Source: Caldisericia bacterium (GTDB taxonomy: Bacteria > Caldisericota > Caldisericia > JAAYUI01). From it: a stretch of 64,000 bases of DNA. The position numbers and the translations under genes were made by a program. Numbering within the stretch: the stretch's first letter is position 1; every line of letters begins with the position of its first letter. The notes beneath the pieces are model-generated. The model was not told the origin of the DNA and ran no database searches. It was given only the letters and a program-made list of their open reading frames with translations. Shown here piece by piece: positions 1 through 64,000 of this stretch. The stretch is taken from the NCBI GenBank assembly GCA_963674785.1, contig OY771555.1, forward strand, positions 144,851-208,850, written 5' to 3'.

Positions 1-185
1 CCTGATGATTCAATATTATCTTTCAATTGGTCAGCAATATCCTCAGAAATCAGGATTATCGCCACCTCTTTATCATTCAGATATTTGTCAAATTCAGTTT
101 CAATTTCATCTTTTTTCGGAGAAACAACCTCTGCACCCATATACCCCCAAGGCGAAACCTGAAGCGAGTTTCCAAATGCCACCAT
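1..185 (-). CDS. atpF: A/V-type ATP synthase subunit F (partial; N-terminal 61 codons, runs off window start)
   Basis: Reverse-strand translation from ATG at 183-185: MVAFGNSLQVSPWGYMGAEVVSPKKDEIETEFDKYLNDKEVAIILISEDIADQLKDNIESSG, matching the subunit F fold pattern. Not in ORF track because it has no stop inside the window. Lies 25 nt downstream of the subunit C stop. Confidence 0.75.
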   Translation of the reverse strand, partial: MVAFGNSLQVSPWGYMGAEVVSPKKDEIETEFDKYLNDKEVAIILISEDIADQLKDNIESS

Positions 186-210
186 CTTGCTTCTTTTATT
201 TTTTGTCTGC

Positions 211-1146
211 TCAGGAGGCATATGTCCTCCTATAGGCACTCTCAAGCTCTTCAGGTGGAATTGCAACCATGGCACCCGCAATCAACATCGCAGCATTCCT
301 AAATTCACGCTCAAGTTCCCAGAGATAACCAAATACAACCTCGGGGCCAGCTGGAATCAGTCTTGACTCAACTATTACATCAAACAATCTCTCATCAAGT
401 TTCTTCTCTATTTCATACATATCGGATGTATGAATACCGAGATTCCTTCCAACGGTTTCAAGGTCAGTATCGGAGCGAAGATTCAGGTTTCCTCCCGGGA
501 GTCCTCTGTAAGTACCATCACGTAAACCGGCACTTATAAGCAATCTTACATCCAATGTATCAACCCAATAACCCAAGATTTTTTTGAAATATGGAAGTTT
601 TGCGAACCTTGATGCTGATAAAAGATCGATCATGGTTTTTGACATTAATCTTCGGGCATTCCCAACCAACTCAAATTCATAGAGTCTTTTTGCCTTTGTA
701 ACAACATCTACGAGCTCAGATGGTAAATCAGAAATTTCACCGGATTCGCAAAATTTTGCTGTAACCGGTACAAGTGCATCAGTTATTATTGCGCCCTCAA
801 GAACCGCTTGTACCTGCTCAACCCCTCTTGGGAATTGGAAATAGTATGCAAGGTCGGGTGAACCACACTCTTCAGCCATCTTCTGGGATACTTCGTAAAG
901 ATGTGTATTTGCTTGAAAAGAGAAGGTTTCGGGATTTCCATCAAACCAGGTGAAGGTTTCCTCAATAACAGCTACCCGATTTTTTGATGCAAGATTTCTG
1001 AATCTTAAAAAATCAGACTCCGCAAGCAACCTAGTCTCCAAAACCTTGATTCTTGCTGATGTATATCTAAATTCCTCAGGATCAGGATTTGGTAAGGATG
1101 GCAACGAACTCATCTGCATCATCATCCACAACCCTCCTGCATTCAT
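211..1146 (-). CDS. atpC: A/V-type ATP synthase subunit C (V0 d-subunit homologue)
   Basis: 311-aa ORF in canonical position between subunits E and F. True start probably an internal Met (about 1113-1125), since the ORF-track start overlaps subunit E by 65 nt. Confidence 0.8.
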   Translation of the reverse strand: MNAGGLWMMMQMSSLPSLPNPDPEEFRYTSARIKVLETRLLAESDFLRFRNLASKNRVAVIEETFTWFDGNPETFSFQANTHLYEVSQKMAEECGSPDLAYYFQFPRGVEQVQAVLEGAIITDALVPVTAKFCESGEISDLPSELVDVVTKAKRLYEFELVGNARRLMSKTMIDLLSASRFAKLPYFKKILGYWVDTLDVRLLISAGLRDGTYRGLPGGNLNLRSDTDLETVGRNLGIHTSDMYEIEKKLDERLFDVIVESRLIPAGPEVVFGYLWELEREFRNAAMLIAGAMVAIPPEELESAYRRTYAS

Positions 1147-1633
1147 CCACGAGATCTAATACTTCATTGTATCCTGTGGTTTCAAAGACAATTTGGTAAT
1201 CATTTGCCTCAGAACTTATCACCAGATTCTGTTTCTTTGCAATTTCAGGAATCTCAGGTATTGATTCAGAAATCCTTACTCCAACTCGAATATTCCCATC
1301 TTTGCATCCAGAAACCCAATCCCTGATATGGTTTCTAACATCAGAATCGGAAAGCAATATTTCGGCTGATTTCACTGTAAGAGAATCAAGAGCATGATGA
1401 ATTACACGAAGATTGCTTGCTTTTTCCAGTGAGTTTAACTGGGCTTCTTTTGAGGAAGCTAAAATCTCTCTTTTTTTGGCAAATTCACGAGAAATTAATT
1501 CTTTCTTCTCGGTTATCATTTTCTCATTATCGGAGGTTATTTTTGCAATCTGCTGTTTTGCCAATGAGAGGATTTTTTCAGCTTCGAGCCGTGCCTCATC
1601 CTTAATGAGTTCAATCAGAGACTCTTTGCTCAT
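1082..1633 (-). CDS. atpE: A/V-type ATP synthase subunit E
   Basis: 183 aa with an N-terminal coiled-coil and C-terminal globular part; positioned between K and C as in ntp/atp V-type operons. Confidence 0.8.
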   Translation of the reverse strand: MSKESLIELIKDEARLEAEKILSLAKQQIAKITSDNEKMITEKKELISREFAKKREILASSKEAQLNSLEKASNLRVIHHALDSLTVKSAEILLSDSDVRNHIRDWVSGCKDGNIRVGVRISESIPEIPEIAKKQNLVISSEANDYQIVFETTGYNEVLDLVDECRRVVDDDADEFVAILTKS

Positions 1634-1635
1634 TT

Positions 1636-2118
1636 TTATATGATTGCACCCATCAAAATGATTGTAAGAAGAAGTCCAAGAACAGCATATGTCTCAACAA
1701 GTGCTGGCATGATGATTGCCTGACCAAAAGTTTGTTCCTGTTTTGCGACCATATTAATTGCTGCTGCGGACGTTCTTCCCTGGTCAACTGCCGAGAAATA
1801 ACAAACTATTCCCATTCCGATGAGCAAGAACATTAATCCAAGTGCCTGCCCGATTGATGGAATATTACCAGACATGATAGTCTGCGAACCAGCAAGGAAA
1901 GAGGCGATAAAGCCATAGAACCCCTGTGTTCCAGGAAGAACCGTGAGAACAAAGAGTTTACCGAAAAGCTCAGGACGTTCTGACATTACACCAGTTGTTT
2001 GAACTGACGCAGTTCGGAGCCCTCGGGCTGAACCCATTCCACTCAAAAATACGTTGACAATCATTCCAAGAACAATCCATGTCACTGGGTTATTAAACAT
2101 ACCAAATTCTATACTCAT
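1636..2118 (-). CDS. atpK: A/V-type ATP synthase subunit K (16-kDa, 4-TM proteolipid)
   Basis: 160 aa, two hairpins; motifs ERPELFGKLFVLTVLPGTQGFYGF and PALVETYAVLG. Single ion-binding Glu in the second hairpin. Confidence 0.9.
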   Translation of the reverse strand: MSIEFGMFNNPVTWIVLGMIVNVFLSGMGSARGLRTASVQTTGVMSERPELFGKLFVLTVLPGTQGFYGFIASFLAGSQTIMSGNIPSIGQALGLMFLLIGMGIVCYFSAVDQGRTSAAAINMVAKQEQTFGQAIIMPALVETYAVLGLLLTIILMGAII

Positions 2119-2121
2119 TTG

Positions 2122-4122
2122 TTACCTCCTGGAGGGAGACTCCTCCATCACATTGATTCTAGTATGATTTATTTCTGAATATGGTGTATATTTTTTCCCA
2201 CCACTCTCATAGAAACGTGAGTAAAACTCAAGGAAAACCAATCTTGCAGGATGCACAAAACTTCCAATTATGTTTAGGAAGAAATTGAAAAGGTGACCTA
2301 CAAAAAGTATTAAGATCGCAAAGATGATACCAAAACCCTTCAACCCCATCATCGCGGCGATTGAATTAAAAGCTTGTCCAACAATAGATGTCGTGAGTCC
2401 AAGAGCCAAAAGCCTTGAGTAACTCATAACATCTGATAAAAAACCGGTCGTACCGTATCCACCAAGTACACCATAAAGCGATATTACACCTACACCAATT
2501 CTTCCACCGACCGATTTTGCATCTCTTCCCTGTGAAAAAATAAGGAACAACGCACCGACACCAATCAGAATATACATTGTCATCATGAATACGGATGATG
2601 ATGCTCCAGGTGTCAGGAAATCGATTGCAAACATTGTTAGACCTGACAGGAAAACAATCCAACCAAGGGAATCGGTTACCGCATACAACCACTCACCATT
2701 CTTGATCTGCAGATATGCCTTATACAGAATCCCAAGAAACTGAGTTCCAATTCCAATATAGAGTGTCAGAACAAAGAACGGTATTGTTTTGATTAGTGGA
2801 TCAATTCCTATTTTCACAAGATCGTTTCTAAGACTAACAAGGGGTTCCCATGTAATAATTGTTCCAACCATGTCTCCACCCCAGGCACCAGTTAGAGCAC
2901 CAATGATGGTTACATATACACCACAGGTAATGAACGTTCCAAAAAACTTCTTTGCGCTTTCTTCATGTTTGTAGATTCTTCCAAACCAAAGTGAAAAGCC
3001 AATGAGCATGAGTCCATACAAAACATCACCAAAGCAGAATCCAAAAAAGATTGGGAAGATTATTGAAATTATAAAAGTACTATCAATTCCTCTGTAACCC
3101 GGTAATCCATACATTGCAGAGAGCATTTCAAAGTTTTTTGAGTATCTATTATTCGAAAGCTCTACAGGTGGATTATCCTCGTCAGTTATGTCTGTGATCT
3201 GAAGATGATATTTTTCAAGATTCTGTGAGATTTTGTTTTTGAAACCTTCAGCTTTTTGGGCAGGAAGATAGCCAACAAAAACTGAGGCATACATGGAATC
3301 CAACCCTAGATTTTTCACCCTCTCAGATTCTATATCGTTTTCGAGGTTATCAATGTTTACAATCAGAGCTAATTTATGTTTGTGAAAATCTTTTTTTAGG
3401 AGCTTAAGAATCTCTTTTTGCTCTGATTTGAGCCTTTCAATTTCAGCATCTATTTTCTCGACTTGTTCTTTTGGCGTGAGCTCCGAACTTGGAATCGGAA
3501 GAGATTCAAAACCATATTTTGAAAGTTCGAGTTTGACATCATCGCACTTCTCATGCTTACATGAAATTAGGACAACCCCTGAACTATAAACGGTTACTGC
3601 AACCTCATCCTCTGAATTGAGTTCTGAGATCTTTCCCAGATTTCTTCTCGGTATTTGACCAAGAATAAATGCAATGTGTTCCGTGTTTTCAATTCTTGTT
3701 GGGACAGGAAGGAATTTGTATCTTGAAATCAGATGTTTTTCATTCGAAATCTTTGAAATTGAATCTTTAAGTTTGTTATACTTTTGAGAATACTCATTCA
3801 CAGATGAAATAAATTCATGGAAATCAATACTATTTTTTAGTTCAACATATTTTTCAGGTGTAAGTCTTGGTCTTGGCCAGGAAAAATTAGATATAAATGG
3901 TAGCTTTTCTGGAAAAAAACTATCGAGATTTTCAAGAGCTTTTTTTGCTCTGTCAAGTCTCAGAGAAAACTCATTTTCACTAGAATCAGTGAGTTTTCCT
4001 TCTTTTCCAGTCTCAACTTTTCTAAAGTGCAAAAGGTTTTGTTTTTTGACAAGGTCTAAAGCTTCCCTTGCAGACCTCGAAGGAACTGCAAGCGTCACCT
4101 TCTTCATAGCAACTATTGCCAT
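2122..4122 (-). CDS. atpI: A/V-type ATP synthase subunit I (a-subunit)
   Basis: 666 aa; hydrophilic coiled-coil N-terminal half and polytopic C-terminal half; N-terminus MAIVAMKKVTL typical of subunit I. Confidence 0.9.
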   Translation of the reverse strand: MAIVAMKKVTLAVPSRSAREALDLVKKQNLLHFRKVETGKEGKLTDSSENEFSLRLDRAKKALENLDSFFPEKLPFISNFSWPRPRLTPEKYVELKNSIDFHEFISSVNEYSQKYNKLKDSISKISNEKHLISRYKFLPVPTRIENTEHIAFILGQIPRRNLGKISELNSEDEVAVTVYSSGVVLISCKHEKCDDVKLELSKYGFESLPIPSSELTPKEQVEKIDAEIERLKSEQKEILKLLKKDFHKHKLALIVNIDNLENDIESERVKNLGLDSMYASVFVGYLPAQKAEGFKNKISQNLEKYHLQITDITDEDNPPVELSNNRYSKNFEMLSAMYGLPGYRGIDSTFIISIIFPIFFGFCFGDVLYGLMLIGFSLWFGRIYKHEESAKKFFGTFITCGVYVTIIGALTGAWGGDMVGTIITWEPLVSLRNDLVKIGIDPLIKTIPFFVLTLYIGIGTQFLGILYKAYLQIKNGEWLYAVTDSLGWIVFLSGLTMFAIDFLTPGASSSVFMMTMYILIGVGALFLIFSQGRDAKSVGGRIGVGVISLYGVLGGYGTTGFLSDVMSYSRLLALGLTTSIVGQAFNSIAAMMGLKGFGIIFAILILFVGHLFNFFLNIIGSFVHPARLVFLEFYSRFYESGGKKYTPYSEINHTRINVMEESPSRR

Positions 4123-4442
4123 TTATCTTTTACCTTTGAGACAACCTTTCTTGCACAAACATCAATGTTTGTTTCTATTTTTGCTTTTTTTGTTTCGAAT
4201 CTTTCGGAAAGCACACCTTCGGCTGACTCGATCTCCTTGAGGCTAGCATCAGAAAGTCTCCTAAAAGCAATTAGCTCGGACTGTCTAGCTTCTTTGATGC
4301 TGTCATCAAGTCTGGATTTTGCATTACGGACTGCATCATCAACCATCTCTGATGCGTCACTTTTGGCAGTTTTTATGATCTGTGAAGCAAACTCTTCAGC
4401 TTCTTTTATTTGATTTATTATTTCCTCATCCATGATGACCAC
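4113..4442 (-). CDS. A/V-type ATP synthase subunit G/H-like (peripheral stalk)
   Basis: 109-aa Ala/Glu/Lys-rich coiled-coil protein at the head of the operon, overlapping the subunit I start. Likely true start at MDEEIIN (about 4433). Confidence 0.6.
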   Translation of the reverse strand: MVIMDEEIINQIKEAEEFASQIIKTAKSDASEMVDDAVRNAKSRLDDSIKEARQSELIAFRRLSDASLKEIESAEGVLSERFETKKAKIETNIDVCARKVVSKVKDKWQ

Positions 4443-4520
4443 ATCCTAACTCTTAAGCTAAAATCAGCAACTAAGCGTACATGTTGCTATGACACATAAA
4501 TCTGGAAATAGTTTTTCATT

Positions 4521-4868
4521 CTATTCCACCAAATCAATCGGGATCATCTCTATTTGTTCACTGTCGATTGCGACAAGAAAAAACTTTTGCTCGTAATCCT
4601 CAAAACTCTTGTTTTCAGAAATAAAAACCTGACTCGCAGAAAATAATCTCTTTATTCTCGTTTCTGAAAGGCTCTCTTTTGCCACACCGAATCGATTCGA
4701 TGTTCTCATTTTAACCTCAACAAAAGCAATTTCAGAAGCATTTTTTGCGATAAGGTCTATCTCACCTTCTCTTACTTTATAGTTTTTAACAACAATACTA
4801 AATCCTAGCTTGGTAAGATGTTCACTGGCTCTTTTTTCGCCAATCTTACCAACAATCTGGTTTCTCAC
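4521..4868 (-). CDS. yraN: UPF0102 family protein YraN (endonuclease-like)
   Basis: 115 aa; family resemblance (GEIDLIA...FVEVK); conserved position downstream of rnhB as in Firmicutes. Confidence 0.8.
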   Translation of the reverse strand: MRNQIVGKIGEKRASEHLTKLGFSIVVKNYKVREGEIDLIAKNASEIAFVEVKMRTSNRFGVAKESLSETRIKRLFSASQVFISENKSFEDYEQKFFLVAIDSEQIEMIPIDLVE

Positions 4869-5599
4869 TGGTTTTTTAGTAGGTCAATAATTTGGTTTTT
4901 TAGCTCTCCAGGGATTGTCTCTTTTTCGGAATCCCTTGAGATGATAAACTCAGAAAGATCGTTTGAGTGCAAGACTTTGATTGGAGAGTCAGTGATTCTA
5001 AGTGTTGTGTTTGGATGTGTGAAAACAACAACAGGTTCAATCCAGAGTCCATCGGTGTTTTCTGCTACTGATTCATCAATCACTTCCTTCAACTCCCAAG
5101 TTGAACGTTTGATTTGTCTTGCTGGATTTCCTATATGCCCTCTATAAAATCCACCTGCACGACCCCTTTTCAAATAGCTCCATTCTTCTCCCTGCCCATA
5201 TATCTCACCGTTATAGTGTTTGCTTTCGATTGCAAATATTGCGGATTTCCCAACAACAATGTGATCAATATCACAATTTCTGCCTTTCAGCGAAATATTA
5301 TTTAAAAGGGTGAAGTCATCGGAAATTTTCTCCAATGTCTTTGGAACGACCTTTTGACCAGCAAGACCAGCTCTCCAGATTGCAATCTCTCCAGCTCTAT
5401 TCATCAACACTATTCCACCAAAAAGAAAGAGTATAGTTCCGAGAATTATTAACATCCATGGCTGAAAAACACCGTCTGACGAGATTCCATAAGCAACAGC
5501 CACGAGTCCAAGTAAGATTAAAACAAAACCGCCAATAACTCCAAAAGTTTCTTTGACTATTTTTCTTTTTACAAAATCTCTTTTATTAATGACTAACAT
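4865..5599 (-). CDS. NERD domain-containing membrane protein
   Basis: 244 aa; two N-terminal TM helices followed by a NERD-like motif CDIDHIVVGKSAIFAIESKHY. Overlaps neighbours by 4-7 nt (operon). Confidence 0.7.
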   Translation of the reverse strand: MLVINKRDFVKRKIVKETFGVIGGFVLILLGLVAVAYGISSDGVFQPWMLIILGTILFLFGGIVLMNRAGEIAIWRAGLAGQKVVPKTLEKISDDFTLLNNISLKGRNCDIDHIVVGKSAIFAIESKHYNGEIYGQGEEWSYLKRGRAGGFYRGHIGNPARQIKRSTWELKEVIDESVAENTDGLWIEPVVVFTHPNTTLRITDSPIKVLHSNDLSEFIISRDSEKETIPGELKNQIIDLLKNQ

Positions 5600-6153
5600 A
5601 TCCTGAAGCTCCTTCTATGTATCCTTGAAAGCGCATTTTCCTTTATCGCCCTAAAATGCTCTGCGGTTCCATACCCTTTATTTTTTTCAAACCCATACTC
5701 TCGATAGATTTTTGAATACGTATACATGATATAGTCTCTTACGACTTTAGCAACAATTGAGGCTGCGGCAATTGCCTGAAATATTGAATCCCCTTTGACA
5801 ACAGACTCAACACAAGATGGCATATCATTGGGGATATGTGGTCCATCAATTAGAATCTTACCATCGGGATGATCAGAAAAAATGTCGAGAGCAACTCTCT
5901 TCATTCCACCCATAACAGCTCTAGAAATTCCATTTTCATCGATAAAATCATTCGAAATAACGGTTAGACTTACTAAAGAACTTTCTAGAATAATATTTGC
6001 CAAAAGAGTTCTCTTTTTTTCAGATAATTTCTTTGAATCGTTAACATCTTCAATTGATTCGAACAATTTGCAACCACAAATAACAAGGGGGCCTGCAATA
6101 GGCCCCCTTCCTGCTTCGTCAATTCCAATGTGATTTTTATCAAATATTAAAAT
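5593..6153 (-). CDS. rnhB: Ribonuclease HII (start codon non-canonical or unresolved)
   Basis: ORF track gives 5593..6066 (TTG start), but the conserved N-terminal catalytic motif IGIDEAGRGPIAGPLVICGC lies in the same frame upstream (about 6070-6135). No ATG/GTG/TTG exists between the in-frame TAA (6169-6171) and 6066; candidate AUU at 6151-6153 is preceded by AGGUAGGAA. 5' end uncertain. Confidence 0.75.
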   Translation of the reverse strand: MLIFDKNHIGIDEAGRGPIAGPLVICGCKLFESIEDVNDSKKLSEKKRTLLANIILESSLVSLTVISNDFIDENGISRAVMGGMKRVALDIFSDHPDGKILIDGPHIPNDMPSCVESVVKGDSIFQAIAAASIVAKVVRDYIMYTYSKIYREYGFEKNKGYGTAEHFRAIKENALSRIHRRSFRIC

Positions 6154-6160
6154 GCAGTTC

Positions 6161-6745
6161 CTACCTGATTATATGAAATCTATTGAGAGGCCAGAAAATA
6201 ACAAATGCCTCACCAACAATACTCTTTTTTTCAATTGGCCCAAACGATCTGGAGTCTTTTGAAGAATCTCTATTGTCTCCAAGAACAAAATACTCGTTAT
6301 CACCAAGCAACTCTCCACGCTTATGGCCTTCAGATTCTGGAGGGAGGACTTCTTGGCTATAATCGGTATCTGGAAACTTGTTCTCTTCAATAAACGGAAC
6401 ACCGTTTAAATAAACAGTTTTTGTATCTTGATCGTAGTCAATCCACTCGCCCGGAAGACCAATAACACGTTTGATATACTCTTCGCCATTATTCACACTT
6501 TTTGGTGGGTGAAAAACAACAATATCGCCACGTTTGGGTCCCGCCGAGATAAAAGCAAGCTTATTCACAAGAATCAGATCATCGTTGAGAATAGTCGGAG
6601 TCATTGAACCCATCTGCACCCTAAAAGGTTGAACCAAAAAAGTTCTGACACCAAAGGCAAGCAGCAGCGCAAGGACTACAACCGCGATCCACTCAAGAAT
6701 CTCTCTTCTTTTCGACTTTGTTTTAGGAGAAGCTAATTCGGACAC
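6161..6745 (-). CDS. lepB: Signal peptidase I (paralog 1)
   Basis: 194 aa; N-terminal TM anchor; Ser box GSMTPT, Lys box YIKRVIGLPGE, box E GDNRDSSKDSRSFGPI. Confidence 0.9.
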   Translation of the reverse strand: MSELASPKTKSKRREILEWIAVVVLALLLAFGVRTFLVQPFRVQMGSMTPTILNDDLILVNKLAFISAGPKRGDIVVFHPPKSVNNGEEYIKRVIGLPGEWIDYDQDTKTVYLNGVPFIEENKFPDTDYSQEVLPPESEGHKRGELLGDNEYFVLGDNRDSSKDSRSFGPIEKKSIVGEAFVIFWPLNRFHIIR

Positions 6746-6748
6746 TTT

Positions 6749-7132
6749 TTAGTTCTCTTCCGATTTTTTAGCTTTTGTTTCCTTTCTAACAATCCTGTCT
6801 TTAAGACGCTGTTTCTTACCAATCCTGTCTCTAAGGTAGTAAAGTTTTGCCCTTCTGATTTTACCGTGTCTGACAACTTCAATTTTGTCAACAAGCGGGG
6901 AATGTAGTGGATAAACTTTTTCTACTCCAAGGTTCTTTACAACTTTTCTTACAGTAAAAGTTTCAGCTACTCCGCCATTTTTTCTTGCAATCACGGTTCC
7001 TTCAAATATCTGAATCCTTGTTTTTGATCCTTCAGTAATTTTCTGATAGACCTTTACTGTATCACCGATCTCAAAACAATTCGGATCCTTCTTGAGCTGA
7101 TCCTTCACCACATCTCTAAGTAATGACTGCAT
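6749..7132 (-). CDS. rplS: 50S ribosomal protein L19
   Basis: Strong L19 resemblance (GDTVKVYQKI..., HSPLVDKIEVVRHGKIRRAKLYYLR). Start moved to ATG at 7130-7132, preceded by AGGAAGGA; the ORF-track start at 7168 is an upstream alternative. Confidence 0.9.
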   Translation of the reverse strand: MQSLLRDVVKDQLKKDPNCFEIGDTVKVYQKITEGSKTRIQIFEGTVIARKNGGVAETFTVRKVVKNLGVEKVYPLHSPLVDKIEVVRHGKIRRAKLYYLRDRIGKKQRLKDRIVRKETKAKKSEEN

Positions 7133-7242
7133 TTTATTCCTTCCTAATCTCCCTGGCAAAGGACACACCTAACCCAGGGCATACTTCTCATAACAGAATA
7201 TCGAATATATGGTAGTGTAGGACAATATTCAAGTATTTTGTT

Positions 7243-7794
7243 TTAAGGAATAAACTGAAAATGCCCAGGTGGCAGAAAAATTAAAAACGCTTTTCCAAGA
7301 ATCTTTGACTTTTTGACAGGTCCAAAGGCTCTCGAATCAAGTGAGTGTGAACGATTATCACCAATAACGTAGTACTCATCTTCACCAATCAACTCACCAG
7401 ATGCAGAATCACTGTTTTCGAGATTTGTTATTTCTCCAGTTGGGTCAGATAAAACATGGTCGCTGGTTTCAGAAATTCTTTCACCATCAATCCATATCTC
7501 TCCAGCTTTATATTCAATTCTTTCCCCGGGAAGCCCAACAACTCTTTTGATATAGTCATCTTTCCCAGTATATGGTGGTTCAAAAATAACAATATCCCCT
7601 CTTTTTGGTCCATCAAAAATATACGCCATTCTATTTACAAGGATATAATCACCATCATTTAGTGTGGGATACATTGAACTCATTCTCACCTGTCTGGGCT
7701 CAATTGCATAAACCCTGACAACCATCGCAAGACCAATAATCACAGTAAGAACAACTACCCACTCGAGAATTTTCCTCATCTGTTTACTTTTCAT
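7243..7794 (-). CDS. Signal peptidase I (paralog 2)
   Basis: 183 aa; SSMYPTL, YIKRVVGLPGERI, GDNRSHSLDSRAFGPV. Confidence 0.9.
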   Translation of the reverse strand: MKSKQMRKILEWVVVLTVIIGLAMVVRVYAIEPRQVRMSSMYPTLNDGDYILVNRMAYIFDGPKRGDIVIFEPPYTGKDDYIKRVVGLPGERIEYKAGEIWIDGERISETSDHVLSDPTGEITNLENSDSASGELIGEDEYYVIGDNRSHSLDSRAFGPVKKSKILGKAFLIFLPPGHFQFIP

Positions 7795-7807
7795 TTCACA
7801 CTAACTT

Positions 7808-8377
7808 TTACTTTATGAGACCAACATGGTCAAGAGGCCAAAAGACGAAAAAGGCTTTCCCAACAATCTGATTTCTTTTTATCGGGCCAAAACTTCTTGA
7901 ATCCATGGACACATTTCTATGGTCCCCAACAACATAATACTCATCTGAATTAAGCTTTATCCCTTTTTCAAGAATCTCGGAAGCAGAATTAAAATCTTGC
8001 TTATAGTCTGTTTTTTGTTTATCACTATTTTCAACAAAAAGTTTTCCATTGATATAAATCTCATCGCCTGAGACAGAAATGTATTCACCCGGAAGACCGA
8101 TAACCCTTTTTATTAAATCATCTCCAAAACCTTTATTTGGATGGAAAACTATCACATCTCCACGTTTTGGTTTAGATGTATAATAACACATCTTGTTTAT
8201 GAAGACTCTGTCATGATCTTCGATCGTTGGATACATAGAAGATTGTCTCACACCCCTTGGTTCAAATGCATAAATCCTTGTCACCAAAGTAAGGGATGAT
8301 GCAAAAACTATTGCCAAAACCCAACTTATAATCTCTTTTCTTAAACTACTTTTCATAAAAACCCCTCCAACAATCAA
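7808..8377 (-). CDS. Signal peptidase I (paralog 3)
   Basis: 189 aa; SSMYPTI, LIKRVIGLPGEYI, GDHRNVSMDSRSFGPI. Likely start at MKSSLRK (about 8356). Confidence 0.9.
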   Translation of the reverse strand: MIVGGVFMKSSLRKEIISWVLAIVFASSLTLVTRIYAFEPRGVRQSSMYPTIEDHDRVFINKMCYYTSKPKRGDVIVFHPNKGFGDDLIKRVIGLPGEYISVSGDEIYINGKLFVENSDKQKTDYKQDFNSASEILEKGIKLNSDEYYVVGDHRNVSMDSRSFGPIKRNQIVGKAFFVFWPLDHVGLIK

Positions 8378-8931
8378 AAAATACTCAGGTGATCAAGTGG
8401 CCACATAACTATCAAAACCTGACCCTTGATAAGTTCTTTCTCAATCGGCCCAAATGCTCTTGAGTCTCTGGAGACATCTCTGTTGTCCCCTAATACATAA
8501 TACTCGTCATCCCCCAGAATAATTCCATCGTCCGAGTTGCTTATTTGCATTCGGTTCGAGGCTTCAAAATTATGTCTAATGTTATCTTTGTCAAAAATCT
8601 TGCCATTTACAACAAGTTTACTTCCATTGTCTTCAATCACATCACCAGGTAAACCTACGACTCTTTTAACAAGGTCTTCTTCTTTATCAGGTGACCTGAA
8701 AACGATAATGTCCCCTCGATGGGGTTTTCCAAACGAATATGCAAGTTTTGAAACAAGGATAATATCCCCGTCCATAAGAGTTGGAAGCATTGATCTCTGT
8801 CTAACCTGTCTTGGTTCTAGAACGGATACTCTCAGGAAATAAAAAACTGTCAATACCAGAAGTATCGACACAGCCATTTTTATAGAATTTGCAAAAACTT
8901 TATTCATCTCTAAGACCATACAACCTATCAA
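8374..8931 (-). CDS. Signal peptidase I (paralog 4)
   Basis: 185 aa; RSMLPTL, LVKRVVGLPGDVI, GDNRDVSRDSRAFGPI. Likely start at MNKVFAN (about 8907). Confidence 0.9.
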   Translation of the reverse strand: MIGCMVLEMNKVFANSIKMAVSILLVLTVFYFLRVSVLEPRQVRQRSMLPTLMDGDIILVSKLAYSFGKPHRGDIIVFRSPDKEEDLVKRVVGLPGDVIEDNGSKLVVNGKIFDKDNIRHNFEASNRMQISNSDDGIILGDDEYYVLGDNRDVSRDSRAFGPIEKELIKGQVLIVMWPLDHLSIF

Positions 8932-9451
8932 GAATAATTGCTCCAGCAGCTCGAACCGAAAGATGATTAAACTCGGTTGGTCCGCAGATAGGATTCAGAA
9001 TATAATCACATCTTTTCATCGTCTCATCCGTCAAACCCCAACCTGTTCCAAGAATTATCATTATGTTTTCTAGTTCCAATTTTCTGAAATCACCAAAGCT
9101 TATTGAATTTTCATTTCTCTTTGCACTGGTGCCAATGATACGAGGTTTCGCACCTGCGATCTTTGTAAAGTCTTCAATCGCCAAATCGAAATTGGGAGTT
9201 ATTCTGCAAAGCTCAAGTGCATGTGATCTGTGTGGATTCCACGTCCTTCCACCACCAACATTCCAGAAACCAAGGATTCTCTCAACGATTCCTCTCTGAA
9301 GTGGAGCAGGATGAGTGATGTAAAACCTATCAATTCCAAATGTTCTACTTGACCTTGCAAGGTCGTGAATATCAAATGGAGTCACAGATGAAGCTTGAAT
9401 TTCATTTTTCCTGTCAAGTACCGGATGATGTATGAGGACGAGTGATTTCAA
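8900..9451 (-). CDS. SPOUT-superfamily methyltransferase-like protein (trmD-operon associated)
   Basis: 183 aa; motifs ILGTGWGL and HLSVRAAGAIILDRL resemble SPOUT proteins; start overlaps the trmD stop (ATGA). Family assignment is from memory and tentative. Confidence 0.5.
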   Translation of the reverse strand: MKSLVLIHHPVLDRKNEIQASSVTPFDIHDLARSSRTFGIDRFYITHPAPLQRGIVERILGFWNVGGGRTWNPHRSHALELCRITPNFDLAIEDFTKIAGAKPRIIGTSAKRNENSISFGDFRKLELENIMIILGTGWGLTDETMKRCDYILNPICGPTEFNHLSVRAAGAIILDRLYGLRDE

Positions 9452-10194
9452 AGTTTTTCCTCCAGCTCTTTTATCTCAGATATGATTTTTAGGAGAATTT
9501 TTTTGTCAGTATTACAAAGATCAGCATTTAAAAGGAGGTCGGGTCTCATCATAAGTGTTCTTCTGAGTGCCTGTTCAGTTCTCCACTGCGAGATCTTTTT
9601 GTGATTACCAGATCTGAGGATTTTTGGAACCTCTGATTCCAAAAGTTCTGCAGGTCTAGTGTATTGAGGATATTCGAGAAGATTGTCATCAAAAGATTCA
9701 ACATCAAGTGAATCGTGTTTGCCAAGAATGCCTGGAATCAATCTTGTGACGGCATCAGCCATCGCAAGTGCTGCAAACTCGCCACCTGTCATTATAAAAT
9801 CACCGAGTGATAACCAATCTGTGCAATAGGAGGAGACTCTTTCATCAATTCCTTCGTAGTGCCCACATATAAAAGTAATGGCGGGAGCGTTTGAAAGGTC
9901 TTTTGCAATTTTCTGGTTGAAGGTTTTCCCAGCAGGCGAGGTCAAGACAATCCTGGAATCCTCTGGTAAATCAAGTGAGTTAAGTAACCTGAAAATAGGT
10001 TCAGGTTTCATAAGCATTCCGGCACCACCACCATACGGTGTATCATCAGTTGTATTGTGCCGATCTCCCGAAAAATCCCTGATGTTTATTGCCTGAAATT
10101 CAAGGAGGCCAGCCTCTACTGCCCTCCCCATTATTGAAACTCCACAAGAGTTTTCAAAAAACGACGGGAAGGTCGTTGCAAAGACCAGCCTCAA
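9448..10194 (-). CDS. trmD: tRNA (guanine37-N1)-methyltransferase
   Basis: 248 aa; motifs DDTPYGGGAGM and ICGHYEGIDERV; TGA stop. Confidence 0.9.
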   Translation of the reverse strand: MRLVFATTFPSFFENSCGVSIMGRAVEAGLLEFQAINIRDFSGDRHNTTDDTPYGGGAGMLMKPEPIFRLLNSLDLPEDSRIVLTSPAGKTFNQKIAKDLSNAPAITFICGHYEGIDERVSSYCTDWLSLGDFIMTGGEFAALAMADAVTRLIPGILGKHDSLDVESFDDNLLEYPQYTRPAELLESEVPKILRSGNHKKISQWRTEQALRRTLMMRPDLLLNADLCNTDKKILLKIISEIKELEEKL

Positions 10195-10203
10195 AATTAA
10201 TTC

Positions 10204-10608
10204 CTAACCTTCGGTTATTGATTGAACAATTCCATCTTTCACAACAATCTCTGCTGCGCCAAGCTTTGAATCAAGATTATCTCCTACTTTGATTTCGGTT
10301 GTTCCCTCAAGTAATCCCTGATTGAACAAATCTCCGTCCTTCATTTTGGAAACCTGATTCACTCTTGACTCGAGCTCCTTGATCGTTGCTTCTCTGGAGC
10401 TTTTTTCTCTTTCAAGCTGTTCTTTGACCTGCATAATCTGGTTATAATCCATACTACCAGTTTTAAGCATGAGCTGTTGCTCTGATGATTTCAGCTTATC
10501 AAGTTCAACCTTGATCTCTGAGATCATACTCTGAACTTGTCCTGAGAACTGTTTTCTGAATTCTTCCGTAACCACCGATTTGAGGGTTACTTTTCTGTTA
10601 ATCAACAC
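10204..10608 (-). CDS. YlqD-like coiled-coil protein
   Basis: 134 aa, coiled-coil-rich; sits where ylqD lies in the Firmicutes rpsP-ylqC-ylqD-rimM-trmD-rplS cluster. No PRC-barrel, so not RimM. Confidence 0.5.
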   Translation of the reverse strand: MLINRKVTLKSVVTEEFRKQFSGQVQSMISEIKVELDKLKSSEQQLMLKTGSMDYNQIMQVKEQLEREKSSREATIKELESRVNQVSKMKDGDLFNQGLLEGTTEIKVGDNLDSKLGAAEIVVKDGIVQSITEG

Positions 10609-10851
10609 TTATTCAGAGGCCTCAATAACGTTTACTTCAGCTTTTTTACCATGTTTGTTGGAGACGGCACGGATGAGAACACGGAGAGCGTTAATTGTGC
10701 GACCCTGTTTACCAATGACTTTTCCGAGATCAGCCTGGTCAACTTTGATTTCATATGTGAGGTGCTGTTCGCCAACGAGTTCGTTAATGTCTACCATGTC
10801 TGGGTTATCAACAAGCTGCTTTACGATGTAATTGAGTGTGTCTTTAAACAT
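10609..10851 (-). CDS. KH domain RNA-binding protein (YlqC/UPF0109)
   Basis: 80 aa; GKVIGKQGRTINALR KH motif; immediately downstream of rpsP. Confidence 0.8.
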   Translation of the reverse strand: MFKDTLNYIVKQLVDNPDMVDINELVGEQHLTYEIKVDQADLGKVIGKQGRTINALRVLIRAVSNKHGKKAEVNVIEASE

Positions 10852-10855
10852 AATG

Positions 10856-11161
10856 TTAATCCTCCTGGTTAGTGGCAGAATCTGCCTGCTTTGTGTTTGT
10901 CTTCTGTTCCTGATACTTTGCCCATGTCCCCGTCTGCTTCAGCATTGCTAGTGCTGAATCGGTGTATTCAACTCCGACTCCGAGCCAGTAGAGAACTCTG
11001 TCCTCATTATAGTTGGATACTTTGTTATCATGAATGAAATCGATGTGTCCAAGCAGTTCGATATAATCACTGCTTGTTGCCTGTTTTCTGTCCATAACAA
11101 CAAGACGGAAGCTGGGTTCGTGCTTCTTACCTACGCGTACAAGTTTGAGTTTCGCGGCCAA
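10856..11161 (-). CDS. rpsP: 30S ribosomal protein S16
   Basis: S16 pattern AAKLKLVRVGKKHEPSFRLVVMD. ORF track starts at an upstream TTG; the second in-frame TTG (codon 13 of the track ORF) gives the usual N-terminus. Confidence 0.85.
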   Translation of the reverse strand: MAAKLKLVRVGKKHEPSFRLVVMDRKQATSSDYIELLGHIDFIHDNKVSNYNEDRVLYWLGVGVEYTDSALAMLKQTGTWAKYQEQKTNTKQADSATNQED

Positions 11162-11338
11162 TTTGGTCTGGTCCCCCTTCTTTTGATTATGTTGCAATCG
11201 TGGAATTTTATGTATCTACCGCTGATTGTCAAGTGATTTAGGTTATAAGAATGTTTTTAAGATGTTTACATTTATTTTTATCTAGTTATTGCACCCATAT
11301 GAAACTCGAGTAGAATAGCACAAAACACTGGAGGAGCG

Positions 11339-12850
11339 ATGAAAAATAAAACGATAACAGCCATAGCAATAACAGTATCAGTTATTATTGTTGCAGGAAT
11401 TGGAGCATTTGCACTTATGAGCATCTGGAAGAATTCCTCAATAGATCCACTTGCATTTATACCAGAAGATTGCGGATTCTACGCCGTCTTTGATTCAGGT
11501 TTAAACATGGAGGATGTAAAAAGACCTATCGAATCACTTGGAGACACATACAAAAACGAATTTGAAGACTATTTTGACGAATTCATGGAGACTGACCTTT
11601 CATTTCTAAACCTCAACGGTTTTGTTGTGAAGAACTCCGACAGCATTTTATCACAGGATTTTGTTATTGGTCTTGAAATCACAGATAAAGCTGGTGCAAG
11701 AAAAGGGCTAGAAAATATCTACAATATCTTTGATTTTGAAGATAAACCCGAAATTATTGAAGATGAAAAAGGATTCATAAAAATCGGGGATGATTTTGTG
11801 TGTTTTGTTGAAAAGAACTTCCTGCTAATATCTCAAAGCTCAAGAGCAATAAATGATGTCCTTGATGTAAAATCAGGGGAAGATAAATCCATAATGGAAA
11901 ATGCCGATTGGAAGAAAATCAGCCACGAATTGTCCACTAAATTTTCAATTTTTGTACAAGTCCCCCTGGGTAAAGAACCTCTTGTTGTCGCTGCAACAGA
12001 ACTTTCAGAAAAGACTTCGGAGCATGGATTAGAGATAATACTTATCGAAGGGCGTCAAAGATTGAAGTCATCAATTCCAGATAAAGAAACAAGAGAAATA
12101 ATCGCACTTTTTGATGAAGTTTTCGAAAATAGCCGAGATTTGTCAGGCATTCTGTCGATGCTTCCCGATGCACCAATTGTTGGCGCTGCTTCTATGATTC
12201 CAAATTTCAACCTAGACATTTCAGACTCCAATGATAAGAATGTTTTCTTGGATGGTGATTATGGTTTCTGGGTCGACCCTGATGAATTCAATTCCCCAGC
12301 TATTTTTTGTCAGCTTATGAAGCCAACGGGTGTTTCAACAAGTAAACTTCTTGAATACATTTTCCCAGAGGATGAATTCAAGATTGAAGATAATCTGGGT
12401 GTAAAAGAAATTTATTCTTCCTTCTTTTTTCCAATGTCCCCATTTAATGATGAAGAACTAGAAGAGATTTCATTTGAAACCGAACCATCTTTTTTTGCAT
12501 CAGAAAAGAACGGAACAGCAATTATCTCAACAGAAATTGATGCCCTGGATTTTCAGCCATCCAAAAAGAACATAAAAACTGAGGATGCGGTGGCTTACTG
12601 CATAATCGATTTCAAAACCATGATTCAAAACAGTCTTGATTCAATAAAGGATTCCGAATATCAACCCGCATACGGATTAGATGAATACAAGGAAAGACTA
12701 AAGAAAATCGATCTTAAAGCAGTGATCAGACTCTATGAAAAGGACACAGATATGAGACTTAAACTCTCGTTCTCTGGTGATTTAAAAGAAATAAAATCAA
12801 TATTGATGGATGCTGCTGGCGAGATAACAAAAGAATCAAGTGAACAATAG
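11339..12850 (+). CDS. Membrane-anchored hypothetical protein (tandem paralog 1)
   Basis: 503 aa; N-terminal TM helix then acidic domain. Shares blocks with the next gene (ADWKKISHELSTKFSIF, EHGLEIILIEGRQ, NSRDLSGILSMLPDAPIVGAASMIPNF). Confidence 0.7.
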   Translation: MKNKTITAIAITVSVIIVAGIGAFALMSIWKNSSIDPLAFIPEDCGFYAVFDSGLNMEDVKRPIESLGDTYKNEFEDYFDEFMETDLSFLNLNGFVVKNSDSILSQDFVIGLEITDKAGARKGLENIYNIFDFEDKPEIIEDEKGFIKIGDDFVCFVEKNFLLISQSSRAINDVLDVKSGEDKSIMENADWKKISHELSTKFSIFVQVPLGKEPLVVAATELSEKTSEHGLEIILIEGRQRLKSSIPDKETREIIALFDEVFENSRDLSGILSMLPDAPIVGAASMIPNFNLDISDSNDKNVFLDGDYGFWVDPDEFNSPAIFCQLMKPTGVSTSKLLEYIFPEDEFKIEDNLGVKEIYSSFFFPMSPFNDEELEEISFETEPSFFASEKNGTAIISTEIDALDFQPSKKNIKTEDAVAYCIIDFKTMIQNSLDSIKDSEYQPAYGLDEYKERLKKIDLKAVIRLYEKDTDMRLKLSFSGDLKEIKSILMDAAGEITKESSEQ

Positions 12851-12935
12851 CCTATCCAAAGCATATTAAAAACGATAACTAAATCCTTGTGTCAAAATAA
12901 GAAAGCAGATACTATTTTCGGTGTTTGGAGGAAAC

Positions 12936-14402
12936 ATGAAAAATAAAATTACTGTTGTTTTAATAACCGTTCTTTTGGTTATTTTTATTGGTGGGGCAGT
13001 CTCACTTGGGCTTGTGGCTGATGCAAACGAGAATTCTCCTGGTCAGACAGATTACGCCAGTGAAAATGCTATGTTGTTTGTGCAGTTTGACTTAGAGTAC
13101 AACGCTCAAGATTTGATTGACGAAGTAAAACTTGTAATTCCGATGTTTGAAGATTTGATTGATGAAGAATTTGTTGGATTACTTGATTTTGATTACTCAT
13201 TCATAGACCTAGCGGGTTTTTATGTATTCGAGTCATACAGCGAAATTGACTACTCAATAAACAGCACCTTTGGGTTAAGGCTTTCAGGGGAAGGTGATCC
13301 TGAAAAAGGAATCGAATCAATTCTTGGCTATCTTGAAGAAACTTTTGAATTAGGAATTGAACATACAGACGAAGGCTACATAATCATTGATAACATCTAC
13401 ACAATGTATTTGGCTGAAGACTACATTCTTTTTGCTGAAGATACTCAATCAATTGAGTTTGCTCTTGACATAAAAGAGAACGACAAGCCAACCATCGCTG
13501 ATAGTCCCAATTGGAAAAAAGTTGAAAACGATTTATCTAAAAACTTCTCTTTCCTCATTAACTACCCATCCTTTATGGGCGAAAGCAGCATTCCAATTGC
13601 TGGAACATATATAAATCCAAGCAAAAATGAATATGGAATCGAACTTATTCTGGTTGATGGAAGAGAACAATTCGAAAACATGTTTTCTTTTGATGCTACG
13701 GGAGAGATTGCATCAAGTCTCAACTCTCTTTTTGATCAATCCAGAGACCTGTCAGATACAATATCATATCTTCCTGACACTGGACTTCGTGGGGCAATTG
13801 CTGGAATCCCAAATTTCGATGAATATTTCACTACTGTCGAGTTTCTTGAGGGCAGCAATGGGTATTGGTTAGACCTAGAAGATGAGTATCTTGGTAAAGA
13901 AGGTTTGATGTATGAGGCAACTGACATTGAACCAAAAGAGCTTCTTCTGAAGCTCTATCCTGAGAAAACTTACCACTATGAAGAAACCGAAGATGGGTTT
14001 GAGCTATACAGACTTCCATTCTTTTTTGATCCGTCAGAGGATGAATTTGACATAACCGACAAAACTCCAGATTTGTTTTGTCAAATCGATGAAAGCAAGA
14101 TATACGTCGTCTCAGACGAATCAATGAAACAAGAAACCTGGGAAAAATCAGAATTCAAGGATACTGGTGATTCTGTAGCATTCTTTGAGCTTGACTATGG
14201 AGAATTGCTCGAATCGATGGCTTCATCTGATGATGAAATGGGTTTTGGAATTGATCCATCTCTTTTAGCGGGACTTGTCAAGGAAGCTGACATAAAAGTA
14301 AACGTCAGATTATTTGAATTAAAACCAAATATAAAGCTTGATGTAATTATGAGTGGCGACTTCGAACTGCTTTCTGAGCTTGTTGAGAGTCTATTGCCTT
14401 GA
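12936..14402 (+). CDS. Membrane-anchored hypothetical protein (tandem paralog 2)
   Basis: Paralog of 11339..12850 (SPNWKKVENDLSKNFSFL, EYGIELILVDGREQ, QSRDLSDTISYLPDTGLRGAIAGIPNF). Start moved to ATG at 12936, preceded by GGAGG. Confidence 0.7.
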   Translation: MKNKITVVLITVLLVIFIGGAVSLGLVADANENSPGQTDYASENAMLFVQFDLEYNAQDLIDEVKLVIPMFEDLIDEEFVGLLDFDYSFIDLAGFYVFESYSEIDYSINSTFGLRLSGEGDPEKGIESILGYLEETFELGIEHTDEGYIIIDNIYTMYLAEDYILFAEDTQSIEFALDIKENDKPTIADSPNWKKVENDLSKNFSFLINYPSFMGESSIPIAGTYINPSKNEYGIELILVDGREQFENMFSFDATGEIASSLNSLFDQSRDLSDTISYLPDTGLRGAIAGIPNFDEYFTTVEFLEGSNGYWLDLEDEYLGKEGLMYEATDIEPKELLLKLYPEKTYHYEETEDGFELYRLPFFFDPSEDEFDITDKTPDLFCQIDESKIYVVSDESMKQETWEKSEFKDTGDSVAFFELDYGELLESMASSDDEMGFGIDPSLLAGLVKEADIKVNVRLFELKPNIKLDVIMSGDFELLSELVESLLP

Positions 14403-14440
14403 TATTTTAATATATTTCATCTATACTTAGGCAAGCGCAG

Positions 14441-16684
14441 ATGAGAAGTCAAAGAGCGAGAATAGCATTCGTATTGTTTTTGGCAATCTCGCTTGCCTTT
14501 GCGCCCTACTCTGCTTCCGCAAGATCAATCTCTTGGAATATGTTTGGTTTCAATGCAAGCCATACATTTGCAACAGATGAGCAGATTTCCACAGACTTAT
14601 CAGTCGACTGGATGTATGATACTGGAGGAGGAGTTGTTGCAACTGCAACCCCGTGTTACGAATCTGGGAGATTTTACGTCCCTCAAGCATCGGGCATGAT
14701 CAGTTGTTACAATGAGGAAACGGGAAAGAGATTGTGGAGATCAAAGCTTTCTTCTGCCCCAATCGTTTCGAAACCAAAACCCGTTGGTGGATACCTAGTA
14801 ACCACTTCTTATGATGGAAAACTCTACTCACTTTTTGCAAAAGATGGCAGCACCTACCGAAGCCGTGATATTGGATCACACACCTCAACCTCTCCTGTTG
14901 TGAGTAATGGGTATATCTTCACTGTCACAGATGAAGGTGAACTTGCCAAATGGACAATAAATGGTGTTTTCAAGGTTCAACAAAAAAATATAGAATCGCA
15001 AGTAAAATTAGATACTGACCCTGTCGTAACGAGAAAAGGGATAGCTATTGCAACAAACGATGACAAGATAAAATGTTTCGACATAAGATGGGGTAAAAAT
15101 CTTGAACTTAAATGGGAACGCTCAATTGCCATTCCATCTGGATCGAACTCCATGACCGAGACTGCCGATGGAATTTTGACAGTTGATTCTGATGGGATAC
15201 TTCATTATCTAAACTGGGACAATGGTAAAGATATCTGGGCTCTTCCTCTTGGTGAAGAGGTTCTATCAGGGATCATAACTGACTCTGGGAATGCTTATCT
15301 TGCAACAATGAGTGGTAATGTTCACTCAATATCAATTTCAGGTGGACGTTCTGATTGGATGAGAAGCCTCAAAGAAGAGGTTGTAAGCTCAAATCTTTCC
15401 ATCTCTGGTGGCAAGCTTTATGTCGGCAGCAAAAGACCTGCGAGACATTTGCACTGTTTAACATTGACGAGTAGCTCACTTTGGAACGAATGGTTCGAAA
15501 TGCCGTTTGGATGTAATATCTCTGCGGGGCAAAACGGCGTGCTTGTTATCCCAACAAGTGGTCAGGGTCAATATTTATCTCTATCGACATCAGATACCAT
15601 CTGGAAGTGTGATGTTGGAGGGCTTTCAGAAAGTGCACCAGTAGTCGACGGCAACCAAGTATTTTTCACTCTAACGGATGGTTCAGTTAGATCGATCAAC
15701 TCAGACAATGGAAGACTTATTTGGAGAAAAGATTTTGAAACACAAATAAATTCATCTCCTGCAATTGGAAACGGCAAGATAGTGCTTGCCCCAAGCAACA
15801 AACCTGTTGTGTGTCTGGACTCAAAAAATGGCAGGGAATTATGGCAAACAAATCTTTACAAGTATGTTGGCTCTGCACCAACCATCTATGGTAACACTGT
15901 ATTTGTTGGGGCATGGGATGGACTTGTGTACTCGTATGACCTTCAAACAGGCAACCCTGAAAGACAATACAAAACCTACGGACAGATAACTTCCTCCCCG
16001 ACGATCACAAGAGACGGTGTATTTGTTGGATCACACGACAGATTCTTCTACAAATTTCACAGAATTAACGGGAACAATGAGTGGCTTTATCCAACAGGAA
16101 AAGTTAAGAGAACCTGTGCTGAATCAAACAGGAACGGTTTTGTAATCTCTGAGAACACTATAACCTCACTTGACATGAAAAAGAGTCACGTCAGCTTGAA
16201 TTGGAGCCGCAAATTTGACTCTTTGGTCATCGCTGAACCCGCCTATAGCCAGACTCACCTTTTTGTAATGACTGCTGATGGCTATGTTACATGTATTGAC
16301 CAGAACGAGGATAATGGGGAAACCTATGTGTGGAAAAAGAAGCTTTCTCTGGATGGTTCTTACAAGAGCATTATTTTATGCCGAGACAGATTATGCATTT
16401 TGACCGGAAAATCCATTTATATTTTGTCCGCCGAGACAGGTAAGGAATTGTGGAATTATAAGCGAGGAATCAATATTACAGGGATGGTTCTCTCAAATGG
16501 CAAACTCATAATCTCAACACAGTCTGGTTCAATTGTCTGCATGAGTCCAACTCAAAATGTAAACGTACAAAAACCAGACAAGCTTCCATCCGCAGAGTAC
16601 ACACTCGACCCAAAATCCAAAGAGGATGTAATTAATGAAGCAATTCAAAACAAAACAACACCTGACCAAATCATGGTTTGGTAG
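14441..16684 (+). CDS. Secreted PQQ-type beta-propeller repeat protein
   Basis: 747 aa; signal peptide MRSQRARIAFVLFLAISLAFAPYSASA; repeated propeller-blade motifs (ETGKRLW, KNGRELW, AETGKELW). Confidence 0.75.
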   Translation: MRSQRARIAFVLFLAISLAFAPYSASARSISWNMFGFNASHTFATDEQISTDLSVDWMYDTGGGVVATATPCYESGRFYVPQASGMISCYNEETGKRLWRSKLSSAPIVSKPKPVGGYLVTTSYDGKLYSLFAKDGSTYRSRDIGSHTSTSPVVSNGYIFTVTDEGELAKWTINGVFKVQQKNIESQVKLDTDPVVTRKGIAIATNDDKIKCFDIRWGKNLELKWERSIAIPSGSNSMTETADGILTVDSDGILHYLNWDNGKDIWALPLGEEVLSGIITDSGNAYLATMSGNVHSISISGGRSDWMRSLKEEVVSSNLSISGGKLYVGSKRPARHLHCLTLTSSSLWNEWFEMPFGCNISAGQNGVLVIPTSGQGQYLSLSTSDTIWKCDVGGLSESAPVVDGNQVFFTLTDGSVRSINSDNGRLIWRKDFETQINSSPAIGNGKIVLAPSNKPVVCLDSKNGRELWQTNLYKYVGSAPTIYGNTVFVGAWDGLVYSYDLQTGNPERQYKTYGQITSSPTITRDGVFVGSHDRFFYKFHRINGNNEWLYPTGKVKRTCAESNRNGFVISENTITSLDMKKSHVSLNWSRKFDSLVIAEPAYSQTHLFVMTADGYVTCIDQNEDNGETYVWKKKLSLDGSYKSIILCRDRLCILTGKSIYILSAETGKELWNYKRGINITGMVLSNGKLIISTQSGSIVCMSPTQNVNVQKPDKLPSAEYTLDPKSKEDVINEAIQNKTTPDQIMVW

Positions 16685-18080
16685 TCTTTTACTCGTAATT
16701 TTTTTTAGCACAAATGTTTTTGCCGGAGGGGAACTTATCCGAATTGGGCAAGCATGGTGTCAATGTGCTTTTCAGCCAACTGAAGTTTGTCTGATGGATA
16801 ATTGGGTTTTGTATGTAGACAAGGAACTTCATCAAATATACACATTCACACACAGCGGGACTTTTAATGGCAATCTTTCTCGCGATGGAAACTGTGTAGG
16901 TCCTGAGGATTTCACACCATTTAGACTTGCATATATCGACAATCTTGTTTTTGCAACCTGTCACCACGATAACGCAGTAAAAGCACTCAGAAATGGTAAA
17001 GTAACCGAGAAAATCACAACTGCAGAGCTCGGTTTCCCAAATGCCAAACCAACCGCAATAAATGCTGGTGATTACTTCATATATGTTGCACTTGATAATG
17101 ATAAACTCGTTGCCATGTATTATGATTTTGAGGTTGAAACAATTATCGATACTAATTGTGTTGCAATGGATTTTTTGGATGAAAACCTGATCGTCATAAC
17201 TGAAAATGGGTTTTTAAAAACATACGATGTTGATTTGAATTTCATTTCTGAGAAAGACCTTTCGGGTCATTACGCTGGTCAGATTCAAAATCCAACAGAT
17301 ATGGTTATGGATGATGAGGGTTTGATATGGATTACCCATGATGGTGGATTAACAGTTCTAAACAATGATGGCACTTTTGGGGTATGGGGTAACAAATATT
17401 CTGATATGGAAATCGAACGAACAATAATCAGTGGTGATCCGATTGTTGGGTCAAAAGGGATATTCCCAGCAAATGCTGTAGACACAAGTGGTGGCTACTT
17501 TTATCTCACCCAAAATGGAAAATACGGTTTAACAGTCTCAAAAGACCTTATAAATCAGGTTCCAAGCTCCCAGGTTCATTTTATGGCAATTGCACTAACA
17601 GAAGATGAATACTGGAAACAAGCGATAAATATTTGGAAACTTCAACAGTATCTTTATCCACAAGTCTTAGTTGCAGTATTCCAAGATAGCGGACTTGAAA
17701 AAATTGGAATAAACGGAAATGGCGTATACCTAAATGGTGAATATATAACCGATGATTTCTCAGAAATCGAAAATGTTGAGATTTTCGGAGATGAAATTCT
17801 TGAATGTTCTGCTGAAACATCAAACATCAATATCAACGTAACTGAAGGAAAGCTTGTGGCTGATGTGAGCAAATCTGATGAACCTTTTGAAACCTCTCTT
17901 GCTCTCCTTGAGATACATGGTGAAAAGACACCGCTCATCGTTGATGATATAAGTCTAATCCATGCAAACAGATTTCAAAAAATTGAATGTGATATAAACA
18001 TTCCAGAGTACCCATCTGTTTTGTTTGCTGTGATACTAAACAAGCAAGGAAAGTCACTTGGAGCAAGGATTATCAGATAA
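16635..18080 (+). CDS. Secreted hypothetical protein (possible beta-propeller)
   Basis: 481 aa with signal-peptide-like N-terminus; overlaps the upstream gene by 50 nt. Its last ~18 codons are duplicated at 18475-18539. Confidence 0.6.
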   Translation: MKQFKTKQHLTKSWFGSLLLVIFFSTNVFAGGELIRIGQAWCQCAFQPTEVCLMDNWVLYVDKELHQIYTFTHSGTFNGNLSRDGNCVGPEDFTPFRLAYIDNLVFATCHHDNAVKALRNGKVTEKITTAELGFPNAKPTAINAGDYFIYVALDNDKLVAMYYDFEVETIIDTNCVAMDFLDENLIVITENGFLKTYDVDLNFISEKDLSGHYAGQIQNPTDMVMDDEGLIWITHDGGLTVLNNDGTFGVWGNKYSDMEIERTIISGDPIVGSKGIFPANAVDTSGGYFYLTQNGKYGLTVSKDLINQVPSSQVHFMAIALTEDEYWKQAINIWKLQQYLYPQVLVAVFQDSGLEKIGINGNGVYLNGEYITDDFSEIENVEIFGDEILECSAETSNININVTEGKLVADVSKSDEPFETSLALLEIHGEKTPLIVDDISLIHANRFQKIECDINIPEYPSVLFAVILNKQGKSLGARIIR

Positions 18081-18087
18081 ATTAATT
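18023..18087 (+). repeat. Direct repeat copy A (~65 bp; 3' end of CDS 16635..18080)
   Basis: gtttgctgtgatactaaacaagcaaggaaagtcacttggagcaaggattatcagataaattaatt, about 90% identical to copy B at 18475-18539. Confidence 0.8.
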
Positions 18088-18152
18088 AAGGATCTCGCAA
18101 ACTTTAGAGTGGCATCTTCCTAAAAGTCTTAAGGAGAGTATGGTAGGCACTC

Positions 18153-18464
18153 TTACTTGCCACTCTCATATTCCATCTCCATTGAGACTCTTTCAAGTAC
18201 CCGACCTTTGGTGATTGGTATGAGTTCATTTCTTGAACAGTTCTTCACAATCTTTGTGAATACTTTATCTCCTCTCTTTATGATACCGAAGACAGGTATC
18301 TTTGAGTCTGCTCTCCTACCCCTCTTTCCTCTTATTCTCTTTCCTCCAAAATAGCTTTCATCAAGTTCTACTTCACCTTCTACTGGTGATTCATCTGCTA
18401 GTGTAAGAATCCTTCTTCTGAATTTGTTGAACAACTTCCCTACTGTTACACGAGAAATGTTTGA
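18153..18464 (-). pseudogene. IS1595-family (ISXO2-like) transposase fragment
   Basis: Contains ...VELDESYFGGKRIRGKRGRRADSKIPVFGIIKRGDKVFTKIVKNC..., the region around the first catalytic Asp of the IS1595 DDE domain; lacks the Zn-ribbon N-terminus and the rest of the DDE domain. The first 18 codons of the track ORF are antisense to repeat copy B. Confidence 0.65.
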
Positions 18465-18474
18465 AAAATCTGCA

Positions 18475-18539
18475 GTTTGCTGTGATTCAAAACAAGCAAG
18501 GAAAGTCACATAGAACAAGGATTATCAGATAAATTAATT
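18475..18539 (+). repeat. Direct repeat copy B (~65 bp)
   Basis: gtttgctgtgattcaaaacaagcaaggaaagtcacatagaacaaggattatcagataaattaatt; would encode ...FAVIQNKQGKSHRTRIIR*, a degenerate copy of the C-terminus of 16635..18080. Confidence 0.8.
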
Positions 18540-18869
18540 TATTTTAATTAAAGTTTATATTCTTCATTTCTTGGCTCAAATGTTGTTACTATTGACATTT
18601 TTAATTAAATAATAGTAAATTTTACACCTTCATACTTATTTAGATTGTGCTAGAATCCTCTTACATATTGATAACAAACGTTGTCTAGGAGAGATTACAA
18701 TAACAGATTAGGAATAATATTAACAACTAAAACATGGAACATGATTCATCGATCAGTTTGTTAAATATGTTTAACGTTTTGTATCGCAAAACGAAGCTTG
18801 TTGAGAAAGCACATGGTAGAAGTATCTTCCTCAACAAGGCAAAGAACTTGAAAGGAATGATTACAAAAG

Positions 18870-19289
18870 ATGGTAACAGTAGAATTCCAAGGGGAATACG
18901 ATAAGGAAAAGAATCTGTCGATATTCAAATATGTCGATATACCACAATCAAAAGAAGACGTAGAGTTTGTCGTTGAAAAAGCCACACCACTTTGGAAAGG
19001 CGACGGTATTCATAAAAGCTGGAACATCACAGACATAACAGCACTCGGACAAGCCTCACCAAGTCTTGTCATTTACTACAACAAGCTCTGTAAACCAATC
19101 TTGAAAAAACACGTACACAATTATGTCGTGGTAGCAGGAACATTGCTTGAAAAAGTTGCAACAAGTCTGTTTAACACATTTATGGGTGAAAAACACCCTG
19201 TTGCATCATCAATGGAAGAAGCGCTTGAAATAATTGAAAGACTCCAAAAAAGAGACGGAGTTTTTCCATCAAAAGCAGAAAATCTGTAG
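18870..19289 (+). CDS. Hypothetical protein (tandem paralog A)
   Basis: 139 aa; about 60% identical to the next ORF (WKGDGIHKSWNITDITALGQASPSLVIYYNKL...LEKVATSLFNTFM). Family not recognised. Confidence 0.65.
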   Translation: MVTVEFQGEYDKEKNLSIFKYVDIPQSKEDVEFVVEKATPLWKGDGIHKSWNITDITALGQASPSLVIYYNKLCKPILKKHVHNYVVVAGTLLEKVATSLFNTFMGEKHPVASSMEEALEIIERLQKRDGVFPSKAENL

Positions 19290-19304
19290 AAAGGATGACA
19301 GTCT

Positions 19305-19721
19305 ATGAGAGTTGTTGAATTTGAAGGAAACTATGACAACGAAAAGAACATTTCATTTGTGAAATTCATAAATACACCTAAATCAAAGGAAGACATAGAG
19401 TATTTTGTAGACAATACTCTTCCACTTTGGAGAGGTGACGGGATTCACAAATGCTGGAATATAACTGATTTAACTGGTCTTGGGAAGGCATCCCCAGGTC
19501 TTGTGATCTACTACAACAAGTTGGTAAAGCCACACATCAAAAAGCATCTTGAGAACTATGTTGTTATTGCCGGATCAACACTTGAGAAAGTTGCAACAAG
19601 TTTGTTTAACACCTTCATGAGGGAAAGGCATCCCATTGTCTCAAGTATTGATGAGGCAATGGTGATAATCAAAAAATGGCAAGAGGAAAAGGGTATTTTC
19701 TTCTCAAAGATTGGCGAATAG
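19305..19721 (+). CDS. Hypothetical protein (tandem paralog B)
   Basis: 138 aa paralog of 18870..19289. Confidence 0.65.
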   Translation: MRVVEFEGNYDNEKNISFVKFINTPKSKEDIEYFVDNTLPLWRGDGIHKCWNITDLTGLGKASPGLVIYYNKLVKPHIKKHLENYVVIAGSTLEKVATSLFNTFMRERHPIVSSIDEAMVIIKKWQEEKGIFFSKIGE

Positions 19722-19723
19722 AA

Positions 19724-20173
19724 TCAGAGAGTAATCAGGGAGTTCTCGTAGTCTTTTACTCGAAGCTTTGTACTTCTTTTTGATTTGCCAGTCCAGATTA
19801 TGTGTCCTTCCTCTTCGAGAAGTTCTTTCTGATAGTCAGGAGCTCCGGGGTATTTTTCTGAAAGTAATCCGTCCTTTTTAACGCATCGCCACCATGGAAA
19901 AACCTCTTCACCGATTACCTTATTCTCCTCAGACGCTCCCGCTACCATATTCATAAAAATCCCTGTGCACATGGGGCATGTCCAATCCGCACCAAATTTC
20001 TTTGCAAGCTGATCTCGTATTTGATTCGCAGTAAGAAGTTCACCTTTTTTTGGAATTCTCATCACTTCTGCAACATCCATGGGAGTAGGCACCAGAAGAA
20101 GACCTTTTTCAGTTTCAGAAAAACTTCTTTCGCATTCCTTATAGAGTTGTTCTCTTTTGGTTTTTCTGGCCAT
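19724..20173 (-). CDS. MGMT-family alkyltransferase-like (ATL) protein
   Basis: 149 aa; PWWRCV in place of the MGMT active-site PCHRV, i.e. Trp where the acceptor Cys sits, as in ATL proteins. Confidence 0.55.
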   Translation of the reverse strand: MARKTKREQLYKECERSFSETEKGLLLVPTPMDVAEVMRIPKKGELLTANQIRDQLAKKFGADWTCPMCTGIFMNMVAGASEENKVIGEEVFPWWRCVKKDGLLSEKYPGAPDYQKELLEEEGHIIWTGKSKRSTKLRVKDYENSLITL

Positions 20174-20419
20174 CTAATTTCGATCTTTCCAGGCCGGAAG
20201 TTTAGCAAGATTCTTGATCGCCATCTCTCTTGCAGCGGCTTCGTCAAAGCCTTGTGACTGAACTAAAAAACCAGTCATACCAGCAACACATTCTTCATAA
20301 CTTTTCATTGAGCCATCTTCTCTTGCACAGTAGAGGCAATAGTCCTTTGACTCATCTCCAAGAGCAAAATCCTCCTTCTTCTCCATCGGCATTCCGCAAC
20401 AAATACAAATTTTACTCAT
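20174..20419 (-). CDS. Zinc-ribbon domain protein
   Basis: 81 aa; CICCGMPM...CLYCA Cys pairs. Its TAG stop directly abuts the ATG of the ATL-like gene. Confidence 0.6.
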   Translation of the reverse strand: MSKICICCGMPMEKKEDFALGDESKDYCLYCAREDGSMKSYEECVAGMTGFLVQSQGFDEAAAREMAIKNLAKLPAWKDRN

Positions 20420-21017
20420 CTTTCCAGTTCCTTTCTGAAATCAGATTCATATAGTTATCAACAAGTTCATATCCTCTTTTTTTAAGTAATGACCCTTCTA
20501 CACAATAAAATCTTTTATTCTGAAGATAGTGATGAATAAGCCCAATCCAGGTTGTAAAAAGAAAGCTCATGGGCATTCTTTTTATTAAACCTTTTTCCAT
20601 TTCGGTTTTTGCGGCACTATACATTGAGTGAGAAATCGCGGAATGAATAGAAACAACACTTACCTGTACATCCTCGGGCAAGGTGTTTAGTTCAGAAATC
20701 AACCTTGCATAAAGGTCTTCATACTCAGATAAAGTTGCAAGATGTGTTTTTAGTACAGTTCTTATACCCATATCCGCATCAATATCCGCCCTCATTTTCC
20801 TTGTGACACGCATACCAAAATCATGCATTACGGTAACAAGTAATTCATCGCGAGTTGGAAAATGCAAAAAAACCGTTCCGTGCGAAACGCCTGCAGTATT
20901 TGCAATATCGATCGTTCTAGCTCCACTTATCCCATCAAGCTCAAAGTGTTTCATTGCGGAATCAATAAGCTTCCTATGAGTATCTTCACGTTTTTCTTTT
21001 CTAGATTTTGCGATCAT
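20412..21017 (-). CDS. TetR/AcrR family transcriptional regulator
   Basis: HTH ARTIDIANTAGVSHGTVFLHFPTRDEL. The ORF-track N-terminus (WARQDSNLRPLPCEGNALPTEPP) is antisense translation of tRNA-Val, so start moved to MIAKSRKEK (ATG 21015-21017). Confidence 0.8.
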   Translation of the reverse strand: MIAKSRKEKREDTHRKLIDSAMKHFELDGISGARTIDIANTAGVSHGTVFLHFPTRDELLVTVMHDFGMRVTRKMRADIDADMGIRTVLKTHLATLSEYEDLYARLISELNTLPEDVQVSVVSIHSAISHSMYSAAKTEMEKGLIKRMPMSFLFTTWIGLIHHYLQNKRFYCVEGSLLKKRGYELVDNYMNLISERNWKDE

Positions 21018-21133
21018 ATCTTTTAAACTGAGTTCAGACTCACTGAGTTTTGACTCATAATATGCCGAAACATCAACATTGTCAAGTTCAACTGTTGACT
21101 TGTGAATACGTAACAATAATATATTAAACATGT

Positions 21134-21209
21134 GGGCGGGTGGCTCAGTTGGTAGAGCATTTCCTTCACACGGAAGAGGTCGCAGGTTCGAGTCCTGTCT
21201 CGCCCACCA
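21134..21209 (+). tRNA. tRNA-Val (anticodon CAC), CCA encoded
   Basis: GGGCGGGTGGCTCAGTTGGTAGAGCATTTCCTTCACACGGAAGAGGTCGCAGGTTCGAGTCCTGTCTCGCCCACCA folds as cloverleaf: 7-bp acceptor, D arm GCTC/GAGC, anticodon loop TTCACAC, T loop TTCGAGT. Confidence 0.9.
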
Positions 21210-21243
21210 ATAAGTGCTCAAAAGAGATTAAAGGGGTGCAGTT

Positions 21244-23262
21244 TTGTTGCTTTACACGGTACCAATAGTCGGCTTACTTGGACTTATCACAGCACTAATA
21301 CTTGGTGTTGGAATTTCAAGAAGTGATCCGGGAATCGGAAAAATGGTAAGCATTGCCGCCGCAATTAGAGCCGGGGCATTCGCATTCCTCCTGAAAGAAT
21401 ACCAATATATGCTTATCGCATCAATCCCATTTGGAATTGCAATTGCGTGGATTATTGGCCTACAGGCACTGATTGCGTTTGTTTGTGGGGCTCTCTTTTC
21501 AATCACAGCGGGTTTCATTGGAATGAACATTGCAACGCTTGCAAACAACAGAACAGCACAAGCAGCAAGTAAACACGGTGAAGGAAAGGCTCTTGAGGTT
21601 GCATACTCAGGTGGTGCGGTCATGGGACTTGTTGTTTCATCACTCGGAATAATCGGTGTTTCACTTTTCTTCCTCTTCTTCAAAGATGTCACTGATGCAA
21701 ATACCCTTCGAGGAATTCTTGTCGGATTCTCAGTTGGTGCATCATTTGTTGCCCTTTTTGCAAGAGTCGGTGGAGGAATCTTTACAAAAGCGGCCGACGT
21801 TGGCGCAGACCTTGTTGGTAAGGTTGAAGCAGGAATACCTGAGGACGACCCAAGAAACCCAGCCGTTATAGCAGATAACGTCGGTGATAATGTTGGTGAT
21901 GTTGCCGGAATGGGTGCAGACCTTTATGAATCATACGTAGGAGCGATCGTATCGGCGCTTGTCCTTGCAGCAGTCGCAGGAGACTCAGTAGAAAAGATCA
22001 AGTTGATTCTCTTCATAGTCGCGGGTGGACTTCTTTCATCAATCGTTGGTATCCTAATTGTCAAGCTTGGCGCAAGAGCCGGAAAGGTCAAACCTTCAGT
22101 TGGACTCCAGCTTGGAACTGGCGTTGCAGGACTTCTTTCACTTGGAATCCAACTCTACCTTTCGATTTCATTGCTCGGTAGCATCAGATATTTCTGGGCA
22201 TCCGCAGGCGGACTTGCCGCAGGGCTTCTCATTGGGTTTGTAACTACATACTACACATCAGCAAAACCAGTGAAATATATTGCTGAACAGAGCAAAGGTG
22301 GCCCAGCTACCAACATCATCGCAGGGTTTGGTGTTGGAATGGAATCAGCGGTTGTTCCAATTATTATCATTGCGATAGCTATCATTCTTGGGTACACGGT
22401 TGTTAATGGAGTCTTCGGAATCGCCCTTGCGGGGGTTGGAATGCTCTCAACCTTAGCCGCGACACTAACCGTTGATGCTTATGGTCCAATTGCCGATAAC
22501 GCAGGCGGAATTGCACAGATGAGTGGACTCGACCCAAAGGTCAGGGAGATAACTGATAAACTGGATTCACTCGGGAACACAACTGCTGCCATGGGGAAAG
22601 GATTTGCAATTGGCTCTGCGACTTTAACAGCACTTGCATTCTTTGTTTCATACACTCATGCAGTTGGACTAAACACACTCAATTTCCTTGAGCCAGGAGT
22701 GCTTGCTGGTGGACTTATTGGTGTTGCTATGCCAGCACTATTTTCATCACTCACAATAAGATCGGTTGGATCGACAGCAAGCATGGTTGTTAACGAAGTT
22801 AGAAAACAATTCAAAGAAAAAGTTGGTCTTCTCGCTGGAAAAGCAGAACCTGATTACAAAAAAACTGTTAGTATTGCTACTCAGGGCGCATTAAACCAAA
22901 TGATTCTGCCATCAATCCTCATGATTGCAACACCTTTTGTGGTTTTTTATCTTTTTGAATTATTCAAAAAAGGGACAGGTATCCAAGCTCTCGGTGGAAT
23001 GCTTGTTGGAGCAACACTAACGGGAGTCCTACTTGCGATCTTTATGGCTAACGCTGGCGGCGCTTGGGATAATGCAAAAAAATATATCGAAGAAGGATTC
23101 TTCGGTGGAAAAGGTTCAAGCGTTCATAAAGCAACTGTTGTTGGGGATACCGTTGGTGATCCACTAAAGGACACAACTGGCCCATCAATAAACATACTCA
23201 TAAAACTTATGTCAGTAATTTCACTGCTATTTATACCATTTTTGTTAGAATTAATGAAATAA
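21244..23262 (+). CDS. hppA: Membrane-bound K+-dependent pyrophosphate-energised ion pump (H+ or Na+)
   Basis: 672 aa; hallmark GGIFTKAADVGADLVGKVEAGIPEDDPRNPAVIADNVGDNVGDVAGMGADL; GNTTAA (Ala rather than Lys) indicates the K+-dependent subclass. Confidence 0.9.
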   Translation: MLLYTVPIVGLLGLITALILGVGISRSDPGIGKMVSIAAAIRAGAFAFLLKEYQYMLIASIPFGIAIAWIIGLQALIAFVCGALFSITAGFIGMNIATLANNRTAQAASKHGEGKALEVAYSGGAVMGLVVSSLGIIGVSLFFLFFKDVTDANTLRGILVGFSVGASFVALFARVGGGIFTKAADVGADLVGKVEAGIPEDDPRNPAVIADNVGDNVGDVAGMGADLYESYVGAIVSALVLAAVAGDSVEKIKLILFIVAGGLLSSIVGILIVKLGARAGKVKPSVGLQLGTGVAGLLSLGIQLYLSISLLGSIRYFWASAGGLAAGLLIGFVTTYYTSAKPVKYIAEQSKGGPATNIIAGFGVGMESAVVPIIIIAIAIILGYTVVNGVFGIALAGVGMLSTLAATLTVDAYGPIADNAGGIAQMSGLDPKVREITDKLDSLGNTTAAMGKGFAIGSATLTALAFFVSYTHAVGLNTLNFLEPGVLAGGLIGVAMPALFSSLTIRSVGSTASMVVNEVRKQFKEKVGLLAGKAEPDYKKTVSIATQGALNQMILPSILMIATPFVVFYLFELFKKGTGIQALGGMLVGATLTGVLLAIFMANAGGAWDNAKKYIEEGFFGGKGSSVHKATVVGDTVGDPLKDTTGPSINILIKLMSVISLLFIPFLLELMK

Positions 23263-23272
23263 AGGAGGCGCT

Positions 23273-24274
23273 ATGAGAAGAATAGGTGTCGTTACATCTG
23301 GTGCAGACTGTCCGGGTCTTAATGCAGCGATAAGAGCTGTTGCGAGAAAAGGCTTTGACCTTGGTTATGAAGTAATCGGCGTTCGAAATGGCTGGAAAGG
23401 TCTTATTGAAGATGACGTATATGTGATGCATAAAAGACATGTCTCTGGGATTTTGTATCTTGGCGGTTCTATTCTTGGCTCAGGTCGCTTTGATCCCTTT
23501 AGTTCAGAGAAAGAATTTGCATCATTCCAGGAGAATTTTAAAAAATATTCCCTAACATCATTGATAGTAATCGGAGGATTCACATCGCTTCGAATTGCAT
23601 CAAGGCTCAATGAGGCTGGTTTTGCAACAGTTGGAATACCCGCAACAATTGATAATGATGTATCATGTACAGAGGCCTGCATTGGCTTCGACACAGCAAC
23701 AAACTTCGTTACCCACTCACTCGATAGACTTCATGCAACTGCATCTTCACATCATAGAGTAATGGTTGTAGAAGTTATGGGTGGAGGCTCAGGATGGATA
23801 GCTCTTATGGGTGGACTTGCAGGTGGAGCAGATTACGTCATCACACCAGAAGAACACACATCGTTTGATAAAGTTGTCAAACACATTGAACACAGAAGAT
23901 CATCAGGCAAAAACTTCTCGATCATCGTCATCACAGACACAGCACAAGTTGATGGAATGCCTTTTGAAATTGGTGATTCACCTCAGACTGGCGTTGGTGC
24001 AAAGCTTGCCAATGAAATAGAAAAAAGAGCCGGAATCGATTCAAGATACACCGTTCTTGGACACCTGCAACGAGGTGGAACACCAACGGTTGTTGACCGT
24101 GCGCTTGCAACAAGATTTGGATACGAGGCAATCGAATTACTCAAACGTGGTGAGGTTGGTAAAATGACATCCCTTAAGGCTGGACTTGTTGTTCCTGCCG
24201 ATATGGATGCTGCAACACGTGAACGCAGAAGACCTGACCCAAAAATGTTCGAGTATGCGAAACTCTTCTATTGA
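23273..24274 (+). CDS. 6-phosphofructokinase family protein with divergent active-site motifs
   Basis: 333 aa; PFK-A family (GADCPGLNAAIR, GIPATIDND, TVLGHLQRGG) but GGFTS replaces GGDGS and EVMGGGSG replaces the MGR box. Confidence 0.8.
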   Translation: MRRIGVVTSGADCPGLNAAIRAVARKGFDLGYEVIGVRNGWKGLIEDDVYVMHKRHVSGILYLGGSILGSGRFDPFSSEKEFASFQENFKKYSLTSLIVIGGFTSLRIASRLNEAGFATVGIPATIDNDVSCTEACIGFDTATNFVTHSLDRLHATASSHHRVMVVEVMGGGSGWIALMGGLAGGADYVITPEEHTSFDKVVKHIEHRRSSGKNFSIIVITDTAQVDGMPFEIGDSPQTGVGAKLANEIEKRAGIDSRYTVLGHLQRGGTPTVVDRALATRFGYEAIELLKRGEVGKMTSLKAGLVVPADMDAATRERRRPDPKMFEYAKLFY

Positions 24275-24301
24275 TAAATTGCAAAATCGACCACAATAAA
24301 C

Positions 24302-27300
24302 TTGTTTAATTCAAGATTCAATATAATCAGAAAACTCGGGGAAGGAGGAATGGGTGAGGTGTATCTTGCCCACGATACCAGAACTGGGTCTGATGTTGCT
24401 CTCAAGATCGCAAACCTTGAGAGTTCAACTGCTAGAGAGAGATTCTTACGTGAAATTGAGATTCTTTCAAGTATTTCACATGAAAACATTGTTGACTACA
24501 TAGACAATGGGATCAATGGAAATACTCTCTGGTATGAAATGGAATATATTCCCGGACTCCAGTTAATCCACTGGTTTAAGGGACAAAGCAATATTGATTT
24601 TAAAAGTCTTGCAAAAATCTTTTCTAAGATTGCATCAGCCTTATCTACTCTTCATACAAATGGGATTATTCACCGCGACATAAAACCCGATAATATTTTG
24701 GTTTGTAATGGGGAACCAATAATCGTTGATTTTGGTGTGGCACATCTAATCGATAAGGGAGATCGAGCAAAGCTTACGAGAGCAGGTTCTGTTGTAGGTA
24801 CAATCCAGTATATGTCTCCAGAACAAGTAACGGGAAGCCATATCGATGGGCGCTCAGACCTTCACTCACTTGGTGTGATCATGTATGAATTATTAACTGG
24901 AGAACACCCATACGAAGCAACCACTCTGCCGGGAATGATCTCAAGAATCCTTCAAGAAAGACCAATAAAACCATCAAGTCTAAACCCAGATATACCCGAC
25001 AACCTTGAAATGATAATACTCAAGCTTCTGGAGAAAAACCCTGACTTGAGGTACAAATCAGCCGACGAACTCGAAACAGCTCTTCTGAGGTATTGTAGTG
25101 GAGGGGTTCTGACTGAGGCTGTCAATCTTTCACCACTAAAGACTAATGCTTCAAGAGATATTCCATTCGTTGGAAGAGATAAAGAACTAAATCAGCTCGA
25201 ACTCTTACTTCACTCAGCAATCTCAGGAAGAGGACAGGCTATTGAAATCTTTGGTGAAGATGGTTTAGGAAAATCAAGATTGATTGAGGAATTCAGAGCA
25301 CAGGCTCTTGGACACCTTTCAAAATTCCTATTGTGTTCACCACAAATAGAGGGAAGCTCAAGACTAGCAATATCATCAATTCTCGACCAACTAGCTGATT
25401 ATGAAATCAATTTTGACAACAGGATTATAAAAAAACATCCACACATGATTAGAAGTCTTTCTGCAAAATTTGCAGACTCTGTCGGAATAGAAGAAAAGCC
25501 GCCTAACATCGGAGATTCAAAAGATATCCCAAACGTTGTTGCTGAAATAATAATCAATGCCTTCCCAGAAATCCCATCTATTTATGTTTTTGAAGATGGA
25601 ATTGATAGTCTTACATTTGAAATCGCAACAGAGATTTCAAAAAAAATTGCAGATAGAAAAATAGTTGTGTGTTTTGCGACAGAAAATGAGTTAAGCAAAA
25701 CGATAGCAGAAAAAAAAGGCTTATCAGGGCAAGCAAATTTTTCAAAACTAATTCTTAAACCACTTCAAAAAAATGAAATTGACGCGCTTTCAAGAGCTAT
25801 CCTTGGCAGAGATTTATCCGAACCAGAAATGGATAAGATCTTTGCCAGTTCAAACGGAATGCCAAATGTTGCAATCCAGCTTCTCTCAAATATGCGTGAG
25901 GGTAGTAGGACAGTCTCACTCACATCTCTACCTGAAAATGTAAACAGCATTTATCTTGAAAAAATCTCAAAACTTGGAGGGGAGACAAAACAACTTATTG
26001 AAGTGATGTCTCTTTTGAAGAAACCAATTCCAATCGGTCTATTGAGTCCAATTTCATCTCTTGAAAAAGTGGATTTTGATCTTGCGTTTGAAACTCTTGA
26101 TTCAATTGGATTCATTAAAGAAAAAAACATAGGCAGAGAACTTGTTGTAGAACTTGCAACAGCTGATTTGAAAAAGATAGTCTGTGAAGAACTGAAAAAA
26201 GAAAAAGCAAAAGAATACCATAATCGAATCGCTTCAACTCTTGAAATCTACTACTCAGACACAAAAGATCAGGACATAAAAAAACGTATAGCAGAACACT
26301 ATGTTGAAGCTGAAGAATTTGATAAATCATCAGAGCTATATTTATCAATATTCAGTTATTACAACTCACATGGGAATTCAAAAAATGCAATTGATGCGAT
26401 TAATGAACTTGAAAGAAACTTTGAGAAAATAACCAAAAAATCTCTGATTATAAATTCTGTGTACTATTTCCTTATCAATTTTCCACTAACAAACCAAATG
26501 GAATTGTTTGAAAAATACAAGTTAATTGGTTTGCAACTATTAGAGAAAAATGACCTACCTGGTTACACAGTTTTTTCGTATTATTCTGCAATTGGTGGTG
26601 CATACTTAAGGCAAAGACTTCTACTTGAATCGAGAAAACACATTGATAAAGCAAGAACTCTATACGACCAGGTCGAAGACAGTCGAAAACTGGATTTAAA
26701 TATCCACGAAATTAATCAGGCAATTTTTGAAACAAACATTGAAACGCTCCGTGAGCTACTTGAAGAGCGAAAACGACTGCTTGAAAACACAAATGCTTCG
26801 GAGATTGACTGGATACCTTATTACAATAGTGAAGCAATATATTTCTCTGAAATTGGAAGCCATGCAAACGCCGTAGAAAACTTTAAAAAATCGCTTTCGA
26901 TTGCCAAAAGACTCAACCATAAAAGGCAAGAACTTAGGGCGCTCACAAATCTTGGAACTGCATGCGCTCACGCTGATCTTAATTTCAAAGCGATCGATTA
27001 TTATAAACAGGCTCTAAAACTTGCAAAAGATCTTACTCTTGAAAACATTCATGCCCTAATCTTAAATGACATGGCAAACCTTTATCTAAATGAAGGTAAA
27101 ACCGTAGAATACCGAAATATATTACTTGAATACAAAAGACTGTATGAGGATAAGGAAATCACAAAGGCTTTGATTGATTGGACATATAATTATTCACACC
27201 TCAAGGTTTTAGAAAATGATTTTGATGAAGCAGAAAACATCTTATCAAAAATGAAAAACAGGGTAATTGAGTCAAACAGAAGTTTCTGGCTTCGCGAAGT

Positions 27301-27919
27301 CCTATATTATGAGGCACTGTGCACATTTGATAAAAACAATTTTAGAAGAGCAAAACTTCTGTTTTTACAACTCCTTGACCTTTTCAAGATTGATAAATTA
27401 GAGGACACCTTAACTCAGCTTTTCATATCAAATATTCATCTTGCCCACATATATGTCATCGAAGGCGAACTTGATGAAGCCGAAGAACACTACCAGAAAG
27501 CTTATTCTCTCTGCAGGAGTTACAAACAAGATATTCTTGAAAATAACCTCTTTTTTGCTGAAGCCCATATTGAGTTTGCAAAATCCATAAAAAAAGGCAG
27601 CTTTGGATTCAAAGAGTTTTTTGATGAAAGCTCATGGAGAACCTCATACAACATTTTGATGCAGTTATCCAAAAAGTGTGAACACAAAAAATATACTATG
27701 TCAATTCTTCCAACAAGTGCTACAGAGCTTTTCGCAAAACTCGTTATCCTCAGAATAAAAAACGACAAGAAACTCCGGACAATTGAAAGAAGACAGATTT
27801 TTGAGCAGGCTGTAAATCAAATCGAACTATTATTGAAAAAATATTCAGAACACAATTTTTCTTACAAACGTGATGAAATCATTGAGCTTAATAACGAGCT
27901 TATAATGCTTCTCGAATAG
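24302..27919 (+). CDS. Ser/Thr protein kinase fused to STAND-type NTPase and TPR repeats
   Basis: 1205 aa; kinase motifs GEGGMGEVY, HRDIKPDNIL, DFGVA; P-loop GEDGLGKSRL; C-terminal TPR-like helical repeats. Confidence 0.85.
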   Translation: MFNSRFNIIRKLGEGGMGEVYLAHDTRTGSDVALKIANLESSTARERFLREIEILSSISHENIVDYIDNGINGNTLWYEMEYIPGLQLIHWFKGQSNIDFKSLAKIFSKIASALSTLHTNGIIHRDIKPDNILVCNGEPIIVDFGVAHLIDKGDRAKLTRAGSVVGTIQYMSPEQVTGSHIDGRSDLHSLGVIMYELLTGEHPYEATTLPGMISRILQERPIKPSSLNPDIPDNLEMIILKLLEKNPDLRYKSADELETALLRYCSGGVLTEAVNLSPLKTNASRDIPFVGRDKELNQLELLLHSAISGRGQAIEIFGEDGLGKSRLIEEFRAQALGHLSKFLLCSPQIEGSSRLAISSILDQLADYEINFDNRIIKKHPHMIRSLSAKFADSVGIEEKPPNIGDSKDIPNVVAEIIINAFPEIPSIYVFEDGIDSLTFEIATEISKKIADRKIVVCFATENELSKTIAEKKGLSGQANFSKLILKPLQKNEIDALSRAILGRDLSEPEMDKIFASSNGMPNVAIQLLSNMREGSRTVSLTSLPENVNSIYLEKISKLGGETKQLIEVMSLLKKPIPIGLLSPISSLEKVDFDLAFETLDSIGFIKEKNIGRELVVELATADLKKIVCEELKKEKAKEYHNRIASTLEIYYSDTKDQDIKKRIAEHYVEAEEFDKSSELYLSIFSYYNSHGNSKNAIDAINELERNFEKITKKSLIINSVYYFLINFPLTNQMELFEKYKLIGLQLLEKNDLPGYTVFSYYSAIGGAYLRQRLLLESRKHIDKARTLYDQVEDSRKLDLNIHEINQAIFETNIETLRELLEERKRLLENTNASEIDWIPYYNSEAIYFSEIGSHANAVENFKKSLSIAKRLNHKRQELRALTNLGTACAHADLNFKAIDYYKQALKLAKDLTLENIHALILNDMANLYLNEGKTVEYRNILLEYKRLYEDKEITKALIDWTYNYSHLKVLENDFDEAENILSKMKNRVIESNRSFWLREVLYYEALCTFDKNNFRRAKLLFLQLLDLFKIDKLEDTLTQLFISNIHLAHIYVIEGELDEAEEHYQKAYSLCRSYKQDILENNLFFAEAHIEFAKSIKKGSFGFKEFFDESSWRTSYNILMQLSKKCEHKKYTMSILPTSATELFAKLVILRIKNDKKLRTIERRQIFEQAVNQIELLLKKYSEHNFSYKRDEIIELNNELIMLLE

Positions 27920-28035
27920 ACCATAAATAAAAAAGTAAACATTGATTCTTGAAGAAGCCACATTGTTGTTGTATATTCATGGCACTTATGAAGGAGATTG
28001 TAATGACAACTTACAGATCGCTTTGAGCAAACAAA

Positions 28036-28091
28036 GGCAGATGGTTCATCTGCCAAGCCCAGACGGTCTGTTGCTTCATTTTGACCGTCTG
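28036..28091 (+). promoter_or_regulatory. Structured 5' leader (two hairpins) upstream of the ABC-selD operon
   Basis: GGCAGATG-GTT-CATCTGCC (8-bp stem) and CAGACGGTC-N14-GACCGTCTG (9-bp stem), 27-80 nt upstream of AGGAGG-N7-ATG(28118); no U-tract follows. Function unknown. Confidence 0.3.
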
Positions 28092-28117
28092 AAAACTTAG
28101 ACTTAGGAGGTCATTTT

Positions 28118-29281
28118 ATGAAGCGTTTCGTTACATTTGCACTTATTCTTTTCCTCGCACTTGGAGTCTTTGTCTCGTGTGGTGCTGAAAAAAAGGTGGA
28201 TACAGAACCGACACCAGCAGACGTCACACCAGCAGAACTCCCTCTTTTGAGAGTGGGACACGTCAATCAGGATCATCACCTTGCACTCTACGTCGCAGCA
28301 CTAAAAGGCGAATTCTTTAAGGATCAAGGTGTCTGGATGACAGAGATCAAACCTAAAGAAAGATACACACTCCACACAGAAAATGGAGCTATCGCTGAGG
28401 TTCAACTTGTCAAATCTAAAGGTGGTTCAGAGATGACAAACAACCTCCTTGCAGGTCTTTTTGATATTGGCTTTGGTGGAGTTCCTGCAGTTATGAGTGT
28501 TGTTGATAAAGGAAAAGATGTCAGGATTCTGATGCCTTTGCAAAACGCTGGCGACCAGCTCATCGTAAAAAAAGATATGCCAGTCGAAAACTGGGAAGAG
28601 TTTGTAGAATACGTAAAAAATAACGAAACACAGCTGAAACTCGGATACAAAGCCCCAACTGCAGTTCAATACATCGTTGCTCAAAAGGCATTTACAGAAG
28701 TTGGAATCACACAAACAGAAGACCCAACAAATACAGATGCAATGGTTCTTTGGATCAATCAAAAGGGTCAAAATAACATGACCACAAATCTGGCTGCAGG
28801 TCAAGTTGATGGGTTTGTAGCAAATCAACCAACACCGGCACAAGCGATCATATCTGATGTAGGAAAATTTATCACTGAACTTTCTGTATTGCCACCAGAT
28901 GGAATGTGGAACCATCACCCATGCTGTATGGTTTGCAGCAATGAAAAGGTCAAAACAGAATACCCAGAGGAAACAAAACAGTTCCTTAAACTCATCATGC
29001 TTGCAACAGACCACATAAATGACGACATGGATGATGCAATCGAAATTGCCTACGAATTCCTCGGACAAAAAGAAGGGGTTGAACACTTATCCATTCCAAC
29101 TGTATACTACAACTGCGATGACGATGAAGTTTGGAGAGGTGGAGTTGCAACATGGGCAGTTGTTATGAATGAAATCGGAAAATATACAGGAGAACTAAAG
29201 GATATCAACGATGAAAGAGCAGTTGATCTCTGTGTTGATTTCACATTCCTTCACGAACTTCAAAAGGAGTTAGGAAAATAG
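28118..29281 (+). CDS. ABC transporter substrate-binding lipoprotein (NMT1/SsuA/ThiY-like)
   Basis: 387 aa; lipobox FVSC; periplasmic-binding fold resemblance; unusual WNHHPCCMVCSN Cys/His cluster. Confidence 0.8.
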   Translation: MKRFVTFALILFLALGVFVSCGAEKKVDTEPTPADVTPAELPLLRVGHVNQDHHLALYVAALKGEFFKDQGVWMTEIKPKERYTLHTENGAIAEVQLVKSKGGSEMTNNLLAGLFDIGFGGVPAVMSVVDKGKDVRILMPLQNAGDQLIVKKDMPVENWEEFVEYVKNNETQLKLGYKAPTAVQYIVAQKAFTEVGITQTEDPTNTDAMVLWINQKGQNNMTTNLAAGQVDGFVANQPTPAQAIISDVGKFITELSVLPPDGMWNHHPCCMVCSNEKVKTEYPEETKQFLKLIMLATDHINDDMDDAIEIAYEFLGQKEGVEHLSIPTVYYNCDDDEVWRGGVATWAVVMNEIGKYTGELKDINDERAVDLCVDFTFLHELQKELGK

Positions 29282-29313
29282 ACCGACAAAAGATTTCTAA
29301 AATTTTATGGAGC

Positions 29314-30123
29314 GTGGGTGGAGCAATTGTTCTACCCCTGCTTCTTTTTCTTGTTTGGGATTACAGTGCTGCAAGACTTGGCTCATCAACTCTGCTTCCC
29401 AGAGTATCCGATGTTTTTGATGTGGTTTTGCATCCCACAGAAGACCTAATCAGACAAGGCACCCTGCTCTTCCATGTCTATGTTTCATCGATTCGGGTAT
29501 TGATGGGTTTTGTGATAGGATCGTTGCTTGCCATAGTTCTTGGAATGATAATGGGTTTATCAGACAAAGTAAGGCATTTTGTCACACCATTCATCGAGAT
29601 ACTAAGACCGCTTTGTCCTGTTGCCTGGATTCCCTTCGCGATAATTATCTTCGGTGGAGCGACCCTTTCAAACACATTTGGATACAAGTTTACTGATTCG
29701 ATTCTTGATTATGTTCAGATTGCTCAACTATTCATTATCGCCTGGGGAGCATTCTTTCCGGTATTAATAAACACGATTGATGGCGTCAGTGGTGTCAGAA
29801 AAATATGGGTTGAAACAGCAAAAACGATGAACGCATCCAAACTACAGATTTGGTCAAAGGTGATTCTCCCCGCAAGCTTCCCATCCATTTTGACTGGGCT
29901 TAAGGTTGGACTTGGTATCAGCTGGATGGTTGTAATTGCAGCCGAGATGTTTCCGGGTCCTTCTGCTGGAATCGGGTATCTGATGATGGAGGCATACGCA
30001 CAAACTGAAATCCATATTCTCGCTGCCGGATTAATCACAGTTGGAATCATCGGAGCGCTTCTGAACGCCATTTTAGCGGTTATCCATAAAACCTTTGCGG
30101 GTTGGCAGGCGAAGGAACGATAA
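29314..30123 (+). CDS. ABC transporter permease (NitT/TauT-type)
   Basis: 269 aa; six TM segments with the binding-protein-dependent permease signature region. Confidence 0.85.
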   Translation: MGGAIVLPLLLFLVWDYSAARLGSSTLLPRVSDVFDVVLHPTEDLIRQGTLLFHVYVSSIRVLMGFVIGSLLAIVLGMIMGLSDKVRHFVTPFIEILRPLCPVAWIPFAIIIFGGATLSNTFGYKFTDSILDYVQIAQLFIIAWGAFFPVLINTIDGVSGVRKIWVETAKTMNASKLQIWSKVILPASFPSILTGLKVGLGISWMVVIAAEMFPGPSAGIGYLMMEAYAQTEIHILAAGLITVGIIGALLNAILAVIHKTFAGWQAKER

Positions 30124-30125
30124 AC

Positions 30126-30935
30126 ATGATAAAACTCAGTGCAATATATAAAGATTTTGATAAGCAGGAAGTTTTGAAAAACATCAATTTGAAATTCTTA
30201 CCTGGGGAGTTCAACTGTATTCTTGGGCCAACCGGTTGCGGAAAAACAACTCTTTTGAGAATTATTGCAGGGCTTCTAAAACCAGATTCAGGTGTAGTCA
30301 AAATCGAGAAGCCATCGATTTCAATGATTTTCCAACAGCAAACCCTTTACCCATGGAGAAATGCACTCTCAAATGTTTGTCTTCCACTTGAGTTCAAGGG
30401 ATACTCAAAAAAAGAACGCATCAAAATGGCAATGGCTAGATTAGCCGAGGTTGATGTAGCAGATGCAGCCAAAAAAAAGGTCTTCCAGCTATCTGGTGGA
30501 ATGCAGCAGAGAGTACAGATTGCAAGGGCTTTGGTCTCTAATCCATCAGTACTTCTTGCTGACGAACCATTCGGTTCACTTGATGAAAAAACAAGATACA
30601 AGCTTCAAAAAAAACTCAGAGAGATAACCCTTTCAAACAATACAACAACAGTTTTTGTAACTCATAATATTGAAGAGGCAATTTATCTTGGAGATAGAAT
30701 TATTGTAATTGGAAACAAAGGGGTTCAAGCAGATTTTGATCTTACCACCCCACACCCTAGAGACAGACTTTCGAAATGGTTTACAAGTAAAATTCTTGAA
30801 GTAAGAAATGTTTTTGAAACACTCATCGAAGATGAAGATACAACTGATGGGATTGAAAAAAGCGAAGAACCCGAAGAAAATAACGACCCATTCAAAACAA
30901 TGAAACTCGATGTGACAACAGATGAAAATGAATAA
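30126..30935 (+). CDS. ABC transporter ATP-binding protein
   Basis: Walker A GPTGCGKTT, signature LSGGMQQR, Walker B LLADEP. Start moved to ATG at 30126, right after the permease stop. Confidence 0.9.
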   Translation: MIKLSAIYKDFDKQEVLKNINLKFLPGEFNCILGPTGCGKTTLLRIIAGLLKPDSGVVKIEKPSISMIFQQQTLYPWRNALSNVCLPLEFKGYSKKERIKMAMARLAEVDVADAAKKKVFQLSGGMQQRVQIARALVSNPSVLLADEPFGSLDEKTRYKLQKKLREITLSNNTTTVFVTHNIEEAIYLGDRIIVIGNKGVQADFDLTTPHPRDRLSKWFTSKILEVRNVFETLIEDEDTTDGIEKSEEPEENNDPFKTMKLDVTTDENE

Positions 30936-31956
30936 AGAAGAAGAGTTCAGGCTTACAAAATTTGCCGGATGTGCTGGTTGAGAGAGTAAGTGGGGGCCGG
31001 GAGCTCTCAAGAAGTTACTCAGTGACTTACCTGTTTTTGAGTCACCAGATTTAATCACTCGTGACGTCAATAAAGCTGATGCTGCCGTTTATAAAATCAA
31101 TGATGATTTATACGGTATCTATACAATTGATGTTTTCTCACCAATTGTTGATGACCCTGAAGACTTTGGTGCAATCGCCTTTGCAAATTGTATTTCTGAT
31201 GTTTGCGCAATGGGTGGGACACCAGTTCTTGGGCTAAATGTTTGTATGTTCCCAGCAGCAGCTCCAGTTGAAAAACTCAACCTTATACTTAAGGGTGCAT
31301 CTGAGTCAGCCCAAAAAGAAGGGGTAATAATTGCCGGTGGACACACAACCAAAAATGATGAACTCCACTACGGACTCTCAGTTTATGGGACTGTAAAACC
31401 AGTAGATCTCAGGCTTTCATCAAATGCAAAACCCGGAGACCATATCATCCTTACAAAAGGACTCGGGACGGGTATCCTTTTTGCAGCAAAAGATAGGGCT
31501 GAGGGCGTTAACTGGCAATCAGCAATTGATTCGATGAAACAGACATCCGTTATTGCGTCAAAAATCCTAACCGAATTTGGATGCAGGTGTAGCACCGATA
31601 TTACAGGTTTTGGGTTTGTACCACATCTTCTTGAAGTACTCGAAGAGTCAAGGGTAGCAGCCAAAATTAATCCAGAATCTCTTCCGCTTCTTCCTGGCGT
31701 GATTGACTTTTCTAGATCATTTGCCTGTCCGGTTTTATCAACAAACATGGAACTTGCCGGGGCAAAGTTCGACTCTGGCAAACATGATCCTAAATGGATC
31801 AACATCTGCTTTGACGCCCAAACTTCTGGTGGCTTTATTGCATTTGTTTCAGAAGAAAATGCCGGTAAGTGTTTAGAAAAGCTTATTGATGCAGGATATC
31901 AGGCAGCAGATGTTGGTGAGGTTGCTGAGGGTGAGTCGAAAATTACATTGGTTTAG
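30922..31956 (+). CDS. selD: Selenophosphate synthetase with in-frame UGA (selenocysteine) at 30979-30981
   Basis: Frame of ORF 31210..31956 extended upstream: MKMNKEEEFRLTKFAGCAG[U]ESKWGPGALKKLL...DAAVYKI...SPIVDDPEDFGAIAFANCISDVCAMGG. UGA aligns with E. coli SelD Cys17 and the Lys three residues on with Lys20. Start ATG 30922 (or 30928) overlaps the ATPase stop. Confidence 0.85.
30982..31008 (+). promoter_or_regulatory. Candidate SECIS hairpin immediately 3' of the selD UGA
   Basis: GAGAGU-AAGUGGGGGCCGGGA-GCUCUC: 6-bp lower stem with G-rich apical region starting directly after UGA. Hand-folded, not energy-evaluated. Confidence 0.35.
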
Positions 31957-31982
31957 AGATATTCCAACCTGGGCTCGATCAA

Positions 31983-33812
31983 TTAATGGTTTCTGATTGG
32001 CCAAATTGTTTGTGTTTTGATAAAGTCTTCGTAACCAGACACATATCCAAATCTTGACCTATTATAATAATTTGAAGGCATCAATTCAGACTCCAAAACA
32101 TCGATAACTCCATTGCTAAGGAACTCCAATCTTACAAATTCCAAATCTTCCCTGCTGTCCTTTAATCCCCTGAAATATTCAAAATCACTACTCAATAAAA
32201 CAGAACCTCTTTCTGGTAATCTAAAGGTCAAGAGTTTTTTCTCACCAAATTTTAAATCTGTTATTTCTATTGATTCAGAAAACCTAGAATAAATAGGAGC
32301 AGCTTCCTTTAACTCATCCTTATAAGTATACCTCTCGTGCCCCCAACCCATCAAATAAAAAACTCCTGAAAGATTCTCACCAAATCTATCCCCTCTAGTG
32401 TTAACTATTTCGAAAGTTATAGTTTCAGTACCCTGATCTATCATTTTTATTGAAAATGTTGGGCATGGTTTCGTTTCATACAAATAGTTATAAAAATCAC
32501 CACCTGCGCCAAAATGGAGAGTTCTATCCTGATAGATTATTTGAGGATCTCGAATCCACTGAACTGAATCAACCATAGATGAATACCAATACATAGGCAT
32601 ACTATCGATATTAACCTGGAATATATCCGAATCGATTTCTGGGAATTTTTCATTGTGAAAAATATTCTTAGCAACGGAAAAGTCAATACATGAGATCCTG
32701 TCTAAATACCTGATACCACTTAAATATTCGGGGTTTTCCAGGCTATCTATGTATAAATCATCTCCAATTGCAGTAATAATTTTCCCTTTAAAATGTTTGT
32801 TTATTCCACCATTTTTTACAATCTCTATTCTTTCCATCAATTCGTCATAGTAGACAATCGTTGATGGTGTGAAGATAAACTCTTTAGGTTTTGAGCTTAA
32901 AACAAGTTTATTTGATTCACCTGTTGTTAGATTTATCGATAAAACTAGAAATCTTTGTTTCCCTGATGCCCTTTCTTCCAAATCGAAGACTTTTCCAAAG
33001 AAATCATTACATACTATATCTGTCTCATCTTCATCTATATCATCGATCCATGGACTTATCCTGTATTTTTCCAAATCGATTTTTTCGTATCCAAACTCCA
33101 GGATTTCACCAGTCCTCAAATCAATTTTCCGCATAATTCCATTTTCATGGTACGAATAACAGAAGAATCCTTTGTGGTAATATGATCCAGCGAAAAAATA
33201 ATCCTCTTCATTAACATCAAAACTTACCTCTCCTCGCATACCACCATATGATTCAACACTAACTGTATAAGCATCTTCATTTTCCTCTACATCCACCCTG
33301 CATCTAACTCTAGCATTTGAATCAGCATCATTAATCTCACTACTTGTAACACTATCTGAATAATCAAATGTCAAATCGTCCTTTAACGCAAAAGCACAAA
33401 CAAAAGAATCACTGCACCAGTTTGACTCATGTGAGTAGTCATAAGCATAAATTTTCCCATCGATGTTTTTGCCACCTGATTCTGCATTTGCTAAAACTCT
33501 TTTTATCAATTCACCAGTTTTCAAATCATAAATATCAAACTTCCCATAATCTCTCGTAAACAAAAAATCACCAGCCAAAAACAAAGTTTCGATATGGTTT
33601 CTATCACAATATGGGATACTCAATACCTCTTCTTGGCTCTCAAATGAAATCACCTTGTAGCATTGATTCCTAAATGTCCCCTCATCTTCGATGAATTGAG
33701 CTGATCTCATACAGTGATACTTCTCATTAAAATCATAGGTAACGCTCTGACAACCATTGTTTTCAAATTGAATCCTTTTTATAATTTGCCCATCTTTGCC
33801 CAATAAAAACAT
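31983..33812 (-). CDS. Hypothetical protein (609 aa)
   Basis: Long ORF, no recognised motifs, no obvious signal peptide. Confidence 0.6.
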   Translation of the reverse strand: MFLLGKDGQIIKRIQFENNGCQSVTYDFNEKYHCMRSAQFIEDEGTFRNQCYKVISFESQEEVLSIPYCDRNHIETLFLAGDFLFTRDYGKFDIYDLKTGELIKRVLANAESGGKNIDGKIYAYDYSHESNWCSDSFVCAFALKDDLTFDYSDSVTSSEINDADSNARVRCRVDVEENEDAYTVSVESYGGMRGEVSFDVNEEDYFFAGSYYHKGFFCYSYHENGIMRKIDLRTGEILEFGYEKIDLEKYRISPWIDDIDEDETDIVCNDFFGKVFDLEERASGKQRFLVLSINLTTGESNKLVLSSKPKEFIFTPSTIVYYDELMERIEIVKNGGINKHFKGKIITAIGDDLYIDSLENPEYLSGIRYLDRISCIDFSVAKNIFHNEKFPEIDSDIFQVNIDSMPMYWYSSMVDSVQWIRDPQIIYQDRTLHFGAGGDFYNYLYETKPCPTFSIKMIDQGTETITFEIVNTRGDRFGENLSGVFYLMGWGHERYTYKDELKEAAPIYSRFSESIEITDLKFGEKKLLTFRLPERGSVLLSSDFEYFRGLKDSREDLEFVRLEFLSNGVIDVLESELMPSNYYNRSRFGYVSGYEDFIKTQTIWPIRNH

Positions 33813-33827
33813 AATTGTTGTCGTTTG

Positions 33828-34661
33828 TTAATCAAATTCATCTTCCCCCACAAAAGTCAGATAAACCAGATATAAATCCTGCCTATTTAATACACTAAAC
33901 CGTATATCTTCATCATTGATGATTTTTTTGATTTCTTCAGGGAGATCAATAAATACTCCTTCTTTAAGATTTGCGATTTTTTCAGCAGTCATAAGCAAAG
34001 TGTCTTTCGAATAACGCTGACTTTTCCTTCGAAGAACTTCTTTCCCACTTTTCAAATCAATATATTTGTATTCATATTTTTCTCTGAATTTATCTGAAGA
34101 ACCATCAATTTCTCTAATAAAAACCAAAAATTTGCCAAACAAAAGATCATTATACATGAATCCTTCATCATCAACAGTAGGAGAACTCCAGGCAATTTGC
34201 ATATCAATAAAGTCAAAAAGCTCAAGATAATATACACCATTAACCTCATAAATATTCTCAATATACCGTGTATTCCACTCCCAAGAATTATCAAGAAACC
34301 CAATATTTTCAGTTTTCATTTTCTCATCTAAAATCTGATTTTTATCATAACCAATCGGATACAGCTTTTCATTCTTAAAACCTGTTAGGTCTTCATATTC
34401 CTTTGAATAGATATCCAATGGTCCATGAATATTGAGGTTTTTGTCAACAACATATCTGAATCTGTGATAACTGGAATCCATGTATGATTCACCCATACTC
34501 TCATCAAAAGGCATCACATCGACCCCAAAGGTCAATGGAATGATTTTCGAAGGAGCAACAGGCAAATGAACTGTTACTTTCTCATTCTGCCCAGCAGAAA
34601 TATTAATAAATTGAACAAACACGAAAACAACAACCAACAATAAAACCTGAAGTTTTCTCAT
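33828..34661 (-). CDS. Secreted hypothetical protein
   Basis: 277 aa; signal peptide MRKLQVLLLVVVFVFVQFINISAG. Confidence 0.6.
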   Translation of the reverse strand: MRKLQVLLLVVVFVFVQFINISAGQNEKVTVHLPVAPSKIIPLTFGVDVMPFDESMGESYMDSSYHRFRYVVDKNLNIHGPLDIYSKEYEDLTGFKNEKLYPIGYDKNQILDEKMKTENIGFLDNSWEWNTRYIENIYEVNGVYYLELFDFIDMQIAWSSPTVDDEGFMYNDLLFGKFLVFIREIDGSSDKFREKYEYKYIDLKSGKEVLRRKSQRYSKDTLLMTAEKIANLKEGVFIDLPEEIKKIINDEDIRFSVLNRQDLYLVYLTFVGEDEFD

Positions 34662-34782
34662 CTTGCCTCCACATGAAATACTATAATAATTATGTATGGT
34701 TTATGACAAAAATCCATAACCTAACTTTTCTAACATGACCCCCGTACTATATCTTGAAAGCAGCAACCGAAAGGAGAACGAA

Positions 34783-36078
34783 ATGAAAAAAATAATAACA
34801 ATCGTACTACTGGGAGCACTTGTTTTAGGAATGGCAATCACAGGAACTGCATTTGCAAGAGAAGGACAGAGGAATTCAGCAAATGGACAGACTCCTGCAA
34901 ATGGAACTTTGGCAGAAAAGGTAAGAGAGATTCCACAGATGGGAACAGTGGTTTCAAAAAATGCAAACCAGATCGTAATTTCTGGTCCAGGAATGGATTT
35001 TGTTCAGATCACAATTACACTTAATGATGAAACAAAATTCTACGACGGAACTGTCGAGCATGAGCAGGGTGAAGAGCCAACAGAAATCTCAATCTCTGAC
35101 ATTAAAAAAGGCGACAAGATTGTTGCTCACGGAAAGATTGTAAGAGACGACGAAGAATCACCAACATCTTACATTGCAGCAAGAGTTGTTAAAGTTAACC
35201 AGTTTCCAAGACTGGATGCACCAGGAGACAGTGGAAGAGAGCAGCCACCAACAATGAACGTTCTTTTCAAGTCAGCAAGCGGAAACACAATCACGGTTAC
35301 AGACCCAGCTGGTGAAAATGAACTAACAGTGACACTTGCTGAGAATGCAAAAATCTTCAAACTCGTCAAGGGTGAAGATGATGAAAAGGCAACCAGAGAA
35401 GAAGTTGAAGTAAGCGGACTCTCAGAAGGTGACAAGCTTGTTATCACCGGAAAAAGAGTAAAAGACGACGAAGGAAACGTAACTGTCACAGCAATGATTA
35501 TCCTCGTTGTTGACGAATTCCCAGCACAGCGTCCTGGAAAAGACAGAGGCGACGACAAAATGCACCAGGTTCTTGGCACATTCAACAGCTTTGATGGTGA
35601 CTACATGATTCTCGATCCAATCGCAGAGGATGCCGAGCAGATTAAGATCAAACTCTCCGAAAAGACAGCCTTCGTCAAGTTTGAAAAATCAGAAACCGAA
35701 GGTGAAAAACCAGAAAAGATTGAGATGTCAAAAGATGATCTTAAAGCTGGACAAAAAGTCTCAGTTCAGGTCATCCCAACAAGAGATGGTGATTCAGAAA
35801 CAAGAGAAGCCACAGCAGTGGTTGTTGTCTTCCTTGACGAGTTCCCACCAGCAAGAGCAGGCGGAGAGATCACAGCAATCAACGCAAAGTCAATCACAAT
35901 CAAGATGAAGAATGAAGACGAGGTAACATTTGAAATCACTGATGAAACAGTATTCCAGATTCACTCAAAAGATGCTGACCCAGTTGAAGCAACAAAGTCG
36001 GATTTCAAAAAGGGTGACATGGTCGGAATCGTCCACAGAGATGGTGCGGCAATCCTCATCACAAAAAGAGCAGAATAG
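34783..36078 (+). CDS. Secreted protein with four DUF5666-like repeats
   Basis: Start moved to ATG 34783 (AAAGGAG-N6-ATG; MKKIITIVLLGALVLG signal peptide). Four ~90-aa repeats each ending in a KKGDKIV / EGDKLVITGK / KAGQKVSV / KKGDMVGIV-type motif. Confidence 0.7.
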   Translation: MKKIITIVLLGALVLGMAITGTAFAREGQRNSANGQTPANGTLAEKVREIPQMGTVVSKNANQIVISGPGMDFVQITITLNDETKFYDGTVEHEQGEEPTEISISDIKKGDKIVAHGKIVRDDEESPTSYIAARVVKVNQFPRLDAPGDSGREQPPTMNVLFKSASGNTITVTDPAGENELTVTLAENAKIFKLVKGEDDEKATREEVEVSGLSEGDKLVITGKRVKDDEGNVTVTAMIILVVDEFPAQRPGKDRGDDKMHQVLGTFNSFDGDYMILDPIAEDAEQIKIKLSEKTAFVKFEKSETEGEKPEKIEMSKDDLKAGQKVSVQVIPTRDGDSETREATAVVVVFLDEFPPARAGGEITAINAKSITIKMKNEDEVTFEITDETVFQIHSKDADPVEATKSDFKKGDMVGIVHRDGAAILITKRAE

Positions 36079-36108
36079 TAGCGAATAAATAAATCTTCTC
36101 ATCAAAAA

Positions 36109-36135
36109 CCCCCGAGGAATCCTCGGGGGTTTTTT
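36109..36135 (+). terminator. Rho-independent terminator
   Basis: CCCCCGAGG-AAT-CCTCGGGGG followed by TTTTTT, 30 nt after the stop of 34783..36078. Confidence 0.75.
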
Positions 36136-36796
36136 AAATTTGTTATGTAAATAAAACAATCAGAACACGTTGGAAGAAAAGTAGTTGATCAGCTTGTGAA
36201 TGCTCTGAAATCGTCACTACAAAAAAGCAAAGCTGACAGCCAGGAAAGACCTAAAAAGACTTCATTATGAAAGGTGTTTTGTTACTTTTTCATTCACAAA
36301 GAGTGTTTATGAAGAGCATGCAAGACTAAAACGTGAAGATGATATTGATATTGAACTTATGACTGTGGAGGATGTTGTAAAGGAATTCAAACAATAAACG
36401 ACTGACAGTGTTGTTTCCTCATCTCAATCAGTATAATCACTATGACAGACTAAAAGAGGGGAGGCGTACATGGGAAGAAAATCTTCATCTAGGAAAAGCA
36501 AGACTTCATAAAGAAAGACTGGTTCATCTCGTAATAGAAAAACCGTTAATGTTAACTCCAACACTCGAAAAGACGGAACAAAAGTCCATGAGCACAAACG
36601 TTCTAAACCAGACTAATAAATCCAAGACTTTATCATCACACCACCAATAGGCAAAATACAAAAAAGAACTGTCGAGTCATTGAATGACATTAAAAAAAAA
36701 TGAATAAAAATCCTTAACTTGCGAAGTGTAGCTATACTGACTTTCTCTGAGATTCCTACGTACTATCTCATATAACAACAATACGAAAGGAATATC

Positions 36797-37450
36797 GTGA
36801 AAAGATTATTATCTATTGTGCTTATTGGAATGCTTTTATCAGGAGTGGTAGCCCTAGGAGTTACATTTGCAGAGGAAGAAACTCTTCCCGAGAAACCAGA
36901 ACGACCAGAAACAATCAGATTAAAGCTCTGGGTTAACACTTCAAAATTTGTGAAGGATGATGTTCAGATTACTGATCTTGACCCTGCACCGACAACAAAA
37001 TCACCACCTCTTCCATCAGAGCTTGCAGGAAACACATACATGCCTGTAAGAGCAGTTTTTGAAGCTCTTGGGGCAGATGTGCAGTGGATTGATGACGACA
37101 GAAGGGTAGACGTGCAGCTCGGAAGAATAAAGCTTCAGCTTTGGGTTGACAATGTATCGACGGCAAAAATCAATGACGAAGAGGTGACCATATACAATGC
37201 CGACGAATCAAAGGTTCTCTACCCAACGATTGTAGATGGAAAAACAATGCTTCCATTAAGATTTGCCTGTGAATCACTTAAAGCTGATGTTAACTGGATT
37301 GAAAGTGAATCGGCAATCGAAATCGTATACCCCTCTGAAACGATGGAAGAGCCACCAGCAGATGGCGAAGAAAGACCTGAACCTCCAGGAGATGGCGAAA
37401 CTCCGCCAGACAAACCAGAACCACCAGAAGATGGAGGAGAACAGCCGTAA
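36797..37450 (+). CDS. Secreted copper-amine-oxidase N-terminal ('stalk') domain protein
   Basis: 217 aa; GTG start; signal peptide; stalk-domain motifs (YMPVRAVFEALGADVQWIDDD..., MLPLRFACESLKADVNWIESE); Pro/Glu-rich tail. Confidence 0.75.
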   Translation: MKRLLSIVLIGMLLSGVVALGVTFAEEETLPEKPERPETIRLKLWVNTSKFVKDDVQITDLDPAPTTKSPPLPSELAGNTYMPVRAVFEALGADVQWIDDDRRVDVQLGRIKLQLWVDNVSTAKINDEEVTIYNADESKVLYPTIVDGKTMLPLRFACESLKADVNWIESESAIEIVYPSETMEEPPADGEERPEPPGDGETPPDKPEPPEDGGEQP

Positions 37451-37477
37451 AAAAGGAAACTGATCAAAGTTTTTAAA

Positions 37478-37508
37478 ACCCTCTGTCTTTTAAACAGAGG
37501 GTTTTTTA
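37478..37508. terminator. Bidirectional rho-independent terminator between convergent genes
   Basis: ACCCTCTGT-N7-ACAGAGGGT followed by TTTTTT on the plus strand, with an A-run on the other side. Confidence 0.6.
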
Positions 37509-37577
37509 TTGATATTCATTATCTGGTAAAAGTGTTCAGGAATTTCAATTATCTTCTTTGATAAACTAAGAGGGTCA

Positions 37578-38411
37578 TCATTTTTTTAGATAAACAAAAT
37601 AGTAGATACCGCCAATAAATATAGCCCCACCTACGATATTTCCAAGTGTGACAGGTACGAGGTTATTAACAAGAAAAGTTGACCATGTAAGACTACTTGC
37701 TCCACCACCCAGCCCACTTGCAGCTAAAACCCCAGCATTTCCTTTCAGAAACAATCCCAAAGGTATGAAATACATGTTTGCAACACTGTGCTCAAAACCA
37801 CTCGCAACAAACGCCATTATTGGGAAGTATATCCCAGCAATTTTACTAACTAAATCTTTTCCTGAGATAGCCAACCACACAGCGAGAACAACAAGTATGT
37901 TGCAGGCAACACCTCGTAAAAATGCCTCCAGAAAACCTAGGTTTACCTTTGTGACAGCAATATTCAGAGCATATGTCCCTACCCCATAATCACCCATTTT
38001 GTAAAGACCACCAAAGTAGACAAGGATAACCAAAAAAATAGAACCCACAAAGTTAGCCGAGAAAACGATTGACCAGTTTCTAAATAAACCAGAAAGAGCT
38101 ATTTTACGCTTAAAAAGAGAAATACTCATCAATGAATTACCAGTAAAAAGTTCTGCTCCACCAAGCACAACAAGAACAAGTCCAACACTAAAAACACTAC
38201 CTCCGATAAACTTGCTCAATCCGAGTCCAAAATACCTAGAAACATCATGGGTGACAACAGTATAAAGATGTGATCCAAATCCAATGTATAACCCAGCTAA
38301 AATTCCCGACAAAAAAAGTTTGGAAAAAGAAAGTTTTGATTTATCTTTGCCAATATCAACAAGCTTTTGTGCTACTTCACATGGAGTTAAATAGTTTATA
38401 TTAATACACAC
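37578..38411 (-). CDS. Formate/nitrite transporter (FNT) family channel
   Basis: 277 aa; FNT pattern (LFLSGILAGLYIGFG..., GAELFTGN..., FVASGFEHSVANMYF). Substrate not assignable. Confidence 0.85.
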   Translation of the reverse strand: MCININYLTPCEVAQKLVDIGKDKSKLSFSKLFLSGILAGLYIGFGSHLYTVVTHDVSRYFGLGLSKFIGGSVFSVGLVLVVLGGAELFTGNSLMSISLFKRKIALSGLFRNWSIVFSANFVGSIFLVILVYFGGLYKMGDYGVGTYALNIAVTKVNLGFLEAFLRGVACNILVVLAVWLAISGKDLVSKIAGIYFPIMAFVASGFEHSVANMYFIPLGLFLKGNAGVLAASGLGGGASSLTWSTFLVNNLVPVTLGNIVGGAIFIGGIYYFVYLKK

Positions 38412-38601
38412 CTTACTGTCTATGGATCACTCTTAGATACACCATAGACTTTAATATGTGATCAAATTAACAAGGCACATACTTATCGTCAAGATTGTTT
38501 CAATAACAGTTTCGGTGATAGTTGATTAAGGATAAATATAAAAAGAGGATTTAAAATAATATATTTATACTTAGATATAATAACAATAATACAATAGATA
38601 C

Positions 38602-38626
38602 AAAAAAAGCCTCTATTACTAGAGGC
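38602..38626 (-). terminator. Rho-independent terminator downstream of 16S rRNA
   Basis: Minus-strand GCCUCUAGUAAUAGAGGC hairpin followed by UUUUUUU, about 120 nt 3' of the 16S end; next gene starts about 190 nt further on. Confidence 0.55.
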
Positions 38627-38746
38627 AAATCTTTGTGTAATAGTAAGAAAACTAGATAGCAATGTTCCAAAAAAAGTCAACGGGTCATCCGGTGAATTAA
38701 ATCTTTTTTTGTTGTCTTGATATTTCTACCAAGAAAAGCTCCTTAG

Positions 38747-40280
<1,534 letters not shown>

Positions 40281-40668
40281 CATCTTATATATGTATTATA
40301 TATAAAGTGTTATATTAAATAACTAGGTGCTCTCACACCTATATTGTCATTCTGGAATTGCACCGGATATTGACTTTCATGTGTTAATTGCTATCTAGTT
40401 TTCAAACTACTACATTTCCCAGAAGTGAATCGAGGAAAGTTCAGTTTACCACAAAAGGTGACCACCGTCAAGCAGTTACCCTTTCGGCCAACGAGTAATG
40501 AAATATAACCCAAAAAGTTATAGAGTCAAGGAATGGATATAACATGAATAATATATTGCATTCATGGGACTTTCTTGAGAATCAAATTCAATAATCGAAA
40601 GGTTCCTTTAACCATCATTCGAAAGATTTTCACCAAAACGCTTCACATTCAACGATTAAATCGAATCC

Positions 40669-40699
40669 TTGACATTTTACGATATTCGGTCACTATTAT
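40669..40699 (+). promoter_or_regulatory. Candidate sigma-70-type promoter for feoAB
   Basis: TTGACA (40669-40674), 19-nt spacer, TATTAT (40694-40699), 29 nt upstream of ATG 40729. Spacer is longer than optimal. Confidence 0.3.
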
Positions 40700-40728
40700 T
40701 GCAACTATATTGCAAAAGGAGGCACTCG

Positions 40729-41040
40729 ATGACTGAACATTCAAAACACAGAGGATCTCGATTCAGAGGTCATTGTTGTCAAAAACATGGAGACAATGAA
40801 AACTCTCTTCCTGTTTTATCTGAGTTCCCAGTAGGCAAAAAATGCAAGGTTGTCTCTCTCATGGGTTGCATGATGAACAAAAGGCTCGCAAATATGGGTC
40901 TTGGTGTTGGCTCGATTATAGAGATAATCAAGAATGATTTATCAGGAGGACCGTTGATCGTTTTTTCTGATTCTGTAAGAATCGCCATTGGTAGAGGAAT
41001 GGCAAGGCAGATTTGCTGTGAGGAGATAAAAGATGAGTAG
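40729..41040 (+). CDS. feoA: Ferrous iron transport protein A with His/Cys-rich N-terminal tail
   Basis: FeoA fold motifs (VGKKCKVVSL..., GPLIVFSDSVRIAIGRGMARQI); ATG 40729 preceded by AAAGGAGG; N-terminal HSKHRGSRFRGHCCQKHGD. The ORF-track start at 40669 is the TTG of the -35 box. Confidence 0.8.
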   Translation: MTEHSKHRGSRFRGHCCQKHGDNENSLPVLSEFPVGKKCKVVSLMGCMMNKRLANMGLGVGSIIEIIKNDLSGGPLIVFSDSVRIAIGRGMARQICCEEIKDE

Positions 41041-43297
41041 AGAATACGAAATAGGATTGGCAGGAAATCCGAACGCGGGTAAAACTTCTGTTTTTAACCA
41101 CATAACCGGAGCAATGCAAACGACCGGCAACTGGCCAGGAGTAACAGTATCAAAAGTCTCTGGAAAATGCAGCGTTAAAAACGAAAAGATGAACATCGTT
41201 GATCTTCCAGGGACATATTCTCTCTCAGCACATTCTGAGGATGAACTCGTTGCAAGAGAATATATCGTAAAGGATAACCCAGATGTTGTGATAAACGTTC
41301 TAGATGCAACCGCACTTGAACACAATCTCTTCTTGACGCTTCAAATTATTGAACTTGGGGTTCCTGTCGTAATTGCCCTTAACATGACAGATGAAGCAAA
41401 AAAAAGGGATTTAAAGGTTGACGCAAAACGTCTTTCAAACATCCTCGGCGTTCCAGTAATTGAAACAATCGGAACATCTGGCGAAGGTGTTAAGGAACTT
41501 ATGTGTGCAGTTCTTGATGTCGCAAAGTCCAGAAAGAGAAGTAACTATCTCGTCGATTATGGTCCCGAGATTGAACATTCGACCCAGAAGATTCAGGAAG
41601 TACTCTCCGAAACTGAAATCGCTAAAACAAAGTATCCTCCACATTTCTTTGCTCACAAGCTTCTCGAAAATGATAAAGCAATTTGCAACGAAGTAGAAAC
41701 AATAAAGCATCCAGAACTCGTTCACGAAATCGTCAATAAGGAGATAAAAAGGTTAAAGGGGATTTTTGGGGATGATGTTGAAACTCTCGTCATAGATCGT
41801 CGTTACGAACAAGCAAGAATAATCTCGAAAGAAGTGGTGAAAGGAATCGTTAGAAGACAAAGATTTGTTGATAAAATTGATAGATTTCTTGCAAACAGAT
41901 TTATTGGAATTCCAATATTTGGTATCGTTATGTGGGGGATATTCTATGCAACATTTACTTGGGGTGCCCCACTCAGTGATTGGGTAGCCGAGGGGTTAGC
42001 ATGGATAGACACAACATTGTTCGGTGCTCTCGTTGACTCATCATCCGTTCTTGTTTCAAATATTGGGAACTTCCTAAGTGGAGTTATCAACGATGGTATC
42101 GGTGGAATATTAGTATTTTTCCCATTCATTGTCATCCTCTTCCTTATCCTCTCGTTCCTAGAAGACAGCGGGTATATGGCTCGAATTGCGTACATAATGG
42201 ATGGCATAATGTCCAAAGTCGGGCTTTCGGGAAAAGCATTCATACCATACGTTGTCTCATTTGGATGTGCTGTACCTGGTGTTGTTGCCACAAGGACGCT
42301 TGATTCAAAAAGGGAAAGAATTTTAACTATACTTACTGCACCTCTTGTTTCCTGTGTTACAAGAATGGAAGTTTTCTTTTTCCTAGCAGCAATTTTCTTT
42401 GCAGGTTCGGCACTTGCTCAATCACTTGTTGTATGGTCAGTATTCATTTTTGGTATCCTGCTGGCTATCACTCTCGTTGCGATATTCTCTAAGATCTTCT
42501 TCAAAAACGAACCAGCAACACCACTTCTTATCGAGCTTCCACCATACAGATGGCCAACACTTAGATCAGTTCTAATCCACACATGGGATAGAACCAAACA
42601 CTTCCTCCAGAAAGCTGGTGGTGTCATACTTATTGGTGCAATTATTTTCTGGATCCTTTCAAACACACCAACAAGTGGAATAACCTCCTCAGCAACCCCA
42701 TGGTTCATTGTACTTCTAGTTCTCGCTTTATGGATGGTTATAAATTCAGTTTTTTCAAAAAGATTATATAAGAACACCGAAACTCGATCAAAAACGGTTA
42801 AAACAATCAACATCATTCCATTCGTATTGATCGTTGGAGTATTCGTTCTTGGTGTCATGCCACATATCAGCTTAAGCGTTGATGCAATCGAACAGTCACT
42901 CGTTGGAAAAATAGGACACTCACTTGAATGGTTCGTTAGACCATTGGGACTTGACTGGAGAGCAGTTATTGCACTCATTGCAGGATTTGTTGCAAAAGAA
43001 CTTCTTATTTCAATCTTCGGCGTTCTTGGCAATTTTGCAGAGGATGCAGAACCAGGTGGGCTTGAAGCAGGGCAAAATCCAGAGGGAACACCAGCAGTTA
43101 TTGCCACTTGGTACACAACACCTGCTGTTCTCGGAATGATGGTTTTCTTTAACCTTTACTCCCCATGCCTTGCAACAATCGGTGCGATCAAAGCTGAGGC
43201 AGGTTGGAAATGGATGTGGTTCTCAATAGCTTATGGAATCGCTCTCGGATGGATAATGTCATTCATTGTTTACCAGGTCGGGTCGCTTTTCATTTAA
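41033..43297 (+). CDS. feoB: Ferrous iron transport protein B
   Basis: 754 aa; N-terminal G-domain GNPNAGKTSVFNHITG followed by polytopic membrane domain; overlaps the feoA stop. Confidence 0.9.
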   Translation: MSREYEIGLAGNPNAGKTSVFNHITGAMQTTGNWPGVTVSKVSGKCSVKNEKMNIVDLPGTYSLSAHSEDELVAREYIVKDNPDVVINVLDATALEHNLFLTLQIIELGVPVVIALNMTDEAKKRDLKVDAKRLSNILGVPVIETIGTSGEGVKELMCAVLDVAKSRKRSNYLVDYGPEIEHSTQKIQEVLSETEIAKTKYPPHFFAHKLLENDKAICNEVETIKHPELVHEIVNKEIKRLKGIFGDDVETLVIDRRYEQARIISKEVVKGIVRRQRFVDKIDRFLANRFIGIPIFGIVMWGIFYATFTWGAPLSDWVAEGLAWIDTTLFGALVDSSSVLVSNIGNFLSGVINDGIGGILVFFPFIVILFLILSFLEDSGYMARIAYIMDGIMSKVGLSGKAFIPYVVSFGCAVPGVVATRTLDSKRERILTILTAPLVSCVTRMEVFFFLAAIFFAGSALAQSLVVWSVFIFGILLAITLVAIFSKIFFKNEPATPLLIELPPYRWPTLRSVLIHTWDRTKHFLQKAGGVILIGAIIFWILSNTPTSGITSSATPWFIVLLVLALWMVINSVFSKRLYKNTETRSKTVKTINIIPFVLIVGVFVLGVMPHISLSVDAIEQSLVGKIGHSLEWFVRPLGLDWRAVIALIAGFVAKELLISIFGVLGNFAEDAEPGGLEAGQNPEGTPAVIATWYTTPAVLGMMVFFNLYSPCLATIGAIKAEAGWKWMWFSIAYGIALGWIMSFIVYQVGSLFI

Positions 43298-43315
43298 AGG
43301 ACATAAAAACACAAA

Positions 43316-43615
43316 ATGATACTTAAAAAAACTCTCGACGCTCTAAAAACTGGAGGATTTAGAACCCTTCCAGAGCTTGCTGGTCACCTTAAGATAACTA
43401 CTGAAGAGTTAAAAAGCATCATAGACATACTCGTTGCTACGGGAAAGCTCCGAAAAAAAGAGCAGCAAATAAGCGGAAGCACTGGCTGTAGTGGTTGTTG
43501 CTGTTCCCAATCATGCTCAGGTTGTTCTTGTCATAATTCAAAGAGTAAAGCATCTTCAGTAGAAAGCACAAGCAAAAACAGTATTTCATTCTATGAGATA
43601 GCAGAAAACCCATAG
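43316..43615 (+). CDS. FeoC-like winged-helix protein with Cys-rich C-terminus (paralog 1)
   Basis: 99 aa; N-terminal HTH-like region then CSGCCCSQSCSGCSCH. Confidence 0.55.
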   Translation: MILKKTLDALKTGGFRTLPELAGHLKITTEELKSIIDILVATGKLRKKEQQISGSTGCSGCCCSQSCSGCSCHNSKSKASSVESTSKNSISFYEIAENP

Positions 43616-43746
43616 CTATGAATGTCATCGAGTTTGCATGCAAACTCAAACTATTGTTAAATTTCTATATGTACACATTATCAGTTTTTCCAACACACCT
43701 AGGGTCTAGAATCATCTAGGAATTTCCAAGAAAAGGAGTAGAAATT

Positions 43747-44649
43747 GTGAAAACTATACAATATAGTTGCAAATTTATCGCATTAGTTGCTATCATCGCA
43801 TTAGCCACGACATTTGCAATCACAACAATATACGTAAACGCACATACACCAGGTGCAAAACCAGAACCAATCTTCGAATTCAAATCGATAACACTCATGG
43901 ATGGAACAGAAGTTATCGAGCTATCAATCGATCAGTTGAATAAATTCCACGCTGAGGGAGTAGCGTTATCAACAGAAAGACAGCTTATAAAACAGGGAAA
44001 AAGTGATGAAGAAATCAGAGAAGCGATTGAGGAAAAAAGAAGTACAGAATCAGGGGCAGGACCGTGTGGGATTAGTGTATATAGGGCAATGCTGATTGCT
44101 GCGCGTGAACTTTGGGAAGATGGGATAATCACTAGATCGGAACTCAAGATTGAATCAAATTGGACTGGAGGAGGATCAATAGATTTTTGCAGGTATCTGA
44201 CTGGAAACACGGATAGAATTGCAGTTGAATCAAAGGGAGAGTTCGTACTCTCAAACAAAGGGAAAACAGTAGACATCGATATTGATTATCCGGAAATCAA
44301 GAAAATTTCAAAAGAAATGAACTCAAGTTCTTTCTTTTACCGAATAACAAATAAAAGTACAGGTAACTCGATAGATTTCCAAATAGCTGAAGATATTATT
44401 CCTGAAGGATATTTCTCACTTAGAAGTGATGCAAAATTCAATAGCGAGGTTTCAGAGAGTATTCTTAATGAATTCGCATCCTCATGGTCAGAGTTTCGGG
44501 ATAATCTGCTTCTACTGAATGATTGGGAAATATTTGAGGGGATAGAGGAACCACCAGCAAAAGCACCAGTAATGGCACTTATTGTTATCTTTGGAGTTCT
44601 AGCTCTCATCGTAATTATGTGGATTGTGGGTAAAACGAGGAGATTTTAG
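43747..44649 (+). CDS. Membrane-anchored hypothetical protein
   Basis: 300 aa; GTG start; N-terminal signal/TM and C-terminal TM anchor (VMALIVIFGVLALIVIMWIVG). Confidence 0.6.
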   Translation: MKTIQYSCKFIALVAIIALATTFAITTIYVNAHTPGAKPEPIFEFKSITLMDGTEVIELSIDQLNKFHAEGVALSTERQLIKQGKSDEEIREAIEEKRSTESGAGPCGISVYRAMLIAARELWEDGIITRSELKIESNWTGGGSIDFCRYLTGNTDRIAVESKGEFVLSNKGKTVDIDIDYPEIKKISKEMNSSSFFYRITNKSTGNSIDFQIAEDIIPEGYFSLRSDAKFNSEVSESILNEFASSWSEFRDNLLLLNDWEIFEGIEEPPAKAPVMALIVIFGVLALIVIMWIVGKTRRF

Positions 44650-45017
44650 TTTCTCGTTTTGTGTTTATTTTCATGTTTAAGAAAGTTTTATTATGAGTCA
44701 ATCTCAAGCAATCGGTTAAAAACTAACCAGCTTAAGGTCTTCACACATCAAAGGTTCACCGCCTTTCCATTCTTGAGAACCCATAACCCACAATATGGGT
44801 TCTCATCAAAAAAGTAATTTTCAAACCAAGCAGGCAAAATATGATCACAACAAAAATGCTTGATACACCATCTCTTTTCCAGGAGCCAGAACTCACCTCT
44901 GGCTCCACGACCTAAAGTCCATCAAAAAGTTATATGAATCAATCATTGATGAGCTAATGCAAAAGAATAAAATAGGGCTTATAAGAAAAATAAATGAGTT
45001 AAGGAATGTGTGACGCT

Positions 45018-45299
45018 ATGCAGAAAATTAGACCCGGTCAGTTGATTGATTTCATAAAGGAAAAAGGATTCACAACCATTAAAACAGCTGCAGGAGAGCT
45101 GAACGTCAGCGAGGAAGGAATCCTTGAGTTAATAAAACTACTAAGGAACAAAAAACACCTCGTAAAAATAGATTTAACAGAAGATTCTGATTGTGAAAGT
45201 GGAAGTTGCAGTGGATGCAGTGGTTGTGGTGCAAGTTATGTGATTCAAGTAGACGATGAGCAAATTGCATATGCTCTTTCATCCATTGCCTCCAGGTAA
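45018..45299 (+). CDS. FeoC-like winged-helix protein with Cys-rich segment (paralog 2)
   Basis: MQKIRPGQLIDFIKEKGF...ELIKLLRNKKHLVKI...CESGSCSGCSGCG; same architecture as 43316..43615. Confidence 0.55.
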   Translation: MQKIRPGQLIDFIKEKGFTTIKTAAGELNVSEEGILELIKLLRNKKHLVKIDLTEDSDCESGSCSGCSGCGASYVIQVDDEQIAYALSSIASR

Positions 45300-45438
45300 A
45301 ACTAGAAAACTTTTTCGGTATACAAAAAGTAAACAGTATAAACATCCCTATATTTTACAATTTAGATATATTTCTAAAAACATCTGATAACAATTGTATC
45401 AAAAATTATAGTAAACTCATGGTGTCAAGGAGGGCACA

Positions 45439-46038
45439 ATGAAAAAAATTGGTACAATTACGCTTATAGTTTTATTAGTTTTAGTATTTTTCCCATCCTA
45501 TTCCCACAATGAAGAAGTGATAGCAGACGTTCTTGAATCATGTCCCGAAATCAGATCTTTTGGGGTTCTTCCAGATAGCATATATGTGAATACCAATGTC
45601 GCTCAAACCCAAAGTGGCGTTGTGATGCACGATTTCTATGGAGATATCGAACTTACAACGCGGTCAATAAACACAGGGAGTTATAAATGCGATATCACAT
45701 GTGAATTTACATATACGGATGTTAACTACACCCATCTCTATTGGAGAGTTATCATTTATGATGGAAAAGTTCACGATGTATGGCTTGACGGAAAAAAGAT
45801 CAAACCAAAACTCGAAGAAGATGACGGTCTCATGTGGATATCCACGGAAATTGATGAAGACTTCGAGTATGGTGAGCATTCGATGAGATTTGTCTACAGT
45901 GTCGATTTTGAGCAATCAAATCCCGACAACACAAGATATCAATGCTTTGTAAAACGGATACCATGCTCATATGTACGAGGGATGGTGGCCAACGCATTTT
46001 GCACAGCAGTACACAGACATAATTCATACCTCATTTGA
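45439..46038 (+). CDS. Secreted N-terminal segment of a split zincin-like metallopeptidase (possible frameshift)
   Basis: 199 aa with signal peptide MKKIGTITLIVLLVLVFF; overlaps the next ORF by 68 nt in a different frame. Confidence 0.55.
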   Translation: MKKIGTITLIVLLVLVFFPSYSHNEEVIADVLESCPEIRSFGVLPDSIYVNTNVAQTQSGVVMHDFYGDIELTTRSINTGSYKCDITCEFTYTDVNYTHLYWRVIIYDGKVHDVWLDGKKIKPKLEEDDGLMWISTEIDEDFEYGEHSMRFVYSVDFEQSNPDNTRYQCFVKRIPCSYVRGMVANAFCTAVHRHNSYLI

Positions 46039-48784
46039 TCTTAAAATGCCAAACACATGGTTCATGATGGGAGATTTTATCCCTGAAGAATACAGAGATG
46101 AACCTAGTCCAACAGGTGAATATCACATGGAACAATACGAATCATATCCTCCTATCATGAGGATATGCTGCGGTGAATATGAAGTCACAAAGTATGAAGG
46201 TGACACCTATGATGTCAGGATGTATGCCTTCAGGGGCCAATCTGGAGATGCCGAATATCTAATTGGCACAAGCAAAGATTCAATCGAGTTTTTCTCGGAA
46301 TACTACGAACATCCTTGCACAAATGATTTCTTTATTGCCGCACAAACTGCCGGCAGAGGAAGCGGAAGAGGGATGGACGGCGGATTCATAATGGATACCA
46401 ACTATCTGAATCGTCAGAATATGGCTGAGGATTTTATATCTCATGAGGTATCACATGTTTGTTGGTGGGGAGGAACCGGAGTAATGGGGAATACTTCTCA
46501 ACCAAACTTAAGATTTCTAAACGAAGCAACCGCAGAATTCTCAAGTCTTCTGTTCTGTGAGCAGGTACTCTCAGAACAGAAGGGTTTTGAAGAGTGGAAG
46601 CTTAGGATGGAGTGGTACAGAGACACGAAAGACTATTACAAATCAAAAGGGTGGACAGAACCTCCAATAATAAACCCGGCATCTGCAGACAATTTTTCAA
46701 TCACGTACTATAAAGGTGCATGCGTTTTCTGGGCTTTAAGATATTACATGGGTGAAGAGAATTTTAGAAATGCGATGATCGAGATTTTCAATAATTACGC
46801 TAGATCAAATGCTCCAAGCGATGATGAGTGGTACAGACCATCAATTGCCGATTTTTACAACACATTCAAAAAACATGCGAAAAGGGATATCAGCGGATTC
46901 TGGAGCACTTATGTTGGAAGCACTGAACTCCCAAGGCTTGATTATTCTATTAACCGAATCAGATATAAAGGAGTAATCTATGATTCAGTAAACCTGAAAA
47001 ATCTTACAGAACACAAATCACCATTAATGGTTCATGTGTACCACTCAGACGGCACATATGAAGAAGTGATTCTGGAAGAACTTGACCAATCATTTAGGAT
47101 CGATGGGCATGCCTCAGGAGTGTTATTTCATGATTACATGGGATCAATGCCAGAGCCAGACGATATTTCAAATAAAATGAATACGGCGTCTATTGCTGCT
47201 GTTGTTTCCTGGGAACCGCCAACTATCTTCGTATCCAAAAAAGATGGAGAAGAGTACGTAACTCGAGCTGAAAAATGGGTTGAAAAAACTGGTGGAGAGG
47301 TTGTAATTGATGATTTTACAGAACTGCCTTTTAAAAAGCCTATTCTTCTCGTCGGACCATCAGCAATTATCGAGTTTGCAGCCGAAGAGTACAAAAATCT
47401 CCGAATCAAAGACACAGAAGATGGATTAAATTGGCTTGGAAAAAAATTTGAAGGCCGCTTTAGTACAATTGTTGTCACATATGACAAGGATGATATTGAG
47501 AGACCAATTATAATCGATACTGGTGTTGGAGAAATCCCAGAAAACCTTTCATATACAGGGTTATACACAACACAAGACAACCGAATAGTGATGGGATATA
47601 ACTACCTGGATCCTGAAACGGAAGAAATCCCGGGGCCAGATGCACTTTGTCAGCTTCCATGGGAAAAAATTGATTCACAGGTTGACAAATCAGCGTTCTA
47701 CGTTTCTTTTACAAACCCGAGACCTTTTGAAATCTCCTACAATGGTTTCTCATTCGAAGACTTTGAGTTTAAGGATATTGAACAGAAGTTTGAGCCAGAG
47801 ACACTTTCCTCTGAGGTGCTGCTTGATCTCTCAGGCGGAAAAACTCAAAATGTCAAAATATCACACTCGGATAGATTTGTAACTGAGGAATGGGATTTCA
47901 ATATCAGTCTTGATCCCAATATAGATGAGTTTAATGGACTAAAAAAGATAATTATTCCAGAAATAGTCAAAGGTGAATCCATTGAGATAAAATGGATTGA
48001 ACAAATGGAGTACATATACGCTATTGACGATTTTAAAATGACTGACTGGAAGATGGGCTCAAGATTAACGCTAACCGATCTAGCAAAGGGAAGACATACA
48101 CTCAAAATGCTCTTCAACGATAACGGTTTACTTAGCCCTCTAATCGAAAAAGAATTTGTGTCAGGTGTGAGTGAACCAGAGCTTCAACTGGACAAAACAT
48201 TCGCCCTGTGGAAAAATGGAGAAATCAGAATTACAGGCAAGGCAACCCCTGGGGTTGAATTGATTCCACCAGGTGAAATCGATGAGGAAGGGAACTTTGA
48301 AATAATTGTTTCTACCAATGAAATCCCTCAAATCATATCCATTACTGCAAAAAACGAATATGGTCTGGAGACATCAAAAAGCATAAGCATCATCAAGTTC
48401 ATCAAACTTGACATGTTCCTGGGAAAGGAAAATGTAACATCTGATATTGGAGAGACCTGGACTCTTGATGTTCCACCCCAGCTTGTAAATGGGTCAACAT
48501 ATGTTCCGATGAGATTCATTGGTGAAAGACTGGGTGCTGATGTCTCCTGGGTTGCTGATGAAAAGAAAGTTATCTACAGCCTTAGGAACACCCAAATCGA
48601 GATATGGATCGGTAATGACATCTCAAAAGTCAACGGTATCGAAACAAAGATGCCCGGAGAGCCAGTGATCATATCCGGAAGAACGCTTGTACCGGTAAGA
48701 TTTGTATCTGAAGCGTTGGGTGCAAAAGTCACCTGGTGTGGTGAAGAGAAGAAGATAACTATAGAGTATCCGAATTTGGAGTAG
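45971..48784 (+). CDS. Zincin-like metallopeptidase (HExxH...E) with C-terminal copper-amine-oxidase N-terminal domains
   Basis: 937 aa; HEVSHVCWWGG...NEATAEF gluzincin signature; C-terminal stalk repeats (YVPMRFIGERLGADVSWVADEKK, LVPVRFVSEALGAKVTWCGEEKK); no signal peptide of its own. Confidence 0.7.
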   Translation: MYEGWWPTHFAQQYTDIIHTSFDLKMPNTWFMMGDFIPEEYRDEPSPTGEYHMEQYESYPPIMRICCGEYEVTKYEGDTYDVRMYAFRGQSGDAEYLIGTSKDSIEFFSEYYEHPCTNDFFIAAQTAGRGSGRGMDGGFIMDTNYLNRQNMAEDFISHEVSHVCWWGGTGVMGNTSQPNLRFLNEATAEFSSLLFCEQVLSEQKGFEEWKLRMEWYRDTKDYYKSKGWTEPPIINPASADNFSITYYKGACVFWALRYYMGEENFRNAMIEIFNNYARSNAPSDDEWYRPSIADFYNTFKKHAKRDISGFWSTYVGSTELPRLDYSINRIRYKGVIYDSVNLKNLTEHKSPLMVHVYHSDGTYEEVILEELDQSFRIDGHASGVLFHDYMGSMPEPDDISNKMNTASIAAVVSWEPPTIFVSKKDGEEYVTRAEKWVEKTGGEVVIDDFTELPFKKPILLVGPSAIIEFAAEEYKNLRIKDTEDGLNWLGKKFEGRFSTIVVTYDKDDIERPIIIDTGVGEIPENLSYTGLYTTQDNRIVMGYNYLDPETEEIPGPDALCQLPWEKIDSQVDKSAFYVSFTNPRPFEISYNGFSFEDFEFKDIEQKFEPETLSSEVLLDLSGGKTQNVKISHSDRFVTEEWDFNISLDPNIDEFNGLKKIIIPEIVKGESIEIKWIEQMEYIYAIDDFKMTDWKMGSRLTLTDLAKGRHTLKMLFNDNGLLSPLIEKEFVSGVSEPELQLDKTFALWKNGEIRITGKATPGVELIPPGEIDEEGNFEIIVSTNEIPQIISITAKNEYGLETSKSISIIKFIKLDMFLGKENVTSDIGETWTLDVPPQLVNGSTYVPMRFIGERLGADVSWVADEKKVIYSLRNTQIEIWIGNDISKVNGIETKMPGEPVIISGRTLVPVRFVSEALGAKVTWCGEEKKITIEYPNLE

Positions 48785-48788
48785 GATA

Positions 48789-50336
48789 CTACTTTTTATA
48801 GGTAAGGCGGATCTCTTTGGTTTCTGCAATCCAATCAACATTGCAGCCATGAGATTCGCCGAGAAATCTGAATGGAACCATTGTTCTACCATTGATGATG
48901 CTCGGAACAACTCCCGGGTTTGGGTCAATCTCTACAATCTTTCCATCAACTCTCGCCTGGTTTTTCCCAATCCAAAACTCAACAATTTCGCCTGCAAAAT
49001 AGCTTGTAACTTTTCGTTCAGCAGCATCCCATCTGACCCATCCACCAAGGGGCTCAATTACGTATCTTGCGGGGATGAGTGTCCTGTCGTGAGCAATAAC
49101 AGGTTCAGAGTCTATTGAGATATTCGTACTGTCAATCGTTAGCGATGATTGACCAAGCTGGAAACCAAGATATTTGGCACCAGCACCAAAGGAACAGATT
49201 TTACCCAACTCATCACCAATAAATATTGAACCATCTGAAATGGCTGGAGCTGATGTAAACCCTCTAGTATGCTCTATCTGCCAAAGAGTCTTCCCACTCT
49301 TTGAGTCAATACAGTAGATGACCCCCTGAGTATCAGAAGAGCCGCTTACCTTAGTCGCAAAGTATGTTTTGCTTGATGAGATCGGTGCTGAGACAATCTC
49401 CTCGCCAACCTTCAAACTCTTAATCCATTTCGATGAACCATCAGAAGTCTTGATGGCCTTCAGGAAGTTTTTCGAACCTATCTTTACACCAACTATAAGT
49501 GAATCATCATATATTGAAGGAAGAGTTTCGATTGAATCACCCACATCAATGTTCCATTTTTCTGAACCATTTGAGGAGCTTAAACAAAACATCTCACCAC
49601 TTTCAAAAGACACAAAACAATTGTCTCCTGAGACCGTAACACTCTGCTCAAAAAGCCCTTTACTGAGAGTTTTTTTCCATATCTTTGAACCTGTTCTATA
49701 ATTAAAACAATGAACACTTTTTTCTGAAGCTACATAAACTCTACCGGCAGAGTATGAAGGTATCCCAGCAGTTTCTCCAGAAAGCTGTTCTGTCCAGTCC
49801 TTCTTTTGTTGAAGAGGGTTTTTTAGATAGGTTATATTAGTAATTCCATTTTGGGTACTCGTATAGAAAAGACCCCTTTCAGGTACAACAAGCACAGAAT
49901 CAACTTTTGTATTTGTTTCAATAGAAAATCGTTCTCGACCATTTTTAAGATAAAAAACATCAATCGATCTCCACCCAGGAACAAAAATCAAGTCGTTCCA
50001 TATGGCCGGGATTGTATCAGAGTCAACCGAACCGAGAGTCTTTGACCATTCTTTTCGGCCGTTGCTGCTTATACAATTCAACCTGCCACCATCTGAAATA
50101 TATACAATTTTATCACCATAAACGATAGGCGGAGAAAGGGTTGCAGCATTTGTGTCATACTCCCAATATTTTGCGAATCGATTCAATGACAGCCCACAGG
50201 AGTCATCAAATGCACCTGTCCTTGCAGGGTTGCCTCGGTGCATCTCCCAATTGCAGCCGATAGCAAAAGTACAGACAGGATTGATTGTCAATACTGCCAG
50301 CAAAAATAGTATTATCGCGACTCTTTGAACGTTCAT
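48789..50336 (-). CDS. Secreted PQQ-type beta-propeller protein with C-terminal copper-amine-oxidase N-terminal domain
   Basis: 515 aa; signal peptide; propeller-blade motifs (RTGSKIW, NGSEKW, DGSSKW, KSGKTLW); C-terminal stalk motifs (LIPARYVIEPLGGWVRWDAAERK, MVPFRFLGESHGCNVDWIAETK). Confidence 0.75.
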   Translation of the reverse strand: MNVQRVAIILFLLAVLTINPVCTFAIGCNWEMHRGNPARTGAFDDSCGLSLNRFAKYWEYDTNAATLSPPIVYGDKIVYISDGGRLNCISSNGRKEWSKTLGSVDSDTIPAIWNDLIFVPGWRSIDVFYLKNGRERFSIETNTKVDSVLVVPERGLFYTSTQNGITNITYLKNPLQQKKDWTEQLSGETAGIPSYSAGRVYVASEKSVHCFNYRTGSKIWKKTLSKGLFEQSVTVSGDNCFVSFESGEMFCLSSSNGSEKWNIDVGDSIETLPSIYDDSLIVGVKIGSKNFLKAIKTSDGSSKWIKSLKVGEEIVSAPISSSKTYFATKVSGSSDTQGVIYCIDSKSGKTLWQIEHTRGFTSAPAISDGSIFIGDELGKICSFGAGAKYLGFQLGQSSLTIDSTNISIDSEPVIAHDRTLIPARYVIEPLGGWVRWDAAERKVTSYFAGEIVEFWIGKNQARVDGKIVEIDPNPGVVPSIINGRTMVPFRFLGESHGCNVDWIAETKEIRLTYKK

Positions 50337-50406
50337 TTTCCTTTAGTGTTTATCTTAGCAACGATTCACTCAGTTTCAATACAAAATTTCAAACTGATGG
50401 TTCAAA

Positions 50407-51009
50407 TTAAGCAATTTCTTCAAATCCAAGCTCAGTTAAAGCAATCCTTTTCATAAACGGGTACGCAAATATCTCCCCTGTTTGTTCGACCTTTAAAAGA
50501 CCTTCGGTTTTGAGTTTTTTTGCCATTTTTGCAATCTCATCAACACCTGCAGAGCTAAAGATTTTTAGATATTCCTCTGGCACAACATATTTATCATCAA
50601 AAAATCCATACTCCATAAAAACATCAACTTCTGAAAGTTTTACAATAGTTCGAAGCAAATTTTTTACACTTAGTGTTAACTCATCAAGCTGTATTTTGGG
50701 CTTTTCCTGGGGAGGAGGTTCTGGTAGCTCAGATATTTCTTGAGCATCCACTTCATCCACAACTTCAGGTATAATTAGGTTTTCAGTTTCTTTGTCATCT
50801 ATCCAATCTGGTAAAACATCAGCTTCAAGAACTTCTTTTTCTGCCGAGACCGGTGGAAAAACTTCGTCTTTTGCAAACTCATTAATGATTTCATCAAGAG
50901 CATCAACAGTAGACTCCCCAGAAAACTCAGCTCTAACATCTGATTTTAAATCATCCTCATCAACCTTCAATCTATAGCTTCTTTTGGTAATCCTTGGTTT
51001 ATCAGCCAT
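50407..51009 (-). CDS. Acidic hypothetical protein
   Basis: Start moved to ATG 51007-51009, preceded by GGAGGGG; no recognised domain. Confidence 0.6.
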   Translation of the reverse strand: MADKPRITKRSYRLKVDEDDLKSDVRAEFSGESTVDALDEIINEFAKDEVFPPVSAEKEVLEADVLPDWIDDKETENLIIPEVVDEVDAQEISELPEPPPQEKPKIQLDELTLSVKNLLRTIVKLSEVDVFMEYGFFDDKYVVPEEYLKIFSSAGVDEIAKMAKKLKTEGLLKVEQTGEIFAYPFMKRIALTELGFEEIA

Positions 51010-51222
51010 CTCACCCCTCCAAATCACTTTTGATACAAACTTATTGTACAGCATATTGAATAATTTTTCATCTAATCCTTTTGACACCCAAAAATCGATT
51101 AAGATTATTCAGAAACAAAAAATATAAAACACATAAGAAAGTCTTTTGTGAAGCGAGTTTGATTAACAATTAGTTTACATTTCGCCCTTGTATTGGAATT
51201 CCAATTCCTTACTATTCCCTTC

Positions 51223-51912
51223 ATGAGTTCGGGGAAATTAGCAATTGTCGATTTTGGTACAAGGCATATCAATTCGTTGATATCGCTTGTTCATCAATAT
51301 CTCTCTGATGATGAGATAAGGCTTATAAGGGTTACATGGCCTGGAGCAGAAATCAGGACTTTGAAGTTTGATATCCCTGATGTTGATTATGTAAGAAATA
51401 CATTTGAGCTTTCTCATTTAAGAGATTCGGATGTTGGCTTGGTACTAACTGGAAGCCCGGACACAGTAGGTTCTAATAAGGGATTTCGATCAATGTCTGA
51501 TGATATTTATTATGAATTTGAAAAACCAATGCTCTGTATCTCATACGCTCACCACCTGATCAGCACACTTGTAGATCCAAACTGCCACATGATCCCCAGA
51601 GGTGAGAGAGGAAGAACAATGCTCCTACCGCATCCAGATGCCATGAAGGATGATATCTTCAAAAACCTTCCACCTGGATTCCTCGTTTCAAATTACCACG
51701 ATTGGGCAATTTCAAAGATACCAAGAGGATTTCATCTTCTCGGTGAGACTCGTGGTGCCCAGAGTGTCATATCAGCGATAAAACATGATTTCAAACCAAT
51801 ATACTCCTTCCAGTTCCATCCAGAGATTCCTGTCTCAGGGTATTGGTCTGGTCCAGATATTGTGAAGCATTTTGTAGAGCAAGCCATTCCTCAAAGAGTA
51901 ACAGTCCAGTAG
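51223..51912 (+). CDS. Class I glutamine amidotransferase-like protein
   Basis: Candidate nucleophile Cys in MLCISYAHHL and His/Glu region FQFHPE; start set at MSSGKLAIVDFGT. Confidence 0.6.
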   Translation: MSSGKLAIVDFGTRHINSLISLVHQYLSDDEIRLIRVTWPGAEIRTLKFDIPDVDYVRNTFELSHLRDSDVGLVLTGSPDTVGSNKGFRSMSDDIYYEFEKPMLCISYAHHLISTLVDPNCHMIPRGERGRTMLLPHPDAMKDDIFKNLPPGFLVSNYHDWAISKIPRGFHLLGETRGAQSVISAIKHDFKPIYSFQFHPEIPVSGYWSGPDIVKHFVEQAIPQRVTVQ

Positions 51913-51990
51913 ATTAAAGCTCACTCATACTCTGCTGCATATCAGCTAAAATTTTGACTGTTTCTCTAAGTCTGCTATCATTCTAGGTGG

Positions 51991-53433
51991 ATGATGAAAA
52001 TGAAAGAGACAATCAATTCAGTTGAAGAGTATCTTGGAACAATAAGAACTCTTACAAAAAATGTTGGGGATTTTATTTTTAGAGGTCAAGAGGATGCTGG
52101 TTGGCCAGTTGAATGCAGTGCCTCAAGACGGCTTCGTGTCTTTTTAAAAGACGACTTAGTCCCAGAGTTTCTAATCCACTACCATTCAGCTATTCTGACA
52201 AATATTAAAACAAAACGTTTTCCCGAATATCAAAAACAGGACATACACGAAATAGATATAATCGCAGACCAACAACATATGGGAGCAGCCACAATGCTAA
52301 TCGATTTTACAAGAAACTCCCTTGTTGCACTCTATTTTGCATGCCTCTCATCACAAATCAAACCAATCAGGGGTGCGGTTTTTGTCGTAAACTGTAATGA
52401 TTTAAAGCGATTCAATTACGATGAGAACAGGAATTATTTTGACCCAGATACTCACCAAATAACTGGAGATCTTATAAAAAAGGATATTTTTTTCTGGGAG
52501 CCCAGTTTTATAAACCAAAGAATACAAGCTCAGGATTCTGTTTTTGTGTTTGGTATACCAATCCTTAATATTTCTGATGAAAATGTCATTCTGATTGACG
52601 AGAATGCAAAAGAAACAATCCTGAAAGAGTTGGATGACTTCTTTAACATAAATAGTTCAACCCTTTTCAATGATTCCTTCGGATTCGCAAAAGCCAACAG
52701 CGTCGAATCTCCAATGAGTTACAGAGATCAATACAGCGAGCGAGCCATAATTCTGTCTTTCATAAAGAATAAAGAATTCGAAAAAGCAGCAACTAAACTC
52801 GATATATACATAGAAAAATATCCGAATGATGATTTCGGATATTACCAAAGGGGCTTATCTAGATTTCGACTCGGGAAAATAAGAGAATCGATAGTGGATT
52901 TTAGCGATGCCTTAAAGATAAAACCCAATGATTATAAGATTCATAATGCTAGTGGGATTGGAAAGTCTAAAATTGGAGATCTAGATTCTGCCATAATGGA
53001 CTTTGATAGAGCAATTCAACTTCATCATGATTCAGCGGAAGTTTTTTACAACCGTGGAAATGCCAAAAGGAAAAAGGGTGATTTTGAAGGGGCGCTTGCT
53101 GACTACAACAATGCGATTCTTTTGAAACCAACCATCGCTGGCTTCTATGTAAACAGAAGCATCATAAAATCAAATCTCAACGATGTCAGAGGAGCGATTT
53201 CTGACCTCGACGAAGCCATCAGACTCAACCCCAATGTTCCTGAAGCGTTCTATAACCGTGGCTGTGAATATGAAACCCTCAGCAAACAAGAGAATGAAGA
53301 GGAAAACACCAGAAAGAAGCTTGAGAATTTCAGAAAAGCACGAGAGATTGCAGAAGAACAAGGCAATGAGCTTATTATAAAAAAGATTCAGGAATCTCAG
53401 AATCAGAACTGTTCAAAGATTACAGATCAGTAA
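51991..53433 (+). CDS. FRG-domain protein fused to TPR repeats
   Basis: 480 aa; FRG signature DFIFRGQEDAGWPVECSASRR; C-terminal TPR-like repeats. Confidence 0.7.
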   Translation: MMKMKETINSVEEYLGTIRTLTKNVGDFIFRGQEDAGWPVECSASRRLRVFLKDDLVPEFLIHYHSAILTNIKTKRFPEYQKQDIHEIDIIADQQHMGAATMLIDFTRNSLVALYFACLSSQIKPIRGAVFVVNCNDLKRFNYDENRNYFDPDTHQITGDLIKKDIFFWEPSFINQRIQAQDSVFVFGIPILNISDENVILIDENAKETILKELDDFFNINSSTLFNDSFGFAKANSVESPMSYRDQYSERAIILSFIKNKEFEKAATKLDIYIEKYPNDDFGYYQRGLSRFRLGKIRESIVDFSDALKIKPNDYKIHNASGIGKSKIGDLDSAIMDFDRAIQLHHDSAEVFYNRGNAKRKKGDFEGALADYNNAILLKPTIAGFYVNRSIIKSNLNDVRGAISDLDEAIRLNPNVPEAFYNRGCEYETLSKQENEEENTRKKLENFRKAREIAEEQGNELIIKKIQESQNQNCSKITDQ

Positions 53434-54677
53434 ACCCCTTCGGGCAGATTCTCGGCTCTTGAAAGCAGGAACTGGAATGAGAGAAGATTAAAATCTGGGT
53501 CTCTTTCATCTACCAAGATGCTGACTGCTCCATCGGTTGGAAGATTAACATCTCTTCTTACTTTCAAGATCACGTATGAGTTCGGATCTTTATCGTAGAG
53601 CTTTCTTTCAAGCATCCATCTTTGATTAATATCCTCGGTGTCAAGTCTCACAATCTGGTCGCCAACCATAAGCCCCGAGATTTCAGCAGGAGTCTCTTTT
53701 ACAAAGCCAGAGATTATAAGATTTTCGCTCTCATCATCAATTACAATTCCTATTCTTGCAGGATCAACCAATCTCACAAGCAATCTCTCATATATTGGAT
53801 TTGAAGCATCTTCAATTCCATATGGCACAAGTTCTTTTAGGGACATATCCTTAAACTGCATGAAGTTACCAGCCCAATGCGAAAGCTGTGCTGAAAAGAT
53901 GTGATTAAACTTAACCGAGGAATAGACTAGATAGGTCATCATATCAGGATCAAGTTCAGCACCACACCAAAGCTGCAATGCATAAGCAAAATCAGAAAGG
54001 AATTGTTCCCAACCACTTAATGCAGTTCCATATTGTTTGGTCAATTTCTCAATCTGTGTGAGATCAAAATCCTCTTTTTTCGATTCACGCATAAGCAAAG
54101 CTGCAATATACCCTTGCTCAACATACTCATATGTAACCTCTGTATGGATAAAAATTTCGGCTGAATTCCCATCAACTGAAACTCTTGTTAATCCAGGTGC
54201 AAGCGATGGATCAATTTGGATATTGATTCTCTCAAAGTTATTCTTTACACGGAGTTTATCGTTCAACTTTGTAATTCTTGTTTTGATATTATCTGCATCC
54301 AAAAGCTCCAAAGAATGTTGTGAAGTTGCAATCGCCTTATCTCTAAACATATCCAGAGTCTCATCTGTGAGATTCAAAAGACTTTCAAATCTACTATCTG
54401 GAACCGGATTTCCAACAATATCAATTGAATTGGTAAGATCAGATCTGTCAGTTGAATAAAGAACCTGATTCGTGATAACCCCAAGATTCCTCACATAGTA
54501 CTCAAAGCTTTCAAGTCTACCTGTATCCCACCCGCCATATGAGGCAAGCAACAACCCAACCTTTAAATCGTTCCAATCGGGATCCAACGTAACCTCAGTA
54601 TCTATGGGTCTAGTAGCCCCGCTACAACCAGCAAATAAAAAAACCATAATCAAAAATGAAGCTAGTAAGTTCCTCAT
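53427..54677 (-). CDS. Lipoprotein with C-terminal PDZ domain
   Basis: 416 aa; lipobox LFAGC; PDZ-like GFVKETPAEISGLMVGDQIVRLD. Confidence 0.7.
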   Translation of the reverse strand: MRNLLASFLIMVFLFAGCSGATRPIDTEVTLDPDWNDLKVGLLLASYGGWDTGRLESFEYYVRNLGVITNQVLYSTDRSDLTNSIDIVGNPVPDSRFESLLNLTDETLDMFRDKAIATSQHSLELLDADNIKTRITKLNDKLRVKNNFERINIQIDPSLAPGLTRVSVDGNSAEIFIHTEVTYEYVEQGYIAALLMRESKKEDFDLTQIEKLTKQYGTALSGWEQFLSDFAYALQLWCGAELDPDMMTYLVYSSVKFNHIFSAQLSHWAGNFMQFKDMSLKELVPYGIEDASNPIYERLLVRLVDPARIGIVIDDESENLIISGFVKETPAEISGLMVGDQIVRLDTEDINQRWMLERKLYDKDPNSYVILKVRRDVNLPTDGAVSILVDERDPDFNLLSFQFLLSRAENLPEGVY

Positions 54678-55567
54678 TTTATCTCCTTGAGTACTTCTTC
54701 TATATTGGGTGGGTTAGGAAAGTTATAGATCACACCACCCGGTTTCTCATTATAATACGGTCTATTGCAACCAGGACAACCAGGAGTTTGAAAGTCAGCG
54801 GCAACTGTATCGGATGCAAAAGCTTCCACACTTATAAGCATATCATTCTCATCAAACTCAAATCTACTTTTCGGATTCTTCCTCAAGGTTGCAACTGCAA
54901 CCTGAATTTTTCTATATCTTTCGACTGATGGCTGGGATTCATTTTTAAGTCTTGTTCCCGGAATAGGAGTAAATGCAAAAAGCGAAACATTCACATTTCC
55001 AACAATCAGTTCTCTTGATAGCTCAACAAGTTCTCTATCAGTTTCTCCGAGCCCAGCAATAAGATGGGTTGTTATTTTCCTTGGGTATTTTGCAGCTAGT
55101 TTCAAAATCAAATCTTTTGTTTTTGGAAATGAAATCGACTTAATACTACTAGAAAGTTTTTCTGAAGCACAATCTAGAGCAATCGAAACGATATCCGCAC
55201 CGGCATCAAATAGTTTTTTTACATCATCCTCTGATTCTATACTCATTGAGATTGAAATCGGAATATCAGTAACACTCTTAATTCGATTCAGAACATCAAA
55301 AACCTCAGCTGAGGCTTGTTTGTTTTTGACTGCCTGAAGACAGATTCTATCGGCTTTTGATTCAGGAATCTTTTTCAAAATCTCTGAAAGTTGAACTTCA
55401 GGCCATGTGACCCTGGAAAGCAAGGCATTATTCCCCGACGACTGTGGACAGAATGCACATCCACCAAGGCAGTTTTCCCCAATCAACAAAAAGATAGTCT
55501 TTGGTGAAAAAGGGAATCCTCCTGGCTTTAAGCCAAGTAATTGTAACGTTCCATATGACGCTCTCAT
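54674..55567 (-). CDS. Radical SAM domain protein
   Basis: 297 aa; CLGGCAFC (Cx3Cx2C) near the N-terminus; extra C-terminal Cys pair PGCPGC. Confidence 0.7.
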   Translation of the reverse strand: MRASYGTLQLLGLKPGGFPFSPKTIFLLIGENCLGGCAFCPQSSGNNALLSRVTWPEVQLSEILKKIPESKADRICLQAVKNKQASAEVFDVLNRIKSVTDIPISISMSIESEDDVKKLFDAGADIVSIALDCASEKLSSSIKSISFPKTKDLILKLAAKYPRKITTHLIAGLGETDRELVELSRELIVGNVNVSLFAFTPIPGTRLKNESQPSVERYRKIQVAVATLRKNPKSRFEFDENDMLISVEAFASDTVAADFQTPGCPGCNRPYYNEKPGGVIYNFPNPPNIEEVLKEIK

Positions 55568-55571
55568 TGAG

Positions 55572-57278
55572 TTAATTTATATCATATGTGACTGTAATAT
55601 CAATTCTTTTTTCGTCACCATCCCACCCAATTTCACCATTTAAGGTGTCCTGGGCAATAAATCTGAGTGGAACAAGTGTCGTACTATTTTGAATAAATGG
55701 TGCTGCATCAAGTTTTAGAAGCTGCCCATCAAGAAATGCTGTTGTTGAATCAATCATAACAATACAAGTATGCTCTGGACCGACTACCGTTACTGATCTT
55801 GTATCACCGTCCCATTTTACCTCAGACCTCAATGACTCCGAGACAAACCTGACGGGAAGAAATGTTCTTCCATTTTTAATGGTTGGTGGAACCTGAAGAT
55901 AAACCCTTACTCCATCAACATAGGCTTCAGGTTGACCAATCCACATAGAGACTTTAATCGTTTCCTGAAGAACAAGTTCAACTTCTTTAGTCCAGGTGGT
56001 TTCATTCCCTGCAGTATCAACTGCAACCAAAGAAAGTGTGTTTGTCCCAGATTTTAAAGGAAAACTCACTGAGAACTTTCCATCATCCACAGCCTTAACG
56101 GGTTTTGAACCATATTTAATTGTTGCACCAGGCTCAGTAATTCCATTTACTACAAGTGGATTTTTGTGAACAACGTCACCGGGATCTGTTACAGAAAGAA
56201 CCGGTTTTACAGTGTCTAATGTGACTTGAACAGTTTTTTCTGTCACTCCACCCTTATCATTTTTTGCATAAAACTCAATCTTATTGAGTCCTTCATTGAG
56301 CATCAATTCATGCTCGAACGAACCATCAACGGCGATCTCTCTTGGCATCCTGTTGATTTTTAAGCTTACACCAGGGTTTGTTCTACCCTTAATAGTAATG
56401 GTACTCTGGTTGGTAATCATGCCTTCTTTTGGTTCATCAATTGTTATATCAGGTGGAATTACCTCTTCTACAGCTTTTTCCATAAGGTAGAAAGTACACA
56501 AAACTTCAGCAGTACCACCATTTGAATATATTTCACATCTGCTTTTATAATTCTTATTCACCCTCAATCCTTCAGTTGGTGGATTAACAGTCAGTGAAAT
56601 CTCTTTCTCATCTGCTGTAAAATTCACAGGATCAACTGAAAGCCAAGAGCTATTGCATTCGGCAGTCGCCTTCAGACCTTCTTTGCCAATGTTTTTTACC
56701 TTCGCTGTAAGAGTCTTTGAATCTCCAGGATACATCGAACCAAAATCAAGTGTTTCTGGGCTTACTGTTATTTTTGGTTTTGTTGGAGAAGAGACAACTT
56801 CAACATAAGAATCTTTTGTTGTAAGTTCGACACTTTCAAACCCTTTTGTTTTAGCGATAACCTTTTCTATCTTAATATCTGATTTTTCAGATGGTGTGAG
56901 TCCAACAAAATTAAGCATACAAATAGTTTTCAATTCAGATGGAAGGGTTGTTTTTTTATCGATATGAGAAACTGTCACCGTAACTGTACCAGATTTTGCA
57001 TTATTAATCTCAGCAACAGGTTCCACTTCACCCTCGATAAAGCTTCCCCACTCATAATCGTTGAACTTTAAAACTTTTGCCTCATAAACAATTTCAAAAG
57101 ATAAGGCATAAACATCCTTGAGGTCTCTTGATCTGATGTCAACACGAAGTGTGTCATTCTTCATGATTTTCTTTAAAACTGGTTCAACCGTAAGCTCACC
57201 CTCAGATGAACTCACATATCCAGCAGAAATTATCATCATCGAACAGACAATCACTGATAAAATTTTATTTCTCATCAT
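55572..57278 (-). CDS. Secreted multi-domain protein with two C-terminal copper-amine-oxidase N-terminal domains
   Basis: 568 aa; signal peptide; Ig-like beta-rich middle; C-terminal FLPVRFVSESLRSEVKWDGDTR and LVPLRFIAQDTLNGEIGWDGDEK. Confidence 0.7.
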   Translation of the reverse strand: MMRNKILSVIVCSMMIISAGYVSSSEGELTVEPVLKKIMKNDTLRVDIRSRDLKDVYALSFEIVYEAKVLKFNDYEWGSFIEGEVEPVAEINNAKSGTVTVTVSHIDKKTTLPSELKTICMLNFVGLTPSEKSDIKIEKVIAKTKGFESVELTTKDSYVEVVSSPTKPKITVSPETLDFGSMYPGDSKTLTAKVKNIGKEGLKATAECNSSWLSVDPVNFTADEKEISLTVNPPTEGLRVNKNYKSRCEIYSNGGTAEVLCTFYLMEKAVEEVIPPDITIDEPKEGMITNQSTITIKGRTNPGVSLKINRMPREIAVDGSFEHELMLNEGLNKIEFYAKNDKGGVTEKTVQVTLDTVKPVLSVTDPGDVVHKNPLVVNGITEPGATIKYGSKPVKAVDDGKFSVSFPLKSGTNTLSLVAVDTAGNETTWTKEVELVLQETIKVSMWIGQPEAYVDGVRVYLQVPPTIKNGRTFLPVRFVSESLRSEVKWDGDTRSVTVVGPEHTCIVMIDSTTAFLDGQLLKLDAAPFIQNSTTLVPLRFIAQDTLNGEIGWDGDEKRIDITVTYDIN

Positions 57279-58075
57279 CTCATCAACCTCTCAAGAATAA
57301 CTGCAACACCATCTTCTTCATTACTTGGCGCTACAAAATCCGCTTTTTCTTTTACTGTTTCTGTTGCATTCTTCATCGCGTAAGACATTCCACACACTTC
57401 AAATGCTGGAATATCATTATCCTGGTCTCCAAATGCAACAGCATTCATCAAATTCCATCCGTTTTTTTTGGCAAGCAGCCTTAAGGCATTCCCTTTTGAA
57501 ACACCAAGCGCTCCTGCCTCAAGAAATGAAGACCAAGAGCTTACGAAATCGAGTTTTCCAGAAAACTTCTCACTCAATTCATAATACAGCCCATTTTCAC
57601 CCAAGGTTTCAGATAGAATAAAAACTCTTGTAGGATCTTCTTTTTTATTCCTCAAAAACCCTGAAAGATTTGGGACAACAATTGACTTCATACTGGTTCG
57701 GTACTCATACATATGAGATCTTTCATTTTCCTCTTGTATGTGAAATCTATCTTCCAGATAAAAACCAATGAGGTCAACCCGGTCAATCATCATATCGATT
57801 AACTCAACTGTATATTCCCACGGCATCTTCTTATGAAAAATAGGGGTATCTATATCGGAATATCTTATATACGATCCCGAATAAGCAATTATCGGGCAAT
57901 CGAATCCAATAATCTTAGTGTATGGGAATATCGAGGCATACCTTCTACCAGAGGCAAGCACAACCTCAATACCTTTTTCTCTTGCACATCTTAAGGCTTC
58001 AATGTTTCTTTTTGAAATATCCTTCTCATTCGAAAGCAGAGTGCCATCAAGGTCAACACAAATTAACTCGATCAT
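57275..58075 (-). CDS. HAD-superfamily hydrolase, Cof-like (HAD-IIB)
   Basis: 266 aa; motif I DLDGTLL, motif IV GDQDND. Confidence 0.85.
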   Translation of the reverse strand: MIELICVDLDGTLLSNEKDISKRNIEALRCAREKGIEVVLASGRRYASIFPYTKIIGFDCPIIAYSGSYIRYSDIDTPIFHKKMPWEYTVELIDMMIDRVDLIGFYLEDRFHIQEENERSHMYEYRTSMKSIVVPNLSGFLRNKKEDPTRVFILSETLGENGLYYELSEKFSGKLDFVSSWSSFLEAGALGVSKGNALRLLAKKNGWNLMNAVAFGDQDNDIPAFEVCGMSYAMKNATETVKEKADFVAPSNEEDGVAVILERLMR

Positions 58076-59463
58076 TTTTTCTTTAATCTTGAAAATGGTT
58101 TTCGGAGCTTTTTCAACAGGGCGCTCTCAGAAAGTGAAGGAACTTTTGATTCATATGGTTCAACTGCGATACCAAATTTTGCAAAGACATCTGTATTTTG
58201 CCTGAAGTATTCAAAAATAGCTTTAACAAAAACCAAAAATGGGATTGCAAGGAGAATAGCAAATGGTCCAAAAAGTGTCGAGAAAGCAAACATCACAAAC
58301 ACAATCAAAAGTGGATGTGTTTGCGTAACCTTTGCAAAAAGAGGTTTTGAAATCAGGAGATCTATTGTTTGTTCAATGATAATAAACCCAATTGAATAGT
58401 AGAGGATTATGCTCCAATTTCCCGTCGGAATTGCAGAGGCAAACGCAAGCAAAAGTCCAAGCGTAAACGATAGAATCGGGCCAACATATGGAACCATCTC
58501 ACCAAACGCCACTATCACCCCTATTATAAATGCCGAGGGTAGACCCAAAATCGCACACATTAATCCTACCAATATACCCGTTGTCGCTGAAAGAAGTGAC
58601 TGCGCCCTTACATACGTCCAGATTTTCTCATAAACATTTGCAAGCACACCTTTTACAACATTTCCAGTTTTATTTGGGAAAATCGAGAATAACACAGCAT
58701 TGGCCAAATCCCAGTCAAGTAGCAAAAATATTGTAATTATAAGGATTATTAGCCCATTGAAGATTCCATTTGCGATCTTGCCAACAAGATTCACAGTTCC
58801 GGAAATAATTGAAGTCGCAAGTGATGAAAGCCAACTTGAAAGGTTTTGAAGTGCAGTATCAATTGTTTCAGATATCGAAGCAGATGGTGAGATAACCAAA
58901 ATCTGGTATTGCAAATCATTTATTATTCCATCTAGCTCCTCAATCTCATCAGCATTTTCTACCGGATCAAGAACCGAGATTCTATTTTCGATTGAATCAA
59001 TTGCGGTACCGTATGAAAGAGTTAAGGCGTTTGAAACATGTCTACCTTCACCATTCAAGGTAAGGTTTACGATCCAACCCTCAACGGAATTTTTTATCTC
59101 ATTTACATCCAACTGTTGAAAAGTATCAGCAAGCTCTGTTACCTGAGTTCCAATAACCTTTGATGCAGGAATAATAATCCAAACCATAATCGTTATGATC
59201 ACAAGGAAGCTTATAACAATTGACAAAACACGAGGTAATTTCAGTTGGACTTTTTTCTTTTTCGCGACCTTAAAACTTCCCCTGGACAAAAAGTCGACCA
59301 TCGGTCGAACCAGGAAAACAAATACAAGCGAAATCAAAAATAGAAGTAGCAATGACCTTAGAAGCCAAAGACCATAAAACAACAAACAAATAAGGAGAAC
59401 TACAGCGATTGCCAAAAGAACTTTTAGGAAACCGTTGAGTTCTCCTCTTGTAATTTGAATCAT
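58072..59463 (-). CDS. AI-2E family transporter (UPF0118/PerM-like) with large extracytoplasmic insert
   Basis: 463 aa; C-terminal TM core resembling AI-2E transporters (GEMVPYVGPILSF...). Confidence 0.75.
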   Translation of the reverse strand: MIQITRGELNGFLKVLLAIAVVLLICLLFYGLWLLRSLLLLFLISLVFVFLVRPMVDFLSRGSFKVAKKKKVQLKLPRVLSIVISFLVIITIMVWIIIPASKVIGTQVTELADTFQQLDVNEIKNSVEGWIVNLTLNGEGRHVSNALTLSYGTAIDSIENRISVLDPVENADEIEELDGIINDLQYQILVISPSASISETIDTALQNLSSWLSSLATSIISGTVNLVGKIANGIFNGLIILIITIFLLLDWDLANAVLFSIFPNKTGNVVKGVLANVYEKIWTYVRAQSLLSATTGILVGLMCAILGLPSAFIIGVIVAFGEMVPYVGPILSFTLGLLLAFASAIPTGNWSIILYYSIGFIIIEQTIDLLISKPLFAKVTQTHPLLIVFVMFAFSTLFGPFAILLAIPFLVFVKAIFEYFRQNTDVFAKFGIAVEPYESKVPSLSESALLKKLRKPFSRLKKK

Positions 59464-59480
59464 TTTTTACCTGGAATTAT

Positions 59481-59729
59481 TTAGTGAAGTTCAGAATCAA
59501 ATTCTTCTGTTGCTTTTTGTGGAACTCTTTTGTCAATTTCTTCTTTGACTTTTGAAGCTATTTGACCAGCAATCTTTCTGGCTTCTTTTGAGTATTCCAT
59601 TCCCTTTTCATAAACGAGTTTTTGTGTGTCCTCACCTTTGGCTGGGGCAAACATTATTCCAAGGATAAAACCAATTGCTGAACCGATAACAACACCTGCT
59701 ACAAATCCGCTTCCATCTCTGTCTGACAT
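59481..59729 (-). CDS. YtxH-like membrane protein
   Basis: Start moved to ATG 59727-59729 (AAAGGAGG-N8-ATG): MSDRDGSGFVAGVVIGSAIGFILGIMFAPAK... Confidence 0.7.
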   Translation of the reverse strand: MSDRDGSGFVAGVVIGSAIGFILGIMFAPAKGEDTQKLVYEKGMEYSKEARKIAGQIASKVKEEIDKRVPQKATEEFDSELH

Positions 59730-59733
59730 ATTT

Positions 59734-60084
59734 TTAATCCTCCTTTTTATTTCTTTTTCTTCTACCAAGCATGCTTCCCACAAATCTCATGCCATCAACG
59801 ATTGACCCGAGACTTGAGATAACCGTACCAATCAATAGTACAGACTTATTAACCACAGGTTCAGCCTCAGTAACAATTGAATTAACTTTTGGCATGATCT
59901 CCGTGTTTACCGTTTTTGTCATTTTTTCGGCCTCGGATAGCGTTCTTTTTACTTGAAGTAACATTGGTACAAGGTAAAGAACAACAACCAATGCACAAAC
60001 TCCCAGAAGACCGATAAGAATCCACATCGCCGTTATTTGAACGTTCAATCTTTCAATAAGCGTCGAAACTTGCCCTTGAGTCAT
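59734..60084 (-). CDS. DUF948 (YtxG-like) membrane protein
   Basis: Start set at MTQGQVSTLIERL, preceded by GAGGTGGG; single TM helix plus coiled coil; paired with the YtxH-like gene as in Firmicutes. Confidence 0.7.
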   Translation of the reverse strand: MTQGQVSTLIERLNVQITAMWILIGLLGVCALVVVLYLVPMLLQVKRTLSEAEKMTKTVNTEIMPKVNSIVTEAEPVVNKSVLLIGTVISSLGSIVDGMRFVGSMLGRRKRNKKED

Positions 60085-60131
60085 TTTTACCCACCTCACA
60101 TTTCATTGCCCCACAAATGCCGTGATAGCCG

Positions 60132-60303
60132 GGGGTTTCTGCACCCCTCATCAAGTGGGTCGCAACTTTCATAAGGCTTATGAACCAGATCTTTACAGGC
60201 ACAGTCGCCTCAAGGCTTCGCAACCCTTCCATTTACGTTAGGCAGAAAACGTAGCGTATGCACGAACACAGCAGGGCATATGAATATTCTAGCACAAACC
60301 CCA
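60132..60303. ncRNA. Candidate structured RNA (GC-rich intergenic element, identity unknown)
   Basis: About 170 nt at roughly 50% GC in an AT-rich genome; termini GGGGGUUUCUGC (60132-60142) and GCACAAACCCC (60293-60303) can pair (10 of 11 bp). No SRP, tmRNA, RNase P or tRNA motifs found. Confidence 0.25.
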
Positions 60304-60327
60304 GTAAGTTCAAGCTTGATGAGCTAG

Positions 60328-60858
60328 TTATGAGAAAAATATGTTGATGATAAATCTTATAAGACCGAGAGCAAACATCGTAAGTAGTATTGCCATCAAC
60401 CATTCTGAGATTTTCCCCCATGGGAGAATTCTTGTCTGCCCGGTTGCTGCAGGGAGTCTTTTTGGTAAGTCAATTGTCAAACTTTCGCCATTTTCTATTC
60501 TTTCGATTGGAAAAGAGATCGATGGTGAATTGCCCCATTTTGTGTATAGGTTTATCTCCCAACCTGAAAGCTTTCCACAATCAACAAGTTCGAGAAGGGT
60601 GACCTCATTGCTATTAATATTTCCATTGCTTGAAACAATCTCAGTATCAGAAAAAACCGAAAAAATATGCGGTCGGGGTAGCAGTGTGGTTAAAGGATAT
60701 ATCACTGAGATAGACACAATCAAAAGGGCAGCCAACAGGGTGCTGTTTATTGTTCCTAGTGGTAACCAAAGAAGAACAATTGATGGAGAGAGGGTTAGAA
60801 ACCACACCCAAAAAGATGACATTCCAGACTTCGTTTTTATTGCTTTCATAACATCCAC
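60328..60858 (-). CDS. Hypothetical membrane protein
   Basis: 176 aa, several hydrophobic segments; no recognised motif. Confidence 0.55.
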   Translation of the reverse strand: MDVMKAIKTKSGMSSFWVWFLTLSPSIVLLWLPLGTINSTLLAALLIVSISVIYPLTTLLPRPHIFSVFSDTEIVSSNGNINSNEVTLLELVDCGKLSGWEINLYTKWGNSPSISFPIERIENGESLTIDLPKRLPAATGQTRILPWGKISEWLMAILLTMFALGLIRFIINIFFS

Positions 60859-60861
60859 CTA

Positions 60862-61455
60862 CTAAAACAACTTCCAAAAAAACAAAACTGCGAGAGCAAC
60901 AACCGATACAATCAGCCCCCAATCAACCATGTGATAACCAGCATATTGCTCAGTAAAAGTCGCATTTGGAATCGCAACTTTTATATCTTCGATCAATTCA
61001 TCAGGTTTTTGAAGCTCATCCAGGGCGATAGATCCAAACAACCTGAGATCTGAACCAGTAAATATTTGAAGCTCTCTTCCAAACTTGCTTGACCTTTTGA
61101 CAAGCACAATTCGAACAACATCTTCAAGCTGGACTACTTTCGCAGTAACCTGCAGAAACGTGTCGGAAAGGTAAACCCTTACGATCCCAGTTCTGAAGAA
61201 AAGCCTGGAAAGCCATGCCACAAAAATTGCCAGTCCAATAGTCCCGATTACGTATACCCATCCAATATTCAATTTATAAAACTCCACAGGCAACAACATA
61301 GAAAACACTGCCGCATAGACAATAACTGAATAATAAAAATTGATCGGATGACCTGAACTCAACGTATAATACTTTTTTATCTTCTCTTCTTCCACGCTCT
61401 GGATTATATGACTTGACCAAGCATAAGACAAGTTAGTAAAATGAAGCAAGTGCAA
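60862..61455 (-). CDS. Hypothetical membrane protein
   Basis: 197 aa with two N-terminal TM helices; no recognised motif. Confidence 0.55.
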   Translation of the reverse strand: MHLLHFTNLSYAWSSHIIQSVEEEKIKKYYTLSSGHPINFYYSVIVYAAVFSMLLPVEFYKLNIGWVYVIGTIGLAIFVAWLSRLFFRTGIVRVYLSDTFLQVTAKVVQLEDVVRIVLVKRSSKFGRELQIFTGSDLRLFGSIALDELQKPDELIEDIKVAIPNATFTEQYAGYHMVDWGLIVSVVALAVLFFWKLF

Positions 61456-63669
61456 TACTCGCTGTATGAAAAGAAGAGAACCAAGATTCCGTCACCGAGA
61501 AATGACGAAAAACTCAAAGCGCTAAGGAAATACTTTTTTGTTTCATTCTCTATTCTAATCCTCATTGTATCGGTGTTTTTAATAATTCAAATATGGCCAA
61601 AAAAACCAGAAATAAAACTGATACTTGGTACAGAAGGCGAGGTAGTTTTTGATGGGAAAAGCATCGGAATTGGAACAGAATTCACCCTCAGAAAACTCGA
61701 AAAAGGACTTCACACGATTGTTGCAAAGTCAACAGAAAAAATTCCTTTTTTACTTGAAGAAGTCGAAGAAATAAATATCCAACCTGGGGTTAAGACTGAA
61801 CTTAAGATGCTTTCTGTTTGTGAACTGAGCATCAACAGCAATCCTCCAGGCGCAAGGGTAATGATCAGCTCAATAGATGGTGAATTGAATCTTGGAAAAA
61901 CTCCGATCGACACAAAAATCCAATCCGGTCATTTTGAAGTTACTGTCAGGCTTCCTGGTTATCCAGAGTACAGAAAATCCATATTGACCGTTGATCTTGA
62001 ACCTATCGACTTGAATATTGACTTAGAGCAACAAGCACTTTCAGAACCAGGTGCAAAAAGACTCATCAACAATCTTACAATCAAATCGATGATGCATGGG
62101 TCAAGCTTCATAATCAATGGAAAAAATTATACTTCACCTGGATCATTTGCAATTGACCCTGGAATTCATGAAACCACCTTGATATATGGGAAAAATGAGA
62201 TATTCAAAACTGAAGTGGTATTCCCATCCGTAGGGAAACCAGTAGTTTTGTCTTGTCCAGCAAATATAACAAATCCATCCATCCATTTCTCAGGTAATCT
62301 TCATGTCATCCCTCAGGATGCAAGAGACATATCGATATCAAATGATGATAAATTTCTTTTTTACTCAACACCAACAAGATATATCTACGAGACGGTTAAA
62401 TCAGTTGATCTTGAAACTGGAGAAACAAGATGGGTCGTTGATGTTGATTCCGCATGGGAAAACCGACCAATCATAATTGGTGGATGCAGCAACACCAGCG
62501 TATACGGGATGGCTGGAGTCCCTCCAAAATTCTCGGCCTCTCCATTTGCAATCGACATAAGACACGGAGTTGAAAATCAGAGATTCTACAGTGAAAACTC
62601 TGCTCTTCCATTATCAGAAAAACCTATTGACCATTTGTCAACACCCACTTATGCAGGAGTTTGGAGTGGTTATTACAAAACCAGCAAAGAGGTTACAGGG
62701 TTAGAGGTTCTAATTAAGTCTCAAAACGAGGACGAGAGATTTTTGAAAATACTTGATAAAGGATGGGATGCAAAATATCTGGGGTACTCAGAATCCGCAA
62801 AGGATAACTCAAAACCAATTTTCATATTTCACGTGTGGAAGGGAAACATAAACAGGCTCCTGATACTTGACCCCGAAAAAAAATTGTCGGACATCGAATT
62901 GGATAAGAACCCTAAGGAGAAAAATCCTGAATGGGTAACAATTGGTATATCAATCCAACCTGACTTCCTCGTTTCAGATTCGCACAAAATCCCTGCGAAA
63001 CATTTTCTGATATGTGATAGCAAAAACACATATGCAATCACTTATCCAAGTGGAAAGGTAAAATGGAAAAGATATTTCAATATCCCAACAACAGAAAAAC
63101 CGGAATTTAAGATTATCAAGGACAAACCGGTAGTTCTATACACATTCGATGTAAACCCATTTGAAGTCCAGCTTGACGTGAAAACTGGAAAAGAGGTAGA
63201 TCGAAGAGAAAACCCAATCACTCCTCAAGAGTTTTTCAATCCAGATTCTAATATGATGGGCATTTTTCTTAAGGAAGATAAATTATTTTCAGGGGTTTAC
63301 GAAGACCCTCAGGGTGGTTTTAGCTATAGATGGGAAAAAAAGGTCGAAAATGGACTAGCATTTTTAACTGAATGTGGTGGCATAACAATTTCTAGAGGCA
63401 CCTTCACAGTTCTTGCGAGCCATGGGTTAGAAGAGATTTTATCTTTTAATGTCCCAGGATTTGATCCAACCCTCCCATTTGACTATATCTCAACTCCAAA
63501 CCATATTGCTCTACATAGTAACAATAAATGCTGGGTCATTAACCAAGATGGTCTAATTGTTGGATTTTATCAAGACATTTCAAAAATTGAGAAAGCTAAT
63601 GACTCGTCAACTTATGCATTTTTAGCGGTTTCTAAAAATCAAAAACTCATAATCCCCTGGTCGAACTAG
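61441..63669 (+). CDS. PEGA domain-containing membrane-anchored protein
   Basis: 742 aa; N-terminal TM anchor; PEGA-like segment NSNPPGARVMISSIDGELNLGKTPIDTKIQSGHFEVTVRLPGYPEY; large beta-rich C-terminal region. Confidence 0.7.
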   Translation: MKQVQYSLYEKKRTKIPSPRNDEKLKALRKYFFVSFSILILIVSVFLIIQIWPKKPEIKLILGTEGEVVFDGKSIGIGTEFTLRKLEKGLHTIVAKSTEKIPFLLEEVEEINIQPGVKTELKMLSVCELSINSNPPGARVMISSIDGELNLGKTPIDTKIQSGHFEVTVRLPGYPEYRKSILTVDLEPIDLNIDLEQQALSEPGAKRLINNLTIKSMMHGSSFIINGKNYTSPGSFAIDPGIHETTLIYGKNEIFKTEVVFPSVGKPVVLSCPANITNPSIHFSGNLHVIPQDARDISISNDDKFLFYSTPTRYIYETVKSVDLETGETRWVVDVDSAWENRPIIIGGCSNTSVYGMAGVPPKFSASPFAIDIRHGVENQRFYSENSALPLSEKPIDHLSTPTYAGVWSGYYKTSKEVTGLEVLIKSQNEDERFLKILDKGWDAKYLGYSESAKDNSKPIFIFHVWKGNINRLLILDPEKKLSDIELDKNPKEKNPEWVTIGISIQPDFLVSDSHKIPAKHFLICDSKNTYAITYPSGKVKWKRYFNIPTTEKPEFKIIKDKPVVLYTFDVNPFEVQLDVKTGKEVDRRENPITPQEFFNPDSNMMGIFLKEDKLFSGVYEDPQGGFSYRWEKKVENGLAFLTECGGITISRGTFTVLASHGLEEILSFNVPGFDPTLPFDYISTPNHIALHSNNKCWVINQDGLIVGFYQDISKIEKANDSSTYAFLAVSKNQKLIIPWSN

Positions 63670-63744
63670 AAACAACTCAAAGAAGCAACATCTGAAAAGG
63701 GTTTACCAACCAATGAACACTACAACAAAACACTGTGAAAACAA

Positions 63745-63890
63745 GTTCAGCCGGGCGTGGGAGGGTCACCCGGCTGGGAGCATCCCCCTTTCAGGGGATT
63801 TTGGGAGGTGGGATCTGGGGTAGATCCCTTCACGGACCTGGGGAAATCCGCGTAGCACCAAGCTACCACACCACTGTATGTTTTCGATTA
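63745..63890 (+). ncRNA. Candidate structured RNA (GC-rich multi-hairpin element, identity unknown)
   Basis: About 145 nt at roughly 60% GC with five consecutive hairpins (AGCCGGG/CCCGGCU; AUCCCC/GGGGAU; GGGAUCU/AGAUCCC; CGGA/UCCG; GUAGC/GCUAC). Strand not determined. Confidence 0.25.
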
Positions 63891-64000
63891 AAAAAAAGTT
63901 GTATCTCGTGTGTATATAACTGATTATTCCATTGTTTCTCAAAACCTGCAATGGTAATTTTGATTAAGATTACTTGTTCAGAAATAACTCGGGCATTAAC

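What the first reader, a model, noticed from the sequence alone, without database searches (positions are those of the whole stretch)
28036..31956. ABC transporter with Cys/His-rich binding lipoprotein, translationally coupled to selD: candidate selenium-compound uptake module
Seen in sequence: binding lipoprotein (28118..29281), permease (29314..30123), ATPase (30126..30935) and selD (30922..31956) are co-directional with 3-nt and overlapping junctions, so one operon is likely. The binding protein belongs to the NMT1/SsuA/ThiY-like fold but carries HHPCCMVC, not a motif I associate with that family. Inference: tight coupling to the enzyme that consumes selenide suggests the transporter delivers a selenium species, or a sulfur analogue. 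No such role is established for this transporter type as far as I know.
Basis: inference. Interest (0 to 1): 0.7.

Follow-up and report, generated by a model that had tools for sequence, protein, structure and literature searches.

The report
Candidate selenium uptake ABC transporter
A rare three-gene ABC import system with an unusual double-cysteine binding protein sits directly in front of, or inside, the selenocysteine-machinery genes in about thirty uncultured anaerobic bacteria, making it a concrete, testable candidate for the dedicated bacterial selenium transporter that three reviews or papers of 2022-2026 say has not been identified.

Summary
Window 28118-31956 encodes a lipoprotein binding protein, a permease, an ATPase and selD, all co-directional. 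ATPase and selD overlap by 14 nt. selD carries an in-frame TGA (selenocysteine) that is conserved in relatives.

The binding-protein family is rare: 70 species genomes, all MAGs. It always carries G-H-x-x-x-D-H and a nearly invariant H-P-C-C. In 20 of 70 genome loci, plus 9 loci from metagenome and read-archive contigs, selA, selB, selD or tRNA-Sec lie within 10 kb. They occur in at least seven gene orders, including SBP-permease-ATPase-selA-selB-selD. A conservative null expects about 1 of 70.

The closest named relatives are SaoX/SaoP/SaoA of the uncharacterised SAO system, but every curated cut-off is missed. The CC pair aligns with the CC of SaoX and with the iron-binding CCCFC of THI5, so the motif is not foreign to the fold.

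Most likely this is a selenium-supply importer (confidence about 0.55). The selenium species and the binding chemistry are unknown. A thiophilic-metal substrate is the main rival.

Bonus: a conserved structured leader at 27991-28116. Its short uORF ends in UGA and pairs with the transporter's Shine-Dalgarno sequence, and a SECIS-spaced hairpin follows the UGA.

The parts
27949..27977 (+). Sigma-70-like promoter (TTGAAG-17-TATATT) in front of the leader
   Evidence: Consensus scan. The TTGA and TAT..T boxes are also seen in the orthologous leaders. This is a consensus match only.
27991..28116 (+). Conserved structured 5' leader RNA of the transporter operon (three helices)
   Evidence: Eight distinct orthologous leaders were aligned (A4). 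RNAalifold gives 25 pairs. 92.4% of cells are paired against 34-52% in the slid controls. Thirteen pairs carry compensatory double changes and 0 of 500 shuffles reach the observed values. The covariance model R1 scores 121 bits here. There is no Rfam match.
28003..28026 (+). Leader uORF: ATG..TGA, encoding MTTYRSL*, preceded by AAGGAG at 27991-27996
   Evidence: Read from the sequence. All eight orthologous leaders have a 6-10-codon uORF ending in [R/K/G]-[S/L]-L-UGA. 'CUUUGA' is invariant.
28015..28023 (+). Anti-Shine-Dalgarno strand, formed by the last three sense codons of the uORF (AGAUCGCUU)
   Evidence: Helix 1: 8 pairs, 97% of cells paired, 2 pairs with double changes.
28036..28054 (+). 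Leader hairpin 1 (GGCAGAUG-GUU-CAUCUGCC). It starts 9 nt after the uORF UGA, so it is SECIS-like in position.
   Evidence: Helix 2: 6 of 8 pairs show compensatory changes. The GUU loop is invariant. The spacing matches that of the hairpin after the true Sec codon of selD.
28060..28091 (+). Leader hairpin 2 (CAGACGGUC-N14-GACCGUCUG). Its 5' arm can alternatively pair with the end of the uORF.
   Evidence: Helix 3: 5 of 9 pairs show compensatory changes. The alternative pairing was read from the aligned sequences.
28105..28113 (+). Shine-Dalgarno region of the binding-protein gene (AGGAGGUCA), the 3' strand of helix 1
   Evidence: AGGAGG is invariant in all leaders.
28118..29281 (+). Substrate-binding lipoprotein (387 aa), NMT1_2 / type II periplasmic-binding fold
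   Evidence: The AlphaFold2 model has pLDDT 89.8. The best fold matches are the C-terminal regulatory domain of the CmpBCD ATPase subunit, NrtA/CmpA, 3un6, TauA, SsuA and Thi5. The family alignment is A1.
28256..28279 (+). G47-H-V-N-Q-D52-H53-H54 motif in the loop between strand 1 and helix 1. Elsewhere in the family it reads GHVGHDH[QH].
   Evidence: G47, D52 and H53 are invariant and H48 is at least 90% conserved. It corresponds to 'GYNNCDHM' of SaoX (the text was machine-read).
28913..28936 (+). H266-H-P-C-C-M-V-C273. The conserved core is H267-P268-C269-C270, at the start of strand 268-274.
   Evidence: P268, C269 and C270 are invariant in A1. PCC is kept in all but one of about 145 loci and H267 in all but six. 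It aligns with 'GCCCFC' of THI5/THI13 and with 'WGxCCC' of SaoX.
29314..30123 (+). ABC permease (269 aa), NitT/TauT type. The closest named family is SaoP.
   Evidence: BPD_transp_1. SaoP NF040733 scores 155.9 bits against a cut-off of 295, the best NCBIfam hit. No Cys or Sec is conserved at the gate.
30126..30935 (+). ABC ATPase (269 aa) with an acidic C-terminal tail. Its stop codon lies inside the start of selD.
   Evidence: ABC_tran. SaoA scores 179 bits against a cut-off of 360, with TauB and PotA similar.
30922..31956 (+). selD, selenide water dikinase, a selenoprotein form
   Evidence: TIGR00476 at 267.7 bits against a cut-off of 125. Translation.
30979..30981 (+). In-frame TGA, the selenocysteine codon of SelD (GCAG-U-ESK)
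   Evidence: It is conserved in L001, L002, L071, L150 and L155, and in L008.
30991..31009 (+). Candidate SECIS hairpin of selD (UGGGGGC-CGGGA-GCUCUCA), 9 nt after the UGA
   Evidence: Folded in six orthologues. It overlaps conserved coding sequence, so covariation cannot be judged.

Best explanation
This is a binding-protein-dependent ABC importer of the nitrate/sulfonate/taurine (NitT/TauT) structural type. Its physiological job is to bring a selenium species into the cell for SelD.

**Shown**
- The four genes form one compact unit with translational overlap between the ATPase gene and selD.
- SelD is itself a selenoprotein.
- The same transporter is embedded in or abuts selA-selB-selC-selD clusters in many unrelated gene orders.

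**Inferred**
1. The membrane-anchored binding protein captures the selenium compound. The site is built from the His/Asp loop (H48, D52, H53), helix-N-terminal glycines (G102, G103), K178, N236 and the H267-P-C269-C270 strand.
2. It docks on a permease homodimer.
3. ATP hydrolysis drives import.
4. Selenide, either direct or after reduction, is handed to SelD, which makes selenophosphate for Sec-tRNA synthesis. In some lineages an adjacent double-cubane reductase/activase module may carry out the reduction.

The selenium species is unknown. Small anions such as hydrogen selenide, selenite or selenosulfur species fit the fold and the anion-type porins encoded next to the transporter in diderm hosts.

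The role of the two adjacent cysteines is also unknown. Three options remain open: soft-ligand recognition, a transient S-Se bond, or holding a metal that bridges selenide.

In the Caldisericia clade, translation of the binding-protein gene is controlled by a leader. The end of the leader's uORF pairs with the Shine-Dalgarno sequence.
For: **Operon anatomy.**

**Family identity.**

**Rarity and sharp definition of the SBP family.** It has invariant PCC and DH motifs.

**Sel-gene linkage.**
- 20 of 70 genome loci.
- L071, L074, L086, L090, L097, L105, L114, L118 and L150. L097 duplicates L069.
- SelA, SelB and SelD identities were verified above the curated cut-offs: 540, 324 and 338 bits.
- tRNA-Sec lies in 14 of the linked loci and in none of the 50 unlinked genome loci.

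**At least seven architectures.**
1. SBP-P-A-selD (Caldisericia).
2. SBP-P-A-selD-selC (Sedimentisphaerales/Pirellulales).
3. SBP-P-A-selA-selB-x-selD.
4. SBP-P-A-selA.
5. selD..selB/selA divergent from porin-SBP-P-A.
6. selA-selB-selD-porin-SBP.
7. An arrangement on the opposite strand.

**Distribution and statistics.** Linked loci are scattered over the SBP tree. The null expectation is about 1.1 of 70, P about 7e-19.

**Whole-genome check.** The L003 genome very probably has a Sec-SelD elsewhere, judged by matching contig length.

**Outer-membrane channels.** Alginate_exp-, DcaP-like (weak Pfam match) and OprO/P-type channels are encoded beside the transporter.

**Double-cubane reductases.** NF040772 proteins lie beside it in 12 loci. 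Haft's preprint reports that this family is found almost only in SelD-positive genomes.

**Literature.** No dedicated selenium transporter is known (PMC9312934, PMC11097638, PMC13188914).
Against: - About 70% of the genome loci have no sel gene within the DNA available. This includes all of about 25 Nitrospirota-clade loci, whose conserved neighbours are an FtrD-like membrane iron-sulfur protein, a thiol-disulfide redoxin and cytochrome c assembly-like proteins.
- Most linked loci are Planctomycetota, so the events are not independent.
- All genomes are MAGs, so some taxon labels and bins may be wrong.
- The HPCC/DH signature is shared with shorter SsuA_fam-type proteins and with circularly permuted archaeal relatives. 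Those come from organisms not known, from my own knowledge, to use Sec.
- The homologous CCCFC of THI5 is reported to bind iron (PMC10512395).
- SelD-positive genomes vastly outnumber transporter-positive ones, so the system is an accessory at best.
- There are no ligand, expression or uptake data.
Confidence: 0.55

Rival explanations
1. It imports a thiophilic metal or a metal-containing complex, such as Fe, Zn, Ni, or thio-molybdate/tungstate or organometallic species. The His/Asp/Cys-Cys site would be a metal site, and the nearness to sel genes would reflect shared anaerobic physiology or the needs of metallo-selenoenzymes.
For: - The CC pair aligns with the iron-binding CCCFC of THI5.
- The closest named relatives, SaoX/SaoP/SaoA, are proposed by their describers to carry metal or organometallic substrates.
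- The conserved G-H-x-G-H-D-H plus H-P-C-C looks like a transition-metal ligand set.
- The Nitrospirota clade has an FtrD-like membrane iron-sulfur protein next door.
- 3un6, a top fold match, was crystallised with zinc.
Against: - The linked genes are the Sec-synthesis genes themselves (selA, selB, selC, selD), not selenoenzyme or metallochaperone genes.
- From my own knowledge of characterised systems, NitT/TauT-type permeases carry anions and small organics, and metal-ion ABC importers use other binding-protein and permease families.
- The associated porins include an OprO/P-type (phosphate-selective porin family) channel.
Confidence: 0.2
2. It imports a sulfur compound, such as a sulfonate, thiosulfate, polysulfide or sulfide. 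Selenium analogues would be at most side substrates.
For: - Weak similarity to SsuA_fam (59.8 bits) and to TauC/SsuC/TauB.
- A wider HPCC-bearing group passes the SsuA_fam cut-off.
- The archaeal HPCC relatives sit beside a pyridine-nucleotide-disulfide oxidoreductase.
Against: - The SBP scores far below the SsuA cut-off of 163.5.
- No desulfonation or sulfur-assimilation genes recur next to it in the neighbour clustering.
- A sulfur role does not explain the repeated insertion into Sec-machinery clusters.
Confidence: 0.12
3. It imports an organic cofactor precursor, like the ThiY, RibY or PqqT relatives of the same fold, and the link to selD is incidental.
For: Fold matches to ThiY, the thiamine-binding SBP, PqqT and Thi5.
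Against: - No TPP or other known riboswitch in the leader.
- No thiamine or cofactor genes recur nearby.
- The sel linkage is far above chance.
Confidence: 0.05
4. The sel linkage is inherited synteny or hitch-hiking without functional meaning, and the function is unrelated.
For: Most linked loci come from one phylum, Planctomycetota. MAG-based data are noisy.
Against: - At least seven different gene orders and both orientations occur.
- Linkage recurs in Caldisericota, in several Planctomycetota orders, in PVC-labelled bins and in Anaerolineales-labelled bins.
- In the window, the ATPase gene and selD overlap translationally.
Confidence: 0.08

Closest known systems
[quoted passage not shown]
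   Same: - SaoP is the best NCBIfam hit of the permease, and SaoA is among the best hits of the ATPase.
- The SBP shares the lipoprotein nature of SaoX, the D-H loop motif and the CC pair at the same strand.
- Both systems recur next to double-cubane reductases and in selenium-using anaerobes.
- Both are experimentally uncharacterised.
   Different: - All three proteins score far below the curated equivalog cut-offs: 31 of 300, 156 of 295 and 179 of 360.
- There is no Sec or Cys at the permease gate.
- There is no second CC, where SaoX has 'CCDP' and this family has 'NQP'.
- None of SaoB, SaoC, SaoD, SaoE, SaoL or SaoT is encoded in the window or in the neighbour clusters.
- This family is linked to the Sec-synthesis genes themselves.
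NrtABCD/CmpABCD and SsuABC/TauABC (NitT/TauT family ABC importers for nitrate, bicarbonate, sulfonates and taurine)
   Same: They share the same binding-protein fold, permease family and ATPase family. The mode of action is the same: SBP, permease dimer and ATPase dimer.
   Different: Every curated cut-off is missed. The His/Asp loop and the HPCC strand are absent from the classical members; for example, 3qsl has 'MPAGC' at that place. The genomic context also differs.
THI5/NMT1 HMP-P synthase
   Same: Same fold. The CCCFC motif, reported as iron-binding and essential (PMC10512395), aligns with HPCC[C].
   Different: THI5 is a cytosolic single-turnover enzyme. The window protein is a secreted lipoprotein encoded with a permease and an ATPase. 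Whether the THI5 catalytic Lys and His are kept was not tested.
YedE/YedF, until now the main predicted selenium transporter (Lin et al. 2015, PMC5322559)
   Same: Both were proposed from co-occurrence or neighbourhood with SelD, and both lack experimental proof.
   Different: YedE belongs to an unrelated protein family, a ten-helix membrane protein. It is not an ABC system and has no binding protein.
SECIS-like element in the E. coli selAB 5' UTR, and leader-peptide translational attenuators (for the leader only)
   Same: In both, a hairpin in the 5' leader of a selenium-metabolism operon lies close to a Shine-Dalgarno sequence (PMC13449736). Here a uORF pairs with the downstream SD, which resembles ermC/cat-type attenuators as I recall them from my own knowledge.
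   Different: Here the hairpin follows a translated uORF that ends in UGA, at the spacing seen at a true Sec codon. SelB binding was not tested.

Membership tests
Binding-protein-dependent ABC importer, NitT/TauT type | Binding protein with the NMT1/SsuA-like type II fold | tested here: met
   Pfam NMT1_2 at 90.8 bits against a cut-off of 24.7. The AF2 model has pLDDT 89.8 and Foldseek matches to NrtA, CmpA, TauA and SsuA with E values of 1e-13 to 1e-17.
Binding-protein-dependent ABC importer, NitT/TauT type | BPD_transp_1 permease and ABC_tran ATPase encoded alongside the binding protein | tested here: met
   The order SBP-permease-ATPase is kept in nearly all of about 150 loci.
SAO system transporter (SaoX, SaoP, SaoA) | NCBIfam equivalog scores at or above the cut-offs | tested here: not met
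   SaoX 31.2 of 300, SaoP 155.9 of 295, SaoA 179.3 of 360.
SAO system transporter (SaoX, SaoP, SaoA) | [quoted passage not shown] | tested here: not met
   In the alignment of 65 permeases no Cys column is conserved, no stop codon is in frame, and the region expected to align with the SaoP gate reads AAE. The gate position was estimated from profile coordinates, not from a direct alignment with SaoP.
SAO system transporter (SaoX, SaoP, SaoA) | CC pair in the binding cleft of the lipoprotein SBP | tested here: met
   C269-C270 is kept in all of about 145 loci with this region. Correspondence with the SaoX 'WGxCCC' comes from the machine-read supplementary alignment. The cleft location is inferred from topology and from the describers' model of SaoX, not measured here.
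SAO system transporter (SaoX, SaoP, SaoA) | Nine-gene neighbourhood including SaoB, C, D, E, L and T | tested here: not met
   No such genes lie in the window, and none appear among the recurrent neighbour clusters.
SsuA aliphatic sulfonate-binding protein (TIGR01728) | Score at or above the subfamily cut-off | tested here: not met
   59.8 bits against a cut-off of 163.5.
SelD selenide, water dikinase (TIGR00476) | Equivalog score, AIRS and AIRS_C domains, and Cys/Sec with Lys in the N-terminal loop | tested here: met
   267.7 bits against a cut-off of 125. Pfam AIRS and AIRS_C. The loop reads GCAG-U-ESK, with a conserved TGA.
THI5/NMT1 HMP-P synthase | Cytosolic enzyme with catalytic Lys and His plus CCCFC | tested here: inconclusive
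   Only the Cys motif aligns, at E of about 4e-4 over about 45 residues. The window protein has a lipoprotein signal and an ABC operon context. The catalytic residues were not examined.
Bacterial SECIS element (leader hairpin 1) | Hairpin at a fixed short distance 3' of a UGA, with G/U in the apical loop, bound by SelB | tested here: inconclusive
   The spacing (9 nt) and stem length match the selD hairpin of the same genomes, and the loop GUU is invariant. SelB binding and Sec insertion cannot be tested with these tools.
Known riboswitch or leader families (Rfam 15) | Match to a curated covariance model | tested here: not met
   There is no match at gathering score. At E up to 1 there is only a chance snoRNA hit.

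The most novel reading that the evidence does not exclude
The operon encodes the first dedicated, high-affinity selenium importer of prokaryotes. Its binding protein recognises selenium through the adjacent cysteine pair, either by a transient S-Se bond or by a metal-bridged selenide.

In Caldisericia its synthesis would be set by a leader peptide whose UGA, followed by a SECIS-spaced hairpin, reads the availability of Sec-tRNA(Sec). That would be classical attenuation logic applied to the 21st amino acid. Ribosome dwell time at the UGA would free or re-sequester the Shine-Dalgarno sequence.

The related SAO transporter and the double-cubane reductases would then also belong to selenium acquisition.
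Probability: 0.2. Interest if true: 0.9.

Novelty: new variant of a known kind. Interest (0 to 1): 0.75.

Why it matters
How bacteria and archaea acquire trace selenium specifically is an open question, especially in sulfide-rich anoxic habitats where sulfur outnumbers it by orders of magnitude. Reviews from 2022 and 2026 and a 2024 experimental study all state that no dedicated or high-affinity selenium transporter has been identified.

This family offers a specific three-protein candidate with a defined motif to mutate. It has a clear assay: selenium uptake or selenoprotein activity at low selenium in a heterologous host. It also has natural partners, namely SelD, double-cubane reductases and porins.

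If confirmed, it would do several things:
- Give a marker gene for selenium scavenging in metagenomes.
- Suggest a function for the enigmatic SAO transporter and for double-cubane reductases.
- Provide a tool for engineering selenoprotein production.

The leader RNA would add a possible selenium-responsive regulatory element.

Tried and rejected
- **Known RNA families in the leader.** Rfam found none.
- **More copies of the leader.** The covariance model R1 finds only the one copy in front of each Caldisericia-type transporter. It finds none elsewhere in the window, none in 140 other loci, and none near the stand-alone selD of L155.
- **Sec or Cys at the permease gate, as in SaoP.** Absent.
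- **Sec-containing variants of the binding protein.** There is no in-frame stop at the CC positions in about 150 loci.
- **Motif differences between sel-linked and unlinked binding proteins.** None.
- **+1 frameshift at 'CUU UGA', as in prfB.** The +1 frame is not conserved (read from the sequences). Read-through in frame stays open to the end of hairpin 2 in five leaders but stops earlier in three. This gives no support from coding conservation.
- **Checking for selD in the complete Phycisphaeraceae chromosomes (L033, L035).** I tried matching contig lengths in a SelD search. Only 120 of more than 6,800 hits are listed, so the result was uninformative.
- **The SaoX supplementary alignment.** It is machine-read and partly corrupted. 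I used only the clearly repeated motifs.
- **Model coordinates.** None are available, so distances between the His, Asp and Cys residues could not be measured.

Full report
**1. Observation**

Window 28118-31956 carries four co-directional genes:
- a 387-aa lipoprotein (signal peptide, lipobox Cys21);
- a 269-aa permease (29314-30123);
- a 269-aa ABC ATPase (30126-30935);
- selD (30922-31956).

The gaps are 32 nt, then 2 nt, then a 14-nt overlap.

selD contains an in-frame TGA at codon 20 (30979-30981), at the position of the catalytic Cys/Sec. The same TGA is kept in all Caldisericia-type orthologues and in L008, while most Planctomycetota SelD proteins have Cys there. The organism therefore decodes selenocysteine.

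Pfam and NCBIfam confirm NMT1_2, BPD_transp_1, ABC_tran and SelD, the last at 267.7 bits against a cut-off of 125.

The organism belongs to Caldisericia. The best SBP relative is 93% identical and comes from a Caldisericia MAG. The window's SelD fragment lies on a public contig of 2.23 Mb.

The surroundings are unrelated housekeeping or unknown genes. Upstream lie an H+-pyrophosphatase, a phosphofructokinase and a Ser/Thr kinase-TPR protein. Downstream lie convergent unknown proteins.

**2. The binding protein and its motif**

The family is rare and sharply delimited:
- about 32 full-length clusters in a 5.8-billion-protein collection;
- 70 species-representative genomes, all MAGs;
- 79 metagenome loci;
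- about 100 representatives at E up to 1e-30 among 1.84 billion proteins.

Hosts are Caldisericota, many Planctomycetota, Nitrospirota, Verrucomicrobiota, Omnitrophota, Elusimicrobiota, Lentisphaerota and a few others.

Across about 145 loci, G-H-V-[GN]-[HQ]-D-H-[QH] (residues 47-54) is nearly invariant. P268-C269-C270 is kept in all but one locus, and H267 in all but six.

The AlphaFold2 model is confident (pLDDT 89.8). It matches the nitrate-, bicarbonate-, taurine- and sulfonate-binding proteins, 3un6 and Thi5.

In the model's topology, the His/Asp motif sits in the loop from strand 1 to helix 1. G102-G103 sit at a helix N-terminus. K178 follows a C-lobe strand. HPCC opens strand 268-274, which returns from the hinge. 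In this fold, these are the usual ligand-contacting positions.

The motif is not foreign to the fold:
- A profile search of solved structures aligns HPCC with the 'GCCCFC' of THI5/THI13. That motif is described as an essential iron-binding motif (PMC10512395).
- The supplementary alignment of SaoX shows 'GYNNCDHM' where this family has 'GHVGHDHQ'. It shows 'WGxCCC' where this family has 'W..HPCC' (machine-read text). The describers place the SaoX CC pair in the binding cleft.
- Shorter HPCC-bearing proteins that pass the SsuA_fam cut-off also exist, as do circularly permuted archaeal versions.

**3. What the neighbours say**

The order SBP-permease-ATPase is kept almost everywhere.

In 20 of the 70 genome loci, selA, selB or selD lie within 10 kb. 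Nine further loci from metagenome and read-archive contigs show the same. Identities were verified above the curated cut-offs: selA 540 bits, selB 324 bits, selD 338 bits. ARAGORN finds tRNA-Sec in 14 of these loci and in none of the 50 unlinked genome loci.

Gene orders differ widely:
- transporter-selD (Caldisericia);
- transporter-selD-selC-NapH-like (Sedimentisphaerales, Pirellulales);
- transporter-(selC)-selA-selB-unknown-selD (several Planctomycetota);
- transporter-selA;
- selD-selC ... selB-selA divergent from porin-transporter;
- selA-selB-selD-x-porin-transporter;
- an arrangement on the opposite strand.

Linked loci are scattered over most clades of a neighbour-joining tree of 142 binding proteins.

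I used a generous null: three separate sel loci per genome, genomes of 3 Mb, and every genome selenium-using. About 1.1 linked loci would then be expected among 70, against 20 observed. That gives a Poisson P of about 7e-19, without correction for relatedness.

One whole-genome check was possible. The Caldisericia genome of L003 has no selD beside its transporter. A SelD 61% identical to the window's lies on a contig of exactly the same length, 2,171,894 bp, so it is very probably the same contig. That SelD also has the Sec codon.

Other recurrent neighbours:
- Outer-membrane channels sit immediately beside the transporter in diderm hosts. They are Alginate_exp-type in 26 genome loci and DcaP-like in 7 (a weak Pfam match, E 7.5e-5, below the gathering score). 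An OprO/P-type porin occurs in Phycisphaeraceae, and an unnamed protein that looks like a beta-barrel occurs in Sedimentisphaerales.
- A module of double-cubane reductase (NF040772, 405 and 416 bits against a cut-off of 350), paralogues, activase and a SAM methyltransferase occurs in 12 loci. Four of these also carry sel genes.
- In the Nitrospirota clade, the neighbours are an FtrD-like membrane iron-sulfur protein, an unknown protein, a TlpA-like redoxin and CcsA/ResB-like proteins, with no sel genes.

**4. Mechanism**

The best-supported reading is a selenium-supply importer.

Shown: the operon anatomy, the family identities, the conserved motif and the recurrent physical linkage to the whole Sec-synthesis gene set.

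Inferred from the family: the binding protein delivers a small solute to a permease dimer, and the ATPase dimer powers import.

Inferred from context: the solute is a selenium species that ends as selenide for SelD. The 14-nt overlap of the ATPase gene with selD would then co-express the consumer with the importer.

Fold relatives bind small anions, and the associated porins include an OprO/P-type (phosphate-selective porin family) channel. This favours hydrogen selenide, selenite or a selenosulfur anion. The adjacent double-cubane reductase modules suggest that some lineages must reduce the imported species. Haft's preprint reports that 955 of 970 such reductases lie in SelD-positive assemblies and raises a role in processing selenium compounds.

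What the cysteine pair does is open. Three chemistries fit:
- soft-ligand discrimination of Se from S;
- a transient Cys-S-Se-S-Cys adduct;
- a bound metal that bridges selenide, as iron does at the homologous THI5 motif and calcium does in CmpA.

I put the selenium-importer reading at about 0.55.

**5. Rivals**

- *Thiophilic metal or organometallic substrate, about 0.2.* It is supported by the ligand-like His/Asp/Cys set, the THI5 iron motif, the SAO hypothesis and the FtrD-like neighbour in Nitrospirota. It does not explain why the partners are the Sec-synthesis genes rather than metalloenzyme or chaperone genes.
- *Sulfur-compound importer, about 0.12.* It fits the wider HPCC group, including archaea not known to use Sec. 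The SBP scores far below the SsuA cut-off, and no sulfur-assimilation genes recur nearby.
- *Cofactor-precursor import, about 0.05, and meaningless synteny, about 0.08.* Both are weak for the reasons given in the rival entries.

**6. Comparison with what is known**

The system works like a NitT/TauT-type ABC importer and meets that family's structural features.

It is closest to SaoX/SaoP/SaoA but is not a member. All equivalog cut-offs are missed, the permease lacks the gating Sec/Cys, and the other six SAO genes are absent.

It is unrelated to YedE/YedF, the earlier in-silico candidate for selenium transport.

I found no paper or curated family that names this transporter. Public annotation calls it only 'ABC transporter substrate-binding protein'.

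**7. An additional finding: the leader**

The 126 nt before the binding-protein gene (27991-28116) are conserved in all eight distinct Caldisericia-type loci. This includes three loci that lack selD downstream.

Three helices are supported by covariation. 92.4% of cells are paired against at most 52% in the slid controls. Thirteen pairs show compensatory double changes, and 0 of 500 shuffles reach the observed values.

Helix 1 pairs the last three sense codons of a short uORF with the Shine-Dalgarno sequence of the transporter gene. The uORF runs 28003-28026 and encodes MTTYRSL-stop. It is present in all eight leaders, always ends in L-UGA, and 'CUUUGA' is invariant. A ribosome sitting at the uORF stop must therefore expose the Shine-Dalgarno sequence.

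Hairpin 1 (28036-28054, invariant GUU loop) begins 9 nt after the UGA. The hairpin after the true Sec codon of selD in the same genomes has the same spacing.

In E. coli, a SECIS-like hairpin in the selAB leader binds SelB and represses translation (summarised in PMC13449736).

A selenium-sensing attenuator that reads Sec-tRNA availability at the uORF UGA is thus conceivable, but it is unproven. Read-through ORFs are not conserved in length. The element is not in Rfam and occurs only in front of this transporter.

**8. Verdict**

This is a new variant of a known kind of system: an ABC importer with a predicted new substrate class. It bears on a recognised open question, because no dedicated selenium transporter is known.

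The main weaknesses are the 70% of loci without visible linkage, the reliance on MAGs, the wider distribution of the CC motif, and the complete absence of biochemical data.

Noticed in passing
window 27991-28116 (uORF 28003-28026; hairpins 28036-28054 and 28060-28091; SD 28105-28113): A conserved structured leader with covariation-supported helices. The 3' end of a 7-codon uORF, which always ends in L-UGA, pairs with the transporter's Shine-Dalgarno sequence. A hairpin with an invariant GUU loop follows the UGA at the same 9-nt spacing as the hairpin after the Sec codon of selD. It is not in Rfam. It may be a translational attenuator, possibly selenium-responsive.
   Followed up: partly
L041:3901-8113, L016:15600-20809; also L014, L017, L019, L085, L088, L102, L106, L114, L118, L127: A module of double-cubane-cluster reductase (NF040772, above cut-off), two paralogues, an activase and a SAM methyltransferase lies next to the transporter in 12 loci. 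This echoes the published link of double-cubane proteins with SelD and with the SAO locus.
   Followed up: partly
L069:15427-17049, L028:5738-7324 and about 12 other loci: SelD of Planctomycetota and relatives is a fusion protein. A Cys-rich N-terminal segment (GHCICDPKxPCPCD...C.CAGE, no Pfam match) is followed by SelD and a C-terminal AhpD/CMD domain. More than 6,800 homologues exist in the protein collection.
   Followed up: no
L069:13977-15245, L023:16553-17725, L025:12066-14718, L028:364-1638 and 9532-10674(-), L041:1-2503: A family of about 380-420-aa secreted proteins without any Pfam or NCBIfam match. All end in ...G-x-[FLM]-[EKR]-[YF]-G-COOH. They recur between selB and selD or near the transporter.
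   Followed up: no
L028:7756-8637, L041:14664-15545, L022, L023, L045, L074, L114: A NapH/MauN-like membrane ferredoxin (Fer4_5) recurs next to selD and tRNA-Sec in the transporter loci. It could feed electrons to a selenium-reducing step.
   Followed up: no
P0033-P0035; L157:8001-11840: Archaeal (Archaeoglobus-labelled) relatives of the binding protein are circularly permuted. The HPCC half comes first and the 'GYLTADLHQLALYVA' half second. They sit in SBP-permease-ATPase operons, convergent with a pyridine-nucleotide-disulfide oxidoreductase.
   Followed up: partly
L062:7402-9986, L040, L054, L063, L096, L119 (Nitrospirota clade): In Nitrospirota, the transporter is never near sel genes. It is preceded by a 457-aa protein with a C-terminal FtrD-like membrane iron-sulfur domain and by an unknown 418-aa protein. 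A TlpA-like redoxin and CcsA/ResB-like genes lie nearby. This clade may have a different role or substrate.
   Followed up: partly
P0338, P0351, P0352, P0359: A diverged sub-branch of the family has lost both the cysteine pair ('DHPGTV', 'GRPGVV') and most of the His motif. These proteins could serve as natural negative controls for the motif's role.
   Followed up: no
window 38747-40282 (-) and 37578-38411 (-): A 16S rRNA gene stands without any 23S or 5S gene in the 64-kb window, so the rRNA genes are unlinked. Immediately downstream lies a formate/nitrite-transporter-family channel. From my own knowledge, some members of that family conduct hydrosulfide.
   Followed up: no
window 24302-27919 (+): A 1205-aa Ser/Thr protein kinase fused to an AAA_16 ATPase and TPR repeats lies directly upstream of the leader. 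This synteny (H+-PPase, PFK, kinase, transporter) is kept in L001 and L003, and partly in L002, where two other ORFs separate the kinase from the transporter.
   Followed up: no

Follow-up and report, generated by a model that had tools for sequence, protein, structure and literature searches.

Organization of the Locus

The window analyzed here is a stretch of DNA of 64,000 nucleotides. On its plus strand, a leader precedes an operon of ABC transporter genes and selD, and the genes and signals that frame this leader are as follows.

27919, plus strand: stop of a Ser/Thr kinase-AAA-TPR gene (1205 aa), the gene upstream of the leader
27949..27977, plus strand: promoter-like TTGAAG-17-TATATT, a consensus match alone, with boxes that align with similar -35/-10 boxes in the orthologous leaders L001-L003
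28105..28120, plus strand: Shine-Dalgarno (SD) sequence AGGAGG (28105-28110) and ATG (28118-28120) of the binding-protein gene, the AGGAGG being invariant in 10/10 leaders
28118-29281, plus strand: gene for an NMT1_2-type lipoprotein binding protein (SBP), the first of the ABC transporter genes (28118..30935)
29314-30123, plus strand: permease gene of the ABC transporter, 3' of the SBP gene
ending at 30935, plus strand: ABC ATPase gene, 3' of the permease gene
30922..31956, plus strand: selD (selenophosphate synthetase), which closes the operon; an in-frame UGA (Sec) occupies 30979-30981 and is followed by a hairpin at 30991-31009

The stop of the kinase gene at 27919 and the ATG of the SBP gene at 28118 are separated by a gap of 198 nt, within which transcription would be expected to start near 27984. 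The selD gene is itself a selenoprotein gene, and its in-frame UGA stands in the context …FAGCAG-U-ESKWGPG….

Orthologous Leaders

Orthologs were collected by genome, metagenome and exact-protein look-ups, covering all SBP relatives of at least 50% identity in these collections. The closest SBP, 93% identical, belongs to a Caldisericia MAG. Protein-anchored scans of genomes and metagenomes gave three loci each, and the homologue search returned seven SBP clusters at ≥50% identity, in all of which the leader is present. Altogether, 10 distinct leaders in three clades were compared, with SBP identity down to 50%. The window clade comprises the window, L004, L001, L002, L016, L003 (identical to L018) and L006; the second clade is L007 (with L022), from a Caldisericia bacterium; the third consists of L010 and L017 (with L021). 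The set amounts to about seven independent sequences, and the hosts are all uncultivated MAGs. The next SBP relatives, L011, L013 and L015 (37-41% identity), lack the leader both by eye and by covariance model, and no second copy of it was found in the 64-kb window with covariance model R1. An archaeal origin of L010 and L017, at which an equivalog-level GatD adjoins, would have argued against a SECIS of the SelB type; it was dropped because the same contig carries a bacterial-type SMC above cut-off and an AraC-family regulator.

Two Conserved Hairpins

The initial annotation of this region had described two stable hairpins between the kinase stop and the SBP ATG, upstream of the AGGAGG, and both their coordinates and their placement are right.

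28036..28054, plus strand: hairpin 1, GGCAGATG-GTT-CATCTGCC, 8 bp with the loop GUU, 9 nt after a UGA and SECIS-like by geometry
28060..28091, plus strand: hairpin 2, CAGACGGTC-N14-GACCGTCTG, an anti-sequestrator in which pairing of segment 2 (28060-28068) and segment 3 (28083-28091) leaves the SD free

On the plus strand neither hairpin is followed by a U-tract, in agreement with the earlier view that simple terminators are unlikely. Compensatory changes were sought in the orthologous leaders, where the hairpins are conserved and 11 of 17 pairs are changed on both sides across the 10 leaders, namely 6/8 in hairpin 1 and 5/9 in hairpin 2 (MAFFT alignment A3). In the same 10 leaders, 91% of the cells in both hairpins are paired, compared with 79% after column shuffling and 28-46% with slid partners; in a model-fitted alignment the share of paired hairpin cells is 95%. 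Because both-side changes occur and the 91% pairing lies above that of the shuffled and slid controls, the hairpins are real, selected RNA structures. In addition, the leader as a whole (151 nt) folds better than all 200 dinucleotide shuffles (z = -3.9). The picture of two independent stable hairpins did not last, since hairpin 2 competes with covarying alternative helices and a mini-ORF upstream had been missed.

Competing Helices

The elements that compete with hairpin 2 are the following.

28013..28025, plus strand: segment 1, the 3' end of the mini-ORF, whose partner in the MFE fold of the free RNA is segment 2 (28060-28071)
28082..28113, plus strand: sequestrator helix of segment 3 (28082-28092) with segment 4 (28103-28113), which holds the SD (MFE fold)
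28073..28079, plus strand: GCUUCAU in the loop of hairpin 2, which can pair with AUGAAGC (28118-28124) over the start codon; the weakest element

The MFE fold of the free leader is without hairpin 2 and has the 1:2 and 3:4 helices instead. The 1:2 helix encloses hairpin 1, which is present in both folds; it counts 14 pairs, six of them changed on both sides, with 84% of cells paired. Of the 10 pairs of the 3:4 helix, three are changed on both sides (for instance, GACC:GGUC becomes AACC:GGUU in L003) and 95% of cells are paired. The extension from the hairpin 2 loop to the start codon is paired in 69% of cells and kept in the close clade only. RNAalifold additionally placed a long-range pairing of segment 1 with the SD atop hairpins 1 and 2, which was set aside as a minor conformer (~3 kcal/mol vs ~14-17 kcal/mol for 1:2 plus 3:4).

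The free RNA sequesters the SD in nearly all leaders: 4/5 SD bases are paired in nine of the 10, and two in L007, where the high stability of hairpin 2 lets it form in the free RNA already. In the window, the free RNA is ~13 kcal/mol more stable than any fold with hairpin 2. Footprint-constrained folding, with the ribosome modeled from -15 to +10 of the A-site, predicts that a ribosome at the UGA leaves hairpin 1 intact. Under this footprint hairpin 2 is part of the MFE fold in L001, L002, L016, L003, L007, L010 and L017; in the window, L004 and L006 it lies 0.4-3.3 kcal/mol above the MFE, the sequestered fold being slightly better. Release of the SD is clear in L010 and L017 only (1/5 SD bases paired). 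Four of the five SD bases are still paired in the window, L004 and L006, three in L001, L002, L016 and L003, which form a small local SD hairpin, and L007 is unchanged at two. Because SD exposure is weak in most leaders, an ON state there would need kinetic, co-transcriptional trapping. With the ribosome at the stop of the read-through frame (see below), the SD is predicted to be paired again in L007, L010 and L017.

A Leader Mini-ORF Ending at an Invariant UGA

Segment 1 overlaps a short open reading frame with the following parts.

27991..27996, plus strand: Shine-Dalgarno sequence AAGGAG of the mini-ORF, 6 nt before its ATG
28003..28026, plus strand: predicted mini-ORF, ATG ACA ACT TAC AGA TCG CTT TGA (MTTYRSL-stop)
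28024..28026, plus strand: invariant UGA, proposed to be read as a stop (RF2) or as selenocysteine; alignment columns C37 T38 T39 T40 G41 A42 are invariant
28027..28092, plus strand: read-through extension, 21 sense codons closed by a TGA (28090-28092) where segment 3 has its 3' end

The mini-ORF of the window could reach 12 codons if translation began at the in-frame ATG of 27988. An ATG or GTG lies in frame 6-13 codons before the same CUU-UGA in 10/10 leaders. AAGGAG is kept in 6/7 leaders of the window clade, where it is followed by 6-7 nt and then ATG or GTG, the spacer and the first codons being variable; in the seventh, L003, AAAGGA stands instead (motif AAAGGATGAG) and the ATG is placed further 3'. 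By eye, the start in L007, L010 and L017 appears to lie close behind a possible -10 box, and a promoter consensus scan of these three leaders found none at the mini-ORF start. The encoded peptides (among them MTTYRSL, M(M)RVHGSL, MSKQRSL, MKNRSL, MCKQRSL, MKLFKSL, MKEQICLRLL and MNQQNFLRLL) vary except at the C-terminus, (R/K/G)(S/L)L. The long ORFs of the window use the three stops about equally (TAA/TGA/TAG = 13/13/12).

Beyond the UGA, 10/10 leaders keep the read-through (0) frame free of stops across hairpin 1. The window clade has 21 codons before a TGA or TAA closes this frame where segment 3 has its 3' end, 12 nt short of the SD; in L007, L010 and L017 the frame lasts 8-11 codons, its stop lying directly against segment 2 on the 5' side. 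In the +1 and +2 frames, stops fall in the same region in 6/10 cases (five window-clade lineages), and only the 0 frame stays open through hairpin 1 in every lineage. Openness is uninformative within the window alone, where all three frames are nearly open, and informative only across lineages. Since the set holds only about seven independent sequences, both the invariance of the UGA and the openness of the frame are statistically weak. The read-through products, of 16-29 residues, are not conserved in sequence, and therefore the act of translation, not the product, would be selected.

Taken on sequence and modeled folds, a conserved two-state leader with a mini-ORF is very probable here.

A SECIS-Like Element Behind the UGA

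In all leaders hairpin 1 begins 8-10 nt after the UGA and has a covarying stem of 7-8 bp. Its loop is GUU or AGUU(U/A), in which G60 and T61 are nearly invariant and T62 (U62) is invariant, and the first G of the loop falls at +17 to +19 after the UGA across leaders and at +18 in the window. A conserved G, usually as GU, starting the apical loop is said to be a criterion for bacterial SECIS elements, going back to Zhang and Gladyshev in 2005. In sequence, the leader shows a UGA in frame with a start, a frame open beyond it, a stem-loop at a fixed spacer and a GU in the loop. The term bacterial SECIS denotes a stem-loop that directly follows the Sec-UGA on its 3' side (PMC9312934, PMC7026636).

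The selD gene of the same operon provides an internal comparison. Downstream of its UGA, the only certain Sec codon in the window, come 9 nt of spacer and then a hairpin with a stem of 7 bp and a loop of 5 nt (UGGGGGC-CGGGA-GCUCUCA). The G at position 2 of this loop falls at +18; the stretch from UGA to hairpin is conserved in nucleotides in five lineages. Hairpin 1 has the same geometry as this hairpin, whereas the loops differ (GUU vs CGGGA/U). No other split selenoprotein gene that could inform a host SECIS consensus was found in the window, where selD was the only one. The SECIS families of Rfam did not match the leader even at E ≤ 10, which is weak evidence because these models are short and clade-specific. 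A scan for UGA, 8-10 nt and a GTT-loop hairpin gave extra matches at chance level (two weak matches vs 2.7 expected from shuffles).

The Transporter and Its Putative Link to Selenium

The Sec-encoding selD gene is co-operonic with the transporter in five lineages (the window, L004, L001, L002/L016 and L006) and not adjacent in L003/L018, L007 and L010. A 41%-identical SBP occurs in a selD-selB-tRNA(Sec)-DUF2490-SBP-permease-ATPase cluster. An HPCC motif is invariant in the SBP family (25 members, 33-80% identity); double-Cys motifs are unusual in SBPs and are present in the Sec-associated SaoX (bioRxiv 10.1101/2022.07.06.499078). The transporter resembles the SAO transporter in that the best or near-best NCBIfam matches of its permease, ATPase and SBP are SaoP, SaoA and SaoX, and in the invariant CC that its SBP shares with SaoX. 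It differs in that the scores are far under the family cut-offs (156/295, 180/360 and 31/300), which makes the relatives distant, that none of the three proteins here contains Sec, and that selD is present in the operon while the remaining SAO genes are absent. According to a paper of 2024, a dedicated selenium transporter is not known (PMC11097638).

A Possible Selenium-Recoding Attenuator

The leader may well be a translational attenuator that senses Sec-tRNA(Sec)/SelB through recoding of the UGA, read-through switching the operon off; sequence and folding models give this reading a chance a little short of even. Taken separately, that Sec recoding is the signal is close to an even proposition. 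Inference begins with translation of the mini-ORF and extends to SelB binding at hairpin 1, recoding of the UGA, the direction of regulation and selenium as the transporter's substrate.

As proposed, the leader ORF would be translated and the ribosome would arrive at the UGA (28024-26), with hairpin 1, 9 nt downstream, serving as a SECIS of the bacterial type. Under a shortage of Sec-tRNA(Sec)-SelB, the ribosome would wait and terminate at the UGA, its footprint covering segment 1. With segment 1 masked, hairpin 2 (2:3) would form during transcription, SD and ATG would be accessible, and the operon would be ON. When Sec-tRNA(Sec)-SelB is ample, the UGA would be read as Sec, and the ribosome would melt hairpin 1 and run onto or through segment 2. 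After such read-through hairpin 2 would be lost, 1:2 would pair behind the ribosome and 3:4 would hide the SD, so that the operon would be OFF. In this way a putative selenium importer and SelD would come under negative feedback.

Provided that Sec recoding is the signal, negative feedback is the probable polarity, the opposite sign keeping a substantial minority share. Negative feedback is preferred because the read-through stop of L007, L010 and L017 would park the ribosome on segment 2, following the logic of the trp leader, and also because cells generally repress trace-element uptake when supply suffices. Read-through in the window clade, ending only 12 nt short of the SD, could possibly lead to activation by coupling or re-initiation, which would be the opposite sign. 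Sec insertion in E. coli is ~40% efficient (PMC7026636), and such an efficiency would limit the dynamic range. Less probable again, though still a serious possibility, is that the element is a dedicated selenium-status sensor, the sole role of the leader ORF being to present the UGA and SECIS; it would then be the first cis attenuator keyed to Sec-tRNA(Sec), alongside the first dedicated selenium ABC importer.

Alternative Explanations

A mini-ORF attenuator that works without selenocysteine would have RF2 activity, translation capacity or a stalling peptide set the fold, with hairpin 1 as a structural clamp joining segments 1 and 2. It builds on the two-state architecture and the mini-ORF, which are the best-supported parts of the leader; the enclosure of hairpin 1 by the 1:2 helix suits a clamp, and the U and G of the UGA also lie within the segment 1:segment 2 helix, so that pairing could account for the conservation of the UGA bases. 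The three lineages in which selD is unlinked point the same way. However, the stop is always UGA, though U:G pairs would allow it to change, and no known arrest motif would fit so short and variable a peptide. Left unexplained are the spacing of 8-10 nt and the GU loop that match the Sec hairpin of selD, the fact that the read-through frame alone is open, and the presence of selD in the operon. We regard this account as unlikely, while giving it appreciable weight.

Hairpin 1 might instead be an operator for SelB, with or without Sec-tRNA, in which case no recoding would occur and the UGA would be incidental. The selAB leader of E. coli, as treated in section 19 of PMC13449736, offers a precedent, and the SECIS-like geometry and conserved loop of hairpin 1 are consistent with this role. 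Nevertheless, both folds contain hairpin 1, and its distance to the SD is ~50 nt (3 nt in selAB), so that there is no obvious route from SelB binding to SD access, and the mini-ORF, its SD and its in-frame UGA are left unexplained. Such an operator is improbable.

The possibility of a metabolite or ion riboswitch, in which a small ligand such as a transporter substrate would shift the balance of hairpin 2 and the sequestrator, was raised in part by the initial annotation, which considered a ligand- or protein-responsive leader. Mutually exclusive folds with SD sequestration as output are indeed found in translational riboswitches. Yet Rfam holds no family that matches, in accordance with the annotation, which recognized no TPP, SAM or other riboswitch motif: with Rfam 15 at gathering and at permissive thresholds (E ≤ 10) the leader gave noise alone, and the whole window gave 16S rRNA and one tRNA. 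The leader is also without a conserved junction or internal-loop core. Among its unpaired bases, conservation is limited to GCUUUGAG, where the mini-ORF ends, to the loop GUU and to the SD, which makes a small-molecule aptamer unlikely, and the loop of hairpin 2 differs completely from clade to clade. A riboswitch is thus a quite improbable reading. Of the earlier alternatives, the protein-responsive one perhaps stands, if the ribosome with SelB/Sec-tRNA is counted as such, and the small-molecule one is unlikely. The annotation was partly right: the leader is regulatory, and the ribosome, not a ligand, most likely operates it.

A programmed +1 frameshift of the prfB type at CUU-UGA has very little left in its favor. 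The shift site of prfB, CUU UGA, is invariant in the leaders, and L010 and L017 read UGAGG-UUG/UUA-CUU-UGA with GAGG 3 nt upstream; the window clade, on the other hand, is without an SD-like stimulator. Despite the shift site, the frameshift is ruled out by the closed +1 frame, which ends after 1 codon in L017, 3 in L006, 7 in L002 and L016 and 13 in L001, at a position that is not conserved.

That the hairpins are chance structures, or that hairpin 1 is a minus-strand terminator, is scarcely credible, since both hairpins covary and, although hairpin 1 of the window is followed on the minus strand by TTTGTTTGCT and scores as terminator-like, the T-rich tail is unconserved (the spacer of L001 is GTGGTTTTT), which rules the terminator out, and no gene converges on the minus strand.

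Relation to Known Regulatory Systems

The selenium-recoding attenuator proposed here has relatives in two groups of systems. The trp, his and leu leaders work by ribosome-mediated attenuation, and ermC and cat by translational attenuation. Two hallmarks of such leaders are found here, a leader ORF that, in the window clade, carries start signals of its own, and mutually exclusive covarying helices. As in leader-peptide attenuators, the short leader ORF overlaps segment 1 of a series of 1:2, 2:3 and 3:4 helices, and the position of the ribosome would set the fold. The read-through stop at the 5' edge of segment 2 in L007, L010 and L017 resembles the leader-peptide stop of the trp leader, and the output, sequestration of the SD (here SD/AUG), resembles that of ermC. 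Unlike attenuators of the trp type, the leader is without an intrinsic terminator, no U-tract following any plus-strand helix. The sensed event is also proposed to differ: it would be stop versus recoding at one UGA, rather than stalling at sense codons or arrest by a drug or peptide.

With a bacterial SECIS such as that of E. coli fdhF, the leader shares the in-frame UGA, the 3' stem-loop, an apical G-U at about +18 to +20 and an ORF that passes through the hairpin (definitions in PMC9312934 and PMC7026636). It differs in that the UGA belongs to a leader ORF of 7-12 codons with an unconserved product, so that the recoding event itself would be the function. In the 5'UTR of E. coli selAB, SelB-GTP-Sec-tRNA(Sec) represses translation via a SECIS-like hairpin (Thanbichler and Bock, 2002; as presented in PMC13449736, section 19). 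Common to both, as far as that section describes selAB, are a SECIS-like hairpin in the leader of an operon of selenium metabolism and negative feedback, which is proposed here. The selAB hairpin is described there as lying 3 nt from the SD, with SelB as repressor and without a UGA or leader ORF, whereas hairpin 1 stops 50 nt short of the SD, has an in-frame UGA ahead of it and sits within a four-segment switch. In T. primitia, fdhFSec is controlled by selenium through translation past its UGA (PMC3892789). As proposed for the leader, selenium is read out there by ribosomes passing a UGA/SECIS and downstream expression is affected, but the UGA is part of the coding sequence of the regulated enzyme itself and the effect is on transcription elongation, whereas here a dedicated leader ORF would act on a separate operon by way of its SD.

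The leader joins attenuation with SECIS-based control, and the closest known systems each lack the full combination. Full-text literature searches found no earlier description of a dedicated UGA-ended leader ORF combined with a SECIS-like hairpin and an SD-sequestering switch.

Significance for Selenium Regulation

If the proposal is true, the UGA/SECIS recoding step would itself be the regulatory sensor, and the leader would be an attenuator for the 21st amino acid, comparable to the trp, his and leu leaders. The NMT1_2-type ABC system with its HPCC-bearing SBP would then be a strong candidate for a selenium importer, and the leader would provide a compact, portable selenium-responsive element of ~140 nt. 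Even if the Sec step is wrong, the locus would still contribute a newly recognized, covariation-supported two-state leader with a conserved mini-ORF.

selD and the ABC Transporter Genes

The last two genes of the operon overlap, and their features are as follows.

Window 30102-30935: ABC ATPase, its gene end overlapping the start of selD
Window 30922-31956, plus strand: selD, with an in-frame UGA at 30979-30981 and a hairpin at 30991-31009

selD is a selenoprotein gene, which for ORF callers is broken at the in-frame UGA, and in the window only its C-terminal 248 aa show up as an ORF. The stretch UGA-GAR-AGY-AAG-UGGGGGC-CGGGW-GCUCUCA shows nucleotide-level conservation between the window and five orthologous loci (L001, L002, L004, L006 and L016). 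Gene callers annotated small minus-strand ORFs instead in the UGA region of L004. At its C-terminus the ABC ATPase has a tail, acidic and some 35 residues long (…EDEDTTDGIEKSEEPEENNDPFKTMKLDVTTDENE), for which its homologues in the leader-bearing loci L007 and L010, at 234-240 aa, are too short.

In the related locus L011 (1-6759; also L012), selD, selB, tRNA-Sec (3203-3298), DUF2490, substrate-binding protein (SBP), permease and ATPase genes follow one another, and then a gene for a Fer4_5 protein. The SBP of this cluster shares 41% identity with that of the window, and the leader is absent from the cluster. The cluster ties the transporter family independently to the Sec machinery. Across 25 homologues (33-80% identity) of the window SBP (28118-29281), P-C-C is invariant and HPCC nearly so at residues 267-270 (consensus HPCCC), and a GHVxxDH motif occupies residues 47-54. 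Among ABC binding proteins, vicinal cysteines are an unusual feature; those seen here recall SaoX, the SBP of the SAO-system transporter, and the CCCXC motif of THI5. Selenium or a metal may be bound at this site.

The Leader and Its Neighbors

At the Shine-Dalgarno (SD) sequence, AGACUUAGGAGGUC (window 28100-28113) does not vary within the window clade and could fold as a small local hairpin, GACUU-AGG-AGGUC, displaying AGG(A) in its loop and resembling a CsrA-type site. This hairpin leaves the SD partly paired, also when hairpin 2 (28060-28091) is folded. Directly upstream of the leader, the clade shows synteny of a Ser/Thr kinase-AAA_16-TPR gene of about 1200 aa.

Window 24302-27919
L004 182-3799
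L006 1-3411
L018 (with a leader identical to that of L003) 207-3800

This gene may be a further regulator of the operon, or its position may be plain synteny.

In the L010 lineage the adjacent selD is missing, and the leader adjoins a divergently oriented gene for GatD, a match at equivalog level (Glu-tRNA(Gln) amidotransferase subunit D; L010 2451-3830, equal to L019 8451-9830). GatD is normally archaeal. On the same contig (L019, including 2961-6290), an SMC of bacterial type and a regulator of the AraC family occur as well, and this combination suggests that a gene was transferred horizontally or that the bacterial lineage is an unusual one. In this lineage, a cysteine desulfurase-family gene (L019 1711-2826, minus strand) precedes the leader by about 7 kb, with selenocysteine lyase SclA as the second-best NCBIfam match of its product, below cut-off.

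RNA Genes of the Window

Window 21134-21209, plus strand: tRNA-Val(CAC)
Window 38747-40282, minus strand: complete 16S rRNA gene

Because it overlaps the tRNA gene, the ORF listed at 20412-21221 (minus strand) probably has a spurious N-terminus. The 16S rRNA gene could serve for precise placement of the organism.

Follow-up and report, generated by a model that had tools for sequence, protein, structure and literature searches.

The 64-kb window, by which we mean the whole stretch of DNA that was analysed, contains a four-gene unit (28118–31956) in which the lipoprotein binding protein (28118–29281), permease (29314–30123) and ATPase (30102–30935) of an ABC importer (28118–30935, + strand) are followed, as the last gene of the same operon, by selD. 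The selD frame is open on the + strand from an ATG at 30922–30924 to a TAG at 31954–31956 and is interrupted once, by a TGA at 30979–30981; no other disruption of the frame occurs in 30922–31956. The conceptual translation of this interval reads MKMNKEEEFRLTKFAGCAG-U-ESKWGPGAL..., with U marking the TGA, which is codon 20 counted from ATG 30922 and residue 18 if the start is ATG 30928. Read through this one UGA, the full-length coding sequence (30922–31956, + strand) comprises 344 codons from the first of these ATGs and 342 from the second.

An earlier note on this DNA had described the same frame, open from ATG 30922 and broken only by the TGA, and our translation equals the string that it quoted. 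It had also pointed out that the open reading frame (ORF) track caught just the C-terminal 248 codons, and the ORF list indeed gives 31210..31956 alone (+ strand, 248 aa) for selD, because no in-frame ATG, GTG or TTG lies between the TGA and 31210. This fragment begins at Met97 and is without half of the AIRS N domain. The public protein P0001, 248 aa long, is 100% identical to it, and the deposited annotation therefore makes the same truncation.

Comparison with relatives bears on where translation of the full-length gene begins. Their likely start lies 17 residues before the selenocysteine position, and in five of them no other start is possible or as plausible. By this measure the selD start is probably ATG 30928 rather than ATG 30922. 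Both candidate ATGs lie within the 3′ end of the ATPase gene (stop 30933–30935), and neither is preceded by a Shine-Dalgarno sequence, whereas an AGGAGG is present at the first gene of the operon, that of the binding protein. This arrangement suggests that selD is translationally coupled to the ATPase gene.

Relationship of the protein to SelD

Against the NCBIfam selD model TIGR00476, the 344-aa translation scored 267.7 bits (curated cut-off 125), with residues 10–313 on profile positions 1–310 of 311 and the N-terminus covered; its scores with the narrower SelD models NF002098 and NF010705 fell under their own cut-offs. The Pfam domains AIRS N (PF00586, residues 52–158, 74 bits) and AIRS_C (PF02769, residues 170–339, 50 bits) were both found. 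Among solved structures the best match was E. coli SelD (3u0o, E 3e-45, residues 6–335), and the N-terminal alignment to it is gap-free, query residue n corresponding to E. coli residue n-3. The profile and structure alignments bear out the earlier note's claim that the match to SelD includes the segment upstream of the TGA. In the 3u0o alignment the residue encoded by the TGA (U20; 30979–30981, + strand, in the motif C-A-G-U-E-S-K) falls on E. coli Cys17, and K23, three residues after it, on Lys20, which is where that note had placed them.

Further along the protein, D53, D70, N89 and D93 align with E. coli D51, D68, N87 and D91, and a TDITGFG motif (D226) aligns with TDVTGFG of the E. coli enzyme. 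In E. coli SelD, D51, D68, N87, D91 and D227 belong to the ATP/metal site; the aligned Asp/Asn residues are invariant in the clade. In the Aquifex SelD structure 2yye, the Cys aligns at the same spot as U20, and a [C/U]-x-x-K motif occurs in 79 of 80 SelD loci. Since the Sec/Lys loop, D53, D70, N89 and D93 all lie upstream of Met97, a 248-aa fragment beginning there would be without any of them and so cannot be the working enzyme.

The defining features of SelD, and of a bacterial selenoprotein gene, that could be examined in the sequence are all present, and the protein is predicted to synthesize selenophosphate from selenide and ATP. We consider it very probable that this is the gene of a selenide,water dikinase (SelD) of the selenocysteine type and that the in-frame TGA specifies its catalytic selenocysteine.

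That SelD may carry selenocysteine in its N-terminal loop, encoded just upstream of an in-frame SECIS, is textbook knowledge. With the Sec-type enzymes of Haemophilus influenzae and Aquifex aeolicus (PDB 2yye/2zod, the Sec-to-Cys form), the protein shares the TIGR00476 family and the two-domain AIRS fold signature, the selenocysteine at the same N-terminal loop position, the Lys at +3 and a SECIS inside the coding sequence just after the UGA. The loops themselves differ, C-A-G-U-E-S-K here against what is presumably a G-U-G-C-K type in Haemophilus SelD. A Cys three residues before the selenocysteine (C-x-x-U), as in this protein, is an arrangement common to 36 of the 51 Sec-type loci compared. 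More broadly, FdhA and SelD are the two most widespread families of bacterial selenoproteins, SelD being the second (PMC1794560, PMC13188914).

The TGA codon and the hairpin downstream of it

TGA is an ordinary stop codon here and is not reassigned, because it ends 11 of the 43 non-overlapping window ORFs of at least 150 codons (TAA ends 18 and TAG 14). Its use in trmD, the earlier note's example of a real TGA stop, is confirmed: trmD (9448–10194, − strand) ends in TGA, and its Pfam match is complete. Tight gene overlaps are seen at TGA-terminated ORFs in the window. The 16S rRNA in the window is bacterial and the nearest homologues are labelled Caldisericia, giving no reason to expect an altered code.

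All 15 of the closest database homologues (49–69% identity) are N-terminally short calls that start at about query residue 30–55. At the DNA level, with frames extended upstream, we compared eight independent lineages of Caldisericia/Caldisericales MAGs, independently assembled and 49–69% identical (L081/L087, L084/L088, L086, L089, L090, L091, L092 and L001); a metagenome DNA-pattern scan yielded two further loci, both duplicates of lineages already sampled. An in-frame TGA stands at the homologous codon in all eight, surrounded by the conserved peptide F-[RK]-L-[TS]-x-x-[AS]-x-C-[AV]-G-U-[EA]-S-K-W-G-P. This excludes both an error in sequencing and a nonsense mutation private to one lineage. 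In the codons before the TGA (alignment columns 6–14), fourfold-degenerate third bases vary freely while the residues are kept, so this segment is translated in the selD frame. The earlier note had proposed aligning the 344-aa translation to both Sec- and Cys-type SelD; across 79 SelD loci from many phyla, the codon at this site proved to be TGA in 51 and TGT or TGC in 28.

Downstream of the UGA lies a 17-nt SECIS core hairpin (30992–31008, + strand), composed of a 5′ arm GGGGGC (30992–30997), a loop CGGGA (30998–31002) and a 3′ arm GCUCUC (31003–31008), with an optional U-A closing pair between 30991 and 31009. The distance from the UGA to the loop is 16 nt. The earlier note had suggested that a possible SECIS hairpin starts immediately 3′ of the UGA; the hairpin is there, but its conserved core starts 10 nt after the UGA. 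In a nine-sequence alignment, 98% of the stem cells of the core hairpin are paired. In L001 one pair shows a compensatory change from G-C to U-A, accompanied by an Ala-to-Asp replacement, and two sequences have G-C in place of G-U at one pair. The covariation alone is statistically weak, with 55 of 500 shuffles reaching the observed value, which goes back to a single compensatory event.

Synonymous sites gave a stronger test of selection on the RNA, for which we used the 73 selD columns where at least 8 of the 9 sequences retain a fourfold-degenerate codon family. The four columns with the highest third-base conservation (0.875–1.0) are exactly those of the Gly, Pro, Ala and Leu codons making up the hairpin; conservation in the other 69 is at most 0.78, and the mean across all 73 is 0.51. 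Judged from these columns, the hairpin RNA is itself under selection, because its four synonymous sites are the most conserved in selD.

The bSECIS model specifies a loop of 3–9 nt, a stem of 4–16 bp and a UGA-to-loop distance of 16–37 nt (PMC13188914, Fig. 2A legend), together with a G in the first two loop positions, then G or U, and a minimum free energy (MFE) of at most −7.5 kcal/mol (PMC13188914). The comparison with bacterial SECIS models proposed in the earlier note came out in favour of the hairpin at 30992–31008, which lies within every one of these constraints: its loop, CGGGA, has 5 nt, its stem 6–7 bp, its spacing of 16 nt is the lower limit of the range, and its MFE is −12.9 kcal/mol over 45 nt. 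As a control, the same simple criteria were applied to the 79 SelD loci, where a compliant hairpin was found in 46 of 51 TGA-type but only 2 of 28 Cys-type genes. The combination of a 16-nt spacing with a CGGGN loop also occurs in Sec-type SelD of other phyla (L012, L024, L037 and L064), and the loops of relatives read CGGGU, CGUCG and CGUUG.

The minimal SECIS of E. coli fdhF is a stem-loop of 17 nt located 11 nt from its UGA (PMC8659212). The selD hairpin resembles this element and the bSECIS consensus (PMC8659212, PMC13188914) in its 17-nt upper stem-loop, located 10 nt after the UGA here as against ~11 nt, in its small apical loop with G at the second position followed by G or U, and in an MFE below −7.5 kcal/mol. 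It differs from them in that its stem has no bulged U, its loop is CGGGA rather than G-U-containing, its lower stem is poorly conserved and it has no Rfam family match.

In the 47-nt minimum-energy fold, the core is enclosed by a lower stem, in which 30984–30989 pair with 31015–31020, to give a possible extended SECIS (30984–31020, + strand) whose lower stem starts about 5 nt (two codons) after the UGA. Compensatory changes occur at two pairs of the lower stem; with 68.5% of its cells paired across the nine sequences, the idea of a conserved lower SECIS stem was dropped. An Rfam scan of 30850–31150, judged by E-value, returned noise only and no SECIS family at the hairpin, and the single-sequence folding energy was not distinguishable from that of shuffles (z = −1.15 and +0.68).

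Decoding of the UGA

In the mechanism that we propose, translation would begin at ATG 30928 or 30922, probably through coupling to the point where translation of the ABC-ATPase gene ends; selenocysteine would be inserted into the flexible N-terminal loop; and translation would go on to the TAG at 31956. We infer the action of SelB, SelA and tRNA-Sec at this codon, as we do the insertion of selenocysteine itself and the translational coupling. The predicted activity of the product would supply selenophosphate, and because selenophosphate is needed to make Sec-tRNA(Sec), SelD would depend on its own product. The Cys-type SelD of E. coli (3u0o) is alike in its gap-free N-terminus, Lys20 and the Asp/Asn residues of the ATP/metal site, but has Cys17 (TGY) where this gene has UGA, and for that reason does without a SECIS and without dependence on its own product.

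No tRNA-Sec was found in the 64-kb window with ARAGORN or Rfam, which returned only a tRNA-Val and one 16S rRNA, and none was found by ARAGORN in the 11 Caldisericota-clade loci scanned. Neither selA, selB nor any other selenium gene was found within the window, where no size-matched ORF matched SelA or SelB, and no selA, selB or other Sec gene was seen beside selD in Caldisericota relatives, with neighbours checked in L001 and L055. Across the whole window, a search for same-frame segment pairs split by TGA gave nothing beyond selD that looked like a real gene. It is nonetheless sound to expect selA, selB and selC elsewhere in the genome, as the earlier note had done. That note had also held that further selenoproteins are implied, and here only part of the claim stands: such genes are possible but not a necessary consequence, since genomes have been reported whose one selenoprotein is SelD (PMC1794560).

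Could the TGA be a nonsense mutation, or an assembly or sequencing error, so that selD is a pseudogene or the codon is truly TGT or TGC? The public annotation, which holds only the fragment P0001, and a window in which no Sec machinery was seen would both fit. We nevertheless give this explanation almost no credence, given the TGA at exactly the same codon in eight independently assembled relatives at 49–69% identity, the purifying selection on the peptide on both sides of it, the constrained hairpin that follows it and a frame that is otherwise undisrupted. Equally hard to sustain is the proposal that the real product is the short protein from ATG 31210 and that the upstream similarity is a relic. 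Although this is the frame that ORF finders return, Met97 falls midway through the AIRS N domain, the product would have neither the Sec/Lys loop nor the residues matching E. coli D51, D68, N87 and D91, and the 96 codons ahead of Met97 show protein-level conservation in relatives alongside synonymous variation.

There is also the question of whether the UGA is decoded, but not as selenocysteine, through near-cognate or suppressor readthrough (Trp, Cys, Gly) or a lineage-wide reassignment of UGA. This explanation gains some room from the inferred nature of the insertion and from tRNA-Sec, selA and selB not being seen in the 64-kb window. Yet 11 of 43 long ORFs, trmD among them, end in TGA, with tight gene overlaps; the codon sits at the site known to hold the catalytic Sec or Cys of SelD; and the hairpin fits the SelB-dependent bSECIS model, in a setting where such hairpins track TGA-type and not Cys-type SelD. 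Decoding of the UGA as another amino acid thus appears very unlikely, and insertion of selenocysteine is the reading that we adopt.

The importer upstream of selD and implications

By profile search, the importer encoded upstream of selD belongs to the NitT/TauT group. Its binding protein is a lipoprotein, with a lipobox at Cys21, and carries the motif H-H-P-C-C-M-V-C. The family to which it belongs is very small, with 32 proteins at E ≤ 1e-10 among a database of 5.8 billion proteins; within it P-C-C is invariant and the preceding His nearly so. The predicted structure of the binding protein (pLDDT 89.7) has the NrtA/CmpA/TauA/SsuA (oxyanion-binding) fold, and a profile search aligned its Cys motif with the iron-binding CCCFC motif of THI5.

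The same order of binding protein, permease, ATPase and selD is found in the relative L084 and in a member of the Sedimentisphaerales (Planctomycetota; L070), whose binding protein shares 34% identity and whose SelD is of the Cys type. In the relative L081 the transporter and selD loci are apart, and three other members of the binding-protein family adjoin an AlgE-like porin with no selD nearby. Because these three further lineages show no selD beside the family member, a universal linkage of the transporter family to selD was rejected.

We also compared the importer with the Selenocysteine-Assisted Organometallic (SAO) system, whose transport proteins are SaoX, SaoP and SaoA (bioRxiv 10.1101/2022.07.06.499078). 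The best NCBIfam matches of the importer were to these three, with 31 bits for SaoX (cut-off 300), 156 for SaoP (cut-off 295) and 180 for SaoA (cut-off 360); all three scores are far under the cut-offs, and assignment to the SAO system was rejected. The likeness consists in the binding protein, which, like SaoX as described, is a lipoprotein carrying a double-Cys motif. The differences are that the importer permease lacks a Cys or Sec around the gating position described for SaoP, and that the other SAO genes are absent here. The importer is a distant relative of the SAO transporters within the NitT/TauT group and not a member of the system.

Dedicated uptake of a selenium species, feeding SelD directly, is a function that the importer might be given on the strength of its tiny family, its oxyanion-binding fold, its THI5-like Cys motif and its position directly upstream of selD in two distant phyla. 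Against this stand the porin-linked family members without selD and the separate loci in L081, and we regard such a function as unlikely on balance; the Cys motif could equally serve a metal. A 2022 review notes that a high-affinity transporter for selenium has yet to be identified (PMC9312934).

Sec-type SelD with an in-frame SECIS is already known, and the value of the present case lies mainly in annotation correction. What is specific here is the Caldisericia-like lineage, for which a literature search on Caldiserica together with selenoproteins or selenocysteine found no link, and the loop motif C-A-G-U-E-S-K-W. In the public record of this genome and in those of its 15 nearest homologues, SelD is truncated, which leaves metabolic reconstructions of the Caldisericia-like lineage without a functional enzyme. 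The Sec codon in selD would imply that UGA is decoded as selenocysteine in this lineage; if so, the genome should also carry selA, selB and tRNA-Sec, and perhaps further selenoproteins whose genes were mis-called. A part for the importer in selenium import for SelD can be advanced only tentatively, and it is the only lead of wider reach: if true, the selD-coupled importer with its di-cysteine binding protein would be a candidate for the missing selenium uptake system.

Gene neighbourhoods of selD and the adjoining importer

Directly ahead of selD, genes for an ABC importer (28118-30935, + strand) appear, by our inference, to be translationally coupled to it. This gene order is common to the window, the Caldisericia relative L084 and the Sedimentisphaerales locus L070, and is absent from L093-L095, which carry further members of the importer's binding-protein family. 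That family is very small, with 32 matches in the database search. The binding protein is predicted by modelling to adopt an NrtA/TauA-like fold, and in a profile search its Cys motif lines up with the Fe-binding CCCFC motif of THI5. This lipoprotein bears the family's invariant H-P-C-C motif (Cys269/270, plus Cys273), and the permease holds its single conserved Cys within R-P-L-C-P.

In the more distant Caldisericales L001, L090 and L091, selD is flanked by PEGA-domain proteins on one side and by a PQQ-like beta-propeller/Cu_amine_oxidN1 protein on the other; L089 likewise has the beta-propeller protein near selD. Proteins with PEGA, PQQ-like beta-propeller or Cu_amine_oxidN1 domains are also numerous in the window (14441-16684, 36797-37450, 45971-48784, 48789-50336, 55572-57278 and 61441-63669), none of them adjoining selD.

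Other features of the window

A complete bacterial 16S rRNA gene lies at 38747-40282 (- strand), with neither a 23S nor a 5S rRNA gene present across the 64-kb window; the rRNA genes appear to be unlinked. Directly downstream of the 16S gene, on the same strand, is a gene for a FocA-type formate/nitrite transporter (37578-38411, - strand), separated from selD by 5.6 kb. Among bacterial selenoproteins, formate dehydrogenase is the most common; the window contains no fdh gene.

The segment 6161-8931 (- strand) holds a tandem array of four paralogous genes for signal peptidase I (Peptidase_S26), whose products are 183-194 aa long. After them come the gene for a SAM-dependent RNA methyltransferase and then trmD, the genes of this cluster being joined by 4-nt ATGA overlaps. 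An RNase HII ORF (5593-6066, - strand) encodes only 157 aa and its Pfam match begins at model position 34. Either the mechanical ORF rule placed its start wrongly, or the gene itself is shortened at the N-terminal end.

SECIS classes and fused forms of SelD

Across the comparison loci L002-L080, the UGA-to-loop distance sorts Sec-type SelD genes into discrete SECIS classes: 16 nt with a CGGGN loop, 20 nt with a GGA loop, and 27 nt and 33 nt with G-U-N triloops on stems of 7-9 bp. Every class is tied to a peptide context of its own, for example G-P-G-D-L or D-L-A-Q-V-L.

At L070 (5842-7446), SelD is fused to a domain of the carboxymuconolactone-decarboxylase/AhpD-like type (PF02627) that contains a CxxC motif and is C-terminal in this protein. 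SelD is joined to such a domain also in P0020, P0026, P0062 and other database homologues, in hits of about 530 aa. At L055 (3893-6103), from a Caldisericaceae MAG, a Cys-type SelD (motif GLGCACK) carries an N-terminal class-V aminotransferase domain resembling NifS/selenocysteine lyase. Caldisericota therefore includes fused SelD of the Cys type as well as stand-alone SelD of the Sec type.

Follow-up and report, generated by a model that had tools for sequence, protein, structure and literature searches.

The segment 40669-45299 of the analyzed DNA (64,000 nucleotides from a Caldisericia bacterium, GCA_963674785.1, hereinafter the window) is a ferrous iron uptake (feoAB) operon of a Caldisericota-type bacterium, in which feoA and feoB are joined by three accessory genes, two encoding FeoC-like proteins and one encoding an FmdE-like protein. 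Feo itself is a known system; here, it carries extra partner proteins. The FmdE-like gene, overlooked as such in the original prediction, is the part of the locus of greatest interest: judging from homology and gene neighborhoods, its product looks like an undescribed outer partner of the common Feo transporter. The interpretation as a whole, namely a promoter with a repeat, two FeoC-like proteins, an FmdE-like outer partner and RNA-level hairpins within a feo operon, appears moderately probable. All the genes and motifs named originally are found in the sequence, and the features are as follows.

40669..40696, + strand: predicted sigma-70-type promoter of the feo operon (read from the sequence, kept in relatives)
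40698..40716, + strand: inverted repeat ATTGCAA-CTATA-TTGCAAa, candidate operator (conserved position and half-sites)
40729..41040, + strand: feoA, 103 aa (Pfam FeoA, 51 bits, E=1.5e-13)
41033..43297, + strand: feoB, 754 aa (TIGR00437, E=2e-168; Pfam FeoB_N, FeoB_Cyto, two Gate domains, FeoB_C)
43316..43615, + strand: feoC-like paralog 1, 99 aa (Pfam FeoC; predicted winged helix plus a run of 7 Cys)
43630..43647, no strand: perfect 18-bp palindrome GAGTTTGCATGCAAACTC, 14 nt after the paralog 1 stop codon
43747..44649, + strand: FmdE-like protein gene, 300 aa (GTG start behind AAAGGAG; homology via relatives)
44630..44662, + strand: terminator-like hairpin with a T-rich tail, GTTTATTTTC (consensus scan, 13 pairs, -10.6 kcal/mol)
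44774..44805, no strand: strong hairpin upstream of paralog 2 (perfect 12-bp stem, 8-nt loop, -18.3 kcal/mol)
44882..44906, no strand: second hairpin (9-bp stem, 7-nt loop, -17.1 kcal/mol)
45018 (or 45006)..45299, + strand: feoC-like paralog 2, ATG start at 45018 (93 aa) or at 45006 (97 aa; predicted fold, hhalign, motif)

The feo genes and their upstream region

Matches to Pfam FeoA and, for FeoB, to TIGR00437 confirm the original identification of a feoAB locus; the two genes overlap by 8 nt. The feoA start codon (ATG 40729) lies 6 nt past the Shine-Dalgarno sequence AAAGGAGG, and homologues begin at the same point. The His/Cys-rich FeoA tail noted originally is present as a basic, His/Cys-containing N-terminal extension, HSKHRGSRFRGHCCQKHGD (residues 4-22). 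All relatives have a basic extension, in which R13 is the sole invariant residue and Cys occurs in four of five.

Position 40669, originally given as the start coordinate, carries the TTG that opens a predicted -35 hexamer, TTGACA (40669-40674), followed by a 16-nt spacer and a weak -10 element, CACTAT (40691-40696); feoA itself begins at 40729. A TTGAC(A/T) hexamer and its spacing to a -10 element of the TAGTAT/TAATGT type are kept in six related loci (L001, L002, L005, L006, L008 and L050). A consensus promoter scan does not call the feo promoter because the -10 element is weak.

The predicted transcription start is spanned by an inverted repeat located immediately 5' of the Shine-Dalgarno sequence. 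The motif TTGCAA-N6-TTGCAA, previously noticed between the -10 element and the Shine-Dalgarno sequence, is indeed there (40699-40716) and is better read as ATTGCAA-N5-TTGCAAa (40698-40716). Its place and half-site sequence are kept in 7 of the 7 loci read upstream of feoA, e.g., as a perfect ATTGCAA-N5-TTGCAAT in L008, as ATTGCAA-TAAAA-TTGCAAA in L050 and as TTGCAA-TATAT-TCGCAT in the L001 group. The repeat is not over-represented in the window (one match at up to 2 mismatches, with 0.77 expected by chance). Candidate Fur, PerR and DtxR boxes upstream of feoA, the first of which had been suggested as a target for a search, do not beat shuffled sequences, and the window contains no Fur or DtxR gene. 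The conservation of the repeat suggests that ATTGCAA-N5-TTGCAAT is a credible candidate operator.

Two FeoC-like proteins

The proposed pair of FeoC-like winged-helix paralogs is supported by Pfam, hhalign, AlphaFold/Foldseek and the motif register. Paralog 1, which contains GCSGCCCSQSCSGCSCH with 7 Cys, matches Pfam FeoC over positions 3-61 of the 69-position model and, at 26.3 bits, exceeds the cut-off of 21. Paralog 2 contains CESGSCSGCSGC, with the wing pattern C-x4-C-x2-C-x2-C, and scores 16.9 bits, under the same cut-off; hhalign links it to the paralog 1 family with the probability of 96%. Across the small-protein family, 11 of 15 members match Pfam FeoC; sequence matches of the small proteins to FeoC in PDB are marginal (E 0.2-0.5). 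Structure prediction, originally proposed as a check, yields for paralog 2 an AlphaFold model (pLDDT 75) of a winged helix with a disordered Cys loop (helix-strand-helix-helix-strand-loop-strand-strand), for which the top Foldseek match in PDB is E. coli FeoC, 1xn7 (probability 0.96). Its DCESGSCSGC is in register with GCLSGSCKSC of the FeoC proteins from E. coli and Klebsiella pneumoniae. By sequence and model, both proteins are FeoC-like, with a winged helix whose wing carries a Cys loop.

The two proteins are true, old paralogs with about 26% identity to each other, and both are encoded in every related Caldisericota locus (L001-L010 and L050). Orthologs of paralog 1 (22-45% identity) are encoded immediately 3' of feoB in all related loci and contain 4-7 Cys at differing spacings; those of paralog 2 are 54-64% identical, with a strictly conserved Cys motif. 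The longer Cys cluster, originally regarded as a distinguishing trait, does not generalize: relatives keep about four Cys, like gammaproteobacterial FeoC, and the long version of paralog 1 is limited to the window and L050. The genes overlap (ATGA) in one lineage (L008/L010), which suggests that the two proteins probably work together.

The FeoC-like proteins could instead be the operon's own DNA-binding repressors: homo- or heterodimers that sense iron or Fe-S through the Cys cluster, act on ATTGCAA-N5-TTGCAAT and stand in for the archaeal DtxR. The predicted winged-helix fold is compatible with this possibility, as is the conserved palindromic site over the start site that lacks a Fur or DtxR box. 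Furthermore, archaeal feo operons with an FmdE-like gene end with one or two DtxR genes where Caldisericota carry FeoC-like genes, and L050 has a half-site copy, TTGCGAAAGGAG, before paralog 2. The window holds no Fur or DtxR gene to take this role, but such a regulator may lie beyond 64 kb, and paralog 2 is acidic overall (residues counted by eye). FeoC has been found to carry a [4Fe-4S] cluster in its Cys-rich wing and to bind NFeoB, whereas its binding to DNA has been proposed but never verified (bioRxiv 10.1101/2022.02.26.482101). Repression by these proteins is a tentative possibility that is compatible with, rather than exclusive of, the action on FeoB that we favor.

A more doubtful alternative is that the Cys-rich segments are not Fe-S sites but thiolate-rich metal buffers or chaperones that take Fe2+, or Zn2+/Cu+, from FeoB, comparable to the Cys-rich peptides associated with FeoB and to the C-termini of FeoB in other phyla, which are rich in Cys; the same question has been posed in PMC8749426. 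The small-protein profile weakly matches PF12669, FeoB-associated Cys-rich membrane peptides with CSGCSGC repeats (P0014, P0018), and L013 has a 49-aa peptide of this type after feoB. The drift from 4 to 7 Cys in paralog 1 also is more buffer-like than a fixed cluster site would be. However, the strictly conserved motif of paralog 2 matches the [4Fe-4S] motif of the E. coli and K. pneumoniae FeoC residue for residue and also resembles the plant-ferredoxin CxxGSCSSC loop, which argues against this interpretation.

Intergenic hairpins and the FmdE-like protein

The two intergenic palindromes described originally are present, but their sequences are not conserved in related feo loci, an outcome that the original prediction itself had named as speaking against it. 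As RNA, the 18-bp palindrome folds into a 7-bp stem and a 4-nt loop (-7.6 kcal/mol), and no T-run comes after it. The hairpin that L005 and L006 carry at this point is longer and matches it in nothing but the outer TTTGC/GCAAA; that of L050 differs again. The hairpin at 44774-44805 aligns by position with a canonical terminator, AAAAACCCGC...GGGCGGGTTTTT, located 5' of paralog 2 in L001, L005 and L006, and with an L050 hairpin that is a different one but has the same loop, ATAACCCA; in the window, it lacks the T-run that a terminator needs. The hairpin at 44882-44906 sits in a stretch of about 200 nt found in the window only. The terminator-like hairpin (44630-44662), absent from the original prediction, covers the stop codon of the FmdE-like gene.

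In the 64 kb, a half-length of at least 9 is reached by the 18-bp palindrome alone (0.42 expected), and perfect hairpins with arms of at least 11 occur at three sites (0.32 expected). Given the chance expectations, none of the three DNA motifs is distinctive by count, and only the comparison of related loci separates them. That relatives carry unlike hairpins or a canonical terminator at these positions suggests that the two palindromes are probably RNA-level elements. The earlier reading, that they are operators bound by the winged-helix proteins, is unlikely, with little probability left to it. In its favor, no palindrome in the window is longer than the perfect 18-bp one, the TTTGCA/TGCAAA within it echoes the promoter TTGCAA half-sites, and L005, L006 and L050 all have a GCAAAC core following paralog 1. 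Against it, the sequences vary as described, neither element is at a promoter, both being located 3' of coding regions, and chance alone would give 0.42 such palindromes.

The 300-aa protein was originally described as unknown and doubly anchored. It belongs to an FmdE-like family systematically linked to feo genes in archaea and Caldisericota, and its N-terminal segment looks like a cleavable signal peptide, leaving the C-terminal anchor only. The predicted layout consists of a signal peptide (1-32), a domain at about 60-265 with an insert of about 35 aa, a TM (273-294) and a tail, GKTRRF. The predicted mature N-terminus, A|H33-x-P-G-A, is conserved, with A-H-x-P after the signal peptide kept in 23 of 30 family members. 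An exhaustive phmmer search identifies 70 relatives; Pfam FmdE is matched by 16 of 30 family members (best E=7e-27), some above the cut-off (P0024, 29.1 bits; P0027, 32.3; P0036, 94.5), and in BLASTP the FmdE domain of P0036 aligns directly to residues 106-263 of the window protein (E=1e-14). The assignment is transitive because a Pfam search with the window protein itself gives no FmdE match. Sequence profiles built from the family fail to detect the solved FmdE structures, and the single-sequence structure model has a pLDDT of 46. Taken together, the homology points to a divergent FmdE-like domain with a predicted signal peptide and C-terminal anchor, predicted to be surface-exposed.

At the corresponding position, L005, L006 and L050 encode orthologs with 39-45% identity, and H68, E70 and C107 are invariant among the Caldisericota orthologs. 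Solved FmdE structures have a zinc site, FHGHxC/Cys (PMC2954224); in the wider family, equivalents of the metal ligands occur in only about half of the members, and the residues invariant family-wide are Arg113, Arg130 and Asp/Glu132, so that an anionic ligand is possible rather than a bare cation. Long relatives fuse the FmdE-like domain to a CbiX/CbiK chelatase plus SLH, dockerin or Cu_amine_oxidN1 domains.

Analysis of gene neighborhoods reveals feoB upstream, on the same strand, in all 21 FmdE-like loci with at least 2 kb upstream, Methanoculleus included, whereas in L048 and L049 feoB lies downstream. The linkage to feoB extends over 9 of 12 FmdE-like sequence clusters, and a tenth adjoins FeoA and DtxR. 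No paper or curated family on this link was found. That the gene is a passenger inserted between the feoC-like genes and unrelated to iron uptake is largely refuted by this census and very improbable: the gene is absent from some Caldisericota loci (L001-L004, L008, L010), is flanked by hairpins and has its own Shine-Dalgarno sequence and terminator-like site, but its homologues adjoin feo genes in three gene orders, in two domains of life and in every informative locus.

Proposed mechanism and comparison with known systems

Transcription would start at the TTGACA promoter, where the ATTGCAA-N5-TTGCAAT repeat overlaps the start site and is most likely the binding site of a repressor that responds to iron or redox state; the position and conservation of the repeat are observed, and we infer the binding and the regulator. 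By analogy with the E. coli and K. pneumoniae FeoC, the wing cluster of about four Cys in the FeoC-like paralogs may ligate an Fe-S cluster that is oxygen-labile (or Fe2+), and through the cytosolic GTPase domain of FeoB these proteins would adjust transport to the iron and redox state. The FmdE-like protein would be exported, exposing the conserved N-terminal His upon loss of the signal peptide, and kept on the outer membrane face by the C-terminal helix. Its domain appears to retain counterparts of some of the FmdE metal-site residues (F-H-x-E...C). Given that this gene follows feoB in methanogens and that CbiX/CbiK fusions occur in cell-wall-anchored relatives, its product might be an outward-facing partner of FeoB in metal handling, capturing Fe2+ (or this ion in a bound form) or presenting it to the permease. 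The intergenic hairpins would serve as RNA-level punctuation (terminator, attenuator or stabilizer) that sets the expression of the downstream accessory genes, and not as operators.

The closest known counterparts of the small proteins are FeoC of E. coli (YhgG, PDB 1xn7) and K. pneumoniae (2k02, 4awx), Pfam PF09012, which likewise consist of about 80-100 aa, are encoded after feoB and have a winged helix with a disordered Cys-rich wing. Paralog 2 shares with them C-x-SGSC-x-x-C in the same register, with 1xn7 as the best structural match, and paralog 1 passes the Pfam FeoC threshold. In contrast to these systems, which come from a different phylum, the window operon has two paralogs, both extended at the C-terminus by 20-30 residues; the last two Cys are spaced as C-x2-C in paralog 2 compared to C-x5-C, the spacing in paralog 1 is variable, with up to 7 Cys, and the cluster and FeoB binding are putative.

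FeoC-like proteins beyond Gammaproteobacteria, already recognized (PMC8749426) and represented among Pfam FeoC members, are uncharacterized and single-copy in the loci seen, compared to two copies in the window. For example, P0016 (83 aa, winged helix plus GCSGSCSGCSGC) is encoded directly after feoA-feoB on an unrelated metagenomic contig, and in L041 a FeoC-like gene follows an FmdE-like gene. The PF12669 peptides (P0014, P0018) are feoB-linked and have CSGCSGC-type repeats like the window proteins, whose profile weakly matches them, but they have 50-70 aa, a TM helix at the N-terminus and no winged-helix domain, whereas the window proteins are predicted to be soluble winged-helix proteins.

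The homologous alpha+beta core of the FmdE family (Pfam PF02663) is reached via intermediate sequences, and a remnant of its FHGHxC metal motif is apparent in the window protein as F67-H68-A-E70...C107. Classical FmdE is cytoplasmic, often has a C-terminal zinc finger, and is co-transcribed with formylmethanofuran dehydrogenase genes (PMC2954224); the window protein differs in having a predicted signal peptide, a conserved N-terminal His, the insert of about 35 aa, a membrane anchor and a feo-operon setting. The archaeal operon, e.g., in Methanoculleus, has the order feoA-feoA-feoB(N)-feoB(C)-154-aa 4-TM protein-FmdE-like-DtxR and resembles the window in the signal-peptide FmdE-like protein encoded downstream of feoB (UniProt A3CY85, annotated 'hypothetical protein'; the cluster representative P0028 matches the window protein with phmmer E=1.8e-21). 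It differs in the split feoB, the additional small polytopic membrane protein and DtxR in place of FeoC-like genes. We know of no description of this arrangement, of no established extracytoplasmic partner of Feo of the EfeO, P19/FtrA or CbiK kind, and of no sequence relationship between these proteins and the FmdE-like protein. EfeO, P19/FtrA and periplasmic CbiK are outward-facing metal-binding proteins encoded with the permease they feed, and the role proposed here for the FmdE-like protein follows a similar logic.

The feo locus and its relatives

All open reading frames and motifs listed in the original prediction are found in the window sequence, and the identities of the genes of the feo locus are established here: the FeoA model of Pfam is matched with 51.1 bits, above the threshold, and the FeoB model TIGR00437 with 561.7 bits, compared to a cut-off of 315.65. 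The feoA gene is present as claimed, but not with the start at 40669, because this position, where the longest ORF has a TTG, is the first base of the TTGACA -35 hexamer. The gene starts with the ATG at 40729, 6 nt 3' of AAAGGAGG, and encodes a product of 103 aa. The locus and its flanks comprise the following features.

38747-40282 (-), complete 16S rRNA gene
40698-40716, TTGCAA repeat upstream of feoA
40729 (+), start codon of feoA
43316-43615 (+), first FeoC-like paralog (small1), 99 aa
43630-43647, 18-bp palindrome
43747-44649 (+), FmdE-like protein, 300 aa
44774-44805, hairpin
45018 (or 45006)-45299 (+), second FeoC-like paralog (small2), 93 or 97 aa
45439-46038 and 45971-48784 (+), split gene of an M1-peptidase-like surface protein

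The small1 gene begins 18 nt past feoB, on the same strand, and small2 is located further downstream, also on the feoB strand; among the related loci compared (L001-L050, of which L001-L010 and L050 are from Caldisericota), small2 adjoins or overlaps small1 in L001 and L008/L010. The 99-aa small1 protein has very few homologues. A joint profile of the two proteins detects nine strong relatives (E <= 1e-19) in addition to small2 of the window itself, two of them labelled 'Caldisericia bacterium', and one of the genome loci is from Caldisericia bacterium AnMBR.bin236; a profile search of genome contigs with the small2 family identifies two loci only. Judging by these names and by the synteny, the window, a bacterial sequence, probably derives from a member of Caldisericota. 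The related loci recovered are of four kinds, three of which have in common the gene order 16S rRNA (divergent), feoA, feoB, small1, an optional gene for the 300-aa protein, small2 and a large M1-peptidase-like surface protein. The arrangement between the two small genes varies among the loci (see the table).

Presence of the 300-aa gene and arrangement of small1 and small2 in Caldisericota loci
L001-L004: 300-aa gene absent; canonical terminator hairpin between small1 and small2
L008, L010: 300-aa gene absent; small1 and small2 genes overlap (ATGA)
L005; L006/7/9; L050; window: 300-aa gene present, between small1 and small2

The 16S rRNA gene is complete, lies directly upstream of feoA in the divergent orientation, and has no 23S or 5S match accompanying it anywhere in the 64 kb, so that the rRNA genes appear to be unlinked. 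Its adjacency to feoA, together with parts of the common intergenic region, is conserved in L001, L008 and L010; the stretch read upstream of feoA in L050 is short and shows no 16S gene. On the other side of the cluster, all relatives encode an M1-peptidase-like/Cu_amine_oxidN1 surface protein of about 1064 aa, which is split in the window. In frame 2, from 45962, the orthologs can be aligned from residue 138 onwards, and frame 1 contains a 199-aa ORF with a signal peptide; the split is either real or due to a frameshift or to an error in the sequence. C-terminal Cu_amine_oxidN1-like repeats resembling the tail of this protein are also encoded at 36998-37336 (+), 48768-49178 (-) and 55596-56486 (-), and their recurrence in several genes of the window suggests a common surface-anchoring module in the source organism.

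Two FeoC-like proteins

The original prediction that both small proteins are FeoC-like is borne out, and their paralogy and fold are established by profile comparison and by a structural model of small2. The small1 protein scores 26.3 bits against Pfam FeoC (PF09012; gathering threshold 21), with the match covering model positions 3-61 of 69, and 11 of 15 relatives match this family at E<0.1. The 97-aa form of small2 falls under the threshold, with 16.9 bits, and is only 26% identical to small1; despite this score, its homology to FeoC is supported by an hhalign comparison of the two ortholog sets (96% probability, E=1.8e-9, over the helix-turn-helix) and by the fold. An AlphaFold model of small2 built from a 15-sequence alignment (pLDDT 75) is a winged helix with the Cys motif in the wing, as expected from the original prediction: it consists of helices 6-16, 21-28 and 32-44 and strands 48-52, 75-77 and 83-87, with a disordered Cys loop, 56-71, that represents the wing. 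The top Foldseek match of this model in the PDB is E. coli FeoC (1xn7), followed by other winged helices.

In profile-to-PDB alignments, the DCESGSCSGC sequence of small2 aligns with GCLSGSCKSC of the E. coli and Klebsiella pneumoniae FeoC; a further similarity is to a loop of plant ferredoxins, CRAGSCSSC. The first three cysteines of small2 (C-x4-C-x2-C-x2-C) are in alignment with those of the two enterobacterial proteins (C-x4-C-x2-C-x5-C). This pattern is retained in the small2 orthologs, which are 54-64% identical, apart from one MAG variant with Ser at the fourth Cys, where a near-identical genome has Cys. The small1 orthologs are only 22-45% identical and contain 4-7 cysteines with shifting spacing. 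The longer Cys cluster proposed as a shared trait does not hold up: the long run is local, and the conserved part amounts to about four cysteines in the wing, as in FeoC. The wing of FeoC carries an O2-labile [4Fe-4S] cluster, and the protein binds the cytosolic domain of FeoB (bioRxiv 10.1101/2022.02.26.482101). By analogy, the pair of FeoC-like proteins would carry an Fe-S cluster or a metal and modulate FeoB; given that the two genes overlap in one lineage, the proteins may act as a pair.

FeoC-like proteins beyond Gammaproteobacteria are on record, and their relationships are considered unresolved (PMC8749426); in an unrelated contig, a FeoC-like protein with the same GSCSGCSGC motif is encoded after feoAB. 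What is new in the small proteins is the conserved paralog pair within one operon. The pair is distinct from the FeoB-associated Cys-rich peptides, which are short and combine an N-terminal TM helix with a Cys-rich tail: a Pfam scan detects no match to PF12669 in small1 or small2, both proteins lack a hydrophobic segment, and the Cys repeats alone are common to the two groups.

The start of small2, Met-(Arg/Lys)-Pro-Gly, is conserved, with no clear Shine-Dalgarno sequence there in several loci. In L001 (10305-10349), this start lies about 15 nt past the T-run of the terminator, and in L050 (4510-4581), an in-frame TTG located 17 codons upstream has a good Shine-Dalgarno sequence in front of it.

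A surface FmdE-like protein linked to feo genes

The architecture of the 300-aa protein, its relationship to FmdE and the systematic linkage of its family to feo genes are likewise established. A word-indexed search with this protein retrieves only the self-match, which suggested an orphan; an exhaustive search overturned this view, with 70 relatives detected, and the syntenic genes in L005 and L006 encode proteins with 39-44% identity. The N-terminus of the family is a signal peptide that ends in a small-x-small site and is followed by an almost invariant His (the A|H-x-P-G-A motif is kept in 23 of 30 members); the window protein continues with a domain that spans about 200 residues and closes with a TM helix and a basic tail at the C-terminus. 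A C-terminal sorting signal (EPPA-TM-basic tail, PEP-CTERM-like) was considered and dropped, as the window encodes no second protein with such a tail.

The 300-aa protein itself matches no Pfam or NCBIfam model, including Pfam FmdE (PF02663) at E<=1, and none of the NCBIfam models represents the FmdE-like family. Among 30 family members, 16 match Pfam FmdE at E<0.1, and P0024 (29.1 bits), P0027 (32.3) and P0036 (94.5) pass its cut-off of 22.9 bits; between the window protein and the P0036 FmdE domain, the alignment reaches E=1e-14. Given these homologues and this alignment, the 300-aa protein is best classified, at the sequence level, as a divergent FmdE relative and not as a scoring Pfam member. 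In FmdE structures, the zinc site consists of FHGHxC and a distal Cys (PMC2954224). The window protein contains F67-H68-A69-E70 and, after an insert of about 35 aa, C107, all invariant in the Caldisericota orthologs; across the wider family, no more than about half of the members have the equivalents, and the invariant residues are Arg113, Arg130 and Asp/Glu132. Searches of the PDB with family profiles or with P0036 do not reach the solved FmdE structures, and the AlphaFold model of the 300-aa protein, obtained from a single sequence, is too poor for use (pLDDT 46).

The genomic context was read for 45 loci, and metagenomes were scanned with an 8-sequence alignment. Wherever the upstream sequence reaches at least 2 kb, which is the case in 21 loci, feoB is located upstream on the same strand; in L048/L049, feoA-feoA-feoB are downstream of the FmdE-like gene, beside a siderophore-type ABC transporter, and in L012, DtxR and FeoA genes adjoin it. 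At 70% identity, the family forms 12 clusters, nine linked to feoB and one to FeoA/DtxR; the remaining two are too short for a verdict. In archaea, the gene order seen most often is feoA-feoA-feoB(N)-feoB(C)-154-aa four-TM protein-FmdE-like-DtxR, which is present in Methanoculleus genomes, where the FmdE-like protein is annotated as 'hypothetical'. The polytopic protein, of about 155 aa with four hydrophobic segments (L011 2725-3192 and L046 7540-8004; L014-L039 by tblastn), has no Pfam or NCBIfam match, is always encoded between feoB and the FmdE-like gene in the archaeal-type operons, and is absent from the Caldisericota loci. Classical FmdE is cytoplasmic, and its gene is co-transcribed with formylmethanofuran dehydrogenase genes, whereas the 300-aa protein carries a signal peptide as well as an anchor at its C-terminus and belongs to a feo context in all informative loci.

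In long relatives, the domain forms part of fusions with chelatase domains (CbiX/CbiK) and with modules that bind the cell wall (SLH, dockerin or Cu_amine_oxidN1), predicted contexts of extracellular metal handling. Six of the related proteins (P0041, P0057, P0078, P0085, P0079 and P0087) are large predicted cell-surface proteins with several CbiX/CbiK domains and wall-anchoring modules, in four of which Pfam sees an FmdE-like domain; such an array of chelatases outside the cell is by itself uncommon. Several other arrangements were observed in individual loci. Two adjacent DtxR-family genes follow the FmdE-like gene in the archaeal-type loci L019, L023, L028, L030, L036 and L042, and these paired genes parallel the paired FeoC-like genes of Caldisericota. 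In L013 (6621-6770), a TM peptide of 49 aa that carries a CQGCGQDCSTVC tail, of the FeoB-associated Cys-rich type, is encoded 3' of feoB, with a 175-aa lipoprotein-like gene between it and the FmdE-like gene. In the metagenomic contig L041 (621-890), an 89-aa FeoC-like winged-helix protein with HGCAGCPMSKTC is encoded after a terminator, 3' of the FmdE-like gene, so that FeoC-like and FmdE-like genes co-occur outside Caldisericota as well.

Among the papers covered by a literature search, none names FmdE together with FeoB; a prior description of these operon genes may exist, most likely in the work of Leyn and Rodionov (2015) on archaeal DtxR regulons. The single paper in which subunit E of formylmethanofuran dehydrogenase and ferrous iron both occur appears to be a transcriptome study of Acidiplasma. 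The FmdE-like accessory of feo operons is apparently undescribed.

Candidate control elements and a possible route of iron delivery

The promoter repeat of the locus is conserved and the palindromes are not; the counts of these DNA motifs are unremarkable. Upstream of feoA, seven loci of four sequence types were read, and all of them retain the -35 box, the spacing and, just past the -10, the inverted TTGCAA repeat, which the original prediction placed between the -10 and the Shine-Dalgarno sequence. L008 has this repeat in perfect form (ATTGCAA-GAATT-TTGCAAT); the window has one match vs 0.77 expected. The search for a Fur box, a check listed in the original prediction, is negative: upstream of feoA, the best Fur match is 12/19, no better than in shuffled sequence, the 7-1-7 (11/15) and DtxR (10/19) boxes do not beat shuffles either, PerR is likewise negative, and tblastn detects no Fur or DtxR genes in the 64-kb window.

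The repeat overlaps the predicted transcription start, the position where a repressor usually acts. It is probably the operator of a repressor that responds to iron or redox state, a part that the FeoC-like proteins themselves may play. Under this main alternative, the winged-helix proteins may be repressors of the feo operon, a role that could coexist with one at FeoB, where FeoC is known to bind.

No palindrome in the window is longer than the 18-bp one after small1 (0.42 expected), and related feo loci do not conserve it, an outcome that the original prediction had named as refuting: at this place, L005 and L006 have a longer, different hairpin with only TTTGC/GCAAA in common, and the hairpin of L050 is different again. 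The window contains three sites with perfect hairpins whose arms measure at least 11 nt, vs 0.32 expected. The one at 44774-44805 matches in position the canonical terminator before small2 in L001, L005 and L006, and L050 has a different stem with a similar loop; the sequences upstream of small2 are too different across lineages to align, which makes consensus folding and covariation uninformative. A terminator-like site also covers the stop codon of the FmdE-like gene. The intergenic hairpins are probably RNA-level elements that punctuate the operon, and small2 in the window may have its own weak promoter, as predicted from promoter-like sites at 44818-44845 and 44946-44973. The other two perfect hairpins, 36104-36134 and 37475-37505 (arms of 12-14 nt), are probably terminators.

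Among prokaryotic importers of Fe2+, Feo is the most widespread. Both the metal route to FeoB and the function of FeoC are still open questions (PMC8749426; bioRxiv 10.1101/2022.02.26.482101). The FmdE-like protein is probably an outward-facing metal-handling partner of FeoB, and, as a conserved protein of this orientation in feo operons of anaerobes, it would be a concrete candidate for the missing delivery step, open to simple metal-binding and genetic tests. A broader scheme, which we put forward tentatively and hold to be somewhat doubtful, is that these operons encode a Feo system with an unrecognised extracytoplasmic arm feeding Fe(II) to FeoB. The arm would consist of the FmdE-like protein, with its signal peptide and N-terminal His, and, in archaea, the four-TM companion; environmental Fe(II), possibly complexed or sulfide-bound, would be captured or processed and then passed to FeoB. 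Such an arm might be ancestral to the feo operons of methanogens and acquired by Caldisericota, where the FeoC pair would fill the regulatory place of DtxR in the archaeal operons. The FmdE family has long been filed under methanogenesis, and the feo link makes a metal-handling role plausible for part of it. The two diverged FeoC paralogs, one with the canonical Cys motif and the other with a drifting Cys run, offer a natural comparison of Fe-S sensing and FeoB binding.

Taken as a whole, the original prediction stands as an observation and is right in part in its interpretation. The locus represents a known system, Feo with FeoC-like proteins, and its new components are the duplicated FeoC-like pair and a surface FmdE-like accessory that is common to the feo operons of methanogens.
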